Origin: an uncultured Verrucomicrobiae bacterium
GTDB lineage: Bacteria > Verrucomicrobiota > Verrucomicrobiia > Chthoniobacterales > Terrimicrobiaceae
DNA: 64,000 bases
Assembly (NCBI GenBank): GCA_963706955.1
Contig: CAVPOC010000010.1
Location: forward strand, 1-64,000
Reading direction: 5' to 3'
Shown: one piece after another, positions 1 through 64,000 of the stretch
Position numbering within the stretch: the stretch's first letter is position 1
How the letters are laid out: the number at the start of each line of letters is the position of its first letter
Program-made: the position numbers and the translations under genes
The notes under the pieces: generated by a model
What the model saw: the letters and a program-made list of their open reading frames with translations, nothing else
The model's database searches: none
Told to the model about the DNA's origin: nothing

Positions 1-1031
1 CTCCTTGGCGTTCTCCTTCGTGATCAGCACCGACGGGACGATGTTGTTCGCCGGCAGCTTCTCGCCCTTCAGCCGCGCCTCGGCGGTCATCTTGATGGCG
101 TCGTACATGAACTTGGGCGAGTAGGACACGTTGGCCTGGATCAGCGGGTCGCTGCCGTCCATCAGCGTCTTGATCGCTCCCTTGGCGCCGGCGCCGCCGA
201 ACACGATCTTGATGTCCTTGCGCTTGGCCTGCTCGATGGCCTTGAGCACGCCCACGGCCATGTCGTCGTCGGCGGCCCAGACCGCGTCGATCTCCTTGAA
301 GCGGGTCAGGTAGTCCTGCATCACCTTGAAGGCATCGTCGCGGTTCCAGTTGCCGTGCTTGGCGTCCAGCATCTTGATGTCGGGGTAGTTCTTCATCACG
401 GAGTTGAAGGCATCCATGCGCTCGTTGTCGATCGTGGTCGGGATGCCGCGCAGCGCCACGATGTTGCCCTTGCCGTTCAGCGCCTTGGCGAGGTACTCGG
501 CCGGGATCTTGCCGAAGGCGGTGTTGTCGCCGGAGACGTAGGCGTCCTGCGCGCTGGTATCGGTGAGGCCGCGGTCGACCACAGTCACGTAGACGCCCTT
601 GTCCTTGACCTGGGCGACCGGCTTGGTCAGCGCCGCCGATTCGAAGGGGAAGACGACCAGCGAGTTGATCTTGTTCACGGTCAGCAGGTCCTGCAGCTGG
701 TTCGCCTGCTCGGGAGCGCTTCCTGCGGTCTTGACGGTGACCTTCAGGCCGGGGTGCTCCTTTTCGAGCTCCTTCTTGGCCTCGTTGGCCCAGAAGACAA
801 TCCCGGCGGTGAAGCTGTGGGTGGCGGCGGGAATGGAGACGCCGAGGTTGACCTTTTCATCTGCTACCCCAGCGGAGGTGGCGCAGAGCAATCCCAGTGC
901 CGTGGCAACGAGAGCCGATTTCCAAATGGCAAATTTTATGGTGATTGGTCGAACGGCCTCGAAGCGCGGTGAACAAAAGCTTCGAACTTTGGCGTTCCGT
1001 TTTCTTGCGGAATGGATGTGGGGGCAATCAT
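1..1031 (-). CDS. Sugar ABC transporter substrate-binding protein (RbsB-like); 3' end runs off the window
   Basis: Hand translation gives a signal-like segment ([20 protein letters not shown]), then [20 protein letters not shown]...[10 protein letters not shown]...[10 protein letters not shown]...[10 protein letters not shown]. The ATG at 1031 is 1 nt out of frame across a 5-nt G run, so the start is uncertain. Not in the ORF track. Confidence 0.85.
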
Positions 1032-1098
1032 AGAATTAGTCTAGGGTTTTACTTATCATTTTCCAACTCTGAGACGAAATAAAGTGCAGATTTTCACC

Positions 1099-2146
1099 CT
1101 ATTTGCGTCTGCGTTGCATAAAGGCGACCACGATGATCACGAAACCTTGCACCGCCGCATTCAGGTAGACGCTGATGATGCTGGTGAGGTTGAGGATGTT
1201 GCTGATGACCGAGAGCAGGATCGCGCCGACCACGGTGCCGGTAATGCTGCCCGCGCCGCCTTTCAGCGCGGTTCCGCCGACGATGACCGCCGCGATCGCT
1301 TCCAGCTCCCACAGCAGACCGGTGGTGGGCGAAGCCGAGCCCAGCCGCGGCACGTACAGCAGCGTGGCGATGCCCACACACACCCCCGAGCAGCATGTAG
1401 GTAATGACCTTGATGCGGTCGACGTCGACCGCGGCATAGCGAGCCACCTGCTCGTTGGAGCCGATGGCCTGGACATAGCGGCCGTACGCGGTGCGATTGA
1501 GGATCACGGCGCCGATCAGCGCTACCACAGCGAAGACCCAGACCGGGATCGGGACGCCGAGCAGGCTGCCGTAGTACACCGGGCTGTAGACGTCGGACAG
1601 GGTATTGTCGAGCGTGATGGCGCCGCCATCGGCGAAGTAGGTCAGGTAGGCGCGGTAGATGCCCAGCGTTCCCAGGGTGACGATGAATGGCTCGATGCGT
1701 CCGCGGGTGATGAGCAGGCCGTGCGCCAGACCGAAAACAGCGCCGAGCACCAGCGCGAAGCCCATGCCGAGGATGACCGCGACCATCGGCGAAAGCCCGG
1801 ACGTTCCGAGGCTATTCATCAACAGGATGACGCATCCGGCGATCAGCGCCGCCATCGAGCCCACCGAAAGGTCGATGCCGCCCGAGATGATGACGAAGCA
1901 CATGCCCACCGCGATGATGCCGATGAAGGCAGTGCGGGTGAGCACGTTCATGGCGTTGTCGAACGTGGCGAAGTCGGTATTGAGCAGCGTGCCGGCGACA
2001 CAGAGCAGCGCGAGGCCAGCGATCGGCCCGATCCCGTGGAGGCGCGCCCACCACGATCGACTTGCCGTCGCTCCGGCCGTGCCCCGCGGAGAGGTCTCGG
2101 CGGGTTCTTGCTGCCGGCTAGGAGTTTTAGGGGGTTCCGGTTGCAT
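1099..2146 (-). CDS. Sugar ABC transporter permease (RbsC family), apparent frameshift near 1382
   Basis: GGIDLSVGS and EPFIVTLGT in ORF 1094..2146; C-terminal [20 protein letters not shown] in the shifted frame 1099..1476. Confidence 0.9.
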
Positions 2147-3634
2147 AGTGTGTTCCTGTTGCGTGTGTAATCAGCGCCTCTTCGCTCAGGTGTTCGGCGT
2201 CGAGCGTGGCTTGCAGATGTCCCGTTCGCATCACGGCAACCCGGTTGCACAGGCCGATCAGTTCGATCAGCTCGGACGAGATCACGATCACACCACGCCC
2301 CTCATTGGCGAGCTTATGGATCAGGAAATAGATATCACGCTTCGCGCCGACATCCACCCCACGGGTCGGCTCGTCCAGCACCACCACGCGCGGATCGGGA
2401 TGCAGCACCTTGGCCAATGCCAGCTTCTGCTGATTGCCGCCGGATAGCGAGGAGGCGCGAATCTCCAGCGAACCGGTGCGGATGCCAAACGTCTCGACCG
2501 CTGTTCGCAATGCCTGTTGTTCCGCCTTTGGATTCAGCCAGGGGTCGGCATACTTCTTCAGCGCCATCAGTGTCAGATTCTCGCGAAGGCCGAAGTCTAC
2601 GTGCAATCCCTTGCCCTTGCGGTCCTCGCTAAGGTAGGTGAGGCCCTGGTCGGCCGCATCGCGCGGACTGCGAAATCGCACCGCGCGGCCACCCAACTCG
2701 ATGCGTTCGGCATGGTGCTCACGCAGCCCCAGCAGCCCCTCGAATAACTCGGTACGCCCGGCGCCAACCAGCCCGGCGAAGCCGAGGATCTCGCCGGGCC
2801 GCACTTCGAAGCTGACATTCTCGGCCCAGCCCGGGACGGTGAGGTTTTGCACGCGCAACAGCGGCGCCGCCTCTCCAGGTGCTGGTGTCTTGGGCGGAAA
2901 CAAATCCGAGAGCTCACGGCCCACCATCAGGTTGGCCATCTGATGTCGGGTAACGTTGCGGGTAAGCTCACGCGTGACAAAGCGACCGTCCCGCATGACG
3001 ATTACCTCGTCGGTGATGCGCTCTACTTCGTCGAGCTTGTGAGAAATGTAGAGCACCGTCACACCGCTCGCATTCAGCTGAGCAATCAGCTTAAAGAGAC
3101 GTTCGGTCTCGCCCGGAGTTAACGTTGCCGTAGGCTCGTCCATGATCAGTAGTTTTGCCTTGCGTGCCAGCGCCTTGGCGATTTCGACGAGCTGCTTCTC
3201 CGCGACAATCAAATTGGCGCACCCTGGTGTCGGGGTCGACCTTTAGTCCTACTTGCTCCAAGCACGACAGCGGCCTCCCTGCGCATCGTGTCGTCGTCGA
3301 GCAGTAAACCGCGCTTCTTCTCGTGACCCAGAAAGATGTTCTGCGCGACACTCAGGTCCTCCGCCAAGTTGAACTCCTGATGGATCAGCACGATGCCCTC
3401 GGCCTCCGCTTCGCGTGAGCCACTGAAATGCACCGCACGCCCGTTGATGCGCACCTCACCGCCGCTGAGTGCCTCGTAACCAGCCAGGATCTTCATCAAC
3501 GTCGATTTGCCGGCGCCATTCTCGCCAAGCAAGCCATAGACACGCCCGGGCTCGAGCGCGAGGCTCACGCCATGCAGCACGCGAACCGGCCCGAACGACT
3601 TAACGACCTCGCGGAACTCGACGGCAACACTCAT
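2127..3634 (-). CDS. Sugar ABC transporter ATP-binding protein (RbsA family, two NBDs), apparent frameshifts near 3212 and 3262
   Basis: Walker [22 protein letters not shown] and [12 protein letters not shown] spread over three frames. Confidence 0.9.
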
Positions 3635-4217
3635 CGTCCGGCCCGCTCCCGCTTCGCACGTCCCGGAATCGCTGGCATTCCAGCGCTCGTGATCTCGAGG
3701 CGCTCGTCCAGCACAGTATCGTAGAGTGTCGAAGGCGGCATTGTCATTGTGCTACTTAGAAGAATCGCCATCCGCATAGGAAAATCTACCCCTGCAAAAC
3801 CCGCGCCAAGCGCGTTCATAAGTCGACCATGACTAAAAAGGGGCCCGGAGGTCAAGTGCGGAGGGGAAGTTCAGGTGCCCTGCTTGCGAAAGCAAGCCAT
3901 CAGGAACCAGTCAAGCCACTGGCCGACGTGAGGCTTTCTCCGCAGTCGGAACGGCGCCGAGTCACCAGGATTGCTTGGCGCCACATTTCATTCCGATCGT
4001 GCTCTGCCTCCGATCATGCTCTGCTAGCTTGGGCCAGGTTGAAACGACGAAGAGCAGTTCGTATATTTTGTCATGGCAGGGTTCTTGCGATTTCGCCTTC
4101 CTTGGAGGAAGCGTGCTTCGTTCCGCAAGACCAGGAGGACCGGGGAGCGACCGAGCTTGGCGCTTGGACTCCGAAGCGACTCGGTCCTCGCGCCCTCCAG
4201 CTCCAGAACTAGCGACA

Positions 4218-4745
4218 ATGTCCACTCCGAAAATCTATGTCTGCGGCGTGCCTGAACTCGAATCGGCATTCAGCAACGCCTTCACGCACGTCATTTCAAT
4301 CTGGGACCCTGAATGGATCGACCGAGGCGTAGTTGAGCACCAACTGAAAAAGCGACTGGCCGGGGAGACAAGGCTACACATCGCCTACTTCCACGACTGC
4401 AGTGTGGAAGAACCTGGGAGAAGACTGCCCGCAGAAGATGATCTTCGCCAGATCCTGACCTTTGCGGCCGACCTCAAGCCAGAAGCTCATGTTCTGATCC
4501 ACTGCTGGGCCGGTATCTCCCGTTCGACCGCCGTAGCCTATGCAATCCTCTGCCAGTTCATGGGACCTGGTCGGGAATCAGATTGCATCGAAGCAATCCT
4601 CGCCGTGCGACCTCAGGCATTCCCCAACACCCTGATCGTTGACCTGGCCGATCGAATACTTGAGCGCCATGGCGCCATGCGGCAGGCGTGCGAGAAGCTC
4701 ATCTCCAGAGTCTACCTGCGCTCAGCGGTTGAGGACGAATTTTGA
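4218..4745 (+). CDS. Protein-tyrosine/dual-specificity phosphatase-fold protein
   Basis: CX5R P-loop IHCWAGISRSTA, FHD acid loop, downstream RPQAFPN. Confidence 0.8.
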   Translation: MSTPKIYVCGVPELESAFSNAFTHVISIWDPEWIDRGVVEHQLKKRLAGETRLHIAYFHDCSVEEPGRRLPAEDDLRQILTFAADLKPEAHVLIHCWAGISRSTAVAYAILCQFMGPGRESDCIEAILAVRPQAFPNTLIVDLADRILERHGAMRQACEKLISRVYLRSAVEDEF

Positions 4746-4814
4746 GTCCGGCCGTGGGAAGGGCATCTGGGCGAACCACCGTAGCCAACCGCCCTGCGAT
4801 GCCCCTGAAGCTAA

Positions 4815-4846
4815 AGCCGGCGGGGCCTCTCCAAACCCCGCCGGCT
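4815..4846. terminator. GC-rich hairpin between convergent genes, probable terminator
   Basis: AGCCGGCGGGG-10 nt loop-CCCCGCCGGCT, a perfect 11-bp stem; U tails are short or displaced. Confidence 0.6.
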
Positions 4847-4892
4847 CGCCGTCTCCCTTGTTTTTTTCAGAACTGAGGAAAACTTTGCCCCT

Positions 4893-5252
<360 letters not shown>

Positions 5253-5262
5253 TCAGCGAGAC

Positions 5263-6735
5263 TTAGCTGAGGATATAGCCTTCTTCCCCGTGATCACTCA
5301 GATCGAGCCCTTGAGTCTCCGATTCAGGGCTCGGACGCAGCCCAATGGTCGCCTTGACGATGAAAGCGATGATGGCCGTTGCAACAACCGAGAGGATGAT
5401 CGTAAGAATGACCGCCTTGCATTGGTTGAGGAAAAGCCCGTCCTTGAGCCCGGCGATGACGGGGTTGGCCTTTTCGCTCGCGAGCAGCCCGGTGAGCAGG
5501 GCTCCCAAAGTCCCGCCAACTCCGTGGACACCAAATGTGTCGAGCGCATCGTCGTATCCGATGGCCTTCTTCAGGTAGGTCACCGCGAGGAAGGGGATAA
5601 TTCCAGCAGCGACGCCGATGATCATCGCTCCGCCAGGGGTGACGAATCCGCAGGCGGGAGTAACTACAACCAGACCCGCAACGATCCCGGAGCAGAATCC
5701 AAGGACGCTGGGATGCCCCTTGGTGAACCATTCCATCACTGCCCAGACAAACCCGCCCGTAGCCGCGGCGAGCATCGTTGTCGTGAAGGCGTTCGATGCG
5801 ATCGCATCGGCTCCGAGCGCCGAGCCGGCGTTAAAGCCAAACCAACCGACATAGAGCATGCCTGTTCCGACCATACACAAGACCATCGAGTGCGGTGGCA
5901 TCGGCTCCTTACCAAATCCCAACCGCGGCCCGAGAATGAGGCACAAAACCAGAGCCGTCCAGCCCGATGACATATGCACTACGGTGCCACCTGCAAAATC
6001 GATTGCCTTGATGCCGGCATTTTGATTCAGCGGGCCGCACATGAACCCACTGGTGGACCAAACCATGTGCGCGAGCGGAAAATAGACCAGAAACATCCAT
6101 ATGCCCGTAAAAAGCAGCACTGCGCCAAACTTCATCCGTTCCGCGGTCGCGCCGAAAATGAGCGCAGGAGTGATGATGGCAAACGTGAGCTGGAACATGG
6201 CCCAGACATAGTCGGAAATCCAGTAGTAGCCTGCGCCCACTCCCCCCGGGGACATCCCATTGAACATGGCAAAACTCAGATCGCCGATGAACGGATTCGT
6301 TCCGCCAAAGGTCAGACTGTATCCGCACAGCCACCAAAGAATCGTTACCAGGCCCGCCACTCCCAGGCACATGGCTAGGATTGAGAGCACATTTTTGACG
6401 CGGACCAAGCCACCATAAAAAAGCGCCAAACCTGGAAGTGTCATAAAGAGGACCAACGCCGTAGATGCCATTTGCCAGGCATTGTGCCCGGGTCCAGGGA
6501 CGTTCACCTTCGAGGCCACGTCCGGAGTGCGCGCAGCATTATTAATATAGGCCTCCAAGTCGGCCAATCGTTGCTCGACGCTGGGCTCCGCGGCAGCCTT
6601 CTCCTCAGCGGCAGCTTCGACAGTGGTCTCCTCCGCCGCAGGCGCCTCCTGAGCAGATACGTGGCTTGGTGCGGCGATCGCTGCGGCAACAAAAGCTGCC
6701 GCTAGTGCCGCCAACAAGGATTTACTGTTACACAT
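5263..6735 (-). CDS. amtB: Ammonium transporter
   Basis: FQLTFAIITPAL, DFAGGTVVH, GWFGFNAGS, DDALDTFGVHG; N-terminal signal peptide. Confidence 0.97.
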   Translation of the reverse strand: MCNSKSLLAALAAAFVAAAIAAPSHVSAQEAPAAEETTVEAAAEEKAAAEPSVEQRLADLEAYINNAARTPDVASKVNVPGPGHNAWQMASTALVLFMTLPGLALFYGGLVRVKNVLSILAMCLGVAGLVTILWWLCGYSLTFGGTNPFIGDLSFAMFNGMSPGGVGAGYYWISDYVWAMFQLTFAIITPALIFGATAERMKFGAVLLFTGIWMFLVYFPLAHMVWSTSGFMCGPLNQNAGIKAIDFAGGTVVHMSSGWTALVLCLILGPRLGFGKEPMPPHSMVLCMVGTGMLYVGWFGFNAGSALGADAIASNAFTTTMLAAATGGFVWAVMEWFTKGHPSVLGFCSGIVAGLVVVTPACGFVTPGGAMIIGVAAGIIPFLAVTYLKKAIGYDDALDTFGVHGVGGTLGALLTGLLASEKANPVIAGLKDGLFLNQCKAVILTIILSVVATAIIAFIVKATIGLRPSPESETQGLDLSDHGEEGYILS

Positions 6736-6808
6736 GGGTATTTGAACGTCTTAGTTGGTTGTTGATTAATGAATTTCCGCGCACCGAACCGCGCAGCGGC
6801 AACTACAC

Positions 6809-6825
6809 AGCAATCCGCATGCCAA
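6809..6825 (-). promoter_or_regulatory. Sigma-54 (-24/-12) promoter for amtB-glnK
   Basis: TTGGCATGCGGATTGCT: GG-N10-GC with TGGCA and TTGC, about 75 nt upstream of the amtB start. Confidence 0.8.
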
Positions 6826-6984
6826 GCTTTTCCCGCGAAAGTTCCTTGACGCTGCCATTCAGGCAATTGCAGCCGGCGGACTGGGGTTGTCCAATTTGCA
6901 ACAACGGCCTTTAGAAGCTGGCGTTTTTCGCCTCCGCGAAGCTGAGGGCAGTAAAACAAATTACACAGCCAAGACAGGCAAGCT

Positions 6985-7048
6985 TGAAGGGGCGTTTGTC
7001 TCAAGCGCCCAGCCACATCTACAGGCGCTTGGCACAAGCGCCTCTGCA
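6985..7048. repeat. REP doublet, family B (GTAG-tagged GGCGCTTG...CAAGCGCC)
   Basis: Near-colinear with 43939..44003, including the spacer; tags decayed (TGAAG / CTGCA). Confidence 0.8.
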
Positions 7049-7061
7049 AATTCTTGACGAT

Positions 7062-7715
7062 TCAGGCGTGAGATTTGCGCTTCTCAAGCCACCCTTTCAA
7101 GAACTCCCAGACAATAGGCAGGACCGAAACGATGATAATGCCGAGGATGACGAGCTTGATATTTTCCCTGACAAACGGAAGGTTCCCGAAGAAGAAACCC
7201 GCACCGACGAAAAGTCCCACCCACAAGATCGCGCCCGCAACGTTGTAAGCGATAAATTTGGCGTAGTTCATCGTGCCGACGCCCGCCACAAACGGAGCAA
7301 ACGTCCGCACAATCGGGACGAACCGGGCAAGGATGATCGCCCGGCCGCCATATTTCTCGTAAAAGGCGTGAGCCTTCATCAGGTATTCCCTTTTGAAGAG
7401 TCGGCTCGATTGAAAATGGAAGACCTTTGGTCCAATCCACTTTCCAATGGAATAATTGACCGTGTCGCCGAGAATCGCCGCGACCAGGAGCACAGGGACG
7501 ACGATCTCCCACGCCATCAAACCTTGTGCGGTTAAGGCGCCGACGGCAAAGAGCAAGGAATCTCCGGGCAGAAATGGCGTGACCACCAAACCGGTTTCGC
7601 AAAAGACGATCAGAAAAAGGAGCGCATACACCAGTGCCCCATAGTTCTGGATGAAGGCGACCAGATGGGTTTCCGCATGCAAGAGGAACTCGATAAATTG
7701 CTTCAGGAAATCCAT
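7062..7715 (-). CDS. dedA: DedA family membrane protein
   Basis: FCETGLVVTPFLPGDSLLF and ARFVPIVRTFAPFVAG motifs. Confidence 0.93.
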   Translation of the reverse strand: MDFLKQFIEFLLHAETHLVAFIQNYGALVYALLFLIVFCETGLVVTPFLPGDSLLFAVGALTAQGLMAWEIVVPVLLVAAILGDTVNYSIGKWIGPKVFHFQSSRLFKREYLMKAHAFYEKYGGRAIILARFVPIVRTFAPFVAGVGTMNYAKFIAYNVAGAILWVGLFVGAGFFFGNLPFVRENIKLVILGIIIVSVLPIVWEFLKGWLEKRKSHA

Positions 7716-7819
7716 AAAGAATTGAAAGAAACGACACCCCACCGGTAATGGGAAGCAATTTCGCAGGCTCAAGTCGAGTTGCAGCCACACCCCGACGCGT
7801 GTAAGAACATCCCCGGCTT

Positions 7820-8368
7820 ATGCCTCCAACTCCACCGACACAATACCATAGCGCTCTTGCCAGTCTGATCTTTCTCAGCCGCTGGCTTCAGGCGCCGCTT
7901 TACCTCGGACTGATCGTAGCCCAAGGCGTCTATGTATACCATTTCCTCATCGAGTTGGGACACCTTCTTCAGAAGGCTCCGCACATTGACGAGAAAACGA
8001 TCATGCTCACGGTGCTGGGACTCATCGATGTGGTCATGATCGCCAATCTCCTCATCATGGTAATCGTTGGCGGCTACGAAACGTTTGTCTCGCGCTTGCG
8101 CCTCGAGGAACATCCGGATCAACCGGAGTGGCTCTCCCACGTGAATGCGGGCGTGCTTAAGGTCAAGCTGGCCACGGCGCTCATCGGCATCTCTTCGATT
8201 CATCTCCTCAAGACCTTCATTGAAATCGGAACGCCTGGAGTGACCGAGCAAACTGTTTTCTGGCAAGTCGTCGTGCATCTGACCTTCGTCGCTTCCGCGC
8301 TCCTCCTGGCTTGGACGGATCGGGTCTCGTCGGTCACTGCCCTGGCCGCGCGGGCCAAAGAACACTGA
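7820..8368 (+). CDS. YqhA/UPF0114 (TIGR00645) membrane protein
   Basis: SRWLQAPLYLGL, GGYETFVSRL, LKVKLATALIGISSIHLL. Confidence 0.88.
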   Translation: MPPTPPTQYHSALASLIFLSRWLQAPLYLGLIVAQGVYVYHFLIELGHLLQKAPHIDEKTIMLTVLGLIDVVMIANLLIMVIVGGYETFVSRLRLEEHPDQPEWLSHVNAGVLKVKLATALIGISSIHLLKTFIEIGTPGVTEQTVFWQVVVHLTFVASALLLAWTDRVSSVTALAARAKEH

Positions 8369-8496
8369 ACCCGCCGAAAGGTGATCTTCCCGAAAGCCTT
8401 GCCTTTCAACGAAGATATTCAGTTCATTATGAGGTGGATTTTCTCGGTTTGGTATTGACGCACGAACCTGGGAACGCCAGTTGCTAGGACAATCCC

Positions 8497-9621
8497 ATGC
8501 TACGTTGCATTTTCCCAACAGTTTGCCTGGCTTTGATCGCAGCCGGTTCCGCGATGTTTGCCCAGGAAGAGATTGTGATCGGCGAATACGCCTCGCTTAC
8601 CGGCGGCAGTGCGAGCTTCGGCCAGTCTTCGCATAAGGGCACCGCTCTGGCGATCGACGAGATTAACGCCGCCGGAGGAGTCCTCGGGAAAAAGCTTAAG
8701 CTAGTCGCCGAAGACGACCAATCCCAGGCCGGGCAGCCCGCGACCATTGTTCGGAAGTTGATTTCACAGGACAAGGCGGTGGCGGTCCTCGGAGAAGTCG
8801 CCTCTTCCAAGTCGTTGGAAGCCGCTCCGATTTGCCAGCAAAACAAGATTCCCATGATCTCGCCCGCCTCGACCAATCCGAAGGTCACGGAGGTGGGCGA
8901 TTACATTTTCCGTGTTTGCTTCATCGACCCCTTCCAGGGAACAGTCATGTCGAAATTTGCCCAATCGAAGGGTTGGAAGAACATCGCTGTGCTTACTGAT
9001 GTGAAGCAGGATTATAGCGTCGGCTTAGCCGAGTTTTTTATCAAGGACTTCAAGGAGAGTGGAGGCCAGATCGTCAAGGAGCAAAAGTATTCAACCGGCG
9101 ATAAGGATTTTAAGCCGCAACTTACTTCGATTAAGGCAGCCAAGCCTGATGCCATCTTCCTTCCTGGTTACTACGCCGAGGTCTCCCTGATTGCGAAACA
9201 GGCGCGACTTCTTGGCATTAAAGCGCCTTTACTGGGCGGGGACGGCTGGGTGGGAGATTCGCTCCTGAAGGTCGCGGGCAACGCCCTCGATGGCTCTTTC
9301 TTTTCCTGCCACTTCTCCTCCGATGACAAGTCGCCGGTGGTGCAAGGGTTCGTCGAAAAATTCAAGGCCAAGTACAATGGGGAGACCCCAGACGATATGG
9401 CCGCGCTCGGCTACGACAGTGCGATGATTCTCGCCGAGGCCATCAAGCGAGCTGGGAGCACCGAGCCTGAAAAACTCCGCGAGGCCATTGCCGCGACCAA
9501 AGACCATCAGGGCATTACCGGCAAGATTACCCTGGACGAACACCGCAATGCCAACAAACCCGCCGTGATCCTCACCATTGGAAATGGCGGATTCGATTTT
9601 GTCCAAACGGTCGCTCCCTAG
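8497..9621 (+). CDS. livK: Branched-chain amino acid-type ABC transporter substrate-binding protein
   Basis: IGEYASLTG, STNPKVT, FRVCFIDPFQG, ALGYD; first gene of a HAAT operon. Confidence 0.88.
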   Translation: MLRCIFPTVCLALIAAGSAMFAQEEIVIGEYASLTGGSASFGQSSHKGTALAIDEINAAGGVLGKKLKLVAEDDQSQAGQPATIVRKLISQDKAVAVLGEVASSKSLEAAPICQQNKIPMISPASTNPKVTEVGDYIFRVCFIDPFQGTVMSKFAQSKGWKNIAVLTDVKQDYSVGLAEFFIKDFKESGGQIVKEQKYSTGDKDFKPQLTSIKAAKPDAIFLPGYYAEVSLIAKQARLLGIKAPLLGGDGWVGDSLLKVAGNALDGSFFSCHFSSDDKSPVVQGFVEKFKAKYNGETPDDMAALGYDSAMILAEAIKRAGSTEPEKLREAIAATKDHQGITGKITLDEHRNANKPAVILTIGNGGFDFVQTVAP

Positions 9622-9825
9622 CGGCCACCTGCTGGAGGCCTCGCGTGGCTTGCCGCATGCTTACACCGCCGGGATGATTTCCATACGACGGCGAGAGCAG
9701 CGGCGAGCTGTTTCGAATCGCCGCGACGCAAATCCCAGCTTCACAACCTTCAAAAGGGTGAATTGACTGCGATTGACTGAGGGATGAAGAGGATTTCCGG
9801 GTGAACCCACGCTCGTTGCGGCCCG

Positions 9826-10752
9826 ATGATCGAATTTCTTCAGCAACTCGTTAACGGGCTGGCTCAAGGTTCCATCTACGCCCTCATCGCGCTTGGATAC
9901 ACGATGGTCTATGGCGTGTTGCGTTTTATCAACTTTGCGCATGGCGACGTTTACATGCTGGGCGCCTTCACAGGACTTTACGCGGCTCCCCGTTTGCTGC
10001 AGGCTTTCGGCGGCGGGCCCTCCCTGAGCGGCGCGATAGCGGTGCTGGTCGTCGCGATGTTCATTTGCGCGATCATCGGCATTCTCATTGAACGACTCTG
10101 CTACCGTCCCCTTCGCGAGCGGCCGAGGCTCACCGTCCTCATCACTGCCATCGGTGTCTCCCTGTTCATCGAAAACGCTGGCCAATACGCCTTGGGAGCC
10201 GAACCCAAGTCCTTTCCGGAAATCATTTCGGATCGCGCCATTGAAATTCCCGAATCTTTCGGCGCACTATCCACCCTGACGATAACCATCGGGCAACTCA
10301 TCGTCATCGGTGTCACATTGCTCCTGCTTATTGGCCTCAGAGCGATCGTCCTGCACACGCGGCTCGGCATGGCCATGCGCGCCTTATCGTTCAATCCGTT
10401 GGCTGCCTCGTTGATGGGCGTCAATGCCGACGTCGTGATCTCCTTTACCTTCGCTCTGGGCTCCGCCCTCGCCGGCGCCGCCGGCATTCTCACGTCGATT
10501 CAGCAACCCAGCATCGACCCCTTGATGGGAGTGAACGCCGGGCTGAAGGCCTTCGTGGCTGCTGTGCTCGGAGGCATTGGCAACATCCCCGGAGCCGCTC
10601 TTGGTGGAGTGCTGATCGGCTTTCTGGAAGCACTCGTTGTCGGGTACATCAACCCGACCTACCGCGATGCGATCGTTTTTGCCGTCCTCATCTTGATACT
10701 CCTCCTCAAACCTTCCGGTCTCCTCGGCAAAGCCGAAGGCGAAAAAGTATGA
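9826..10752 (+). CDS. livH: HAAT ABC permease
   Basis: YALIALGYTMVYGVLRFINFAHG, KAFVAAVLGGIG. Confidence 0.93.
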   Translation: MIEFLQQLVNGLAQGSIYALIALGYTMVYGVLRFINFAHGDVYMLGAFTGLYAAPRLLQAFGGGPSLSGAIAVLVVAMFICAIIGILIERLCYRPLRERPRLTVLITAIGVSLFIENAGQYALGAEPKSFPEIISDRAIEIPESFGALSTLTITIGQLIVIGVTLLLLIGLRAIVLHTRLGMAMRALSFNPLAASLMGVNADVVISFTFALGSALAGAAGILTSIQQPSIDPLMGVNAGLKAFVAAVLGGIGNIPGAALGGVLIGFLEALVVGYINPTYRDAIVFAVLILILLLKPSGLLGKAEGEKV

Positions 10753-11724
10753 TCGGCCGCCCCAAAGTTCTCCTGTTGGTCACATTGGTGGCTTGTGCGG
10801 TGCTCTCCAGTTTGGCCGACAAGATCAACCCTTACTATTATGACGTCCTCATCGGCATCGGCATAAATATCATTCTGGCGGCGAGCCTCAACCTGATCAA
10901 CGGATATACGGGCCAGTTTTCGCTGGGACACGCCGGCTTCATGGCGGTTGGCGCCTACTCGTCGGCATGGCTTAGCTTAACCTTCGGCTATAGCTTCGGA
11001 ATGGGAACCTTTGCAACCACGACCACCTACTTTCTCACCCTCGTGGCCGGAGGGCTGCTGGCAGCGCTGGTCGGTCTTGCCGTCGGCATTCCCTCGCTGC
11101 GCCTGCGTGGCGACTACCTCGCGATCGTCACCCTCGGATTCAATGAAATCATTAAAGGGCATTATCCAAAATGCCGAGCCGCTCGGCGCCCAGCGCGGTC
11201 TCGGCGGGATGGTTCAACATACCGATTTTTTTTGGACCTTTGCCTTTGCCGCCCTGACCGTTTACGTCGTGCTGAGCCTTGTCCACTCCACCTACGGGAG
11301 CGGTTTTCTGGCCGTGCGAGACGATGAGATCGCCGCCGAAGCCATGGGCATCAATACGACCAAGTACAAAGTGCTCGCCTTTGTCGTTGGAGCGTTTTTT
11401 GCCGGTGTCGCCGGCGGGTTATACGCCCACTTCAAACAATTCATCCACCCGGAGGGATTCAATTTCCTGCGCTCGTTCGACATTGTCGTGATGGTGATAC
11501 TCGGTGGAATGGGCAGTACCGTCGGAGTGTGTCTGGCTGCCGTGCTCCTGACGATCCTTCCCGAGTGGCTGCGCGTGGTCGACGACTATCCCTGGCTGCC
11601 GGAGTGGCTTCGCCCGATCACCGAAAATCGGATGATCCTGTATTCGCTGCTCCTGATTATTCTTATGCTCACACGTCCTCAAGGACTCTTCGGGGCGGAG
11701 AACTTCAGGCGAAAGGCGGCATGA
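10749..11724 (+). CDS. livM: HAAT ABC permease, apparent +1 frameshift near 11158
   Basis: GYTGQFSLGHAGF and LRLRGDYLAIVTLGF in one frame; VRDDEIAAEAMGIN and MVILGGMGS in the next. Confidence 0.9.
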
Positions 11725-12497
11725 GCTCCCCTTTGCTGCAACTTGAAGCAGTGACCATGCAGTTCGGCGGCCTGCGCTGCATCTCCGATTTCTCCTTCTC
11801 TGTCGATGACGGGCAGCTCGTGGGACTGATCGGACCGAACGGCGCAGGAAAAACGACCGTTTTCAACCTGATCACCGGCGTCTACAGGCCAACCGCTGGC
11901 AAGATCGCCTTTGCCAGCAAGTCCGTTATCGGCCACCGCCCCTACCGGATCACCGCTCGCGGCATCGCCCGGACATTTCAAAATATCCGGCTCTTCAATT
12001 CGCTAAGTGTTTTCGACAACGTGCGCGCCGCCTGTAATATGCATCTTCGGCACGGAATTTCCCACGCTCTGTTGCGCGGAACCGGATTCGATCGCGAGGA
12101 GCGCGAGATTGACTCCCACATCGTTGAGCTCCTCGAGATTTTTGGGCTGACCGCGGAACGTGATTCATCCTGCCGTGCCCTCCCCTACGGTGATCAGCGC
12201 CGACTGGAAATCGTTCGAGCTCTCGCCACGCGTCCAAAGCTTCTCCTGCTCGACGAGCCGGCTGCAGGAATGAACCCGACCGAGAAAGTCGAGCTCATGA
12301 AGCTGATCCGATTTACGCAGGAGAAATTTGGCCTGGCCGTTCTTCTCGTCGAGCACGACATGAAAGTCGTGATGGGTATCTGCCAAAGAATTGCGGTGCT
12401 CGACTACGGCAAGAAGATCGCCGAGGGGACCGCGGATGAAATCCAACACGATCCGAAGGTGATCGCCGCATACTTAGGAAAACAAACCCATGCTTGA
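11721..12497 (+). CDS. livG: HAAT ABC ATP-binding protein
   Basis: GPNGAGKTT, ARTFQNIRLF, LPYGDQRRLEI, DEPAAGMN. Confidence 0.94.
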   Translation: MSSPLLQLEAVTMQFGGLRCISDFSFSVDDGQLVGLIGPNGAGKTTVFNLITGVYRPTAGKIAFASKSVIGHRPYRITARGIARTFQNIRLFNSLSVFDNVRAACNMHLRHGISHALLRGTGFDREEREIDSHIVELLEIFGLTAERDSSCRALPYGDQRRLEIVRALATRPKLLLLDEPAAGMNPTEKVELMKLIRFTQEKFGLAVLLVEHDMKVVMGICQRIAVLDYGKKIAEGTADEIQHDPKVIAAYLGKQTHA

Positions 12498-13197
12498 ACT
12501 TCGCGACCTCGAAGTTTGCTACGGGTCGATCAGCGCACTGCAGGGAGTCAGCGCCAAGGTCGAGAGGGGCAATATCGTTACACTCGTTGGAGCAAATGGA
12601 GCTGGCAAGACGACTACTTTGCGCACCGTTTCAGGCGTCGTGAAGGCCCGAGCGGGCAAGATCGTCTTCGATGGCGAGGAGATCACCAATCTGGCGCCTC
12701 ACAAGATTGTCGCGCGTGGCATCGCGCAAGCGCCTGAGGGCCGGATGATCTTTGCCAATCTAACCGTGTTGGAAAATCTTCGGATGGGCGCCTACCTTCG
12801 ACGCGACACGAAGGGCATCGCAACCGATCTCGAATACGTCTTCGGAATTTTCCCTCGACTTAACGAACGCGAAAAACAAACCGCGGGAACTCTAAGCGGC
12901 GGCGAACAGCAGATGCTGGCCATCGCGAGAGCTTTGATGAGCAAGCCAAAATGCCTGATGCTCGACGAGCCTTCGCTCGGAATCGCGCCGATCCTTGTTC
13001 AAACAATTTTTGAGAAGATCCTCGAGATCAATAGAACACTTGGACTGACGATCCTGCTGGTCGAGCAGAATGCCAATCTTGCGCTCGAGATCTCCCATTA
13101 CGGCTACGTCCTCGAGACCGGCCGCGTCCTCTTGCATGACCGCTCGGATGTCCTCCGCCAAAACCCGGAAATCCGGGCCGCCTATCTCGGTGGCTGA
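12490..13197 (+). CDS. livF: HAAT ABC ATP-binding protein
   Basis: GANGAGKTT, LSGGEQQMLAI, DEPSLGIAP, VEQNA. Confidence 0.94.
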   Translation: MLELRDLEVCYGSISALQGVSAKVERGNIVTLVGANGAGKTTTLRTVSGVVKARAGKIVFDGEEITNLAPHKIVARGIAQAPEGRMIFANLTVLENLRMGAYLRRDTKGIATDLEYVFGIFPRLNEREKQTAGTLSGGEQQMLAIARALMSKPKCLMLDEPSLGIAPILVQTIFEKILEINRTLGLTILLVEQNANLALEISHYGYVLETGRVLLHDRSDVLRQNPEIRAAYLGG

Positions 13198-13256
13198 AAC
13201 AGGTGATCTTGCAGGGAGCTTCAAACCTCGAACAAGCTTCGTCGATTCGAGAAAGT

Positions 13257-13317
13257 TGTAGAGGCGGTTAACCAACCGCCTGTAGATTTCGCTGGCGCTT
13301 GCACAAGCGCCGCGACA
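13257..13317. repeat. REP doublet, family B
   Basis: TGTAGAGGCGGTTAACCAACCGCC-TGTAGATTTCGCT-GGCGCTTGCACAAGCGCCGCGACA resembles the reverse complement of 43939..44003, including the spacer. Confidence 0.7.
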
Positions 13318-13331
13318 TCCAGGCGCAGTTT

Positions 13332-13403
13332 TGTAGCGGGCCGCAAGGCGCTCCTCATCGCCGATGGGCTCTCCTCGCCGCCGGTGGGGACACCGGCGCT
13401 ACA
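13332..13403. repeat. REP doublet, family A (TGTAGCGnCGGTGTCCCCACCGnCG)
   Basis: 13379..13403 is identical (25/25) to 58304..58328 next to the RAYT gene; the left arm is degenerate. Confidence 0.85.
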
Positions 13404-14230
13404 ACTTGCGCAGCGAGGGCTCCGGGCTTTGCCAGTGCGAATAGACCAGCGTGCGCACCTTGGATATGGCAGTTCGCAATGAGATGCTGTCGGACGCGAC
13501 TACCTTGATTGCGTAAACCTTGTCCGCCGGTCGACTAGCACCTGCGAGGACGCTGGCACTGTTAAGTTCCGCAATTTCCCTCTGTAACGACTCCCCTCTC
13601 TCTGAGGGCGAAACGACCAGGCTAGAAGCATAGTAGGCGCGCGGAAAGCGCCTGCGCATCGATTGAAGACCTTCGCTAGTCGCACCCAGGCGATACTTCT
13701 CTCTCACAGCGACTTGGCTTCCGACAATCAGATCGGTAGAAAAGTCGAGTTGCTCATAGGCGAATACCTCCCCCGAGGCGGTGCGTCCAGGGGCAAGCAT
13801 TTCGGTGAAGAATAGCTCTCCCCCCGGGTGCACTTCGATCCGGGTGGCCTGAGAATACCGCGCTCCGCCATGAGCGATCAGGATATCCGGGCAGAAATCT
13901 AGCCTGCCCCCATTCTCGACCACGATGGTCTGCACAATCTCTGCTCTTTGCATTGAATGCTTCGCACGAAAAACCCGCGTGGCGCTTGGAGTAGTCAGGA
14001 CCACCCGCGCGCCGGCGCAGACGCGCACCCTTGTTTCAACGTGGTCATCGGCAAAAAGTCCGGCGGTCGGATTGACCACATTGATAATGAGATAATTTCC
14101 ATCCCAATGCGGCTTGCTCAAGTGAATGGGGGCGCGAAACGACTGCTTGCGAAGGAAGGTTCTTCCGTGGGAGATCCACGTGACATTCAATATGCAAGTG
14201 ACCCTGAACTCCTGAGCCAGGCGGCGACAC
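13399..14230 (-). CDS. ureD: Urease accessory protein UreD/UreH; start uncertain, probable frameshift near 14170
   Basis: NPTAGLFADD, LTTPSATRVF, APGRTASGEVF. The N-terminal strand QGHLHIECHVD lies in the adjacent frame. Confidence 0.88.
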
Positions 14231-14255
14231 CTGCGGCCAACTGGATTCGTGCGGA

Positions 14256-14858
14256 TTAAACAAAGAGGTACTCTCGTCGAAGCCAGTCAAGCAGTTCCTC
14301 CCTGCCGTTTCCGGACTTGAGATCGGCGAAGAGGGTCGGTTTCTCTCCGCGCATGCGTTTCGCATCGCGATCCATCACTTCAAGATCCGCTCCCACATGT
14401 GGCGCCAGACTGATTTTATTGATTAGCAGGAGATCGCTGTTCTTGATTGCCGGACCGCCTTTGCGCGGAATTTTGTCTCCCTCAGCGACGTCGATCACGT
14501 AAATGAACGCGTCGACGAGCTCGGGTGAGAACGTGGCTGAAAGGTTGTCGCCGCCACTTTCGATAAAGATCAGATCGAGCTCGGGAAATCGCCGCTGAAG
14601 CTCTGCCACAGCCGCATCGTTCATACTGGTATCATCGCGAATCGCCGTATGGGGGCAGCCGCCGGTCTCTACACCCAGGACCCGGTCGGCGGGAAGAGCC
14701 TGATTCCTCACCAGGAATTCGGCGTCTTCCCGCGTGTAGATGTCATTGGTGATCACCGCCAGACTGAGCTCGTCGCGAAGCCATTCACACAGGCGTAAGA
14801 CCAGCATGGTCTTGCCAGAGCCGACCGGTCCACCAATTCCTAGGCGCATTGCCTTCAC
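14256..14858 (-). CDS. ureG: Urease accessory GTPase
   Basis: [35 protein letters not shown]. Confidence 0.97.
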
Positions 14859-14912
14859 GTGATGATTTCAACTGCTGAGAACGACGCAGCCAAGAATGAT
14901 TTTCCCGGGAAA

Positions 14913-15614
14913 TCAGGAGATGAATAGACGCTCGTCGGCGGTTTCGTGGCGCATCGAGGCAATGTCAAGCAGAGGGTCGAACCAGCCAATTGCTTCGCGG
15001 GGGATAGTCAGCGCTTGCGCAATTCGCCCCCCAGTTTCAGCCAGGCAAGCGCCGAGAACGCGTTGCGTGCCTTCCTGGCCAATCCGGATCAATTTAGGAG
15101 CAGCCGTGCAAATGCACGAGACGCAGTGATAGTAGTACGCCTGGAGGGATTCCCGGAGCGGAATGCTCACGCAGGAAACACCCCAGACAATAGCATGATG
15201 ACCAGCCAGCGCGTTTTCGCGGCTGATCTCATGGAGCAGTTCGAGCTCAGGAGTTGCTCGCAAGCGAATCAAAATGGCCAGACGGCGACGACCGGTTTGC
15301 AGGCTGGCCTCGCGTAACTCACGAGGCACTCGTAGTGCCGCGGCCAACTCGTCAACGGTAATCAAATCCTCGCGATTCTCCGCCATCGCGGCTGCTCGCG
15401 ATTCGCGAACAAGCGGAAGATCGACATGTGTCAGTCCGGGAATGACATGTTCGTGGAGGAACCCGCGCAAGCTGGCTTCGTCGTGAACTTGGCCCTGTCG
15501 CACCATCTCCTCGAGACCGAAGGAATGCGCATATGATCCGGTCGGAAATGCTGCGTCGGAAATTTGAAGCAACGCGGGCAACCAGTGGGCAGCTTGCTCA
15601 GTGATGATGCGCAT
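14913..15614 (-). CDS. ureF: Urease accessory protein
   Basis: LQISDAAFPTGSYAHSFGLE; C-terminal HETADERLFIS. Confidence 0.95.
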   Translation of the reverse strand: MRIITEQAAHWLPALLQISDAAFPTGSYAHSFGLEEMVRQGQVHDEASLRGFLHEHVIPGLTHVDLPLVRESRAAAMAENREDLITVDELAAALRVPRELREASLQTGRRRLAILIRLRATPELELLHEISRENALAGHHAIVWGVSCVSIPLRESLQAYYYHCVSCICTAAPKLIRIGQEGTQRVLGACLAETGGRIAQALTIPREAIGWFDPLLDIASMRHETADERLFIS

Positions 15615-16044
15615 GCCCGAGAGAGGTGATTGGATGAAAAACCGCGATGGCAGGATGCCAGGATACGCCCTCGCGACTCAGCAGGAGTCGTATCGCCGGA
15701 TCGTCGACACAACGAATAATCTGGTCGGTAATCTCCACGGGAAAATGAAGATTACCGATCTGCCAGCAGATCACCGCCGCTCGGCCTGGATCGGTCTCGA
15801 GCTCAACCTCGAGAACAGACTCGGGCGCCTGCGAAATCACGTAGGACTTGCCGCTCTGCCGGTGAAAAACCGCTCCATCAGAAACTGGATGATCAAGATC
15901 AAAGCCAAATTCCCGGCCATCCTGGGCGACTCCCCGCCACCGCCGTTTTGCCAAGGTTGTCCGATCCGCAAGCAAGAAAACGATCTCGTCATTGCGGCCG
16001 GGTTTATCGTCACCAACTGAAGCGATGAGGTCCACCGTTGGCAT
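15598..16044 (-). CDS. ureE: Urease nickel chaperone
   Basis: IGNLH motif, C-terminal HAHHH, position in the operon. Confidence 0.88.
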   Translation of the reverse strand: MPTVDLIASVGDDKPGRNDEIVFLLADRTTLAKRRWRGVAQDGREFGFDLDHPVSDGAVFHRQSGKSYVISQAPESVLEVELETDPGRAAVICWQIGNLHFPVEITDQIIRCVDDPAIRLLLSREGVSWHPAIAVFHPITSLGHAHHH

Positions 16045-17784
16045 TCAAAACAGGAAATAGCGTTGCGCCATAGGCAACTCGCTGGCTGGCTCGCAGCGCA
16101 ACTCGCGCCCATCGGCTTTGACGGTGTAAGTTTCCGGATCGACTTCAATCTTCGGAAGGGAGTCGTTCCAGATTAGGTCCCGCTTGGTGACAGTGCGTGT
16201 CTGGCGAACCGGCACAAGCCTCTTCGAGAGATGCAAATGATCCAGCAAACCATACTCCAGGGCCGCCTGGCTGACGAAGGTCACTGAAGTCGAGCCCCGG
16301 GCGCGTCCGTGCGCGCCAAACTGGGGTCGGTAAAACGTCGGCTGCGGCGTAGGGATCGAGGCGTTGGGATCGCCCATATTGGCGTAGGCGATCAAGCCAC
16401 CTTTCAAGATGAGCTCAGGCTTTACTCCGAAGAAGGCCGGCTTCCAAACAACCAGGTCGGCCAGCTTGCCGACTTCTATCGAGCCCACCTCGTGCGAGAC
16501 CCCATGCGTGATCGCAGGGTTGATCGTATACTTGGCGATGTATCGCAACGCCCGGAAGTTATCTGCCGCGGCATGCTGCGACGCGCCCGCAGAGCCACTG
16601 GGAGCGAGGGTGCCGAATTGCGTCTTCATCTTGTGGGCCGTCTGCCAGGTGCGCGTAATTACCTCGCCGACTCGGCCCATCGCCTGGCTGTCGCTCGACA
16701 TCATCGAGAACGCTCCCAAATCGTGCAACAGATCTTCTGCGGCGATCGTTTCGCCGCGAATGCGCGACTCCGCAAAGGCCACATCCTCCGGAATGTTGGA
16801 ATCGAGGTGATGACATACCATGAGCATGTCGAGATGCTCGTCAATCGTGTTCACCGTGTAAGGACGCGTGGGATTGGTGGAGGAGGGCAGCACATTGACC
16901 TCGCCACACACGCGGATAATGTCAGGGGCGTGGCCACCTCCGGCGCCCTCGGAATGATAGGTATGGATCGTGCGTCCCTTGAACGCCCGCAGAGTGTCCT
17001 CCACGAATCCCGCTTCGTTCAGCGTATCGGTATGAATGGCGACTTGCACGTCCAGTTCGTCGGCGACCCCGAGACATGCGTCGATCGCGGCCGGAGTCGT
17101 TCCCCAGTCCTCGTGAAGTTTTAATCCGAGCGCGCCCGCGCGGACCTGCTCCCGTAACGGCTCGGGTGTTGAACAATTGCCTTTGCCTAGGAATCCCAAA
17201 TTCATCGGATACTCCTCGGCGGCCTCGAGCATGCGATGAATGTTCCAGCGGCCCGGCGTACAAGTGGTGGCATAAGTTCCGGTGGCTGGCCCGGTGCCCC
17301 CTCCGATCATCGTAGTGACGCCACTGGCCACCGCGTGTTCGATCTGCTGCGGGCAGATGAAATGGATATGAGTATCGAGGGCTCCGGCGGTGACGATGCA
17401 ACCTTCACCCGCGATTACCTCTGTGGCTGCGCCAATGATCATCCCGACACCATCCTGAATAAGCGGATTGCCAGCGTTTCCGAGGCCCACGATGCGTCCT
17501 CGCTTGATGCCGATGTCGCATTTGACGATTCCTTGAACAGCGTCCAACACCAAAGCATTCGTAATTACGAGGTCGAGCGACTCTTCATCCGAGGCGAGGG
17601 AAGACTGGCCCATGCCATCGCGGATCACCTTCCCGCCGCCAAACTTTACCTCGCTGCCATATCCGCCATTTTCCGCGATAAGGTCGCGCTCGACCTCGAT
17701 GAAAAGTTCGGTATCGGCGAGGCGGACCTGGTCGCCGACAGTCGGCCCGAACATTTCGGCATAGACCGATCGCGTCAGTTTCAT
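16045..17784 (-). CDS. ureC: Urease alpha subunit
   Basis: [42 protein letters not shown]. Confidence 0.99.
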
Positions 17785-17791
17785 GGTGCCG

Positions 17792-18103
17792 TCATAACTT
17801 GCCGTTCACCAGACCATTCAGGCCATAGACTTCGCGGCTGCCGGCGAGAGCTACCAGTTCGACTTCACGGGTGTCTCCCGGCTCAAACCGCACGGCCGTT
17901 CCTGAGGGGATGCGCAGTCTAAATCCTCGCGCCTGTTGACGATCAAAGTCGAGCGCGCTGTTCGTCTCGAAAAAATGGAAGTGGCTGCCGACCTGAATAG
18001 GGCGGTCGCCTCGATTGGAGACGATAATCTTTCTCACTTCAAGCCCAACATTGGCCTCGTGAGGTTCACCGTGAGCCGCCAGTCTAATCTCTCCCGGGAT
18101 CAT
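17792..18103 (-). CDS. ureB: Urease beta subunit
   Basis: [27 protein letters not shown]. Confidence 0.98.
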
Positions 18104-18402
18104 CGGATCGGATGGTGGACGGTGACGAGTTTTGTGCCATCAGGGAAGGTTGCCTCGACCTGCACTTCATGGACCATTTCAGGCACCCCCTCCATTACGT
18201 CGCTTCGTTTCAGGATGGTGGTCCCGTGGCTCATCAGAGCAGCGACGCTGCGACCGTCACGCGCTCCCTCGAGGATCTCGTAAGTGAGAATGGCGATACT
18301 TTCAGGGTAATTTAGTTTCAAGCCGCGCTCTTGGCGGCGGCGTGCCAGGTCCGCGGCAACGACGACCATCAGCTTTTCCTGCTCGCGGGGACTGAGATGC
18401 AT
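18100..18402 (-). CDS. ureA: Urease gamma subunit
   Basis: [33 protein letters not shown]. Confidence 0.98.
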
Positions 18403-18417
18403 GAGAAAACTTGGCGA

Positions 18418-19377
18418 CTACACAGTAAGGTGTTCTTTGACGACCTCGTCAGTCAACTCGGCCACCGACCCTCTCGCCACGACACTGCCCCGGTCGAGAA
18501 TCGCGAAGTTGTCGGCGAGTTCCTTACAAAAGTCAAGATACTGCTCGACCAACAAGATCGTCATGGAAGTCTCGGCATTGAGCAGGCCAAGCGCCTTGGC
18601 GATCTCGTCCTTGAGTAGAGTTCCTTCGTGCGGTCCCTCCTTGCGCAATACCGCAAAGGTGTCGTTGACTTGTCGAAAGGCGTTCGCATCGCGATGGGTG
18701 CCTTCTCGCTGCAGCGCTCTGATCTGCTCGGCCAAGGTTTCTAGCAATGCCGGCCTGGGGTAGTTCCCTTCTTCCTTGAGCTTCTTGAGTGACTGGGCCA
18801 TTTCGGCGAGGAGCATGGGTTCGTTGTGGTGGCCTCCCCGCCGCAGCAACCTAATCGCTTCCCCGATCTGATCGATAATGTTGGGCTGGATACCTTCAGT
18901 TGGCTCATCCAGAATGAGCACCTTGGGTTCGGTGAGCAGGGCCCTGCCGATGGCCAGCTGCTGTTGTTGGCCGCCGGAGAGCATGCCGCCTTTGCGCGGG
19001 AGAAATTGTTTGAGAATTGGAAAGAGGGCAAAGACTCGTTCGAGAGTTCGCTTGGGTTTCTTTCCCTGGGCCACAGCGCCCACAAACAGGTTTTCCTCCA
19101 CAGTGAGATGCGGAAAGATGCCTCGACCTTGCGGGACATATCCGATACCGGCGCGCGCGCGCGCGTCCGCCGGGAGTCGTGAAATGTCCTTCCCATCGAA
19201 ATGGATCCTTCCGCTGGTTGACTTATGGAGGCCGACAACCGTCTTAAGCGTCGTCGTCTTGCCTACGCCATTGCGACCCATCAAGCAGAAAACCTTCTTA
19301 TCGGGAAGCTCGAGGGTCACATCTCGAAGAATGCGCGAGCCGCCAATGGAAACGCAGAGATTTTCGATTGCCAGCAT
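18418..19377 (-). CDS. urtE: Urea ABC transporter ATP-binding subunit with an 88-aa internal repeat insertion
   Basis: GRNGVGKTT, YVPQGR, LSGGQQQQLAI, DEPTEGIQP, LVEQY; 319 aa versus about 230 aa normally. Confidence 0.93.
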   Translation of the reverse strand: MLAIENLCVSIGGSRILRDVTLELPDKKVFCLMGRNGVGKTTTLKTVVGLHKSTSGRIHFDGKDISRLPADARARAGIGYVPQGRGIFPHLTVEENLFVGAVAQGKKPKRTLERVFALFPILKQFLPRKGGMLSGGQQQQLAIGRALLTEPKVLILDEPTEGIQPNIIDQIGEAIRLLRRGGHHNEPMLLAEMAQSLKKLKEEGNYPRPALLETLAEQIRALQREGTHRDANAFRQVNDTFAVLRKEGPHEGTLLKDEIAKALGLLNAETSMTILLVEQYLDFCKELADNFAILDRGSVVARGSVAELTDEVVKEHLTV

Positions 19378-19391
19378 GATTTCGTGGCAGG

Positions 19392-20144
19392 CTAGTGCTT
19401 CTTCTTTCGGCCGAGATAAACCTCGATGACCCGCTCATCATTTTGCACCTGGTCGAGCGTTCCATCGCAGAGAACGTGTCCCTGGTGCAAGACCGTGACC
19501 TTGCTCCCAAGCTGGCGAACGAAAACCATGTCGTGCTCGATGACAATGATCGTATGCTGCCCAGCGAGGCTGAGTAAAAGGTCCCCAGTTTTCGCCGTTT
19601 CCTCGTCGGTCATGCCGGCAGCCGGTTCATCCACCAAGAGAAGCTGAGCGTTCTGGGCGAGCAGCATGCCGATCTCGAGCCATTGTTTTTGTCCGTGAGC
19701 GAGATTTCCAGCCTTGGTTTCGGCACGGTCCTTTAGGCCGATGATCTCCAGCACCTCGTAAATGCGCTCCCGTTGAGCGGAACTCACGCGTCCCAGGATC
19801 GATCTCCAGACGCCGCGGCTGCCTTCAAGCCCAAGGAGAATATTCTCGAAGACGGTGTGGTCGGAATAGACGCTGGGAGTTTGAAACTTGCGGCCGATGC
19901 CAAGTCTATAGATTTCGTACTCGCGCAGTTTGGTCACCGGCGTGCCACGATATTCGATACTACCCGAATCGGGCCGGGTGCGTCCGGTAATCAAGTCCAG
20001 GAAGGTGCTCTTGCCTGCGCCGTTCGGTCCAATGATCGTTCGAAGCTCGCCCTTATCGAGATAGAAGTTGAGATCGTGAATAGCTTTGAAGCCGTCGAAG
20101 CTTTTGTTGACCCCCTCGGCCGTGAGAATGAAATCTGTTTTCAT
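19392..20144 (-). CDS. urtD: Urea ABC transporter ATP-binding subunit
   Basis: [29 protein letters not shown]. Confidence 0.95.
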
Positions 20145-21289
20145 TCCGCGCTTGAGCTGGCTGCTCCGCTGGCCGGCACAGCGACGGCGGACTCCCGCCT
20201 CTGGAAGCGCTTGCGCAGTTCCTGAATTTGTCCCGGTATGCCGACGATTCCCTTCGGCATAAAGAGGACGATCAGGACGAAAAGACCACCAAGGATGATC
20301 AGCCAGAGGTCTGGATAGGCGCGGGTTGCCCAGCTCTTGAGCGCATTGACGCCGACCGAACCGATGATCGGCCCAATGAGAGTGCCGCGCCCCCCGACCG
20401 CCACCCAGACGACCGCCTCGAGCGACTTTTCCGGAGACATCTCGCTCGGGTTGATAATTCCAACTTGCGGAGTGTAGAGCGCCCCGGCCAAGCCGGAGAT
20501 GACCGCGGCGTAAACGAAAACGAAGAGCTTGAAGTTTGCGGTCGCGTAGCCCGAGAAGAGGACGCGGTTCTCGCTGTCGCGAATCGCCCGTTGCACCTTC
20601 CCGAACTTTGTCGTGGTGAGCCAGCGGCTGAAAACATAAGAACCGAGGAGCAGCAACCCACTTAGCATATACAACGCACGCTGCGTCGCGGCGCTATTGA
20701 TATCATAGTTCAGCACGAATTTGAAATCGGTCAGGCCATTGTTGCCGCCGAAAGTAAAGTCGTTCCGGAAGAACATCAGACAAGCACCGTAAGTGAGAGC
20801 CTGTGTAAGGATCGAAAAATAGACTCCACGGATGCGCGAGCGAAAGGCGAGATATCCAAACACAAGCGCGACGAATCCCGGGACCAAGACCACGGCCGCG
20901 GCGGCAAACCAGAAGCTGTCGAAGGGCACCCAATGCGAGGGTAGCCTGTTATAACCGAGGAAGACCATGAAGTCCGGAAGGTCACTCTTGTATTGTCCCA
21001 GCTTCCCGATCTTCAACATCAGATACATGCCAAAGGCGTAGCCCCCGAGCGCAAAGAAAAGGCACTGCCCGAGGCTTAGCAAACCAGTAAACCCCCACAA
21101 GACATCCACGCCAATCGCCAGAACCGCATACGTGAGGTACTTGCCATAGAGATTGATGGTAAAATTAGAAACGTGCAGTGGATTCGCTTCCGGAACGAAG
21201 GCGTTCAACGCGGGAAGAATGCCCAGGATAACCACGGCTGCGATGGCTATCCCCCAGACCTCGAATCTACGGACTTCCGATCCAGCCAT
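20141..21289 (-). CDS. urtC: Urea ABC transporter permease
   Basis: [36 protein letters not shown]. Confidence 0.95.
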
Positions 21290-21292
21290 TAA

Positions 21293-23026
21293 CTAGCCCT
21301 CGAGACTGCGGCTACGCGTGGGAAATAGACCTCCGGGCTTCCACTGGAGGAACAAAATGATCGCCGCCAGCACGGTTATTTTTCCCATGACAGGACCAAG
21401 AACCGGCTGCAGCGCTTGGTCAAATACGCCGATTCCTAAAGCCGAATAGATCGTGCCGACGAGATTTCCGACGCCACCGACGACCACAGTCATGAAGCAA
21501 TCCACGATGTAGCTCTGTCCAAGCCCGGGTCCAACATTGCCGAGTTGAGAAAGGAAGGCCCCGGCGAGTCCGGCGAGTCCGCTCCCTAAGGCAAACGTCA
21601 ACATATTAACTCGCTCAGTTCGGACTCCCATACACGAGGCCATATCGCGGTTCTGCATGACCGCCCGGATGAATAAGCCGAGCGGAGTGCGCGTCAACAG
21701 CAACCAAACGAGCAAGACAATGGCTATGGCGAAGCCAATCACAAAGAGGCGGTTCCAGCCCAAAAGCACGCCGCTGATGGTAAAGTTTCCACTTAGCCAA
21801 CTTGGCGAGTAAACCTGGACGTTATTAGCGCCAAAAATGAGACGGAAGAGCTGTTGTAGCACAAGCGACACGCCCCACGTGGCCAAGAGAGATTCCAGCG
21901 GACGGCTATAAAGAAACCGGATAATCCCGCGCTCGAGCGCAATCCCGACCAAGGCGGCGACGATAAACGATATCGGAATCGCAAAGAGAAAATAACTCTC
22001 GTAAAGCGCGCCCCCAAGGTGCAATCCGGGGATGTTCAAGTTGAGGCCAAAAAAGGGCAGGAAAGCTCCCGCACCGAAAATATTCTGCACCAGGTAAGTT
22101 GTGTAGGCCCCGACGACAATGATCTCACCGTGAGCCATATTAATCACGCCCATCAGACCGAAGGTGATTGCCAAGCCGAGAGCCGCCACCAGGAGGATCG
22201 ACCCTAAGCTTAGACCTCGAAAGAGCGTGCCCCATAACTCCGCCACACGCAAATATCCCTCCATGCTGGCGATCGACTTCTTGGCTACCGCCGCGACCTC
22301 AGGATTGGAATCGCTGGAGAGCTTCTTGACAAAATCCAGGCTCCGAGTCACGCGATTCTTGGAAAGATAATCAATGGCGGCAATTCTTGCGGCCGCATCG
22401 GTTCCCGCCAGCCGTGTGATGGCGATCGCTTGGTGCAACGAGGTGACGACCGTGGGATCCTTCTCCACCGCGAGCCGCCCTTCGAAAATTGGCAAGTAAG
22501 CGGGATTCTGGGTCATGCCTAACTTGGTCACGGCAGCGCGGCGAGCCTGCGGATCGGTCCCCGCGATCGAAAGCACGTCGAGCGCGGCCTTCATGGCCCG
22601 GCGAAGCTTCGTCGTCGTTTCGACGGGCGCCGTCTCAGATGCCTCCATGGCGTTCCCATCATCGATGCGGATCGCTTTGCCGTTCGCTCGCAGAAACGGG
22701 ATCATTTGTCCATCGGTGCCTTTGTGGAGAAAGACCGCACCGTCGCGCCACGCATTCAGCACCTCGGGAACAACATCGGACTCCACCGCCTCGAGCTTGC
22801 CGATCAGCTCAACCTGCTCCTTGACGTTACTGGAGAGAATTGCCTGAACGAGCAAGCTTCTCGCGGTCGCGTCATCCGCCCGGACCACCGGTGTGAGAAG
22901 ACACGCAAGGACCACGCAAAGGCTCGCTACCGCTAAGCGCGGAAGGAAGCCCGACAGTAATCGCTGGCGATCTCCGGAGCCTCGTGGCGAAAATCGGCCT
23001 GACTTATGGCGTTTTGGACGACGCAC
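21293..23026 (-). CDS. urtB: Urea ABC transporter permease with N-terminal periplasmic helical domain (start uncertain)
   Basis: [38 protein letters not shown]. Confidence 0.93.
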
Positions 23027-24308
23027 CGGCGCTCGACACCTTGGCCTCTTTAAAGGTTCCCTTCAGGAAGGGCTCGCCGGTGACTTTGTCGAAAGAGTCG
23101 ACAACTTTGAACTGGCCGTTCGCCTGAGTCTCGCCAATGTAAACGTTCTTGGTCAGATGATGGTTCTTTTGCGTGGAGACTGTGCCGCCAGGGCCGTCAA
23201 ATGTAATACCCGATTCGAGCGCGGCGACAACCTTAGGAATCTCAAAGGAACCGGCTTTCTCCACTGCCTTCTTCCAGAGATAAACGCCATCATACGAGAG
23301 CACCATGGGACTGCAGGTCACGCGATTCTCCTTCACGATGCCGGGCACATTTGTTTGCTTAAGCCACTTTTTGAAATTCTCGACAAACTTCTTATTATCC
23401 GGAGTGTCCAGCGTCATAAAGTAAGTCCAACAACCGAGCTGACCCACCAGATCCTTGGCCGGCAAACCGCGAAACTCATCCTCGGATATGGAGAACGAAA
23501 CCACGGGACAATCCTCTGCCGTCAGGCCGGCAGCGGCATATTCCTTAAAGAAGGGAACGTTAGTATCTCCGTTAAGAGTATTGATCACACAGGCATCACC
23601 GCTGGCAGCGAATTGTTTGATCTCGCCAACGATCTGCTGGTAATCGGTGTGGCCGAAGGGGGTATACTTACCGGCACTAATGACATTTCCCGCCTCATCT
23701 TTTCTGAGCCCTCCACCAATGTTCTCGATGGGAACGCCTTTGCTTAGAAGGTATTCTAAGAGCACCAGGTTGGTGGTTTGTGGGTAGACATAGTCTGACC
23801 CGAGCAGATAGAATTTCTTTTTGCCCTCGGCGAGGAGATAATCAACGGCAGGAATCGCCTGCTGGTTCACCGCCTCCGCCGTGTAGAAGATGTTTGGCGA
23901 AAGCTCCTCGCCCTCATATTGGACCGCATAAAAAAGCAATCCCTTGTATTTCTCGAAGACGGGAAGGACGGATTTGCGGCTCACCGAAGTCCAGCAGCCA
24001 AAGGTCACAGCAACTTTGTCCTGCTCAAGGAGTTGTTTGGCTTTTTCCGCGAAGAGCGGCCAGTTCGAGGCGCCATCGACAACAATAGGCTCAAGCTTCT
24101 TGCCCAAGATGCCGCCGCTGGCATTGATCTCGTCAATTGCAAAAAGCAACACATCGCGCAAAGAGGTTTCGCTGATAGCCATCGTTCCACTAAGCGAGTG
24201 AAGAATGCCGACTTTGACCGTATCGTCGGCCGCACGCGCAGGCACTAAGGAAACTGCAAGAAGGCTGCACCAAAGCGCAGAGCGGAAGGTTTTGAGAATA
24301 TACTTCAT
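23004..24308 (-). CDS. urtA: Urea ABC transporter substrate-binding protein
   Basis: [39 protein letters not shown]. Confidence 0.96.
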
Positions 24309-24404
24309 AAGCTGCTCGTTTTGATCCTGATTGTTCTTCGGAATGTTACTTTTTGCTCGTTGTCGTCCCTGCGCCTAAAGCGACAAAGACCCGGATGCAG
24401 TCAA

Positions 24405-24421
24405 AGCAGAAAACATGCCAT
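24405..24421 (-). promoter_or_regulatory. Sigma-54 promoter for the urt-ure operon
   Basis: ATGGCATGTTTTCTGCT, GG-N10-GC, about 100 nt upstream of urtA; shares TGGCATG and TGCT with the amtB promoter. Confidence 0.72.
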
Positions 24422-24482
24422 GATCACAAGCTAGGACCCGAAAGAGCCCGGAGCAGGAATTATTAGAGCAGTTGACAAGTGA

Positions 24483-24541
24483 TGTAGCGACCGTGTCCCC
24501 ACGGTCGGGGCCGATCGGAGGCGGGGACGCCGCCCGCTACA
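24483..24541. repeat. REP doublet, family A
   Basis: TGTAG-CGACCGTG-TCCC-CACGGTCG, plus inverted TGTAG-CGGGCGGCG-TCCC-CGCCTCCG. Confidence 0.82.
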
Positions 24542-24549
24542 ACTAGCAC

Positions 24550-24933
24550 TCAGTGACAGTCGCAGCCGGCCAACCCACAATCGCCTTCGCCCTGATCGAG
24601 GCGAACGATCTCGAACGTTACCTGCTGGAGGGCCAGTTGCTCCCGAACACGGCTAATAAACTCAAGGGCTTTGGCATCGGGCTCGTGCAGGGTGCGCAAT
24701 TGGATCTCCACCAATTTGCCGGCAGAGTTCGGAAAGTTCTCCTGGAGTTCTCCATCGAGAATAAAGGAGACATAGGCATTCAGCTTCTCTTGCAACTGGA
24801 AGAGCTGGAACTCCTCCCCTGTCCAAGGACGCACCTCGTACATGGCAAGCACAAGCTTATCGGCGCGAGTGTCGTATGCCAGCGCATCGAGAACACCCGG
24901 ATGTTCCAAACCGTTCAGTTGTGAGGGAACCAT
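24550..24933 (-). CDS. DUF6572-like protein with Cys-rich tail
   Basis: QLQEKLNAYVSFILDGE motif (family recalled from memory); ends DCGLAGCDCH. Confidence 0.6.
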   Translation of the reverse strand: MVPSQLNGLEHPGVLDALAYDTRADKLVLAMYEVRPWTGEEFQLFQLQEKLNAYVSFILDGELQENFPNSAGKLVEIQLRTLHEPDAKALEFISRVREQLALQQVTFEIVRLDQGEGDCGLAGCDCH

Positions 24934-25346
24934 TGATAGAGGAAGAAATAGACGAGGACCCCGGTGACAGAAACATAGTACCAAAGCGGAAACGTCCAAC
25001 GCGCCCATTTTCTATGCACATCGATGCGCCCGACCAACGCATAACGCAGCGTCGCCAGCACGAGTGGAACGATAACGATGGCCAGGATGATGTGAGAGAT
25101 CAACATCGTATAGTAGATCGTGCGGATGGTCCCTTCACCGCCGAAGGGCGTGTGGACCCCACGCATCAAAATTTTGTGAAGAACGTAGGTGACGAGAAAA
25201 ACACAGGAGACCACAAACGCCGAGACCATGCAGAGTCGATGGCTGGATACCTGACGCTGTTTGATGAAGACGAATCCCGCCGTCAGCAGAATTGTCGCCA
25301 GGCCGTTGAGAGAAGCATTCAGCGCGGGAAGATCGCCGACGCTCAT
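24915..25346 (-). CDS. DUF420 (YozB/CtaM-like) membrane protein
   Basis: LPALNASLN, HRLCM, LISHIILA, HRKWARWTFPLWYYVSVTG. Confidence 0.9.
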   Translation of the reverse strand: MSVGDLPALNASLNGLATILLTAGFVFIKQRQVSSHRLCMVSAFVVSCVFLVTYVLHKILMRGVHTPFGGEGTIRTIYYTMLISHIILAIVIVPLVLATLRYALVGRIDVHRKWARWTFPLWYYVSVTGVLVYFFLYQWFPHN

Positions 25347-25609
25347 CCGTCTGAGATTCGCCGGGCAGCTTCCCGATCCAGTCGCCGACAGGTCCGCCAG
25401 ATGTAGAGGGACATTCCTGCGACGATCACCAGCACGAAGAAGAGCATGAAAAGCACGCTCCACGAAAAGGCCCAACCGGCGAGCACAGTCGGCGATTCCT
25501 TCGCCAGCGTCTCAGCACCCGGTTCCCGGCAACCGACGCAGGCCAGACCGCCCTCGGCCGCCAGATGCAACGCCGTCAACACAAGGACTGGCAACGTCCA
25601 AATTCTCAT
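25343..25609 (-). CDS. Small exported CxxC plus TM protein
   Basis: Signal peptide ending GLA, then CVGC and one TM helix; ATGA-coupled to the DUF420 gene. Confidence 0.7.
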   Translation of the reverse strand: MRIWTLPVLVLTALHLAAEGGLACVGCREPGAETLAKESPTVLAGWAFSWSVLFMLFFVLVIVAGMSLYIWRTCRRLDREAARRISDG

Positions 25610-25620
25610 CCGCTCAAACC

Positions 25621-26259
25621 TCAGTTCTTTCCCACACTAGGAGATTCACGCAGGAGGTCGCCGATGTCCATGAGAAGCTTTTGCGGCAACTCCGGATCGC
25701 TGCCATCAAGAAAATTGCGCATCCAGCCTTCGCGGTCGACGAGCACAAAACGCGTTGAATGGATGGGCGTGCCGGAAGGTTCTCTGGCCAGCGCCTGGAG
25801 AAAGCCTTTCATGACGACGGTTTCGACTTGCTCCTTTGTCCCGGTCAGGAATTTCCAGCGGTCGGGCGAAGCTCCTGCCTGTTCGCCATATTGCCTGAGC
25901 ACTTCGGGCGTATCATACTCCGGGTCGACAGTTATGGAGACGAGTTCGACATCCGTGGCTTTGTTTCCAAGGGCTTGATTCACTTCCGCCATGCGGCTGG
26001 TCATCATCGGGCAAGGGCCTGCACACCGGGTAAAGATGAAGTTCGCGACCCAGATCTTTCCTTTAAAATCTCCCGTCGACACCGTCTTCCCATCCTGAGC
26101 CGTGAAGGTGAACTGCGGAGCCGGAGCGAGGCGCTCCAGGCGGGACGCGACCTGACGGGCTCGAATCTCTGCGCTAAACTGCAGGTACGCCCACGCGATC
26201 AGCGTCGTCAGGCAAAGAAAGGCGATCGCCCAGCCGAGACGCGGTATACGCGGTGGCAA
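25621..26259 (-). CDS. sco: SCO1/SenC copper chaperone (probable TTG start)
   Basis: FTRCAGPCP (CxxxC), SITVDPEYD, IHSTRFVLVD. Confidence 0.92.
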   Translation of the reverse strand: MPPRIPRLGWAIAFLCLTTLIAWAYLQFSAEIRARQVASRLERLAPAPQFTFTAQDGKTVSTGDFKGKIWVANFIFTRCAGPCPMMTSRMAEVNQALGNKATDVELVSITVDPEYDTPEVLRQYGEQAGASPDRWKFLTGTKEQVETVVMKGFLQALAREPSGTPIHSTRFVLVDREGWMRNFLDGSDPELPQKLLMDIGDLLRESPSVGKN

Positions 26260-26281
26260 TTGCCCCTGTTCCGTCTGCGAC

Positions 26282-26911
26282 TTAGATGACGTAGAGGATG
26301 GTGAAGAGGAAGATCCAGACGACATCGACAAAGTGCCAATAGAGACCGACATTATCGAGCGAGGTGGTGCGCCCAGGTCGGTAATAGCGAGTGAAAAGCT
26401 GGCGAAGAAAGCACCACGAGATAAGCATGACGCCGATAAATACGTGCGCGCCGTGAAAACCAGTCATCACAAAGAAGCAGGAACCGTAAATGCCATGCTT
26501 GTCGAACCAAAGCCCTTCATGATGGAGGTGGTTCCATTCCCACGCTTGCACCGATAAGAAGATCGAACCCGCCACGATGGTCGCGAAAAGCCAGACGAGA
26601 CCCGACTTTCCCTTCTTCTTGATCGCAGATTCCGCGCCATGGAACAGGAAGCTACTGCCGAGAAGAACGATCGTATTGCCGATCATGACCAGATTTAAAC
26701 TGGACAATGGCCATTGAACTCCGATATCCGGAGCGCCCGCTGGCGGCCATGGCTCGCCCCGCGCTAACCGAAGAACAATGTAGGCGCCAATCAAGCCTCC
26801 GAACAACATCGCCTCCGAAGCGAGAAAAGTGATCATGCCGAAGCGGCAGACCTCCGGTGGAGCTTTGGCATGTCCGGCATGCTCGCCGTGAGTCAAGACG
26901 GCGGTACTCAT
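26282..26911 (-). CDS. ctaE: Cytochrome c oxidase subunit III
   Basis: FLASEAMLF, TGFHGAHV, YWHFVDVVWIFLF. Confidence 0.95.
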   Translation of the reverse strand: MSTAVLTHGEHAGHAKAPPEVCRFGMITFLASEAMLFGGLIGAYIVLRLARGEPWPPAGAPDIGVQWPLSSLNLVMIGNTIVLLGSSFLFHGAESAIKKKGKSGLVWLFATIVAGSIFLSVQAWEWNHLHHEGLWFDKHGIYGSCFFVMTGFHGAHVFIGVMLISWCFLRQLFTRYYRPGRTTSLDNVGLYWHFVDVVWIFLFTILYVI

Positions 26912-27006
26912 AGTGGCAGGGATGATACCACGAAACTTGATGAATTCGAATTTCTCATGTTGCCTCGATAAAACGTTCCCATCTCACTCGATCCCCTCCA
27001 TCGTCC

Positions 27007-27120
27007 TCAAGGGGTAACGGCCGGGCCACGCAGAAGCATCAAAACAACGACTGTGGCACAAAGAGCAATGGCAAAAATCCAGAGCATCAGCATGAGACGT
27101 AGGTTGCGCTTGTTGCTCAT
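27007..27120 (-). CDS. 37-aa single-TM peptide
   Basis: MSNKRNLRLMLMLWIFAIALCATVVVLMLLRGPAVTP; its ATG immediately follows the ctaB stop. Below the ORF-track cutoff. Confidence 0.6.
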   Translation of the reverse strand: MSNKRNLRLMLMLWIFAIALCATVVVLMLLRGPAVTP

Positions 27121-28008
27121 TCATCGGCGCGCGGCTACCAGCAACCCGAGAAGCAAAGGCAGATAAAGAATCGACCCCAGAAACAATGTTTTCGCCGATC
27201 CGCGATCACGACGAAGGAGAAAACGCGCGGCCAGCCCGCAAAAAGCGATTCCGAGGGCCAACGCGCCGAAAAAGTACCAGGCGTGAACGTAGAAAAATAG
27301 CGCCGGTGTAAGGCTGGCAATGAGCATGCAGCCGGAATAAAGAAACGCTTGCCGCGCGGTCACGAAACCTTCCGGATCATAGTTCGAGAGCATGACAAAA
27401 CCTGCTCGCGCATAGTCTTCGCGATACATCCATGCGATCGCCAGAAAGTGCGGCATCTGCCAGAACCAGAGAATCGCAAAGAGCAAGCCGCCCTCGAGCG
27501 TATAGTGCCCAACAGCCGCCACCCAGCCAATGAGCGGTGGCAGCGCTCCCGGAATCGCGCCGACCAGGGTGTTCAGGGAACTGATCCGCTTCATCGGCGT
27601 GTAAACGAGCAGGTAGATCGCGATCGTGATCAACGCCAGGAAGGCGGCGCGAATATTCGTGAAGAGGAAGAGCACCGCCAAACCCGAAACGGAGAAAAGC
27701 AGGCCGAAAAGCAGCGCATCACTTGGATGCATCCGTTTCGCGGGCAGAGGACGCTGCTGTGTGCGCTTCATGCGCGCATCGAGGTCCCGTTCCCACCATT
27801 GGTTGAGCGCGGCTGCGCCACCGGCACACAGCGCCGTGCCAACCAACGTCGCAGCCAGGACCAGATAGTTCATTGGTCCCTGCCAGCCCATCAAGAATCC
27901 AACCAGCGTGGTCAGAAGGACAAGAAACGAGAGTCGCGCTTTGACAAGTTCGGCAAGGTCACTGACCAAGGCGTCCCAACGCGCGATGCTGAAGGTTGCT
28001 GTCTTCAT
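27121..28008 (-). CDS. ctaB: Heme O synthase (protoheme IX farnesyltransferase)
   Basis: LNQWWERDLDARMKRTQQRPLP, YTPMKR, WQMPHF. Confidence 0.96.
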   Translation of the reverse strand: MKTATFSIARWDALVSDLAELVKARLSFLVLLTTLVGFLMGWQGPMNYLVLAATLVGTALCAGGAAALNQWWERDLDARMKRTQQRPLPAKRMHPSDALLFGLLFSVSGLAVLFLFTNIRAAFLALITIAIYLLVYTPMKRISSLNTLVGAIPGALPPLIGWVAAVGHYTLEGGLLFAILWFWQMPHFLAIAWMYREDYARAGFVMLSNYDPEGFVTARQAFLYSGCMLIASLTPALFFYVHAWYFFGALALGIAFCGLAARFLLRRDRGSAKTLFLGSILYLPLLLGLLVAARR

Positions 28009-29036
28009 GCGACGCGCTCAATCAAACCTCGATTTAGGCCATCTGGCAAAACGAAATCCCGAATTCGTGCGCCGCAGAAAAGCCGAAAGGCCAATACGGT
28101 ACCGACCAACAGAGAAAGCGCTCCAAGCGCCATATGGGCGGTGGCTACGTCTGCCGCCTTGGCTGACCAAATTGTCCAAGCGCCCAGTCCGATCTGAAGC
28201 AGAATCATGGCGATCCAAAGCCACGACCACCCCCGGATGACCCGGGCGCTCCGTCGGGCTTTCCAGGCAAAGAAACCCACCGCCACGGCGATGAACAAAG
28301 CCAATAGGCGGTGCGCCATCTGGACCCAGATTTGCACGGCATTCGTCTTCATCTCGCTGTCCGCGACGCGTTGCGCATTGATTCGTTCGATGGCCTCGGT
28401 GCTGGTATCTGGAAGCCAATCTCCGTAGGCGAGCGGAAAATCGGGAATGGAGAGACCAATGTGTTCATGCCGCATGGTGGCGCCAATTCCCAATTGCACG
28501 AAGATGAGAGCTGTCACCGCCAAGGCCCACCACCGCAAGGTGGGATGAGGTTCGTAGTCCGCCCAACGCTTCTCCGCGAACGACCGGCTCGTCACAATCG
28601 CGAGAATCGAGATCGCCACGAAGAATGATTGCGCGAGCAACGCATGAAAGACTCCGATCTCATCCTTGATCAAAACGACGCGCAGACCACCAAGGACCCC
28701 TTGGAGACAAACGGCAATGAGGGCTGCCACAGCGAAAACCTTGACCCAGCGGCGCGGTTCGACCAGCCAAAGCGCAACCGACAAGACCACCGTCATCAGG
28801 CCAATCCCGGACGCGATCAGACGGTGTGTGTGCTCGTAAAAGATGCCGCCGACCCATCGCGAGATCGGAAAAAGGAACATGTTATACCCAAAACTATTCG
28901 GCCAATCCGGCACCGCCATTCCGGCGCCGTGTGAAGTTACGAGCCCACCGGTGCAGAGGAGCACAAAAGTGAGAACGGCCGTCAGGACCGCCCACCAGTG
29001 TACCGCGACGCGCGAAGCGGACCAGGCACTACTCAT
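28005..29036 (-). CDS. ctaA: Heme A synthase (COX15/CtaA)
   Basis: GMAVPDWP, YEHTHR, QMAHR, ATAH His motifs. Confidence 0.92.
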   Translation of the reverse strand: MSSAWSASRVAVHWWAVLTAVLTFVLLCTGGLVTSHGAGMAVPDWPNSFGYNMFLFPISRWVGGIFYEHTHRLIASGIGLMTVVLSVALWLVEPRRWVKVFAVAALIAVCLQGVLGGLRVVLIKDEIGVFHALLAQSFFVAISILAIVTSRSFAEKRWADYEPHPTLRWWALAVTALIFVQLGIGATMRHEHIGLSIPDFPLAYGDWLPDTSTEAIERINAQRVADSEMKTNAVQIWVQMAHRLLALFIAVAVGFFAWKARRSARVIRGWSWLWIAMILLQIGLGAWTIWSAKAADVATAHMALGALSLLVGTVLAFRLFCGARIRDFVLPDGLNRGLIERVA

Positions 29037-29040
29037 CGCG

Positions 29041-30807
29041 TCAATGCGCCTCAAGCTTCACGTGCTGGGGAGCTTTCTCCGTTTGCGGTAGATAATCCTT
29101 GCTCAAACCGGGCACGCTATACTCATAAGGTCCGTGATAGACGGTCGGTGTCACCGGGAAGTTTCCATGTCCGGGAGGCGACGGCACGGTCCATTCGAGG
29201 GTATTGGAATGCCAGGGATTTGCCGGCGCTTTACGCCCCCTCCGCAGACTGATAATGACATTCCAGACGAAGAGAAATGTCGTGAAGCCCAGACCGATCG
29301 CGCCGATCGTAGAAATTTGATTTAACGGCTGGAGTTGCTTCAGGTGCTCGTAGATGGGCGGATCTGAAATGCGGCGCATCATCCCGCCCAATCCCAGGTT
29401 GTGCATCGGGAAAAAGGCGACATTAAAGAAGATGAAGGTGAGGACAAAATGCACCTTGCCCAGCCTCTCGTCGAGCATTCGTCCAAACATCTTCGGAAAC
29501 CAGCAGTAGAGCGCACCGAAGAGCGCCATGATGCTTCCGCCAAAGAGCACATAATGAATATGTGCGACGATGAAGTAGGTGTGGTGAATGAAAAGGTCCA
29601 CGGGAGTTGAGGCCATGAAGATGCCGCTCAAACCGCCGATGACGAACATTGAAACGAAGGCCAGGGCAAAACACATCGCCGTCGTGAACTCAATCGACCC
29701 ACGCCAGACCGTCCCCAGCCAGTTAAAGGTTTTTATGGCCGAGGGCACCGCAATGAACATCGTCGACACTGAGAACGCGGCGCTCAGGGTCAGATTCATT
29801 CCACTGACAAACATGTGGTGACCCCAAACGATGAAGCCGAGGAACGCGATCGCGATGATGGCGTAGACCATTGCCTTATAGCCGAAGATCGGCTTCCTCG
29901 AGAAAATCGCGATGATGTCCGAAGTCAAACCCATGGCGGGCAAAATGAGAATGTAGACCTCCGGATGCCCAAAAAACCAAAAGAGGTGCTGCCAAAGGAG
30001 AGGCTGACCGCCGCCGGCGGGTCTGAAGAAGCTGGTGCCAGCGTTGAGGTCGCAAAACAGCATCGCCGCAGCCGCTGAGAGCACCGGCACGGCGAGGAGC
30101 AGCAGAATTGCCGTGATGAAGAGCGCCCATACCGTTAGTGGCATTCGAAACATGGTCATGCCCGGAGCACGCATATTCACCACCGTGGTGATGTAATTTG
30201 TTGCCCCGGCGATGGAGGAGAGACCGTTCACAAAAATAGCCACGCCCCAAAGACTCTGTCCCATTTGGGTGCCGTTGTAAGCGCCGACCGCGCTGAGCGG
30301 CGCGTAGGCAGTCCAGCCGGTCCCCGGGGCGCCTCCCGGGACGAAGAACGCGCCCAGCAGAAATACCCCCGAGGTAAAATAGAGCCAGTAGCTGATCTCG
30401 TTGAGCAGGGGAAAGGCCATGTCCCCTGCCCCGATTTGCAGTGGAATAAGATAATTGCCGAAGGTTCCGATCAGGAACGGCATGACGACAAAGAAAACCA
30501 TGACCGTCGCGTGCATGGTCACGAGCATGTTGTAGCCACCGGGGATGATGGCGCCGTCGGCCGCCACCGTTGCCGGCAGCAGATGGCCGATCACCGGCAC
30601 CGGTGTATTGGGCCAGGCGAGTTGGTAACGAACAAGCAGAGCAAGACCCCCGCCGAGAAACAAAAAGAGAAGGGCCGTCCAGAAATATTGAAGACCGATC
30701 ATCTTATGATCGTAGGTCCAGATATATTTTCGGAAGAACGATTCCTTCGGATGATGGGCATCCGTGATCGGCTCCTGAGGAGGTTGCTCGGCAATAATCG
30801 CGCTCAT
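29041..30807 (-). CDS. ctaD: Cytochrome c oxidase subunit I, A1-type
   Basis: All six His present (MHAT, GHPEVY, WGHHMF, AHIHY); D-channel DHKMIG. Confidence 0.98.
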   Translation of the reverse strand: MSAIIAEQPPQEPITDAHHPKESFFRKYIWTYDHKMIGLQYFWTALLFLFLGGGLALLVRYQLAWPNTPVPVIGHLLPATVAADGAIIPGGYNMLVTMHATVMVFFVVMPFLIGTFGNYLIPLQIGAGDMAFPLLNEISYWLYFTSGVFLLGAFFVPGGAPGTGWTAYAPLSAVGAYNGTQMGQSLWGVAIFVNGLSSIAGATNYITTVVNMRAPGMTMFRMPLTVWALFITAILLLLAVPVLSAAAAMLFCDLNAGTSFFRPAGGGQPLLWQHLFWFFGHPEVYILILPAMGLTSDIIAIFSRKPIFGYKAMVYAIIAIAFLGFIVWGHHMFVSGMNLTLSAAFSVSTMFIAVPSAIKTFNWLGTVWRGSIEFTTAMCFALAFVSMFVIGGLSGIFMASTPVDLFIHHTYFIVAHIHYVLFGGSIMALFGALYCWFPKMFGRMLDERLGKVHFVLTFIFFNVAFFPMHNLGLGGMMRRISDPPIYEHLKQLQPLNQISTIGAIGLGFTTFLFVWNVIISLRRGRKAPANPWHSNTLEWTVPSPPGHGNFPVTPTVYHGPYEYSVPGLSKDYLPQTEKAPQHVKLEAH

Positions 30808-30895
30808 TTCACTTTCGATTTGAAAGCCATTTTTACACCAATAACACAAGAACTGCTCGCGCGCGCGGGGGTTTCGGTGGATTTCATCTTACTCT

Positions 30896-31831
30896 TCATT
30901 TGGCGGCAACTTCAGGCGACGAAGTTCCTTCCTGCGCCTTGGCCGTGGCGGCAGCTTGGACTTTTCCGGCATACCACTTGTCGTACTCCTCCTGAGAAAC
31001 GACGCGAATGGGAGCCTTCATATTGTAGTGACCGGTCCCACAAAGCTGACTGCAGGCAAGCTCGAAGTTGCCCGGGCGTTCAACCTTAAACCAAACCCAC
31101 GAGATTGTGCGGCCTGGAAGGGCGTCCTGGTAGAGCCGAAAAAATGGCACGTAAAAGGAGTGAATGACGTCGCGCGAGTTGAGAACGATGTTGATCGGCT
31201 TGCCAAATGGTATGACCAGTTCGGTCGAAGTGAAGTCGTCCTTGCCGGCTGGGTCGGCCTGCGCCACTCCAAACTTGTTCTCGTTGGAAATCTCGTCGAT
31301 CGCGACGGCGCCGAGCTTTCCGTCTGCACCCGGGTAGCGAAAGTCCCAGCCGAATTGAAAGGCGGAAACATTGACTTGGAGAGCGTCGGGCGGCGGATCG
31401 CTGTGCAGTTCAGCCCAGAGGCGATTGCTATAGATGGCCAGACCAAGGAAGATCAGGACCGGAATCGACGTCCAGACTATTTCAAGCACATTGTTGCCGT
31501 GACAATAGTAGGCGCGATGACCCGGGCGCCGGCGGTATTTCACCAAATAGACGATGAAAACCGCCTGGACCGCAATGAAGACCACCAACGTGAGCCAAAA
31601 AATGAAGTGTAGGATCGCATCGATTTGCGCACCGCCCGTCGTGAAATTCGGCGGGGTCCAATAGAGATTATCCGTGCGCGGCTCGGCCAAAGCGCTCGAA
31701 AAGCTGACCAGAACGCCCAGCAAGAAGTAAACCAATCCGCGACAAGCCGATCGTGCCCGAGCAAACCTCAGCCTTTCCTGCGCGGCTTGCCGTCCCATTT
31801 CCTCGACGAGTAGTCGATCTTTGACCTTCAT
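30896..31831 (-). CDS. ctaC: Cytochrome c oxidase subunit II (CuA, no fused cytochrome c)
   Basis: LEIVWT, DVIHSF, CSQLCGTGHYNM; no CxxCH. Confidence 0.95.
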   Translation of the reverse strand: MKVKDRLLVEEMGRQAAQERLRFARARSACRGLVYFLLGVLVSFSSALAEPRTDNLYWTPPNFTTGGAQIDAILHFIFWLTLVVFIAVQAVFIVYLVKYRRRPGHRAYYCHGNNVLEIVWTSIPVLIFLGLAIYSNRLWAELHSDPPPDALQVNVSAFQFGWDFRYPGADGKLGAVAIDEISNENKFGVAQADPAGKDDFTSTELVIPFGKPINIVLNSRDVIHSFYVPFFRLYQDALPGRTISWVWFKVERPGNFELACSQLCGTGHYNMKAPIRVVSQEEYDKWYAGKVQAAATAKAQEGTSSPEVAAK

Positions 31832-31833
31832 GA

Positions 31834-32730
31834 TTAGGCTCCCGGAGTTGCCGTTGGCGCGGGCGCAGGCCCGGCGGGCGAAGGAGGCGCACCGGACGGC
31901 GTTGTCTCAGCCGGAGCGGGCGCCTGCGAATCAGCCGCTGGCGGACTGCTCCCGGGAGTTTGCTGGGCCGCCCCTGCAGGCGCGGACCCCGCATTAGCTG
32001 GTGCAGGGGCGGTATTTGCTGTGCCTGGAGCGGCTGCTGCGGCAGCTGCGGGGGCGGCCCCGGCATCCTGGACGAGGACTTTCTCAGTTGCCTGTAGTTC
32101 CTTTTGCGTCCAAGGTTCTGTTCGGTCCTTTGTCTGCTCGCGGATCTTGGCGACGAAGTCTTTGGTGATGGGCGGCGCTTTGTTGCCCCACTCGTTTCGC
32201 ACGTAAGTAAGGACAGCAGCGATTTGTTCATCCTTGAGCACTTTACCCCAGGGGGCCATCACATTGTTGAACTGCTCGCCTTTCACGGTCACCGCTCCGT
32301 GGAACCCGTGCAGGACGATTTTGACGATGTGATTATCGCCATGCCAGTCCTGCGCGAGCACCCATTCGCTCCCGGCGAGCGGAGGAAACTGACCGGCTAC
32401 GCCCAGCCCTGTCTGCTGGTGACAAACGGCGCAGTTCTGGGTGAAGAGACGCTTGCCGATAACCATCGGATCGGGCGCGGCGGCCGCGCCGCCGGTTCCG
32501 GCGCCGTCCCAGGCCACTCGAGCCGGATTGAAGACATTCACTCTGAAACCTCCGCTATTCCAAAACAGATACCCCGCACCCAGAAATGCAAGAGCGAGGA
32601 AGCTGATAATCAGCCAGGTTGGCAGCAACTCCGCTCCTTCACGGGACGCGTTGGATTCGCGTAGCAGGTCAACGTGCTGTTGCACGAGATCCTCGTCCTG
32701 AGCTCTTTCATTTGTCGGTTTGTCGATCAC
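31834..32730 (-). CDS. Membrane-anchored monoheme cytochrome c, CcoP-like N-terminus, Pro/Ala-rich tail
   Basis: LPTW plus TM helix, CAVCH, FPPLAGS, distal Met (NNVMAPW). Confidence 0.88.
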   Translation of the reverse strand: MIDKPTNERAQDEDLVQQHVDLLRESNASREGAELLPTWLIISFLALAFLGAGYLFWNSGGFRVNVFNPARVAWDGAGTGGAAAAPDPMVIGKRLFTQNCAVCHQQTGLGVAGQFPPLAGSEWVLAQDWHGDNHIVKIVLHGFHGAVTVKGEQFNNVMAPWGKVLKDEQIAAVLTYVRNEWGNKAPPITKDFVAKIREQTKDRTEPWTQKELQATEKVLVQDAGAAPAAAAAAAPGTANTAPAPANAGSAPAGAAQQTPGSSPPAADSQAPAPAETTPSGAPPSPAGPAPAPTATPGA

Positions 32731-32734
32731 GGCT

Positions 32735-33358
32735 TTACTGAAGGGGTTCAGCTTCGGGCAGAGTGTAGTCCCGCTTCAGAGAAAGAAGATATGCTACAAG
32801 CAGCCGCGCCTCTTCGCTAGGGACGATTTCGTAACCGGTCGCGGGCGCGTAGCGGCCAGTTAGCCCAGTGACGGCATTGGCACTCTGCTGGCCGACAATC
32901 TTTCGATTTTGATAGAGGTATCGATACGAAGGCATGTTCGACCCTGGCGTAATCATGGCAGGTTCGTAGAGGTGTTGGTGGAACCAATTTGCATCACTTG
33001 ACCTCAGCGCAACATTGGTCAAGTCGGGTCCAATGCGCAGATTCCCCAAGAATGCCGGATTCTCGCGCATGTAGTCGCGCGCCACGGTCGGGCGTGGGCC
33101 AAGCTTCTTTTCAACATCCGTCGAGAAAGCTCCGGAGCGTACCTGTTGAGTGTGGCAGGAAACGCAGCCGTTGGCCGCATAGACGCGCTGTCCGGCCGCA
33201 GCGAGGCCGGAGAGGGGTGGCGGATTGCTATCTCCCGTATTCTCATCAACTGCCGGCTGCATGCGGCCGAGGTGGAGATAAGAATAGCCGACAATACCAA
33301 ACCAGGCGGCGGTGAAGACCGCGAAAATTCCAAACACGAGCGTGGACAATTTGCTCAT
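32735..33358 (-). CDS. ccoO: cbb3-type subunit II-like monoheme cytochrome c
   Basis: GCVSCHTQQVR, RIGPDL, HLYEP, SNMPSY. Confidence 0.9.
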   Translation of the reverse strand: MSKLSTLVFGIFAVFTAAWFGIVGYSYLHLGRMQPAVDENTGDSNPPPLSGLAAAGQRVYAANGCVSCHTQQVRSGAFSTDVEKKLGPRPTVARDYMRENPAFLGNLRIGPDLTNVALRSSDANWFHQHLYEPAMITPGSNMPSYRYLYQNRKIVGQQSANAVTGLTGRYAPATGYEIVPSEEARLLVAYLLSLKRDYTLPEAEPLQ

Positions 33359-34770
33359 ACGCTCGCCGGCTCAGAAACAGTTAGACGCGAGCGCGAGGGT
33401 TCAGGGAGAGAACTGGCCTCAAGCAAATTGCGAATGAAAACGATGGCAAAGGCAATCGTCCCGGCGAAAACCGCTACCGCTCCCAGTGCGCTCATCACGC
33501 GAAAGGGAAACACCAGCGAAAGCGAACTCATGAAGTTCACATTCAGATCATTCAGCGCGAAGCCCTGAATCAGACCGCCCAACGTCAGGCAGACGAACAT
33601 TGTCCCGGCTCCGCAAACAAAGAGCCAAAAGTGCCAGGGAACGCACCGCGAGGAAAAATCCGCTCCGGTTAAGCGCGGCACTACATAATAGAAAGCCCCA
33701 AAAAGCGTCATGCTGAGAAATCCCAGCATGAGCATCACGTGCTCGCCGGTCGTATAGTCCGAGAAATGCGTCACTACCGCAAGAATGGGAGTGGCCGCTC
33801 CTTGGAGAACAACGCACACAAAACAAACCAGTCCCACGACGGTGAACAAGACATCAGGTGTATGGGGTTTGGTCCGTGCGCTCAAGGTGCCAAAGGTATT
33901 GATGCCAATAATCGTTGCCGGAATGAGCATCATGATGTCCGCCGCGACACTCGCACTCACCAGCCACGCGGGCACGGGGCCACCGATCAACTGCCTCACG
34001 CCCATCCAGCCGCCAAGGAAGGCAAGAAGCCAAAACGCCAGAACGCTCGAAGGATAGGCTCGCACGGGCCGTTGGGCAAAGTGCGGAACCAGATAATAAA
34101 CGGCACCGAGAACGATCGGCACCAGCCAGAGCCAGACGAGCGCACCAAAGAACCAACTTGCGATCGGACCTTGAGCCGAACCCTGCACCGGATACCAAAT
34201 GAGGAGCATGTTGGCGGTCGCGTACAACCACGGAAAACAGAGAAAAGCCGCGAGCAAATACCACTGCGACACGTAAAGTCCCTCGCGAGATCGGTCGCGA
34301 AGCAGGAATAGGCTCCACACGCCGATACAAACATAGGCAACGAGCAGAACGGCCGCCCCCGCGCCGGGGAATTCCAAACCCCTCACCGCATTCCCATCAC
34401 CGGCGAGAATCCCGCAAATGCCAAGAAGCACACCGAAATTCCAAAATGCGCCGGCGGTCAGCAGAAGCCGTTCGGAACCGAGAGCCGTCCGTCCGAGCTG
34501 AGCCAGCAACCAAAAACCAACGCCCATTCCGGCCTGCGACGCCCACCCATACCACAACGAGTTCTCCGCCGCCGCCTGAATTCTTCCGAAGGTCAACCAG
34601 CCAGATCCGTCTAGTAACGACGGCATCACGAGCTTCCACGCTGCCAGGCAACTCAGGAATGATCCAATGACCAACCAAAATATTGCCGAGCCCAAAAACA
34701 TGAGCACGGGGAAACGCAAGGCTTCGCGATGCTCCTGGTCTTGTATTTTAGTGACGATTGGTGGGTTCAT
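33355..34770 (-). CDS. cbb3 subunit I (CcoN) homolog lacking all heme/CuB ligands
   Basis: CcoN framework WLTFGR, LYVSQWY, YYLVP...RPV, HFSDY, YYVVPRLTG, HFWL; canonical His positions substituted. Confidence 0.85.
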   Translation of the reverse strand: MNPPIVTKIQDQEHREALRFPVLMFLGSAIFWLVIGSFLSCLAAWKLVMPSLLDGSGWLTFGRIQAAAENSLWYGWASQAGMGVGFWLLAQLGRTALGSERLLLTAGAFWNFGVLLGICGILAGDGNAVRGLEFPGAGAAVLLVAYVCIGVWSLFLLRDRSREGLYVSQWYLLAAFLCFPWLYATANMLLIWYPVQGSAQGPIASWFFGALVWLWLVPIVLGAVYYLVPHFAQRPVRAYPSSVLAFWLLAFLGGWMGVRQLIGGPVPAWLVSASVAADIMMLIPATIIGINTFGTLSARTKPHTPDVLFTVVGLVCFVCVVLQGAATPILAVVTHFSDYTTGEHVMLMLGFLSMTLFGAFYYVVPRLTGADFSSRCVPWHFWLFVCGAGTMFVCLTLGGLIQGFALNDLNVNFMSSLSLVFPFRVMSALGAVAVFAGTIAFAIVFIRNLLEASSLPEPSRSRLTVSEPASV

Positions 34771-34813
34771 GTTCCCAAAAGGGTCGCGCCGCACCGGCGG
34801 CAGCCCTGAGTTG

Positions 34814-35376
34814 TCATAGATTGGCCGTGGCTTGCGTTGCTGGATTGCTAGCCGGTGTGGGCGCTGCGGCGGGCGACGCGATGCTGCCGGCGAGGCGGCG
34901 GGCGCGGGCGACGCGGCCGGTGACGCCGCAGGCGAGGCCGGAGGTGCCGCGACTGGTGAAGCTGCGGGCGCTGCTGTCGGGGCAGCCGCCGGTGAGCCTA
35001 CAGGTGAAGCTGCGGGCGCTGCCGTCGGGCCAGCCGCCGGTGAGGCTGCGGGCGATGGAGCTGGAGTGGCGATGGGGCCTGCCGCCGTTGGCTTTTTGGA
35101 GTTCAGTTCCACGATGGCGAGTTCCATGGCCCGTTCGATGGGGATCTGCACCGTGCCCTTCGCTTTATCGACCCAGGCGTAGTTTTGAAGCTTCTGGGCG
35201 TTTTCGGCTTCAAGCTCCTGATGAGCCTTGGCCCGTTCAGCGGCGCGCGCGGCATCTTCATCGGGTGCAGGCGCGAATCCCAGCAGGAGCCTCACCGCTA
35301 TCACGAAAAGTAAGAGCAGGAGAAATCCGCCGGCGAGGACGAGCCACAATGGTCTGGAGTGGGCGGCGGAGCTCAT
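34814..35376 (-). CDS. ActG-like small membrane subunit with SPAA-repeat tail (in frame with the ccoN-like gene as assembled)
   Basis: TM helix plus YAWVDKAKGTVQIPIERAMEL; TGATG coupling to actF; probable indel near 34878. Confidence 0.7.
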
Positions 35377-36572
35377 CAGTTCTTCAGGGCGATCGACTTT
35401 CCGAGACGCGGATCGCGCGCCGGAAAGAGCGAAGAGTCTCCGAGTCGCTTCAGAAAAACAGCGGCCAGCGTGCAACCGATGGCAACCAGGCTGAAAAAGT
35501 CGAGTGGATTTGGCCGAACTCCCGCGACGTGCAAGACGGGAAGCACAACGATATAGATGTCAAGCATGTGCATCAGCAGGATCCAAACCGCCATGCCGCA
35601 GAGAAAGGTCGGTGTCTTCTTGGCACGTTGGAAGAGCAGCAAGAGAAATGGGACGAAGAAATGCCCGACCACCATGAATTGGCTCAGATACCACCAGCTC
35701 GCGGTATTGCGCCGCAGGAAATAGACAGTCTCTTCGGGGATGTTCGAATACCAGATCAGCATATACTGGCTGAAACCGATGTAGGCCCAGAAGATCGTAA
35801 AGGAGAGCATCAGCTTACCCATGATGTGGTAATGCTCCAGGTTCACCACCTGCTGCAGATAGCCCGCGCCACGCAGCGCGGTCACGATCAAGACCAGCAC
35901 GCACATTGAGCTGAGCGCGGTTCCGGCGAAAATGTAAACGCCCCACATCGTGGAAAACCAGTGGTAGTCCAGCCCCATTAACCAGTCGACGGCAGCAAAA
36001 GTGAGACAGACCGCGAAAGGAATGGCACTGGCAAAGGTCACCCGACGATTGAACACCGTGTAAACCGCGGCCCCACTGCTATCCTGGGCAATCGAGAACG
36101 TTCGCAGGAGCGTCGAGGAGGCCACAAAGAAGATGAAGTAGAGACTCGCCCTGATATAAAAGAAGGGCACATTAAGATAGGCGGCCTTCTCGACCAAGAG
36201 AGGATCATGGGCGTTCTCAGGCTGCATCCATTCCCAGAGCGTCGGACCGACAGCAAGCAGTGGAATAAAGAGCAGCGCCATGATCGCAAGAAGGCTACCC
36301 ATATTTTCCAACTGCCGGCGGACGACCACGCTCCATTCGGCATCCACCGCATGATGGACCAGCGTCCAGAAGAGTCCTCCCATGCAGATGGTCAGGAAAA
36401 ACGTGTAGGCAAAGAGATAGGAGAAAGCGAACTGCCTGGGATCGATGAATGCCCCAACCAGCACCACCACAAACGCCAGCACCGCCATGCCAATCAATCC
36501 AAGAAAACGGCCCCCGACATGCTTGTAGTCGAAAAACTCCGGCTGCGGATGTTGGCTGAACGATTGACTCAT
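35376..36572 (-). CDS. actF: Alternative complex III membrane subunit F
   Basis: DWLMGLDYHWFSTMWG, FWAYIGFSQYMLIWYSNIPEE. Confidence 0.92.
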   Translation of the reverse strand: MSQSFSQHPQPEFFDYKHVGGRFLGLIGMAVLAFVVVLVGAFIDPRQFAFSYLFAYTFFLTICMGGLFWTLVHHAVDAEWSVVVRRQLENMGSLLAIMALLFIPLLAVGPTLWEWMQPENAHDPLLVEKAAYLNVPFFYIRASLYFIFFVASSTLLRTFSIAQDSSGAAVYTVFNRRVTFASAIPFAVCLTFAAVDWLMGLDYHWFSTMWGVYIFAGTALSSMCVLVLIVTALRGAGYLQQVVNLEHYHIMGKLMLSFTIFWAYIGFSQYMLIWYSNIPEETVYFLRRNTASWWYLSQFMVVGHFFVPFLLLLFQRAKKTPTFLCGMAVWILLMHMLDIYIVVLPVLHVAGVRPNPLDFFSLVAIGCTLAAVFLKRLGDSSLFPARDPRLGKSIALKN

Positions 36573-37262
36573 CTATTGGGACTCCAGTTTGACGCGTTCC
36601 GCCGGAGGCACGTCGCCCAATACGGCTCCGCCTTGCGACTTCTGCAGCGCTCGCAGGTAGGCGATGATCGCCCAGCGGTCGATCACCTGAATGCGGTCAC
36701 CATAGCCGAGCATAGTGTTCTTGCCGTGCGTGATCGTGTTGAAAATCTCCCCGTCAGCCATGGTGCGAATGCGATCCTGAAGCAGACTTTGCACCGTATT
36801 GAGTCCAAATTTTTGCGCGATGCCGTTTCCCGCTCCGGTGGCGCCGTGACAGACTGCGCAATAGATGCCAAATCGCTGTTGGCCCCGCCCCATCACCGCA
36901 GGGGAGATCTGAAAGGGAACGCCCGTGCCCCAATTCTCGCCCATCTTTCCGGTGTCGATGTAGGTGGGCGAACTCGAGAAGATGATCTGCTGGTATGGCC
37001 CTGTGGCCTGGCCTACCGAACCGTCCACCAGCTTGTGCATCGGCATCGCATAGCCCAGCGGCACCGTGCCCTCGACCGGCGGGCGCGCGGCGCGTCCATC
37101 CGCAAAGAACTCACTCGGTGTTTGCGGCTTCACTTTGGGTTGGCGATCCATGTCGGGAAAGATCTCGATCGGCGCCTGGCCACCCTTTTGCCCACGTAGC
37201 CCAGCCATTGCCAGAACGACAAGCCCCAGAAAGGCAAATGCGATGAAGAAGTATTTCAGCAT
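36573..37262 (-). CDS. actE: Alternative complex III monoheme cytochrome c
   Basis: FPDMDRQPK, PVEGTV, CAVCHG, DRWAIIAYLRALQ. Confidence 0.92.
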   Translation of the reverse strand: MLKYFFIAFAFLGLVVLAMAGLRGQKGGQAPIEIFPDMDRQPKVKPQTPSEFFADGRAARPPVEGTVPLGYAMPMHKLVDGSVGQATGPYQQIIFSSSPTYIDTGKMGENWGTGVPFQISPAVMGRGQQRFGIYCAVCHGATGAGNGIAQKFGLNTVQSLLQDRIRTMADGEIFNTITHGKNTMLGYGDRIQVIDRWAIIAYLRALQKSQGGAVLGDVPPAERVKLESQ

Positions 37263-37332
37263 TCTTGTCTGCCTGGCTTCAAATTATCCAGCATGTGCAT
37301 GGCGAGGTCTGCTTGCATTTCAGTTCAGGCCA

Positions 37333-37899
37333 CTAGTCCTCGTGAACCCTGGTGATATGGCGTGCGCCGAGAGATTCGAGGAACTCGCGAACTTCGCTTT
37401 CGCCGAATTTGGGATCTCTCTTTTCAACCACGCAAAAGAACTTGTCCTCGCTGACTCGCTTAAACCTCTCCCAGTTAAACATGGGGTGATTCAGACGCGG
37501 TAGGCCGTTCATCATCAGCATTCCGAAGGTCGCGGTGAAGGCCGAGATGAGCACCGTGAATTCGAACATGATCGGAAAAAAAGCCGGCACGGTGAAAAGA
37601 TTTGTCGGCTTGCCCATGACGATCAGCGGATAAATGAACGAGCTCGGCACGAACTGGATCGCCACCGCCGAAATAAAGCCGATCAGACCACCCACGAAGA
37701 CGATCTTGCCAAGCAGCGACCGCTTCAGCCCCATCGCTTGATCCATGCCGTGGATCGGAAAGGGCGAAAAGACATCGAAGCGCGTGAAGCCGGCATCGCG
37801 CATCTGCTCGGCAGCGTGGAATAACTCGCCCGCGGTATCAAACTCCGCGGCGATACCGTAGAAGGGTGCTTCGGGATTTCCGGCGACGTGGGCAGACAT
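37333..37899 (-). CDS. actD: Alternative complex III subunit D (DUF3341)
   Basis: FSPFPIHGMD, PIMFEFTVL, NGLPRLNHP. Confidence 0.93.
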   Translation of the reverse strand: MSAHVAGNPEAPFYGIAAEFDTAGELFHAAEQMRDAGFTRFDVFSPFPIHGMDQAMGLKRSLLGKIVFVGGLIGFISAVAIQFVPSSFIYPLIVMGKPTNLFTVPAFFPIMFEFTVLISAFTATFGMLMMNGLPRLNHPMFNWERFKRVSEDKFFCVVEKRDPKFGESEVREFLESLGARHITRVHED

Positions 37900-39327
37900 T
37901 TAGTGCTTCCCTGCAGGGTGCGGGTGGTAATGGGGATCAGCCTCCGGCAGCACCGCTTTGACCTCGAACATGCAGATCATCGGCAGGAAGCGGATGAAGA
38001 GCAGAAAGAGAGTGAAGAAAAGACCGAGCGATCCGACGAACATCGAAATATCCACCCACGTGGGATGGAACATGCCCCATGAAGAGGGCAGGAAGTCGCG
38101 GGCCAGCGTAGTCGCGATGATCACGAAGCGCTCATACCACATGCCCGCATTGGGAAATTGAACGATGATCCAGACCCAGACCAGATGCGTGCGAAAATAT
38201 TTGAACCAGAAAAGCTGCGGAGCAACGACATTGCAGAACATCATGCAGAAATAGGCCCACCAATACGGCCCCGTAGCGCGGTAGAGGAACGCGGCCTGTT
38301 CGTAAGGATTGCCGCTGTACCAAGCCATGAAGAGCTCCATCAGGTAGGCGTAGCCCACGATCGATCCTGTGAAGACGATCACCTTGCACATCTTGTCCAC
38401 GTGGGAAATAGTCACGAGATCGTGGAGCGGCTTATAGAGCGCGCAAGCCGGGATCATGATGGTCAGAACCATCGCAAAGCCGCCAAAAATGGCTCCGGCC
38501 ACGAAATACGGCGGGAAAATCGTCGTGTGCCAGCCGGGAATCACGGAGGTGGCGAAGTCGAATGACACCACCGAGTGCACTGAAAGGACCAGCGGAGTCG
38601 AGAGACCTGCGAGAATAAGGTAGGCCATCTCGTAGTGGCGCCAGTGACGATTGCTCCCGCGCCAGCCCAGGGCAAGAATGCCGTAGGCAAACTTGCGGAT
38701 CTTCGTCTTGGCCCGATCGCGCAATGTGGCGATATCCGGAATCAGGCCCGTATACCAAAACAACACCGAAACAGTGAAGTAGGTGCCGACCGCGAAGACG
38801 TCCCAAAGCAACGGACTCCGGAAATTTGGCCAGATACCGTTGGAGTTCGGCACCGGCGCCATGAACCAGGCCATCCACACCCGGCCAATGTGAAAGCCCG
38901 GGTAAATCGCCGCGCAAATGACCGCGAATAGCGTCATCGCCTCCGCGGCGCGGTTAATTGAGGTGCGCCACTTTTGACGCGTCAAAAAGAGGATCGCGGA
39001 AATCAGTGTTCCGGCGTGACCAATACCGATCCAGAACACGAAATTGGTGATATCCCACGCCCAGCCAACGGGAACATTGTTGCCCCAGACGCCAACTCCC
39101 GTCGAAACCAGATAGATAATGCAGCCAAAAAGAAGCAGAGCCAGTGGCGTGGTGACCGCCATGGCAGCCCACCACCAGAGCGGCGTCCGCGATTCGACGA
39201 TGGAACTTACATAGGCGGCAATCCACCCCATGGTGCGCCGATTGAGCACGAGGGGTGGGCGCTCGACGGAGCGCTCATCGAATTGCGCTTCCGCTGGACG
39301 CGGTTCGGTTGTCGAAGTGTCAGCCAT
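37900..39327 (-). CDS. actC: Alternative complex III quinol-binding subunit C (NrfD family)
   Basis: [49 protein letters not shown]. Confidence 0.96.
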
Positions 39328-39486
39328 GGATTATCCCGCCAACGAAGGCTCCTCGCTTTGCCCGCACGCGTGGCGTGCATGTTCGCAGATCCCCAGCCAG
39401 CAAGTGGACGTGTTCAATGGTGCGTTGGCTCCTCCGTTTCGTGACGATCGCCTGTCCCGTGTCCGTTGGCGTCGTGTTCATTGACA

Positions 39487-42400
39487 TCATGATCCTCGGC
39501 GCCGTGATTCGGCGCCGTGACCATGGGGTTCACCGTTGGCCATCCCGACCCTGCTCGCGTCTGGCATTTTTGAATTCGGGTTCTTGATTCGCGCGAGGTA
39601 ACTCACCCGGGGTAGGGTATTCAAGTACTTCAGCATCACATAGCCGCGATCGCTCTGGCGCGTTCTCGACACCGGGCTTTGCAGGTTTCGGATATTACCG
39701 AAAACAAGCGAGTCGCTCGGGCAGGCTTGCTGGCAAGCCGTCTTGAACTCGCGAATCGGCACGTCATTCTTGTTGCGGGGCCCTGCCTCCACCAAACGGG
39801 CAATCTTGGCCTCTTCAATGCGCTGAATGCAAAAGGTGCACTTCTCCATCACGCCGCGCATCCGGACGGTGACGTTCGGGTTCTTAGCCATTTGCAGGCT
39901 ATCTGCCATGCCCTTCCGAGCTACCGGGCCAGCATACAACTGATCAAGCGGTCTTTGATTGTAATCGAAGTAGTTAAAGCGGCGCACCTTCCAAGGGCAA
40001 TTATTCGAACAATACCGCGTCCCGATACAACGATTGTATGCCATAAGGTTCAAGCCATCCTCGCTATGAACGGTGGCATTGACCGGACACACGGTCTCGC
40101 AAGGAGCGTTCTCGCAGTGTTGACACAGCATCGCCTGCGCGAGCATCTCGGGATCTTCCGGTTCGCCGGCGAAATAGCGGTCAATTCGAATCCAAGCCAT
40201 ATCGCGGTTTCGACGAACTTGCTCCTTGCCGACGACCGGAACGTTATTCTCTGCTTGGCAGGCAACGACGCAAGCGTTGCAGCCAAAGCAGGTATTCAAA
40301 TCGACGGTCATTCCCCATTGCTCGTTCGCCGTCAGCTGCGGGTGCGAATAGAGCGAGATGTTGGGAGGGATGTGGCTATCCATCCCCATAGTTTGAGCAA
40401 ACTTGGGATCATGCTGGTAGCGCTCGAGAGTTCCCTCTCGGAACAAGTCTCGGCCCTCCATGCTGCGGTGCTCCTGTGTTTGCGCCAGAGGATACCGCTC
40501 TTTGGTGACCTTCACCTGCACTCCCGTCAAGAAACGCTCGGCATCGGTTGACCGGAGTGGATACGCATTGAATCCAACTCCTTCGAAGAGTGCCGAGACA
40601 CCGCTGCGGCCATATCCCAGCGCCAGGGAGATCGAATCCTCGGCGTGGCCGGGCGCGACATAAGCGGCCGCCGTGACAGAAGTTCCACCGGGGGACTTGA
40701 TCTCGATGAGGTCGGCCACCACGTCGAAATCGATATTGTTGCCCAGTTGCTCGGCCACCTGGTAGATCGGACCGAAATTGTTGGCGCGGATGCCGAGCTT
40801 CTCGGCGGTCGCGGGACTAACCAGCGCGACGTTGTCCCACGTCACCTTGGTCTCAAAGTCGGGAGTTTCCTGAAGCCAAGAATTGTTTGCGTATCTGCCG
40901 TCGTCCACGCTGTTGCTCTGCAGGAAGACTAGCTCGATGCCTTCGGCGAGTGGCTTAATGTCCTTTATTGGCGCTGCTGCCTGACCTCCCGAAAATGAAA
41001 GGGGCGCCGCTGGCCATTCACTACCGGGAGCAAAGCCAACTCGAAGGACCGAATTCCATTTTTCCGGATCGGCATTAAACGTCTGCGCAAAAGTTTCCTG
41101 AATGAGAGCGGGCCCTTGAGGTTTCGGTCGCCCCGCGAGCTGCGCGAGAATCTCCAATTCACTGACGCCATTCCACAGCGGCAAGATCATCGGCTGTACT
41201 ACCGAGTAGGAGCCGTCGTAAGCGCGCACGTCGCTCCACATCTCCAGATAATGCGCAGCAGGGATGTGCCAGCGACAAAGCTTGGATGTTTCGTCCTCGA
41301 ACAACCCGAGGCGCACCGACTGCGAGACCTTCCCGAGAAGGTCAGAGAAATTCAAATCGGAAGGTGCGTTGTAGGCGGGATTGCCACCAAGCACAAAGAG
41401 CGTCTTTATCGACCCGGCTTCGATCCCAGCTTTCAGGTCGCCGATAGTGCCGGTCGGCTTCTCATCGGTCGCCGCGCCAAGGATGGTGGCGCCGATATTG
41501 CCAAGCGCCTGGTTGATCGCATGGCCAAGAATCTGCACCCAAACGGGCTGCTGCTCTCCGACAAAGACGATACTCCGTCCTCGGCTTGCCAGGAGATCGT
41601 TGGCACACCCAGAGAGCCAGGCCTCATCGAAGGTCGCGTCCATCTTTGGACAGGCCTGAAGAATCGACGCCAGCTCCGAGTCGCCGGCCGAAGCAGACAG
41701 GTGGCTGCCAAGCTGCCGAGTGAATTCGCCAATCAGAGAGGCTTTGCAGCGATAACGATGGTCCGCTAGGCCGCCGGTGCCGGTGTAGTGATTCTCAACG
41801 ACGTAGAGGCGATTCATCGGGGCGCCCTTTTGGTCGGGGCTGCGGCGCTGGAAGAAACCGTGGGCGAAGCCGACGCCTTTGTCGCTCTGGTTGAGAAACT
41901 CGCTGTCCAGGGCGACAATCACATCGGCCTGCTGAAAATTCGGCAGCAGACGGACACCCTGCCCGAAAGAGGCCGAAACCGCCCCCTGTGCCAAAGTATT
42001 TCCGAGCGGCTCATACTCGCACCAAATCATTCCCGGAAATTTTCCCTCGAGTTCCGCGCGGAGCCTGTCTCGCGTGGGAGAGTTATTGCGCTCCACCAGA
42101 AATGCCACACCCTCGGCAGACGCACTCAGACCCTTAAGCAAATTGTCCAATGCTTCAGGGCGAGCCTCGACACCGTTTTCCTTTATCGTCCTGGAACGAT
42201 TCGGATCGTAGAGATCCAATATGCTCGCTTGAGCGAAAGCGTCTGTCCCGCCATTGCTGAAAGGATGAAGGGGATTGCCTTCGATTTTCGTCGGTCGGCC
42301 GTCGACGGTGCTGACAATCAGAGGCATCGCGCCCTGCCGCAACGGCATCGCTGTTGCGTAAAAAAGGAACTTTCCGGGAATGGTCCACTCGACCCCCTTA

Positions 42401-42648
42401 TTGAACGGAACTACAAACGCGTCAGGACGGCGGCAACCGGCGAGTCCAATGCCTGCGAGTGACATCGAAGCGCCCAGGAGCTTCATGAAGTCACGCTTGG
42501 TAAGTCCGCTATCTTCATAGACATCGGCCCCACGGGGAAATTCTCGCCGGAGAACCGTTTCGAAACCGGGGGAGTTCTCGAGTTCGGCAAGGCTGCGCCA
42601 GATCGTCGGCCTTTCAGGCCTTGGCGGATGATGGAAAACGCGCTTCAT
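39487..42648 (-). CDS. actB: Alternative complex III subunit B (molybdopterin-oxidoreductase-like plus Fe-S domain); true end probably 39414
   Basis: WRSLAE, Tat-like TKRDFMK, GRPTKIEGNP, CFGCNACVVAC, CQHCENAPCETVCP, CIGTRYCSNNCP, CTFC. Confidence 0.95.
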   Translation of the reverse strand: MKRVFHHPPRPERPTIWRSLAELENSPGFETVLRREFPRGADVYEDSGLTKRDFMKLLGASMSLAGIGLAGCRRPDAFVVPFNKGVEWTIPGKFLFYATAMPLRQGAMPLIVSTVDGRPTKIEGNPLHPFSNGGTDAFAQASILDLYDPNRSRTIKENGVEARPEALDNLLKGLSASAEGVAFLVERNNSPTRDRLRAELEGKFPGMIWCEYEPLGNTLAQGAVSASFGQGVRLLPNFQQADVIVALDSEFLNQSDKGVGFAHGFFQRRSPDQKGAPMNRLYVVENHYTGTGGLADHRYRCKASLIGEFTRQLGSHLSASAGDSELASILQACPKMDATFDEAWLSGCANDLLASRGRSIVFVGEQQPVWVQILGHAINQALGNIGATILGAATDEKPTGTIGDLKAGIEAGSIKTLFVLGGNPAYNAPSDLNFSDLLGKVSQSVRLGLFEDETSKLCRWHIPAAHYLEMWSDVRAYDGSYSVVQPMILPLWNGVSELEILAQLAGRPKPQGPALIQETFAQTFNADPEKWNSVLRVGFAPGSEWPAAPLSFSGGQAAAPIKDIKPLAEGIELVFLQSNSVDDGRYANNSWLQETPDFETKVTWDNVALVSPATAEKLGIRANNFGPIYQVAEQLGNNIDFDVVADLIEIKSPGGTSVTAAAYVAPGHAEDSISLALGYGRSGVSALFEGVGFNAYPLRSTDAERFLTGVQVKVTKERYPLAQTQEHRSMEGRDLFREGTLERYQHDPKFAQTMGMDSHIPPNISLYSHPQLTANEQWGMTVDLNTCFGCNACVVACQAENNVPVVGKEQVRRNRDMAWIRIDRYFAGEPEDPEMLAQAMLCQHCENAPCETVCPVNATVHSEDGLNLMAYNRCIGTRYCSNNCPWKVRRFNYFDYNQRPLDQLYAGPVARKGMADSLQMAKNPNVTVRMRGVMEKCTFCIQRIEEAKIARLVEAGPRNKNDVPIREFKTACQQACPSDSLVFGNIRNLQSPVSRTRQSDRGYVMLKYLNTLPRVSYLARIKNPNSKMPDASRVGMANGEPHGHGAESRRRGS

Positions 42649-43310
42649 CGGTGACAACCTCCGCAAGTCGTCGGCGGATTGACGTCCCACTCCTCCTTAA
42701 ACTTTGTTCCCAGTTGATGCTGTTCCTGGCTGGAGGCCGGTTTCCACGCCAGGTTAAAAACCTGGTCCGGCGGCCGGAGGTGGTTTTCCGGTGCGCGGTG
42801 GCAATCGAGGCACCATTTCATACTTTGGGACTCGTGCTGAAATACGACCTTCATGTCGTTAACGGCGCCGTGGCAGGAATAGCAGCTCACACCCCGATTT
42901 ACATGGACCGCATGGTTGAAGTAGGCGTAGTCGGGAACTCGATGAACCTTCACCCAGTTGACTGCCGGCCCATCGCCTTTGCCCCCGTTCCACGCAGCGC
43001 GCACCGCGTCCAATCTTGGATTCTGCGCCTGGACCTGCTGGTGACATCCCATGCACGTCTGCACGGTGGGCACATTTGAATGGGAAGCTATCTCCACGAA
43101 ACTATGGCAATACCGGCAGTCCATACCAAGCTGCTGCACGTGAAGATCATGTTGGAAAGGCACCGGCTGTGTCGGCTCGTAACCGACGCGCGTATACTTG
43201 GGAGTGAAATAGTAAGTGATGCCGCCGGTTATGGCCGCCCCGAGCACAGCAACACACACCGTCAGCTTCCAAGGAAGCTGATTCGTCCACTTCGGGAAGA
43301 AATTTGCCAT
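42645..43310 (-). CDS. actA: Alternative complex III pentaheme cytochrome c
   Basis: Five CxxCH (CRYCH, CMGCH, CYSCH, CLDCH, CGGCH); N-terminal TM helix. Confidence 0.95.
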   Translation of the reverse strand: MANFFPKWTNQLPWKLTVCVAVLGAAITGGITYYFTPKYTRVGYEPTQPVPFQHDLHVQQLGMDCRYCHSFVEIASHSNVPTVQTCMGCHQQVQAQNPRLDAVRAAWNGGKGDGPAVNWVKVHRVPDYAYFNHAVHVNRGVSCYSCHGAVNDMKVVFQHESQSMKWCLDCHRAPENHLRPPDQVFNLAWKPASSQEQHQLGTKFKEEWDVNPPTTCGGCHR

Positions 43311-43463
43311 CGTTGAGAGGCGCGTTAGCGGTTACTTGCGGCTGACTACCGACGAATTGCGGGAAACTAGATTCCACAATAGGAATGGCAATTGTTTTTT
43401 TTCGATCAAAAATCCAAAAATATGCCTATTTCCGAGCGAAGAGTGGCGCGTGACGGGTCGCTC

Positions 43464-43913
43464 ATGAACCGCGCAGTTCTTCTCTGCCTTTTGCTGGTGG
43501 CTGGCTTCGCGCTCGCGCAGGAAACAGCCCAAGTCACCCTACCATCGGTAACGTTGAGCGTAGCTGGCAAGGCCGTGACGGCGGAAGTGGCCGATGATGC
43601 CCAGGAACGCAGCATGGGTCTGATGTTCCGCGAACATCTTGCGCGAAATGCCGGAATGCTCTTCGTGATGCCGAAGCCCGAACGCGCTTCGTTCTGGATG
43701 AAGAATACGACCCTGCCGCTCTCGGTCGCCTACATGAATTCCGCCGGGGTAATTCTGGAGATTCATGATCTTCAGCCTCTGGATGAGAAACCTGTTCCCA
43801 GCGCCTTCCCGAACATCGCCTACGCGCTCGAGATGGAGCAGGGATGGTTTAATGAAAACGGCATCCTCGCAGGCGATCGGATCCAAGGCCTTCCGGCATT
43901 CGGCGGACAGTAG
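43464..43913 (+). CDS. DUF192 family exported protein
   Basis: GLMFR, GMLFV, FWMKNTTLPLSVAY, YALEM. Confidence 0.92.
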   Translation: MNRAVLLCLLLVAGFALAQETAQVTLPSVTLSVAGKAVTAEVADDAQERSMGLMFREHLARNAGMLFVMPKPERASFWMKNTTLPLSVAYMNSAGVILEIHDLQPLDEKPVPSAFPNIAYALEMEQGWFNENGILAGDRIQGLPAFGGQ

Positions 43914-43938
43914 GCCGAAGATCTACCTAGCCGAAGGG

Positions 43939-44003
43939 TGTAGGGGCGCTTGTGTCAAGCGCCCAGCGAAAATCCACAGGCGCTTGGCACAAGGGCCTCT
44001 ACA
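43939..44003. repeat. REP doublet, family B (best-preserved copy)
   Basis: TGTAGGGGCGCTTGTGTCAAGCGCCC...GGCGCTTGGCACAAGGGCCTCTACA, both GTAG tags intact. Confidence 0.85.
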
Positions 44004-44091
44004 ATTTTAAGACTTCATGCGCGGCAGCGTGAACCACAGACTTGCGCAGATCTGCACGGATGAAAGTGCTCTTGGCCCTTGATTCGCGCCG

Positions 44092-47000
44092 CTAGCGCGC
44101 AGGCACGTTATTACTTAACACGCCTTCGCCCGGGGCGGCGCCCACCTCTTGGAGATCGCCTTCTCCTCGCTTGAAGAAGGCGATCTTATCCAGATGCCGC
44201 TCCTGGAAATACTCCATATAGATATAAAAAACTGGAGTGCAAAACAGGGTCAGAACCTGTGCGACAACGAGGCCCCCGACAATGCAAAGGCCCATCGGTT
44301 GCCTGGAGGACCCATCCGCGCCAAAACCCAATGCCATCGGAAGCGCACCGAAGATGGCGGCGAAGGTTGTCATCAGTATCGGTCGCACGCGTTCGATGGC
44401 AGCTTCGAGGGCAGCTGCTTCTACGCCCAGGCCTTCTCTCCGGCGCATGATCGCGAAGTCGACCAACATGATGCCGTTTTTCTTGATGAGGCCGAGGAGC
44501 AGAAAGAGTCCAATAAATCCGTAAAGGTCGAGCGGCATGCCGAAAAGCTGCAAGGTGGCGAGCCCTCCAAGACTGGCCACCGGGAGGGTCGAGAGCACGG
44601 TGATCGGGTGAATGTAGCTCTCGTAAAGAATTCCCAGAATGATGTACATCACGAAAATGGCAATGATCAGCAGAAAGATCATCGCTTTGACCGTCTCGAT
44701 GAATTGAGCGCTCGATCCTGCCGGCGCGCCGGCCACCGAACCAGGAATGATCTCCTTGGCCGCTTGCTCAAGTTCGTCCGTCGCAGTGCCTGCCGGAAAG
44801 CCCGGCTTGAGATTGTAGAAGATCGTTACCGAGGTGATTTGATTAATGTGACTGATGGACTCCGGTCCGGTCTTGACGTGCGGACGCACCAACGAGCCTA
44901 GTGGCACGAGACCACCTTGCTGGTTCCGCACCCACAGCAGGTTTAAGTTGTCCAATCTTGCGCGTTGGCGATCGAGAAGTTCGAGGATGATCCAGTAAAC
45001 GTTGAGGGGAGTTTGAATCTGGCCGGTCATGCCTTGCGCGAAGGCGACGGCCAAGGTGTTCTCGATGTCCTGGACGTTCACGCCGTAGCTGTATGCCTGG
45101 TCACGCAAAATCTCTAACTCGAGGAAAGGGGTGTTCATTCGCATATCGCTTGAGACGCCGGTGAATCCCTCCGTCTTGCTCAAGCGTGCGATGAGCTTGC
45201 GTGCGGTATCGTAAAGCAATTCGGGGTCGGTACTGGTCAGCTGATAAGCGTAAGCACCCTGAGTGTTGGAGGTCGCGCCGGTATCGATGTTGAGGGTCGG
45301 ATATGGTTGCAACAGCGGAACTACGCCCGGAACCTGCTCTCGAACTTTAGCAACAATCCGCTGCGTGATTTCGGCGATCGGAGCGCGCTGCGCTTCGGGC
45401 TTCAGCAGAACGATGAAGAGACCCATCGACGTCGTGAGCTGATTGTTCTGCAATCCCGTTACGACAATAACCTGATCGACCCCGGGCTCGGCTTTCGAGA
45501 TTTCCATCAACTGCTTTTGATACGCCTGCATCTGGGCGGGTGACGTTCCCTCCGCCGCCAAGTAAACACCTCTGATCATTCCACTATCTCCCACGGGAAG
45601 GAATCCTTTGGGGATGACGAAGAACAGCCAGATGGTGCCGGCAAGAGAGAGCAACCAGATGAGAAGAGCGAGGCCCTTGCGGGCGATCATCCACTCCAGT
45701 GCCCGTTTGTAATTTGCTTTGAATGCCAGGAAATACTTGTTGAACCAACGCTGGTATCGATTCTCGCCCTCCGACTTTCGGAGCAGACGGGCGCAGACCA
45801 TCGGCGACACCACGATCGCGACCACCCCTGAAAAGATGATCGCGATCACGATGGTCACCGCCATTTCATGAAACATCCGGCCGATCAGCCCGGGCATGAA
45901 GACGATCGGGATGAAAATTGCTCCCAAAGAGAGGGTCATCGAGAGCACGGTGAAACTAATTTCCTTGGCGCCGAGCAGAGCGGCCAACGTCGCCGGCTTG
46001 CCCTCCTCAAGGTGGCGAACCGTATTTTCAAGGACGACCACCGCATCGTCGACCAGCAGGCCGACCGCGAGGGTCAGCGCCATGAGCGAGAGGTTGTCAA
46101 GACTATAGCCGAGCATCCACATCACGGCGAACGTCAAGAGCAAGGAAAGCGGAAGTGCCACGATCGGAATCGACGTCTCGCGCACCCGCCCGAGAAAGAG
46201 GAAGACGACCAGGACAACGAGGGCAAAGGCAATCAGGAGAGTCAACTTTACGTCATTGATGCTCTCCACGATCTGAACCGAATGATCGTAGTTAATGTAG
46301 GCTTCCACCGAGGCCGGAAGCGAAGGCTGCAGCCTCGCGAGGGTATCGCGCACGGCACGCGCCACATTCACATCATTGGCGCCCGGCGCCGGCGTCACCG
46401 CCACTACCAGCGACGCTGCGCGCGGCTTCATCCAACTCGTCCAGAAGTCGATGATGAGATACTGCTTCTGCAGGCCATCCACGGGCTTGGCGACATCCTT
46501 TACCCGCACAGGCGCGCCATCCTGATATCGGACGATGAGATCGTTGTAGTCCTCCGCGCGAAGAAGCTGACCCTTCGGATTAATAATGTACTGCAGGAAG
46601 TTTCCGTAAATCTGGCCCCCGGGAGTAAAGACGTTTCCCGTAGTTACGGAATTGGCCACATCGAGGACGGTCAGGCCTCGTGAAGCGAGAGCATTCGCAT
46701 CCATTTGGATGCAGACCGCGCGCGCCGACCCGTAAACCTGCGCATTGGAAACGCCCTCCAGCATCATCATGCGTTGAGCGACCATGTTGTTGGCGTAGTC
46801 ATACAGATCGCCCAACGTCAGGGTATCCGTTGCCATCGTGATGTAGACGATCGGCTGCGTGTTCGGATTTACCGTTTGGAAGCTCGGTGGCGCCGGCAAG
46901 TCGGTGGGAAGATTTCCCATCGCCCGCTGGATCGCCGCCTCCACCTCAGCCTCCGCCTGTCCCATGTCCTTGTTCAGAACGAATTGCAGGACGATGCTGC

Positions 47001-47265
47001 TCACGCCCTCTTGGTTGCGAGAGGTGATCAGGTGAAGCCCCTCGATCTGCATCATCTGAATCTCCAAGGGAGTGGAGATGTTGTTCGCCATGATTTGAGG
47101 GCTGGCACCCGGATAGTTGGTGGTGACGGCGATGACCGGATAGGCAACGTCCGGAAGCTCGCTAACCGGCAGCGAAAAATAGGCCGCGATGCCGAAAATC
47201 GCGGCCGAGATGGCGCACAGCGTCGTCATCACCGGCTTGCGAATGAACGGCTCGGATAAGTTCAT
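44092..47265 (-). CDS. RND efflux permease (MdtB/C-like)
   Basis: FIRKPV, VDDAVVVLEN, KKNGIMLVDF, RVRPILMTT. Confidence 0.95.
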   Translation of the reverse strand: MNLSEPFIRKPVMTTLCAISAAIFGIAAYFSLPVSELPDVAYPVIAVTTNYPGASPQIMANNISTPLEIQMMQIEGLHLITSRNQEGVSSIVLQFVLNKDMGQAEAEVEAAIQRAMGNLPTDLPAPPSFQTVNPNTQPIVYITMATDTLTLGDLYDYANNMVAQRMMMLEGVSNAQVYGSARAVCIQMDANALASRGLTVLDVANSVTTGNVFTPGGQIYGNFLQYIINPKGQLLRAEDYNDLIVRYQDGAPVRVKDVAKPVDGLQKQYLIIDFWTSWMKPRAASLVVAVTPAPGANDVNVARAVRDTLARLQPSLPASVEAYINYDHSVQIVESINDVKLTLLIAFALVVLVVFLFLGRVRETSIPIVALPLSLLLTFAVMWMLGYSLDNLSLMALTLAVGLLVDDAVVVLENTVRHLEEGKPATLAALLGAKEISFTVLSMTLSLGAIFIPIVFMPGLIGRMFHEMAVTIVIAIIFSGVVAIVVSPMVCARLLRKSEGENRYQRWFNKYFLAFKANYKRALEWMIARKGLALLIWLLSLAGTIWLFFVIPKGFLPVGDSGMIRGVYLAAEGTSPAQMQAYQKQLMEISKAEPGVDQVIVVTGLQNNQLTTSMGLFIVLLKPEAQRAPIAEITQRIVAKVREQVPGVVPLLQPYPTLNIDTGATSNTQGAYAYQLTSTDPELLYDTARKLIARLSKTEGFTGVSSDMRMNTPFLELEILRDQAYSYGVNVQDIENTLAVAFAQGMTGQIQTPLNVYWIILELLDRQRARLDNLNLLWVRNQQGGLVPLGSLVRPHVKTGPESISHINQITSVTIFYNLKPGFPAGTATDELEQAAKEIIPGSVAGAPAGSSAQFIETVKAMIFLLIIAIFVMYIILGILYESYIHPITVLSTLPVASLGGLATLQLFGMPLDLYGFIGLFLLLGLIKKNGIMLVDFAIMRRREGLGVEAAALEAAIERVRPILMTTFAAIFGALPMALGFGADGSSRQPMGLCIVGGLVVAQVLTLFCTPVFYIYMEYFQERHLDKIAFFKRGEGDLQEVGAAPGEGVLSNNVPAR

Positions 47266-47326
47266 CGCAGCGGAATGCCCACGGCTTGCGGCGCTGGCTC
47301 CGCACCCCGGAGTTGCCAAGCGACCT

Positions 47327-48475
47327 TCATTTCGCTTTCTCCGGCGTCGGCGACGGCGAAGGGGTCCTGCCGGGAAGAGGCGGCGGCGTCTGGAACGGCG
47401 TTGCACTAACTTTCATGCCGTCCTGGAGTCCGAGTTGACCCGCAGTCACCACATGGTCACCGGCGTTCAGACCTTTGGAAATGATCGAGGAGTCTGCATG
47501 GCGCTGCCCAAGCTCAACCTGATGCCGAGTTACCGTATTGTCGGAATTGACGACGAATACATACGGCCCTCCCTGGCCAATCATAACGCACTGGGAAGGT
47601 ATGACGATCGCGTCCTGGAGTGTCGTGAGAATCAGCTCAACATTGACAAAGAGTCCGGGCCAGAGGATGGCGTCTTTATTGGGCATTGTGGCGCGAAGGG
47701 AAAGCGTGCCTGTTCCGCTTGTGATAGCGTTGTCGATGAAAGTCATCTTGCCGGTAACCTTTTTGTCCGGCGCGCCAGGAATACTCGCCTGAACCGGCAA
47801 CTGTCCCTGGGTGAAATACTGCCGCACTTTGTCGAAGTCGTTTTCCGAAATGGTAAACTCGACGTAAATCGGGTCGATGGTCTGGATGTTGATGAGCTTG
47901 GTCGTATTAGCCGCAACAAGGTTGCCAGCGTCGACGAGATAAATCCCTGTCTTTCCATCGATCGGTGACGAGATCGTGCAGTATCCGAGATTTATTTGTG
48001 CGTTGGCCAGTTGACCCTCGGCAGTCAAGACGGCGCCTTGGGCCTGCAGCTGGTTAGCCTCCGCGGTTTGAAGGTCGGCAAGGTCGATCGTCTTCGTCTT
48101 GTAGAGCTCCTGTTGGCGCTGCAATGTCACCTGCGCGTTGGCCAGTTGCGCCTTTGCGGAATCGAGATTTCCCTCCGCTTCCTGCAAGGCTGCCTGATAG
48201 GGCGCGGGGTCGATCTGAGTTATCAAGTCGCCCTTCTTAACCGTTGCCCCTTCCTCGACTGCATAACGAAGAAGGATGCCTTCGACCTGCGCCTGCAGCG
48301 TGACGTCGGCAATCGTCACAACGTTGCCAAACGTGCCGATCGTCAGCGGCACGCTCTCGGCCGCGGCCATGGCAAACGTTACCGGCTGAAGAGGAGCTTG
48401 CGGCGTCGGCTTCTTTGCGCAGGAGGAAAAACCGATCACGAGCAACCAAAGAGCGAACGGGAGCTCGCATTTCAT
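47327..48475 (-). CDS. RND periplasmic adaptor (MFP), lipoprotein
   Basis: Lipobox-like FSSC, ISSPIDG, LWPGLFV; PSPSPTP tail. Confidence 0.93.
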   Translation of the reverse strand: MKCELPFALWLLVIGFSSCAKKPTPQAPLQPVTFAMAAAESVPLTIGTFGNVVTIADVTLQAQVEGILLRYAVEEGATVKKGDLITQIDPAPYQAALQEAEGNLDSAKAQLANAQVTLQRQQELYKTKTIDLADLQTAEANQLQAQGAVLTAEGQLANAQINLGYCTISSPIDGKTGIYLVDAGNLVAANTTKLINIQTIDPIYVEFTISENDFDKVRQYFTQGQLPVQASIPGAPDKKVTGKMTFIDNAITSGTGTLSLRATMPNKDAILWPGLFVNVELILTTLQDAIVIPSQCVMIGQGGPYVFVVNSDNTVTRHQVELGQRHADSSIISKGLNAGDHVVTAGQLGLQDGMKVSATPFQTPPPLPGRTPSPSPTPEKAK

Positions 48476-48784
48476 TCGGTGGCCTTGGTAGTTGCCGAAA
48501 CGCTTGCTGTCAATCGCAGGCAAGCGCCAGACCACCTCCTCGTCTCCGTTGCGACAAACAGCCAAATGTTGCAACGGCACGGCACTTAGGAAGACTTCGC
48601 CTTAGAGTGCCCATAACATGAAGTCCAAGAGAAGCCGGAAGAGCGGTGAGACCAGCCTTCGGTCTAGCCTGGCGCCCAAACGCGGCGTCTCAGATGATTG
48701 AGGGACTTCAAGACAAGTGCCTCGAAACTCCCCACTATGCCACCTCCTGGCGAGGAAGCTATCCAGCTAACGCTGTGTGAGGAT

Positions 48785-50417
48785 TCAGTTCACCAACTCG
48801 ATCTCACTTGGGCGCCAGCTCTTGTCAAAGAAAGACTCGAGCGGGCTGTAGAGGCGCAGGATCGTGAACCACCCCTTCCCCGGCATTGTTTGGATCCAAT
48901 TGCCGCGCTTGATGCCCTCGGGCTGTTCGGGGGCGAAGTAGATTGTCGTGGAGCCGTCATCATTCGGCTCGGCGGCGGGCGACGGATAGCTCTGGCTGCC
49001 GGCGCGCGGGTAGCGCTGCGGCGTATCGAGCATCGAGCGTGACTGATTGTCGTACACCGTGAACGACCAGAATGATCGCGCGGGAATGTCCTTGGGCAGG
49101 GTGACCTTGTAGGTCTTGGCGCCGTCGTAGGGATTACCGTTGGAGTCCAGGAAGCCCATCAAATACTGCGAGCCGACGTCGGGGATGCGCATGATCATCC
49201 CCGGCGAATCGAACGTGTAGGCGTAGTAGAACGCCGTCCGCGAGTCGAGGGTCCGAGCGCCCGTGGGCGGAAGCGGTTTAAACAAGCCCTCTTTGGTGAA
49301 CTCCGGCGGCGGCGTTTCAAAGAACGCTCCACCTTCCCAAAGCATCGTGCCCCACATCGAGCCGGGATAGTAGGACCAGTCGGGATGCATCACGGCGTAC
49401 CGCCAGTTCAGCACGCGTCCAACCGCATTGCCGACGGCGGCAGCGTCGGTGAGGATCTTCTTCATTCGCTCGTCCGGCTCGAAAGGCTTACCCTTCGCGA
49501 TGCCGATCGCCGCCAACTGGCCGGCAAGTTCCACATCGTAACTGGTCGCCGGCTCCTCCTGCACGTTCTCGTTAATCATCTGGAAAAATGTGAAATCGCT
49601 GGGAGGGATCGTATTAAACGATTTTCCGCTCGCTTCGATGAACTTGGTCTCAGGGACGGGCGGATTCGCCTCGAGGCGGACTTTGCCTTCCAGGGCTGTT
49701 GCAATGCTCGTCCCAAAGCCGCCGGGCGCATATGGGTAGATCTTGAGATACTTCTTGATCAACTCGACGGTTGGCTTCGGATCGTTATCCACCAGGAATG
49801 AGCGGGCGGCATAGAGCACACGGTTTGTCTTGGAGTGTGCAATAAAGAAGCCGCCCTCAGGCAGGGGACCGTTATAATCTGGCGGAACGAGAAGGTATTT
49901 GCCGCCCTCTCCTCGATCCGGTCCGGGAAACCCAACGTCGACAATCCAGCTGAACCACATGTCGTTGATGGTGCCCAGCCCCTTCGGCGGCTGCTCGATC
50001 ACCATCGGCCCCTTGCTGAGATCAATAACACCCAGGTAGTAAATGGTATCGGCGTTAGCCGTGAGGAAAAGTGACTTGGCGTCCATCAGGTCGGAGAAAA
50101 TGACAATCGAGTTATCCTCCGCACCAATACTCAAGAAGCCCTGGCGGATCGCGTATGCGGAGGCGCCGCGGAAACTGTTGTTGTAGGCGTTCAGACCGCG
50201 GGTGAAGTCCAGCGCGTCGCGAACCTTCTCGGCGGTTTCCACGGTCGGCGCGCCGTCTTGAAACTCGAGTGTCCCAATGCGCGTCTCGACTTTGTCCGGC
50301 GTGAGGATGGACGCTGGAATCTCGGTGGCTGGCTGTCCGGACGCTTTCAGCAACAATGAAAAGCGCGGCGCCAATCAGCGCGCCACAAAAAGCGAGGAAG
50401 CTATCGATGCATTTCAT
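48785..50417 (-). CDS. DUF1254/DUF1214 exported protein, frameshift near 50345 separating the signal peptide
   Basis: LTANADTIY, GPDRGEGGKYL, FWSFTVYD, LRLYSPLE. Confidence 0.85.
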
Positions 50418-50823
50418 TGCTTCGCAAGGATCGCCAAAGATGAGGAGTCGTTTTTCATGGACGAGAGTCTGGTAAATTTCTTCCCGGGGTGACTAGCGCG
50501 GTTGTGCGAGGTTACGGAGATTTCACGACAAGACCTTGTCAACCCTTGCCGCCGGTGACATTGTTACGAAGTACGTTCGTCGACCCTGCCGGCGATTGCC
50601 TTCAAACGTTCGATTCTTTAGAAAGTTCCGATTGTTTCTCCCGCCTCGAGAGAATCAGCAGGCAAAGACAATCTCGCACCTATTAGCTCGTGGCGTGCGA
50701 TATCACAAAAAGCTCGGTCAATCCTTCCTGACAAAGGCTCCTGATAGTCTGCGCACCAGAGGGCAACATTTCGCCAAAAGGATGGAAAACGCACACACTT
50801 CGGCTTAGAGTGGAAGGGAAACC

Positions 50824-50976
50824 ATGAGCCGAGAGAAAGAACCCGAAGACCGACCCAGGCGCGAAAAAGAAAACATGGACGAACCCCAGGAAGAGTTCAT
50901 CGATATTTCATCAGTTCCCTCCCATACGAAAGACGAGGAAGAGAAAAAGGGCAAAAAACCGCCGGAGCAAACATGA
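50824..50976 (+). CDS. 50-aa highly charged small protein
   Basis: MSREKEPEDRPRREKENMDEPQEEFIDISSVPSHTKDEEEKKGKKPPEQT, preceded by purine-rich GGAAGGGAA. Confidence 0.5.
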   Translation: MSREKEPEDRPRREKENMDEPQEEFIDISSVPSHTKDEEEKKGKKPPEQT

Positions 50977-51026
50977 CCGCTTAGAAACTCGCAAACGAAG
51001 CCGTGTTCTCCCTTTGGTGACAACTT

Positions 51027-51173
51027 TAACCACAGAGGACACAGAGGAAGGTCCAGCGGGGAGTTTCGGTTGTCCGTGACGAGGAAAGCCGAAAAGTCGC
51101 CCCAAACAAAAATGACCACTCTTTTAGAAACTCGCGAAGTAAGACTCTGTGTTCTCCGTGTCCTCTGTGGTTA
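51027..51173. repeat. Inverted pair of 9-nt-periodic ACCACAGAGGACACAGAG repeats
   Basis: TAACCACAGAGGACACAGAG at 51027 versus the reverse complement of 51145..51173, TAACCACAGAGGACACGGAGAACACAGAG. Confidence 0.8.
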
Positions 51174-51190
51174 GTCTTTGGTCGCCTACT

Positions 51191-54100
51191 TTAAGCCACG
51201 GAAGTAGGCTCAGGAACGGGCGCGGGCGCTTCTTCGTCCTTCTTCTTTCCGACGAAATATTTCTCAACGAAATAAAAGCACGCCGGAATGAGAAATATCG
51301 AGAGGAAGGTGGCGGCGAGCATGCCGCCGATGACGGTAGTTCCCAAGACTCGGCGGGAAACGGCTCCTGATCCCGTGGCAATCGCCAGCGGCACCGTGCC
51401 GAGAATAAACGCAAAGGCGGTCATCAGAATGGGGCGCAAACGCAGCTTTGCTCCCGCCAGCGTGGCATCAAAAAGCGGTTTACCCTTCTCATACTCATCT
51501 TTCGCGAATTCAACGATGAGAATGGCATTTTTGGCGGCCAGACCGATCAGCATCACTAAGCCAATTTGAGCATACAAGTTGTTTTGCATGCCTCGCGCAA
51601 GCAGGCCGGCAAAGGCCCCAAAGACGGCGATCGGAGTCGTTAGCAAAACACTAAAGGGGAGCGACCAGCTCTCGTACTGAGCAGCCAGAATCAGAAAGAC
51701 AAACAGCAGAGAAAGTCCGAAGATAGCGCTTGGTGGCACGCCCTTGGCGGCCTTTTGCTCCTGAAATGACATCCCCAGATAGTCGAAGCCCATGCCATTG
51801 GGCATCGTCTGGGCAAAAACTTCCTCCAGTGCCTTCATGGCTTGGCCGGTGCTGTAGCCCGGCACCACAGCCGCATTGATCTGCGAACAGCGATACATGT
51901 TATACCGCATCGTGAACTCGGGACCGAAGCTCCTCTTGGCGTTGACAAAGGAATTGATCGGGACGGAATCCCCACTCTTGTTAGTGACGTAGAAGAGACC
52001 GAGGTTATCGATGTCTGTGCGGTAGTTTCCATCCGCCTGGATATAGACCTGCCATTGCAGACCGAAGCGGTTAAAGTAATTGACGAAATAGCCTCCCAGG
52101 AACGTCTGCAACGTCTGGTAGGCATCGGTTAGACTGACCCCTTGGATCATGGCCTGCGCTTGATCGACACCGACATACACCTGCGGCACATCCCAGAGCG
52201 CCGTCGTGAAGACGTTCGTGAGCTCGGGACGCTTTTTCGCCTCCGCCATGAACTCTTGCGTATTCTTGGCGATGAATTCCACGCCGCTGCCCGAGCGATC
52301 CTCAAGGATGAAGGTCACGCCACCAGCCGTCCCCACGCCCGGAATCGCCGGCGGCGGGAAGGCAAACGAAGCTGTCGGCCTGGGGAGAGCAGCCAACTCG
52401 CGGTTGATGTGAGCCTGAATCGCATCGACTTGGAGTTCGGGCGTCTTGCGTTTGGACCATTCTTCCAGCGTAATGAAGTAGAATCCGGTGTAAGTGCTTT
52501 GGACGGAGCTCAGCAGATTGAATCCGACAATGGAGGTTACATACTGAACGCCGGGTGTCTTGAGGAGGATTTCCTCGATCTGACTCGAAACATCGTTGGT
52601 TTGCTGGAGAGACGAGGCGCGTGGAAGCTGGACAACCCCGAAAAGATAACCCTGATCCTCTTCCGGAATGAATCCGGAAGGCATCTTTGCGCCAATCCAG
52701 CCACCGGCAAGACCCAGGAGCAAGATGAGGAAAAGGCTGATGAAAACCTTGCGAATAAGCCCGGCGCACATGCTACCGTAGCCGTTGGTCGCCTTACCAA
52801 AAAGATTGTTAAAACCCCGAAAGAACGCCGCTAGCGGTCCTCTGCCCTCTTTCTTTGGCCGCAAGAGCATGGCGCCTAGCGCAGGGCTGAGAGTCAATGC
52901 ATTAAACGCCGAGATGATCACCGAGACGGCCATGGTCACGGCGAACTGCTGGTACATCGCACCGGTGATGCCCGGGATAAATATCGTAGGAATGAAAACG
53001 GCCGAGAGGATCAGCGCGATGGCGACGACAGGCCCCTGCACTTGCGACATGGCCTTGATCGCCGCATCGCGCGGAGACAGTCCATGCTCGATATGCAACT
53101 CGATCGCCTCGACGACGACAATGGCATCATCGACGACAAGCCCAATGGCCAGAACCAAGCCGAAGAGCGATAGCGTATTGATGGAAAACCCGAGCAGCGG
53201 AAAAATGGCGAATGTTCCGATCAAAGAGACCGGAACTGCGATCAACGGAATGAGGGTAGCCCGCCAGCCTTGCAAGAAGATGAAGACGACGAGAATAACC
53301 AGGGCCATCGCTTCGAAGAGCGTCTTGATGATTTCCTTCATGCCCTCGGTCACCGCCAGAGTCGTGTCCAGCGCCACAACGTAATCCAGGTCGGCCGGAA
53401 ACTGCTTCTTCATCTGCGCCATAAGGGCCCGCGCATTCTTCATGACATCCACCGCATTCGAGCCAGGGAGTTGGTAGACAGCCAAAATGGCGGAGTTCTT
53501 CCCGTTGAAACGCCCTTGAAGATTGTAAATCTGGGACCCCAGATCAACCCGTGCCACATCCTTCACGCGAACGATCGAACCGTCCGAATTTGCGCGGATG
53601 ACGATGTTCTCGAAGTCCTGCGGCGTCACCAGTCGCCCGGTGGTGTTAACGCTGAAGGTAAAGACCTGCCCCTGTGGAACCGGCTCACCGCCAATCTGGC
53701 CGGCGGGGTTGACGTTATTCTGAGCCTGGACTGCCCGAATGACCTCCGGGACGGTGATGTTCAGAGTCGCGAGCCGATCCGGCAGAACCCAGATGCGCAT
53801 GGCGTATTGACCCGCGCCATAAACGCTCACGCTGCCCATGCCCGGAATGCGGGTCATTGGGTCGTTAATGTTGATGTAGCAATAGTTCGCCAAAAAAGTC
53901 GGGTCATAACTCGCATTGGGCGAGTAGAGAACGAAGACTCCGAGCGGCGATGAGCCCGACTGGTCGACCGTGACGCCGTAGTTGCGCACGTCTTGCGGCA
54001 ACTGCGCAGATGCCTGGGTCTGTCGCATCTGCGCGAGAATTTGATCCGTAGTGGCCACCGTCGAGGTATCGAAAATGACGTTCAGCGTCATCATGCCATT

Positions 54101-54352
54101 ATTGGCATTAACGGAATACATGTACTCCATGCCCTCGACGCCGCTCATCTGCTGTTCGATGGGCGTGGCCACCGCCGCCTCCACAGTCAGGGCATCCGCC
54201 CCGACGTAGGTCGTCGAGACCTGGATCTGGGGAGGAACGATGTTCGGGAATTGCGAGATCGGAAGACCGGCCATCGAGACGAGGCCTACGATCACAATGA
54301 TGATGGCGATGACCATCGCCACGATCGGCCGGCGAATAAAGAAGTTCGACAT
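51191..54352 (-). CDS. RND efflux permease (HAE1/AcrB-like)
   Basis: FFIRRPI, VVDDAIVVVE, AAKNAILIVEF, RLRPILMT. Confidence 0.96.
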   Translation of the reverse strand: MSNFFIRRPIVAMVIAIIIVIVGLVSMAGLPISQFPNIVPPQIQVSTTYVGADALTVEAAVATPIEQQMSGVEGMEYMYSVNANNGMMTLNVIFDTSTVATTDQILAQMRQTQASAQLPQDVRNYGVTVDQSGSSPLGVFVLYSPNASYDPTFLANYCYININDPMTRIPGMGSVSVYGAGQYAMRIWVLPDRLATLNITVPEVIRAVQAQNNVNPAGQIGGEPVPQGQVFTFSVNTTGRLVTPQDFENIVIRANSDGSIVRVKDVARVDLGSQIYNLQGRFNGKNSAILAVYQLPGSNAVDVMKNARALMAQMKKQFPADLDYVVALDTTLAVTEGMKEIIKTLFEAMALVILVVFIFLQGWRATLIPLIAVPVSLIGTFAIFPLLGFSINTLSLFGLVLAIGLVVDDAIVVVEAIELHIEHGLSPRDAAIKAMSQVQGPVVAIALILSAVFIPTIFIPGITGAMYQQFAVTMAVSVIISAFNALTLSPALGAMLLRPKKEGRGPLAAFFRGFNNLFGKATNGYGSMCAGLIRKVFISLFLILLLGLAGGWIGAKMPSGFIPEEDQGYLFGVVQLPRASSLQQTNDVSSQIEEILLKTPGVQYVTSIVGFNLLSSVQSTYTGFYFITLEEWSKRKTPELQVDAIQAHINRELAALPRPTASFAFPPPAIPGVGTAGGVTFILEDRSGSGVEFIAKNTQEFMAEAKKRPELTNVFTTALWDVPQVYVGVDQAQAMIQGVSLTDAYQTLQTFLGGYFVNYFNRFGLQWQVYIQADGNYRTDIDNLGLFYVTNKSGDSVPINSFVNAKRSFGPEFTMRYNMYRCSQINAAVVPGYSTGQAMKALEEVFAQTMPNGMGFDYLGMSFQEQKAAKGVPPSAIFGLSLLFVFLILAAQYESWSLPFSVLLTTPIAVFGAFAGLLARGMQNNLYAQIGLVMLIGLAAKNAILIVEFAKDEYEKGKPLFDATLAGAKLRLRPILMTAFAFILGTVPLAIATGSGAVSRRVLGTTVIGGMLAATFLSIFLIPACFYFVEKYFVGKKKDEEAPAPVPEPTSVA

Positions 54353-54376
54353 GTGGACTCGCCTACTTGGCTCTGC

Positions 54377-55675
54377 CTAGTTGTAGAGACCCTTGTGCCA
54401 TAGGCCTCCGGCTAAACAGGCGGTCGGCACAACCACCGCTCGAACGTCGCCCGTCTTGACTTCCGGACTTGGCGTTGGACTCGGGCTCTCCTCGGGTTTT
54501 TCGGCGGCCGGGCTCGGCTTCGCCTCCGGGGCCGCGCCCTTATGCTCGGCGGGCGGAACATACGGCTCCGGATTCACCTTCATTCCGGGCCGCATTTTCT
54601 CGACGCCCCCGACGACCACTTTCTCTCCGACCTTCAGCGGTCCCGTGACGACCTGCAGCTGACCTTTGGTGGGACCGAGCTTCACAGGAACAGGCTTCAC
54701 GACGTTGTCCTCTCCGAGGACTATGACGAGGTAATTTCCCTGCAACTCGACCGTCGAGGCCTGGGGGACGACCAAGGCATCCTGCAGTTCGTCCACCGGG
54801 GCCGTGATCCGCGCGAAGAGGCCAGGCCGGAGAAGTTCGTCATCGTTGGGAAAAAGTGCCGTGATCTGGATCGTCCCTGTCGATGCGTTCACCTGTCGGT
54901 TCACAAAATCGAATCGACCCTTGTGGGAATAGACCGTCCCGTCGGCGAGCGTGAGTTCCAGCCGCGACTTGAGCTGGTCCTGTGGGGTGGCTTGCAGTCG
55001 TTGGATCAGCGCATAGGCTTGCAAATACTGTTCCTCGGTAATGGAAAAGTTCACCTTGATCGGATTGACTTGGGAAAGCTGGGTGAGAACAGTTGCAGTT
55101 CCGGCGGGGCCAACCAGATCGCCGATCTGCGCCTGCGCTACGCCCGCGATTCCGTCAAAGGGCGCCGTGATCGTGCAGTAGTTCAGATTGAGTTTGGCTG
55201 TGTCGACATTGGCTTGCGCTGCGGCCACCGAAGCCACCCCCGCCTGCGCATTTTCATAAGCAGTGTCATACTCCTGCTGACTGATCACTTTGGTGCGATA
55301 GAGTTGCGTTTGGCGATCGAGGGTTATTTGCGCGAGTTGGGCTGCGGCTACTGCCTTGGCGTAATCGGCCTGGGCTTGCGCAAGCGCAGCTTCAAACGGC
55401 CTCTTGTCGATCGTGAAAAGGACATCGCCCTTCTTTACCAGCGAACCTTCCTTGTAATCCTGAGTGGTAAGATAACCGGTCACCTGCGCACGGATGTCGG
55501 CGTTTCGATAACCATTGAGAAGGCCGACCCACGTATTCATCACCATCACGTCCTCCTGGCCGACCGGCGTGACCGTCACCGTCGGCGGCGGTGCGACCGG
55601 CGCAGTAGCCTTCTTTTCACAACCAATCAAAATGGCAACAACCAGCCCCGACAGCAGGGCGAGGACGCGGTTCAT
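54377..55675 (-). CDS. RND periplasmic adaptor (MFP), lipoprotein
   Basis: LIGC lipobox, ITAPFDG, LRPGLFA; Pro-rich tail; last ~22 aa read through a REP. Confidence 0.93.
   Translation of the reverse strand: MNRVLALLSGLVVAILIGCEKKATAPVAPPPTVTVTPVGQEDVMVMNTWVGLLNGYRNADIRAQVTGYLTTQDYKEGSLVKKGDVLFTIDKRPFEAALAQAQADYAKAVAAAQLAQITLDRQTQLYRTKVISQQEYDTAYENAQAGVASVAAAQANVDTAKLNLNYCTITAPFDGIAGVAQAQIGDLVGPAGTATVLTQLSQVNPIKVNFSITEEQYLQAYALIQRLQATPQDQLKSRLELTLADGTVYSHKGRFDFVNRQVNASTGTIQITALFPNDDELLRPGLFARITAPVDELQDALVVPQASTVELQGNYLVIVLGEDNVVKPVPVKLGPTKGQLQVVTGPLKVGEKVVVGGVEKMRPGMKVNPEPYVPPAEHKGAAPEAKPSPAAEKPEESPSPTPSPEVKTGDVRAVVVPTACLAGGLWHKGLYN
54382..54444. repeat. Degenerate family-B REP doublet inside the MFP 3' end
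   Basis: TGTAGAGACCCTTGTGCCA... resembles the reverse complement of 43985..44003; second arm AGGCGGTCGGCACAACC. Confidence 0.6.
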
Positions 55676-55747
55676 AAGTCGCTTCGTATTCGGGTGAGGG
55701 AACAATGTCAATGGCCTGAAAAGGCCACCTGCTGCAACCATTCTAAT

Positions 55748-57138
55748 TTAAACGAACTTGCCGGGATTCAACAACCTTTTGGGATCGAGGGCGTCTTTGA
55801 TTGTTTGATGAAGAGCGCGATTCTCTTCTGAAAGGGCGAGATCCCACCAGCGCATCTTCGCGAGGCCAACACCGTGCTCGCCGGTGATCGCTCCACCCCA
55901 GGCGATAACCTTAGCAAAGAGTTCGTCCAGGGCAGACTCCGCCCGCGCGTGAATCTCTGGTTCATCATCGTCAGGAACCATGATGTTCACGTGAATATTT
56001 CCATCGCCGGCGTGACCAAAGCAGGCGATCGGAAAACCGCTCCGCGCCTGCAATTCTCGCGCAAAGTCAACTAAATCTACCAGCCGCCCGCGAGGAACGA
56101 CGACATCTTCATTTAGTTTCTTGAGCCCGGTAGCTCTTAAGGACTCTGAAAAAGCACGCCGCAACTTCCACAGCCTGGCGCAGGACCTTTCATCTGTTGC
56201 CCTCTCGATTGCCGTAGCCTTCTCTGCACGCAGCAATCTCGCAATCGAACGCGCTTCCGCGTGAACACTTTCGCGCTGTCCATCCACCTCAATGAGCAAG
56301 TGCGCATCTCCGGGTGGGAATGAATTGCCGGGGCGAAATCGCCGAGCGGCCTCGAGGGTAAAACGATCCGCGATCTCCACGGCAGCCGGAAGGAACCCGG
56401 CAGCGAACATCGCTCGAATTGCCTTCGAGGCTGCGCGCATGTCGCGAAAACCGGCCGAGAGCACAGCGCGCGCAGGCGGAAAGGGCAACAAGCGCAGGGT
56501 TGCCTCACTGACAATTCCCAATAATCCTTCCGAACCGACGAAGAGACCGACGAGATCAAAGCCGGTTTTGTTTTTGTGGGTGCGCCCGCCACACCTCACG
56601 ATGGCACCGTTAGCTAAGACGACTTCCAGGCCGAGCACATAGTGGCGAGTCACGCCGTACTTCAAGCATCGGGGACCGCCCGCGTTTGTCGCGATGTTTC
56701 CGCCGATGCTGCAATGTTTAAGACTCGCCGGATCGGGCGGATAAAAAAGCCCCTTGCGACGCGCAGCGGACTGAAGCTCCGCGGTGATGACTCCAGGTTC
56801 GACGACCGCGACAAAGTCGGCACTGTCGATTTCCTTGATGCGATTCATGCGCTGCGTGCCAAGAACAACACCGCCGCTTACGGGAACGCATCCGCCCACG
56901 TAGCCATATCCGGAGCCTCGCGTTGTCACTGGCAGGTTCTTCTGAGAGCAACCCTCATCACCTCCGCTATGTCGGCGCTGGTCCGCGGGAAGACCGCCAA
57001 ATCGGGCTGACGATGCGCAAACCATTTGTCTCCGCCAAGCTCCACCAGACGCGCTGCGTCGGTCACGACAGCTTGGTCTCCCAACTTGCGTCGTAGCTCT
57101 CGTGCGGCTGCCGCTGCCGGAGTTTTCGTTCTGTCCAT
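55748..57138 (-). CDS. FAD-linked oxidase (GlcD/D-2-hydroxyacid dehydrogenase family), frameshift near 56945
   Basis: YPPDPAS, GGNIATNAGG, GSEGLLG, GHAGDGNIH, GEHGVG, LNPGK. Confidence 0.9.
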
Positions 57139-57235
57139 TCTTAAAAATGATGTCGGAACGGCCCCGCATTCAAGGGAGATTCCGCGAAAGAGTGAAACTC
57201 GCTACGCCGCGACACCCACCCCACGAATCGACGAC

Positions 57236-57541
57236 TTAGTAGTGCCCGATGATGGCAAATGCGTAGGTCGCAAAAATAAATGTTGTCAGTGCGATCCCCA
57301 CCGGAATGGCGAATTTGGAGGCCACGAAACCGCGTTCAATTTTCAGCGAAGCATAGCCGTATGCGCTCCAGAAAATCGGAATGAGCAAGAGCCAAACGCT
57401 GTTCTGCATCAAGAACAACGACAGCCGAGGATAATCCGTCATCGACCCGATGGGATACCCGGACGCCTTAAGCAAAATGGTCACGCCCATCGAACCAAGA
57501 GCCAGGAACACAAATTGGGTCAGGGCAATTATTTGAAGCAT
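57236..57541 (-). CDS. Hypothetical 3-TM membrane protein
   Basis: About 101 aa with three hydrophobic segments; no family recognised. Confidence 0.55.
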   Translation of the reverse strand: MLQIIALTQFVFLALGSMGVTILLKASGYPIGSMTDYPRLSLFLMQNSVWLLLIPIFWSAYGYASLKIERGFVASKFAIPVGIALTTFIFATYAFAIIGHY

Positions 57542-57595
57542 CGGCCCAGCAGGATAGTGACTATCCAAAGCCGAAGACAATCTTGATTGTGGAAC

Positions 57596-57733
57596 TGTAG
57601 CGGTCGGGCTGCCCGCCTCCTCATCGTCGAAACCGACTGTCGCGGCATGTGCTCATCATCGCGAGGCGCTGCTGTAGCGGCGATGTCCTCATCGTCGCGG
57701 GTGCTTTTCCGGCGGTGGGACACCGCCGCTACA
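57596..57733. repeat. Family-A REP cluster downstream of the RAYT gene
   Basis: 57673..57697 TGTAGCGGCGATGTCCTCATCGTCG, inverted 57710..57733, and a degenerate copy at 57596. Confidence 0.85.
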
Positions 57734-57745
57734 AAATTTTGCGCT

Positions 57746-58225
57746 TCAAAAGCGTAACTCGTAGATCTCGCCTTGGAATGGCCATGCATCTGCTTCCGCG
57801 ACTAATCCGGCCCGCACAGGATTATCGCGAACATAGTTCCACTTCTCGGAATACGACTCTCCCGAACGCATCACATGATCAAAGAAGCCTTTTTGCCAAT
57901 GGGGAGACGAAACACCCATTTCATCGAGCACTCTCGTCAACGAGCGCTTCAATCCTTTCATCCAGATGGAAAGCGCATGAGGCACCTCGTGGGGAACCAC
58001 AATAAAAAGATGAAGATGATCGGGCATTAAGACGAATCGACCAACAAAGAATCCTCGCTCTAAGCCCTCGAAGCAGAACTCCTGAAATGCATCAAAGACT
58101 AATTTGTTTGCCAAAGCCGGCCTTCGACCCTCAACGCAAGCCGTAACGAAATAGACCGGCCGATCAGCAAAGACCCAATCCAATCGCTTGAGGCGCTGCT
58201 TCTGCTGTAGCGGCGGTGTCCCCAC
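57746..58225 (-). mobile_element. rayT: REP-associated tyrosine transposase (RAYT/TnpA-REP, HUH Y1 family); start uncertain
   Basis: YFVT, MPDHLH (HUH), WQKGFFDHVMR, YVRDNPVRAGLV; REPs on both sides. Confidence 0.92.
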
Positions 58226-58328
58226 CGTCGGTGCTCGCGATGTCCCCACCGCCGATCCTTTCGATTCTCTCACAATCGCTGCTTGTGCGAATTTTTGATC
58301 CCACGCCGGTGGGGACACCGGCGCTACA
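58206..58328. repeat. Family-A REP cluster upstream of and overlapping the RAYT gene
   Basis: 58206..58230 TGTAGCGGCGGTGTCCCCACCGTCG, tag-less copy 58237..58254, inverted 58304..58328. Confidence 0.9.
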
Positions 58329-58338
58329 GGGCGGCACG

Positions 58339-59115
58339 CTACATGCCCATGGCTTCGTAGCCGCCGTCCACGTAGATCACTTGACCGGTGATGGCCGCCG
58401 CGCCGGGGCTGGCGAGAAAGACGCCCGTGTGGCCGAGCTCATCCGGGTGGCAACTGCGTTTGAGCGGCGCATGCTCCTCATAATGCTTGAGCATCAGGCC
58501 AAATCCGGCGATTCCGCGCGCAGCCAACGTCTGCACTGGTCCTGCGCTGATGCAATTGACGCGGATTTTCTTTGGTCCAAGGTCGTAGGCGAGATAGCGG
58601 GTCGAAGCTTCGAGCGAAGCCTTGGCGACGCCCATGACATTGTAATGGGGGACGACTTTGACCGAACCATAGTAAGTCATCGCCACGATGCTTCCTCCCT
58701 CGGTCATCAATGGCGCCGCCCGCTGGGCGAGTGCCACGAGCGAGTACGCCGAGACGTCATGCGCAATCCTGAACGCTTCGCGCGAGGTGGAAACGAAATC
58801 GCCCTCCAGGGCCTCCTTGGGAGCATAAGCGACCGAATGGAGCATCAGTTCCAGCTTGGACGTATGCTCCCGAGCTTTGACGAAAAAAGCGTCAAGCTCA
58901 TCATCCTTGGTCACATCGCAGGGATACAGGGCGACGTCGCTGCCGAATTCGGCAACCAGCTCCTGAACGTTCTCCTTCAGCCGCTCTCCCTGGTAGTTGA
59001 AGATCAGCTTTGCGCCCGCTTTATGCCAGGCCTTGGCGATGGCCCAGGCAATGCTGCGCTTGTTGGCGACGCCGAAAACGACGCCCGTCATGCCGGAGAG
59101 AATGCCTTCACTCAT
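58339..59115 (-). CDS. fabI: Enoyl-ACP reductase
   Basis: GVANKRSIAW, YNVMGVAKASLE, ISAGPVQTLAA. Confidence 0.96.
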   Translation of the reverse strand: MSEGILSGMTGVVFGVANKRSIAWAIAKAWHKAGAKLIFNYQGERLKENVQELVAEFGSDVALYPCDVTKDDELDAFFVKAREHTSKLELMLHSVAYAPKEALEGDFVSTSREAFRIAHDVSAYSLVALAQRAAPLMTEGGSIVAMTYYGSVKVVPHYNVMGVAKASLEASTRYLAYDLGPKKIRVNCISAGPVQTLAARGIAGFGLMLKHYEEHAPLKRSCHPDELGHTGVFLASPGAAAITGQVIYVDGGYEAMGM

Positions 59116-59277
59116 GCCGACATGAAAAGGCCATCGCAGCCGGCATTGTCACGCAGAAAAGGATTCGTAGTGAAATGGTTCGAGGCTACGCCGCCCTCCA
59201 GCTCGACCGGGTCAGGTATTTTTCCGCTTCTTTCTGTTGCTTTTCGCAGCCTTTTCTCAGAATGATTCCGCCCCGCG

Positions 59278-62064
59278 GTGAAGACAACGGCCGATTACAT
59301 CGTTTCAGGGTTTGCTAAGATCGACGCAGACCTGAACTACTTGATGAAGTGCCTCAAGGAAGTTTTGGTCGAGCTGGGTGAGCATAAGGCGGCGGAATTT
59401 TTACCCTGGCAGGAAGGTGGGCAGGCGCACAACATCGATGACCCGCCCCCGCGCATCGAACAGGCGTATTCGATCGCCTTTCAATTGTTGAACATGGTTG
59501 AAGAGAACGCTTCAACCCAGACAAGAAGACTACGGGAGATTGAACACGGCCTGAGCGACGAACCCGGTTTGTGGGGGCAGCAGCTCGCCCAACTCAAATC
59601 AGCCGGCTTTACCGCCGAGGAAATCCTGACGGTGCTTCCCGAAGTGCGGGTCGAGTCGGTGCTGACCGCGCATCCCACGGAGGCCAAGCGCGCCGCCGTG
59701 CTCGAGCAGCATCGCGCCATCTTCCTCCTCCTCACCTCACTCGAACATGAGAGTCTCACCCCTTCCCGCCGGGCAGCGATTCGCGATGAAATCAAGATCG
59801 TTCTCGAGCGCCTCTGGCGAAGCGGTGAAATCTTGCTGGAAAAGCCTGAAGTCGCTTTTGAGCGCCGCGGGGTGATTTTCTATATGCGCGAGGTGTTCCC
59901 GCTTGCCCTCGAGCAACTGGATGAACGCCTCCGCCAAGGCTGGAAGAACACCGGTTTCGATCCTGCGCTTCTTGAAAATCCGCACATCTGGCCGCGCGTG
60001 CGCTTTGGTAGCTGGGTCGGAGGTGATCGCGATGGACATCCTTTCGTGACCGCAAAGGTCACCGAGGAAACGCTCCAGGAGATGCGCCTGAATGCGATGA
60101 TCGTCATTCATCGGCACCTGGAAAAACTTGCCGAAAGACTCCCCCTCTCGAGCAACTTTCAAAAGCCCCCGGAAATACTCGAAGAGGCCATCGCCAAGCT
60201 GCGGGCGGAAAATGCCGGGTCCGAGCCGATCATCCGCCAGCATTCTGACGAACCATGGCGCCAATATGTCATGCTGCTCCAAGCCAAGCTGCCCCTCAGT
60301 ATAGGGATGGGCGATGAGCCCACCACCTTCGCGCGAGCCCTCCATCATTATCGAAGCCCTTACGAACTCGACGAGGATCTCGCGCTGCTCGAAGAGACTC
60401 TGGAGGAAGTCGGAGCAAAACGCCTCGCCGATAGCGCAGTCTGGCCGGTCCGTCGCGCCCTCGACGTCTTCGGATTTCATCTGGCGGCGCTCGACATCCG
60501 TCAAAACAGCAAATTCCACGACCAGGCCATCGTTCAAATCCTTGCCGCCATCGGACAACCCGCGCCAGACTTTGGCGAATGGGAGGAATCCCGCCGGCTC
60601 GAATTTCTCAACCGCGAGCTCCAGTCACCACGCCCGTTTCTCTACCACGGCTCCGAGATCGGCGATCAAGCCGATGCCGTGCTCGCATGCTACGCGGTGC
60701 TGCGCAGACACCTTCGCGAGCACGGACGCGATGGAATAGGCGCGCTCATCGTGAGCATGACGCGTCAACTCTCCGATCTTCTCGTCGTCTATTTGCTCGC
60801 CCGCGAAGCCGGCCTGATGCGCTGGACTTCGGAGGGCCTGCTTTGCACCCTCCCGGTGGTTCCGCTTTTCGAGACGCTGGATGACCTTCAGCGCAGCGCA
60901 GGACTCATCGAGGCGTTTCTTTCCCATCCGGTGACAAAGCGCAGCCTGGCCTTTCACCAGACCGATCGCGCGAAGGTCCTCTCTCTGCCGCAGAGCCGGC
61001 CCGTCCAGCAAGTGATGATCGGCTATAGCGATAGCAACAAGGACTGCGGTATTCTCGCGAGTCAATGGGCACTCCACAAAGCACAGGACGCGATCGCGGC
61101 GGTCGGCAAGAGCCATGGCACGAAGATCCGTTTTTTCCATGGCCGAGGCGGCACGATAAGTCGCGGCGCAGGACCCACTCATCGTTTCCTGGGCGCACTT
61201 CCCCATGGCTCGATTCAGGGAGACATCCGCCTGACGGAACAGGGGGAAACCATCGCGCAGAAATTCGCCAACCTCGTCACCGCCACCTACAATCTCGAAC
61301 TCTTCCTGGCAGGCGTTACTGGATTCACGGCCCGCGAAAAGCGTGCCTCGTCGATGACGACCAAGATCGAGGAGATCTGCGAGGTGCTGGCGCAGTCGAG
61401 CCAGGTGGCCTACTCGGACCTTATCCGAGCCGATGGGTTCATGACCTTTTACTCACAGGCGACGCCGATCGACGCCCTCGAAATTAGCAGCATCGGTTCC
61501 CGGCCATCCCGCCGAACAGGGCAGCGGACGCTCGCTGATCTTCGCGCGATTCCCTGGGTCTTCAGCTGGAATCAAAGCCGCTATTATCTGCCAGGATGGT
61601 ACGGCGTCGGCAGCGCGCTCGAGGCCTTGGTGGCGTCGAGACCTGCGGCCATCAGCGAGCTTCGTGGCCAGCTGAAATCTTCGCCGCTGCTCTACTTTGT
61701 GCTGACCAATGTCGAAACAAATATCGCGAGCGCCGACGAGGATATCATGAGGCTGTACGCCGCGCTCGTTCAGGAATCGGGCGCGCGCGATTCCATTCTT
61801 GGGCTGATTCTGACGGAATTCGAGAAGACGCATCGCATGATGTCGGAGGTCTTCGGCGGGAGTCTGGAGGCTCGTCGGCCGCGTATGCTCAAGACTCTTC
61901 GCCTTCGTGCCAATGCGCTGCGCGTCTTGCACGAACAGCAAATCCAGCTCCTCGCGCAATACCGCGCCGCCAAGGCCGCGGGCTCGGCCGACACGAAAAA
62001 GCTCCTCCCGAAAGTGCTTCTCTCCATCAACGCGATTGCCAGTGGCCTGCGCACGACCGGCTAG
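59278..62064 (+). CDS. ppc: Phosphoenolpyruvate carboxylase
   Basis: VLTAHPTE, WVGGDRDG, VMIGYSDSNKD, FHGRGG, LRAIPWVFSW, GLRTTG. Confidence 0.97.
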   Translation: MKTTADYIVSGFAKIDADLNYLMKCLKEVLVELGEHKAAEFLPWQEGGQAHNIDDPPPRIEQAYSIAFQLLNMVEENASTQTRRLREIEHGLSDEPGLWGQQLAQLKSAGFTAEEILTVLPEVRVESVLTAHPTEAKRAAVLEQHRAIFLLLTSLEHESLTPSRRAAIRDEIKIVLERLWRSGEILLEKPEVAFERRGVIFYMREVFPLALEQLDERLRQGWKNTGFDPALLENPHIWPRVRFGSWVGGDRDGHPFVTAKVTEETLQEMRLNAMIVIHRHLEKLAERLPLSSNFQKPPEILEEAIAKLRAENAGSEPIIRQHSDEPWRQYVMLLQAKLPLSIGMGDEPTTFARALHHYRSPYELDEDLALLEETLEEVGAKRLADSAVWPVRRALDVFGFHLAALDIRQNSKFHDQAIVQILAAIGQPAPDFGEWEESRRLEFLNRELQSPRPFLYHGSEIGDQADAVLACYAVLRRHLREHGRDGIGALIVSMTRQLSDLLVVYLLAREAGLMRWTSEGLLCTLPVVPLFETLDDLQRSAGLIEAFLSHPVTKRSLAFHQTDRAKVLSLPQSRPVQQVMIGYSDSNKDCGILASQWALHKAQDAIAAVGKSHGTKIRFFHGRGGTISRGAGPTHRFLGALPHGSIQGDIRLTEQGETIAQKFANLVTATYNLELFLAGVTGFTAREKRASSMTTKIEEICEVLAQSSQVAYSDLIRADGFMTFYSQATPIDALEISSIGSRPSRRTGQRTLADLRAIPWVFSWNQSRYYLPGWYGVGSALEALVASRPAAISELRGQLKSSPLLYFVLTNVETNIASADEDIMRLYAALVQESGARDSILGLILTEFEKTHRMMSEVFGGSLEARRPRMLKTLRLRANALRVLHEQQIQLLAQYRAAKAAGSADTKKLLPKVLLSINAIASGLRTTG

Positions 62065-62255
62065 GTCGCGTCAAGGCGGAGCGCGCCTGATCATCACTTC
62101 GAGAAATTTGTAGAGCGCTGTGCGAATCGCTGACGAACTCCTGCATTCTTGGCTACATCATTTTTATTGTCCCCACTGCCGTCAGGCCCTAAGCGCCGCT
62201 ACCCCGAAACAAAATGCTGGGCTTATGCGACGCCGTGCTATTTTCCTGCTTATTC

Positions 62256-63380
62256 ATGGCCACGCTTGCGACCACAGTCGACGGACTCAACCTGCCTAAT
62301 CCCTTCCTGATTGCCGCGGGTCCGCCCGGAACGAACCTCAATGTCATTCAGCGGGCATTTCGGGAAAAATGGGGCGGGGTCATTGCCAAGACGATCAGCC
62401 TCGACGCCTCCAAAGTCGTCAATGTCACGCCACGTTACGCGAAACTCTACTCCAACGATCGCAGTGAAATTTTCGGCTGGGAAAACATTGAGCTGATCAG
62501 CGATCGACCGTTCGAGATCTGGCTGGAAGAGTTCAAGCGCTGCAAGGATCAAAACCCCGATGGCGTCCTGATCGCCTCCATCATGGAGGAGTATCGACGC
62601 GACGCATGGATCGAGATCGTCGAACGCTGCCAGGAAGCCGGCGTCGATGGGTTCGAGCTCAACTTCTCGTGCCCACACGGCTTGCCCGAACGTAAGATGG
62701 GCTCAGCCATGGGAGAAGATCCCGAGATTCTTCGAGAGGTTTGCGGATGGGTGATGGACGTTGCCAGAAAGCCGGTCTGGGCGAAAATGACTCCGAATAT
62801 CACCCATATCGAAGAACCTGCGCGCGCGGCGCTTCAAGCGGGCTGTCACGGAATTAGCGCCATCAACACAATTCGCTGCGTCATGGGTGTGAATCTCGAG
62901 ACCCTCCGCCCCGAACCGAGCGTCGGAGGACGGACGACCCCTGGGGGATACTCTTCGAAGGCCATCAAGCCGATCGCTCTGCGCATGTGCATGGAGCTCG
63001 CCACCATGATCCGGAGCGAATTCGCGGGTCGATCCCTTTCCGGCCTTGGTGGGATCGAAACCGGCAGCGACGCTGCTGAGTTCATCCTGCTCGGAGCAAA
63101 CACGGTTCAAGTCTGCACCGGCGTGATGAAGTTTGGTCACGAGTTGATTGAGCCGCTCTGCGAGGCCCTGCTCGCCTTCATGGAAAAGCACAAGTTTGAG
63201 ACGCTGGATGATTTTCGCGGTCACAGCCTTAACTACTTTACCTCTCACGCAGAGCTCGTCCGCAGTCATGAAGAACGCCAGCCGGGACGCCAAGGCCCAG
63301 CCCGAGACCGTGGCATCAGAGCGGACGGTGACTGGAGCCACGAAAAGTTCGTCGAGCAATCCGCCACCCTGAGCCGTTAA
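62256..63380 (+). CDS. preA: Dihydropyrimidine dehydrogenase FMN subunit without Fe-S tail (PreA/PYD1-like)
   Basis: WENIELISDR, ELNFSCPHG, WAKMTPN, AINT, VQVCTGVM. Confidence 0.88.
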   Translation: MATLATTVDGLNLPNPFLIAAGPPGTNLNVIQRAFREKWGGVIAKTISLDASKVVNVTPRYAKLYSNDRSEIFGWENIELISDRPFEIWLEEFKRCKDQNPDGVLIASIMEEYRRDAWIEIVERCQEAGVDGFELNFSCPHGLPERKMGSAMGEDPEILREVCGWVMDVARKPVWAKMTPNITHIEEPARAALQAGCHGISAINTIRCVMGVNLETLRPEPSVGGRTTPGGYSSKAIKPIALRMCMELATMIRSEFAGRSLSGLGGIETGSDAAEFILLGANTVQVCTGVMKFGHELIEPLCEALLAFMEKHKFETLDDFRGHSLNYFTSHAELVRSHEERQPGRQGPARDRGIRADGDWSHEKFVEQSATLSR

Positions 63381-63457
63381 TAGCGGTTCATCTCTGGCGC
63401 GCACGATCCCGTCACAAAAAAGCGTTTCCCATGATATGCCCTCGAAACCGAACGTTC

Positions 63458-63642
63458 CGGGGAGCATACCCGTCTCCGGGTGCTACCGCCCGGCGTCTCG
63501 CCGGGCACACGGCACACATCGGCTTGACGAAGGTCACCATTTTTATAACCAAACCTCTGCCGCAATATTGTCGACTTGATCCTCCAGGCGTTGTCCGGCG
63601 GGGACGCCGGCCAATAACACGCGAGGACGCGTGTGCTCCCCG
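63458..63642. repeat. Inverted pair of GGAG-tagged double-hairpin repeats (family C)
   Basis: GGGAGCATACCCGTCTCCGGGTGCTACCGCCCGGCGTCTCGCCGGG versus reverse complement GGGAGCACACGCGTCCTCGCGTGTTATTGGCCGGCGTCCCCGCCGGA. Confidence 0.75.
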
Positions 63643-63709
63643 ATCCCTCCGCTTGAGTGCTAACGCGCGCAACCGTCGCGACGTTTACAACGGCATCTGC
63701 GCGCACAGT

Positions 63710-63767
63710 TGGGGAAGCCCTTGTCGCAAAGGGCTCCCATCAGGCGGTTAGCACAACCAACTCTACA
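63710..63767. repeat. Degenerate family-B REP doublet
   Basis: GCCCTTGTCGCAAAGGGC hairpin plus AGGCGGTTAGCACAACCAACTCTACA. Confidence 0.55.
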
Positions 63768-63834
63768 AATTTGCTCGCACTCGCCAAAAAATTGCTAATC
63801 GCATCTTGCCTGCAGAGTCGGTAATCGAAACTTG

Positions 63835-64000
63835 ATGACTCACCACGCCTCGCCGGATCGATACGGAACGATGAAGTATGCTCGCTGTGGTCGCAGCGGC
63901 TTAATGCTCCCACGCATTTCACTCGGCTTGTGGCACAACTTCGGTGACGTCGATCGCTACGCGATCGCTCGTGACGTCGTTCTGCGCGCTTTTGATCTAG
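63835..64000 (+). CDS. Aldo-keto reductase (YghZ/Gpr, L-glyceraldehyde-3-phosphate reductase-like), 5' part only
   Basis: Hand translation MTHHASPDRYGTMKYARCGRSGLMLPRISLGLWHNFGDVD...LRAFDL; runs off the right edge and is absent from the ORF track. Confidence 0.9.
   Translation, partial: MTHHASPDRYGTMKYARCGRSGLMLPRISLGLWHNFGDVDRYAIARDVVLRAFDL

Follow-up and report, generated by a model that had tools for sequence, protein, structure and literature searches.

A conserved CcoN homologue without haem-copper ligands in the alternative complex III operons of Verrucomicrobia, probably a membrane scaffold for c-type cytochromes

In a verrucomicrobial respiratory operon we identify a homologue of CcoN, subunit I of the C-family (cbb3) oxidases, in which all six ligand histidines and the cross-link tyrosine are replaced. 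This protein is a non-catalytic variant of C-family subunit I that is real, conserved and recurrent, and we regard it as probably a cofactor-less membrane scaffold for a two-haem wire leading from alternative complex III (ACIII) to an A-type oxidase. We write ccoN* for the gene (33355..34770, minus strand, contig CAVPOC010000010.1), CcoN* for its ligand-less product, N*OP for the module of CcoN*, CcoO and a CcoP-like cytochrome, and CcoN' for ACIII-linked CcoN homologues in general. Loci are termed dead where CcoN keeps at most two of the six histidines and intact where it keeps all six.

Genomic context of ccoN*

The window, that is the whole stretch of 64,000 nucleotides analysed, carries a run of minus-strand genes in the order actA-actF, actG, ccoN*, ccoO, the gene for the CcoP-like cytochrome, coxB, coxA, ctaA, ctaB, coxC and sco. 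This gene run confirms an earlier note, made from the letters of this DNA, in placing ccoN* between ACIII and aa3 genes. The features are:

35376..43310, minus strand: ACIII genes actA, actB, actC, actD, actE and actF (actA at 42645-43310, with five haem motifs)
34814..35376, minus strand: actG, encoding a small membrane protein after actF and named by position; no Pfam family; reads into ccoN* in the assembly
34771..34813, no strand: 43 bp separating the actG stop from ccoN*, the position of ccoS in His-intact relatives
33355..34770, minus strand: ccoN*, 471 aa, with all six His and the cross-link Tyr replaced
32735..33358, minus strand: ccoO-like monohaem cytochrome c (FixO), with CxxCH and Met142 kept and an ATGA overlap with ccoN*
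31834..32730, minus strand: CcoP-like membrane-anchored monohaem cytochrome c, with a weak FixP_N match below cut-off and an Ala/Pro tail
30896..31831, minus strand: coxB, CuA subunit II, without a haem c motif
29041..30849, minus strand: coxA, A-family subunit I, with His/Tyr motifs intact
25621..29054, minus strand: ctaA, ctaB, coxC and sco (haem a/o synthesis, subunit III and copper chaperone)

The ccoO product matches FixO with 75.6 bits, and FixP_N is found below its cut-off in 11 of 43 homologues of the CcoP-like cytochrome, at E-values up to 0.1. Beyond ActA, the only c-type haems of the operon are those of ActE, CcoO and the CcoP-like protein. No other CcoN, second ccoO, ccoG or cytochrome bd was found in the source genome (92.5% complete), and ccoS is absent from both the 43-bp gap and the rest of that assembly. 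The same genome has on contig C3 a second operon, which combines a bc-type complex with a caa3-type oxidase; its genes include a cytochrome b, a subunit II bearing haem c and a subunit I split into three pieces.

As the earlier note described, the ccoN* frame runs for 471 aa with no internal stop and is coupled to ccoO by ATGA. The ORF list gives instead a 706-aa frame fusing actG into ccoN*. This very probably reflects a one-base deletion at 34878/34879 in the assembly, since three covering DNA runs have an extra base there and ActG ends before ccoN* in close relatives; an ActG-CcoN* fusion was rejected on these grounds as an assembly slip, and the 471-aa frame is the right one.

Loss of the haem and copper ligands

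On an alignment with P. stutzeri CcoN (3mk7_A, whose numbering is read from the alignment) and 30 canonical CcoN proteins of the same phylum, the low-spin haem b ligands H60 and H347 correspond to A68 and V345 of CcoN*, the haem b3 ligand H345 to E343, the CuB ligands H207, H257 and H258 to G209, R259 and Q260, and the cross-link tyrosine of helix VII, Y251, to G253; the roles of these seven residues in CcoN we take to be established knowledge. The E122 equivalent is also replaced, and the equivalents of H337 and D340 remain (H335 and D338). Proper alignment thus restores none of the ligands that the earlier note had reported lost, and the sequence supports its view that CcoN* would not act as a conventional O2 or NO reductase. 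H335 is present in 43 of 57 close homologues. H344, which sits between the two lost haem histidines, was considered as a shifted ligand and rejected, being present in just 12 of the 57.

The losses are not a sequencing artefact, as homologues at 53-96% identity share them and DNA contigs from three other runs agree; these contigs span the ligand stretches with few differences and with no frameshift within ccoN* among the differences listed (59 single-letter ones stand outside that list). CcoN* scores 123.8 bits against TIGR00780, below the cut-off of 583, and its His-intact parent clade likewise stays under the cut-off at about 200-260 bits. The Pfam COX1 match reaches 157 bits, and the only solved structures matched by the CcoN* sequence are cbb3 subunit I chains (5 sequences).

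A widespread family descended from His-intact CcoN'

A protein search with CcoN* recovered 536 relatives, the best 120 of which carry, where named, a cbb3 subunit I label; the mislabelling by annotation pipelines foreseen in the earlier note is thus already present in the databases. Among the matches listed, relatives at 53-96% identity have lost the ligands and those at 44-50% mostly keep them. Of the top 150 representatives of clusters at 50% identity, 142 had sufficient length for scoring, and in 136 of these at most two histidines remained. In a phylum-wide survey of 301 genomes, 97 matched TIGR00780, 60 of them above cut-off. Sixty weaker matches were fetched for locus inspection: 8 belonged to other groups or to the A-family, and 52 lay in act-ccoN'-ccoO-cytc loci, 2 of them cut at a contig edge. 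Within the order of the source genome 138 of 151 genomes have a match, almost never with stops; the order-level sample comprises the best 30 and 60 hand-picked lower matches, and the locus proportions that follow are therefore not population estimates. The ccoN' family was found in Chthoniobacterales, Terrimicrobiaceae, Opitutaceae and Puniceicoccaceae, and a histidine census of 206 distinct loci gave 111 with six, 4 with five and 91 with at most two.

Erosion is uneven. One family from the order of the source genome (f3) mostly keeps the low-spin ligands H60 and H347, and two loci related to it retain a ccoS remnant. Among pmoA-bearing genomes of the class, four carry a dead copy in the ACIII operon. 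The "CcoN" of Methylacidiphilum fumariolicum SolV (MFUM_v2_0384), read by eye, keeps only the H258 equivalent and has lost five His, and the interval separating it from the gene before contains no ccoS; it is the one CcoN given for this strain in the available supplement of PMC10205796.

A quick CcoN tree nests CcoN* among His-intact CcoN' sequences, and by this placement it descends from the His-intact ACIII-linked CcoN clade. With 83 rows and a quick search, that tree implies 4 changes of state, 3 of them forced by starred branches. As the long dead branches might attract one another in it, a separate tree was made from ActD, ActE and ActF (108 rows dereplicated from 153, quick search), which is independent of the CcoN ligand columns; it gave 14 changes, at least 10 of them forced. 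A single dead clade is rejected by an AU test on 41 hand-picked rows of the 108 (p = 3e-27). We read the changes as losses because the regain of six His, the Tyr and ccoS is implausible. On the ActD-ActE-ActF tree the ligands have been lost at least ten times independently within Verrucomicrobia, a count that transfer of ccoN alone between lineages could lower, and at least ten lineages have filled the ligand sites differently.

Concerted loss of ccoS and retention of the partner cytochromes

The small ORF upstream of intact copies is CcoS: all 5 tested match FixS, 3 of them above cut-off. A profile built from 23 such upstream ORFs, and circular for those 23, finds ccoS at every assessable locus with six His (109 of 109) or five (3 of 3) but at only 2 of 88 dead loci; a further 6 could not be assessed. 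The Pfam FixS model, run over whole genomes, finds a match in 17 of the 26 intact genomes and in 1 of the 27 dead ones. In 10 of 10 independent pairs ccoS was lost with the histidines (sign test, p about 0.002). According to the available part of PMC12648545, CcoS helps form the haem b-CuB centre. Neither the recurrence of the ligand loss nor the accompanying loss of ccoS figured in the earlier note.

The partner cytochromes persist. CcoO is encoded at 90 of 91 dead loci, with CxxCH in all 90, and the CcoP-like cytochrome at 88, with CxxCH in 86; Met142 of CcoO is kept in just 87% of dead loci. Four CcoO positions, Y67, T106, M107 and T109, which presumably form the face towards haem b, drop from 92-100% in intact loci to at most 40% in dead ones, and the haem ligands stay. 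The positions of R24, E25 and P29 near the N-terminus of the CcoP-like protein relax in dead loci as well.

Selection, conservation and expression

ccoN* is under purifying selection and is not decaying. Against 15 relatives its dN/dS by NG86, with many pairs near saturation, is 0.071-0.259 in 14 pairs and undefined in one, and about 0.10 at dS 0.55. For the same pairs CoxA and ActC give 0.022-0.043, so that ccoN* evolves about three times faster. The median over 60 dead pairs (0.144) is close to that over 408 intact pairs (0.138), the pairs being non-independent. The earlier note had held that retained histidines in close orthologues, together with neutral dN/dS on this branch, would count against its reading; the histidines are indeed retained at 111 of 206 loci, in the parent clade, but the dead branch is under purifying selection.

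Dereplication of the dead sequences at 70% left 196. At the seven sites these most often carry A, N, G, R, R, Q and Q, with no residue exceeding 100 of the 196, and no substitute ligand is conserved at any of these sites. Sixty-three positions, mostly Gly, Pro, Trp and Arg, nevertheless stay at least 75% conserved across the set. T215, S240, Y251 and Y317 are polar residues on the proton path of C-family oxidases; conservation at the equivalent positions drops from 0.97 to 0.03-0.32 in the dead set, and the cavity has gained no newly fixed polar residue in the 196 sequences; polar R63, E133, N291, H380 and Q402 persist in 0.80-0.92 of them.

In strain SolV, mean transcript levels in two reactors are 36/47 TPM for ccoN*, 46/56 for actC, 49/67 for ccoO, 58/96 for the cytochrome and 264/317 for aa3 subunit I. 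The gene is thus transcribed at the level of ACIII, with aa3 subunit I about 7-fold above it. RNA-run contigs from three studies show 0-8 differences within ccoN*; contigs cannot show transcription.

Predicted fold and complex

An AlphaFold2 model of CcoN* computed from an alignment has a pLDDT of 89 (a single-sequence model, at 47, was set aside), and the top seven Foldseek matches are all CcoN chains, with TM-scores of 0.86-0.89. The model predicts that CcoN* keeps the fold of cbb3 subunit I, in agreement with the multi-helix framework recognised in the earlier note. A complex prediction with CcoN* (10-456), CcoO and the CcoP-like protein (10-218, the scored partner) scored 0.70 against 0.00 for the best of 3 controls, and swapping out CcoN* abolished the score; the runs share at least 63% of contacts, with a partner pLDDT of at least 77. 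Solved complexes reach the mark used for such scores in 116 of 157 cases and mismatches in 2 of 215, figures that apply only roughly here. In the prediction the CcoP-like helix packs on CcoN* residues 234-290. The score may show likeness instead of binding, because CcoNOP structures have been solved and the alignments mixed His-intact and dead rows; conservation at the predicted interface in dead proteins (0.52 vs 0.47 for the rest, p = 0.16) is not significantly raised.

A probable scaffold for a proposed electron wire

The reading that we favour starts from an ancestor that would have been a working, ACIII-fed cbb3-type oxidase. Once an A-type oxidase could accept electrons from the haems of CcoO and CcoP, the catalytic site would have become dispensable and the membrane anchor not. 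CcoN* is predicted to anchor the two c-type cytochromes encoded after it, and electrons would pass from ACIII through the CcoO and CcoP-like haems to CuA of the A-type oxidase. N*OP would then supply the extra haem c that elsewhere comes from a sixth ActA haem or from caa3 subunit II: as reported in the accessible text of PMC8552683, ACIII and CuA are bridged by the sixth ActA haem in F. johnsoniae and by the caa3 haem in R. marinus.

This wire-and-anchor arrangement is inferred because ActA has five haem motifs in 81 of 81 cases, none of 65 linked subunit II ORFs carries a haem c motif (both counts include duplicate loci), and an A-family oxidase is encoded in every genome of two dead-carrying sets, of 27 and 55 (four in common). 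The presence of such an oxidase cannot explain who loses the ligands, since 22 of 26 intact genomes have one too. Two ACIII loci from other classes (L082 and L297) lack the module and have a haem-c subunit II, and a table in PMC13274419, as far as the source is available, gives ACIII followed by caa3; a class-level search for further ACIII loci without N*OP covered just 2 genomes. Nine ACIII loci in 8 genomes are without a CcoN* match: 5 end at a contig edge (1 of them inside ccoN), 2 have the operon split after actD, 1 is followed by caa3, and 1, in the methanotroph genome G039 (99% complete, 70 contigs), has a haem-c-less subunit II and no N*OP that could be found. The module can thus apparently be lost, G039 having ACIII without it. 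The caa3-type operon on contig C3 of the source genome and the incomplete retention of CcoO Met142 likewise weigh against the wire reading. In many lineages the aa3 genes are not adjacent to the module, and where they are linked, cox directly follows the CcoP-like gene. Taken with the roughly 7-fold higher aa3 subunit I transcripts in SolV, the frequent lack of linkage indicates that the module tracks ACIII more than aa3.

These last observations fit a different role, in which N*OP would have become an entrenched structural part attached to ACIII, or would pass electrons to other periplasmic acceptors, and would not be a wire to the A-type oxidase. We think this unlikely, yet of all the alternatives it deserves the most attention: act genes lie upstream at 88 of 91 dead loci and cox is often missing from the locus, the module transcripts of SolV match ACIII and not aa3, G039 does without the module, and in F. 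johnsoniae, according to the portion of PMC8552683 available, aa3 does not require ActE, which may serve other acceptors. It sits less well with the A-family oxidase in every dead-carrying genome tested, with linked subunit II proteins devoid of a haem c of their own (0 of 65), and with linked cox genes placed directly after the CcoP-like gene. The least probable explanation of all is that ccoN* is a decaying relic, kept by inertia or only for translational coupling. Its dN/dS is about three times that of CoxA and ActC (0.07-0.11 vs 0.02-0.04), its branches are long, one copy is split (G357) and one genome, G039, has no such gene; however, dN/dS is far under 1 (0.07-0.26), in agreement with the earlier note's rejection of simple decay, with dead and intact medians nearly equal, a nearly always stop-free match exists in 138 of the order's 151 genomes, the 63 conserved positions endure and the SolV copy is transcribed. 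Decay is thus largely refuted.

Two further proposals would give CcoN* an activity of its own. The earlier note had left a repurposed scaffold and a channel or sensor side by side; selection, the partner haem motifs and the complex prediction have strengthened the former, and relaxation of the polar path has weakened the latter. A channel for protons or other ions, or a sensor, built around the cavity that the cofactors have vacated would agree with the full helical bundle of the model and with the wide persistence of R63, E133, N291, H380 and Q402, but we consider it very improbable because the polar path residues are the very ones that relax (to 0.03-0.32), no new polar residue is fixed, and the sites are filled differently in at least ten lineages. 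We give equally little credence to a catalytic or redox centre newly built on non-canonical ligands, for instance one low-spin haem b or His344 in a shifted role. CcoN* does have E343, H344 and H335, and f3 mostly keeps H60 and H347, with a ccoS remnant at its two related loci; yet CcoN* itself lacks both low-spin ligands, H344 and H335 occur in only 12 and 43 of 57 homologues, ccoS is gone, and the NO-reducing families are defined, in the text of PMC11214002 at hand, by conserved, modelled active sites that are missing in the CcoN* family.

Returning to the scaffold, a bolder form of it holds that the emptied oxidase core is an obligatory wire scaffold in an ACIII-(CcoN*OP)-aa3 assembly, a third architecture that would have arisen at least ten times, each time shedding ccoS and keeping CcoO and CcoP, so that the "cbb3 oxidase" of Methylacidiphilum and many Chthoniobacterales would be nonexistent. 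This we put forward tentatively, as a proposal that could well prove too strong.

Implications for genome annotation

The dead copy is the sole gene of CcoN type that could be found in 49 of the 56 dead-carrying genomes tested, which comprise Chthoniobacterales and four methanotroph genomes, so that the "high-affinity cbb3 oxidase" of those 49 is CcoN*. Many genome-based cbb3 claims in Verrucomicrobia are likely wrong, because a dead CcoN, likely a scaffold only, has been labelled as the cbb3 core; Opitutales-type genomes are less affected, as most also carry a canonical ccoNO. In their available parts, PMC6688271, PMC8498564 and PMC10205796 list a cbb3 oxidase for Methylacidiphilum and tie it to high oxygen affinity; these published claims stand against a SolV protein that keeps one of six His. 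Electron transfer from ACIII to oxidases varies between organisms, and N*OP, if the reading is true, would offer a third solution, present in cultured strains. A widespread non-catalytic haem-copper family with intact, part-eroded and dead members also provides a natural series for the passage from enzyme to scaffold.

Relationship to known systems

The ligand-less CcoN is apparently undescribed in print. Our search of the openly accessible literature found no report of CcoN ligand loss, and the accessible text of PMC4013037 contains nothing on a ligand-less CcoN. The novelty suggested in the earlier note stands to this extent, but not for the gene linkage: that between ACIII and C-type oxidases in Opitutaceae and verrucomicrobial methanotrophs is already published (PMC8498564, in the part available, citing Refojo 2010). 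There the ACIII-linked copies are treated as working cbb3 oxidases, and the available portions of PMC6688271, PMC10205796 and PMC11102522 count such copies, the methanotroph one included, as cbb3 oxidases; for Limisphaera, cbb3 is listed without detail in what is accessible of PMC13608581.

The direct parent is the His-intact CcoN' clade of Verrucomicrobiae (act-ccoS-ccoN'-ccoO-cytc), which has 44-49% identity to CcoN* and the same operon position and partners, but keeps every ligand and ccoS (109 of 109), neither of which CcoN* retains. The cbb3 oxidases themselves (CcoN-CcoO-CcoP; P. stutzeri 3MK7, P. aeruginosa 8SMR, TIGR00780) are alike in predicted fold (TM 0.88-0.89, rmsd about 2 A), in N-O-P gene order, in the FixO subunit and in the P-on-N helix contact predicted here. 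Unlike them, CcoN*, at 24% identity, is without the six His, the cross-link Tyr and the E122 equivalent, its source genome is without ccoS and ccoG, and its P-like subunit is monohaem. The eNOR, sNOR, gNOR, nNOR, NOD and N2O reductase families, as described in the available text of PMC11214002, share with CcoN* an origin from oxygen reductases and the missing cross-link tyrosine, but have conserved, modelled active sites where CcoN* has no conserved ligand set; the term "Verrucomicrob" is absent from the main text of that source, which describes no CcoN*-like family there. With the F. johnsoniae ACIII-aa3 supercomplex and the R. marinus ACIII-caa3 system the operon shares the placement of ACIII genes beside an A-type oxidase; it differs in combining a five-haem ActA with a subunit II that lacks haem c.

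Partly eroded CcoN' and two-copy genomes

Several members of CcoN', the ACIII-linked CcoN clade of Verrucomicrobiae, have lost only part of their ligands. Four or five His are left in P0068, P0072, P0084, P0091 and P0093 and at loci L127, L197, L198 and L224, some of these also missing the Tyr, and ccoS is still present at their loci. At L056, L057, L174, L245, L247 and L249, which comprise family f3 and its kin, the low-spin haem ligands H60 and H347 are the sole ones kept and the binuclear site is gone; a ccoS remnant is present at L247 and L180. CcoN' of this kind, with H60 and H347 alone, is a possible single-haem intermediate.

Two CcoN' copies are encoded in each of G337 (L253/L254), G437 (L260/L261) and G349 (L224/L225), where the copy within the act operon is dead or eroded and the other, a His-intact ccoS-ccoN', lies at a distance from the act genes. 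The pmoA-bearing genome G039 carries coxC directly after actG (L305, G039:C1:231000-250900) in an operon without ccoN*, ccoO, cytochrome and coxA, and a search for ccoO across this genome found none.

The actG-ccoN* junction and neighboring genes

Relative to the assembly, an extra base is present at window 34878-34879 in four runs, three of DNA and one of RNA, and in relatives the ActG stop precedes ccoN*. Accordingly, one base is probably missing here from the assembly, joining actG in frame with ccoN* as a 706-aa ORF. ActG and CcoN* also lie within a single 777-aa open frame at L244 (G347), which could be a genuine fusion or a second assembly slip. In one methanotroph genome an insert of ~7 kb (L293, 11222-18141) separates actF from actG.

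Further features of the window and its genome (G000) are:

window 19392-24308, ABC transporter genes of the branched-chain/urea type, located downstream of the operon
window 25343-25609, 88-aa membrane protein after sco
G000:C3:736413-743565 (L002, L280), second respiratory operon

The 88-aa protein was found again in related loci. The second operon codes for a haem-c subunit II, subunits I and III, cytochromes c and b, and a probable Rieske protein; its subunit I is in three frameshifted pieces, breaks that may be assembly errors.

Other C-family-like clades

Two additional divergent C-family-like clades (L046, L054 and L090; L036-L039) are His-intact and without ACIII linkage, the first having a dihaem CcoO-like partner.
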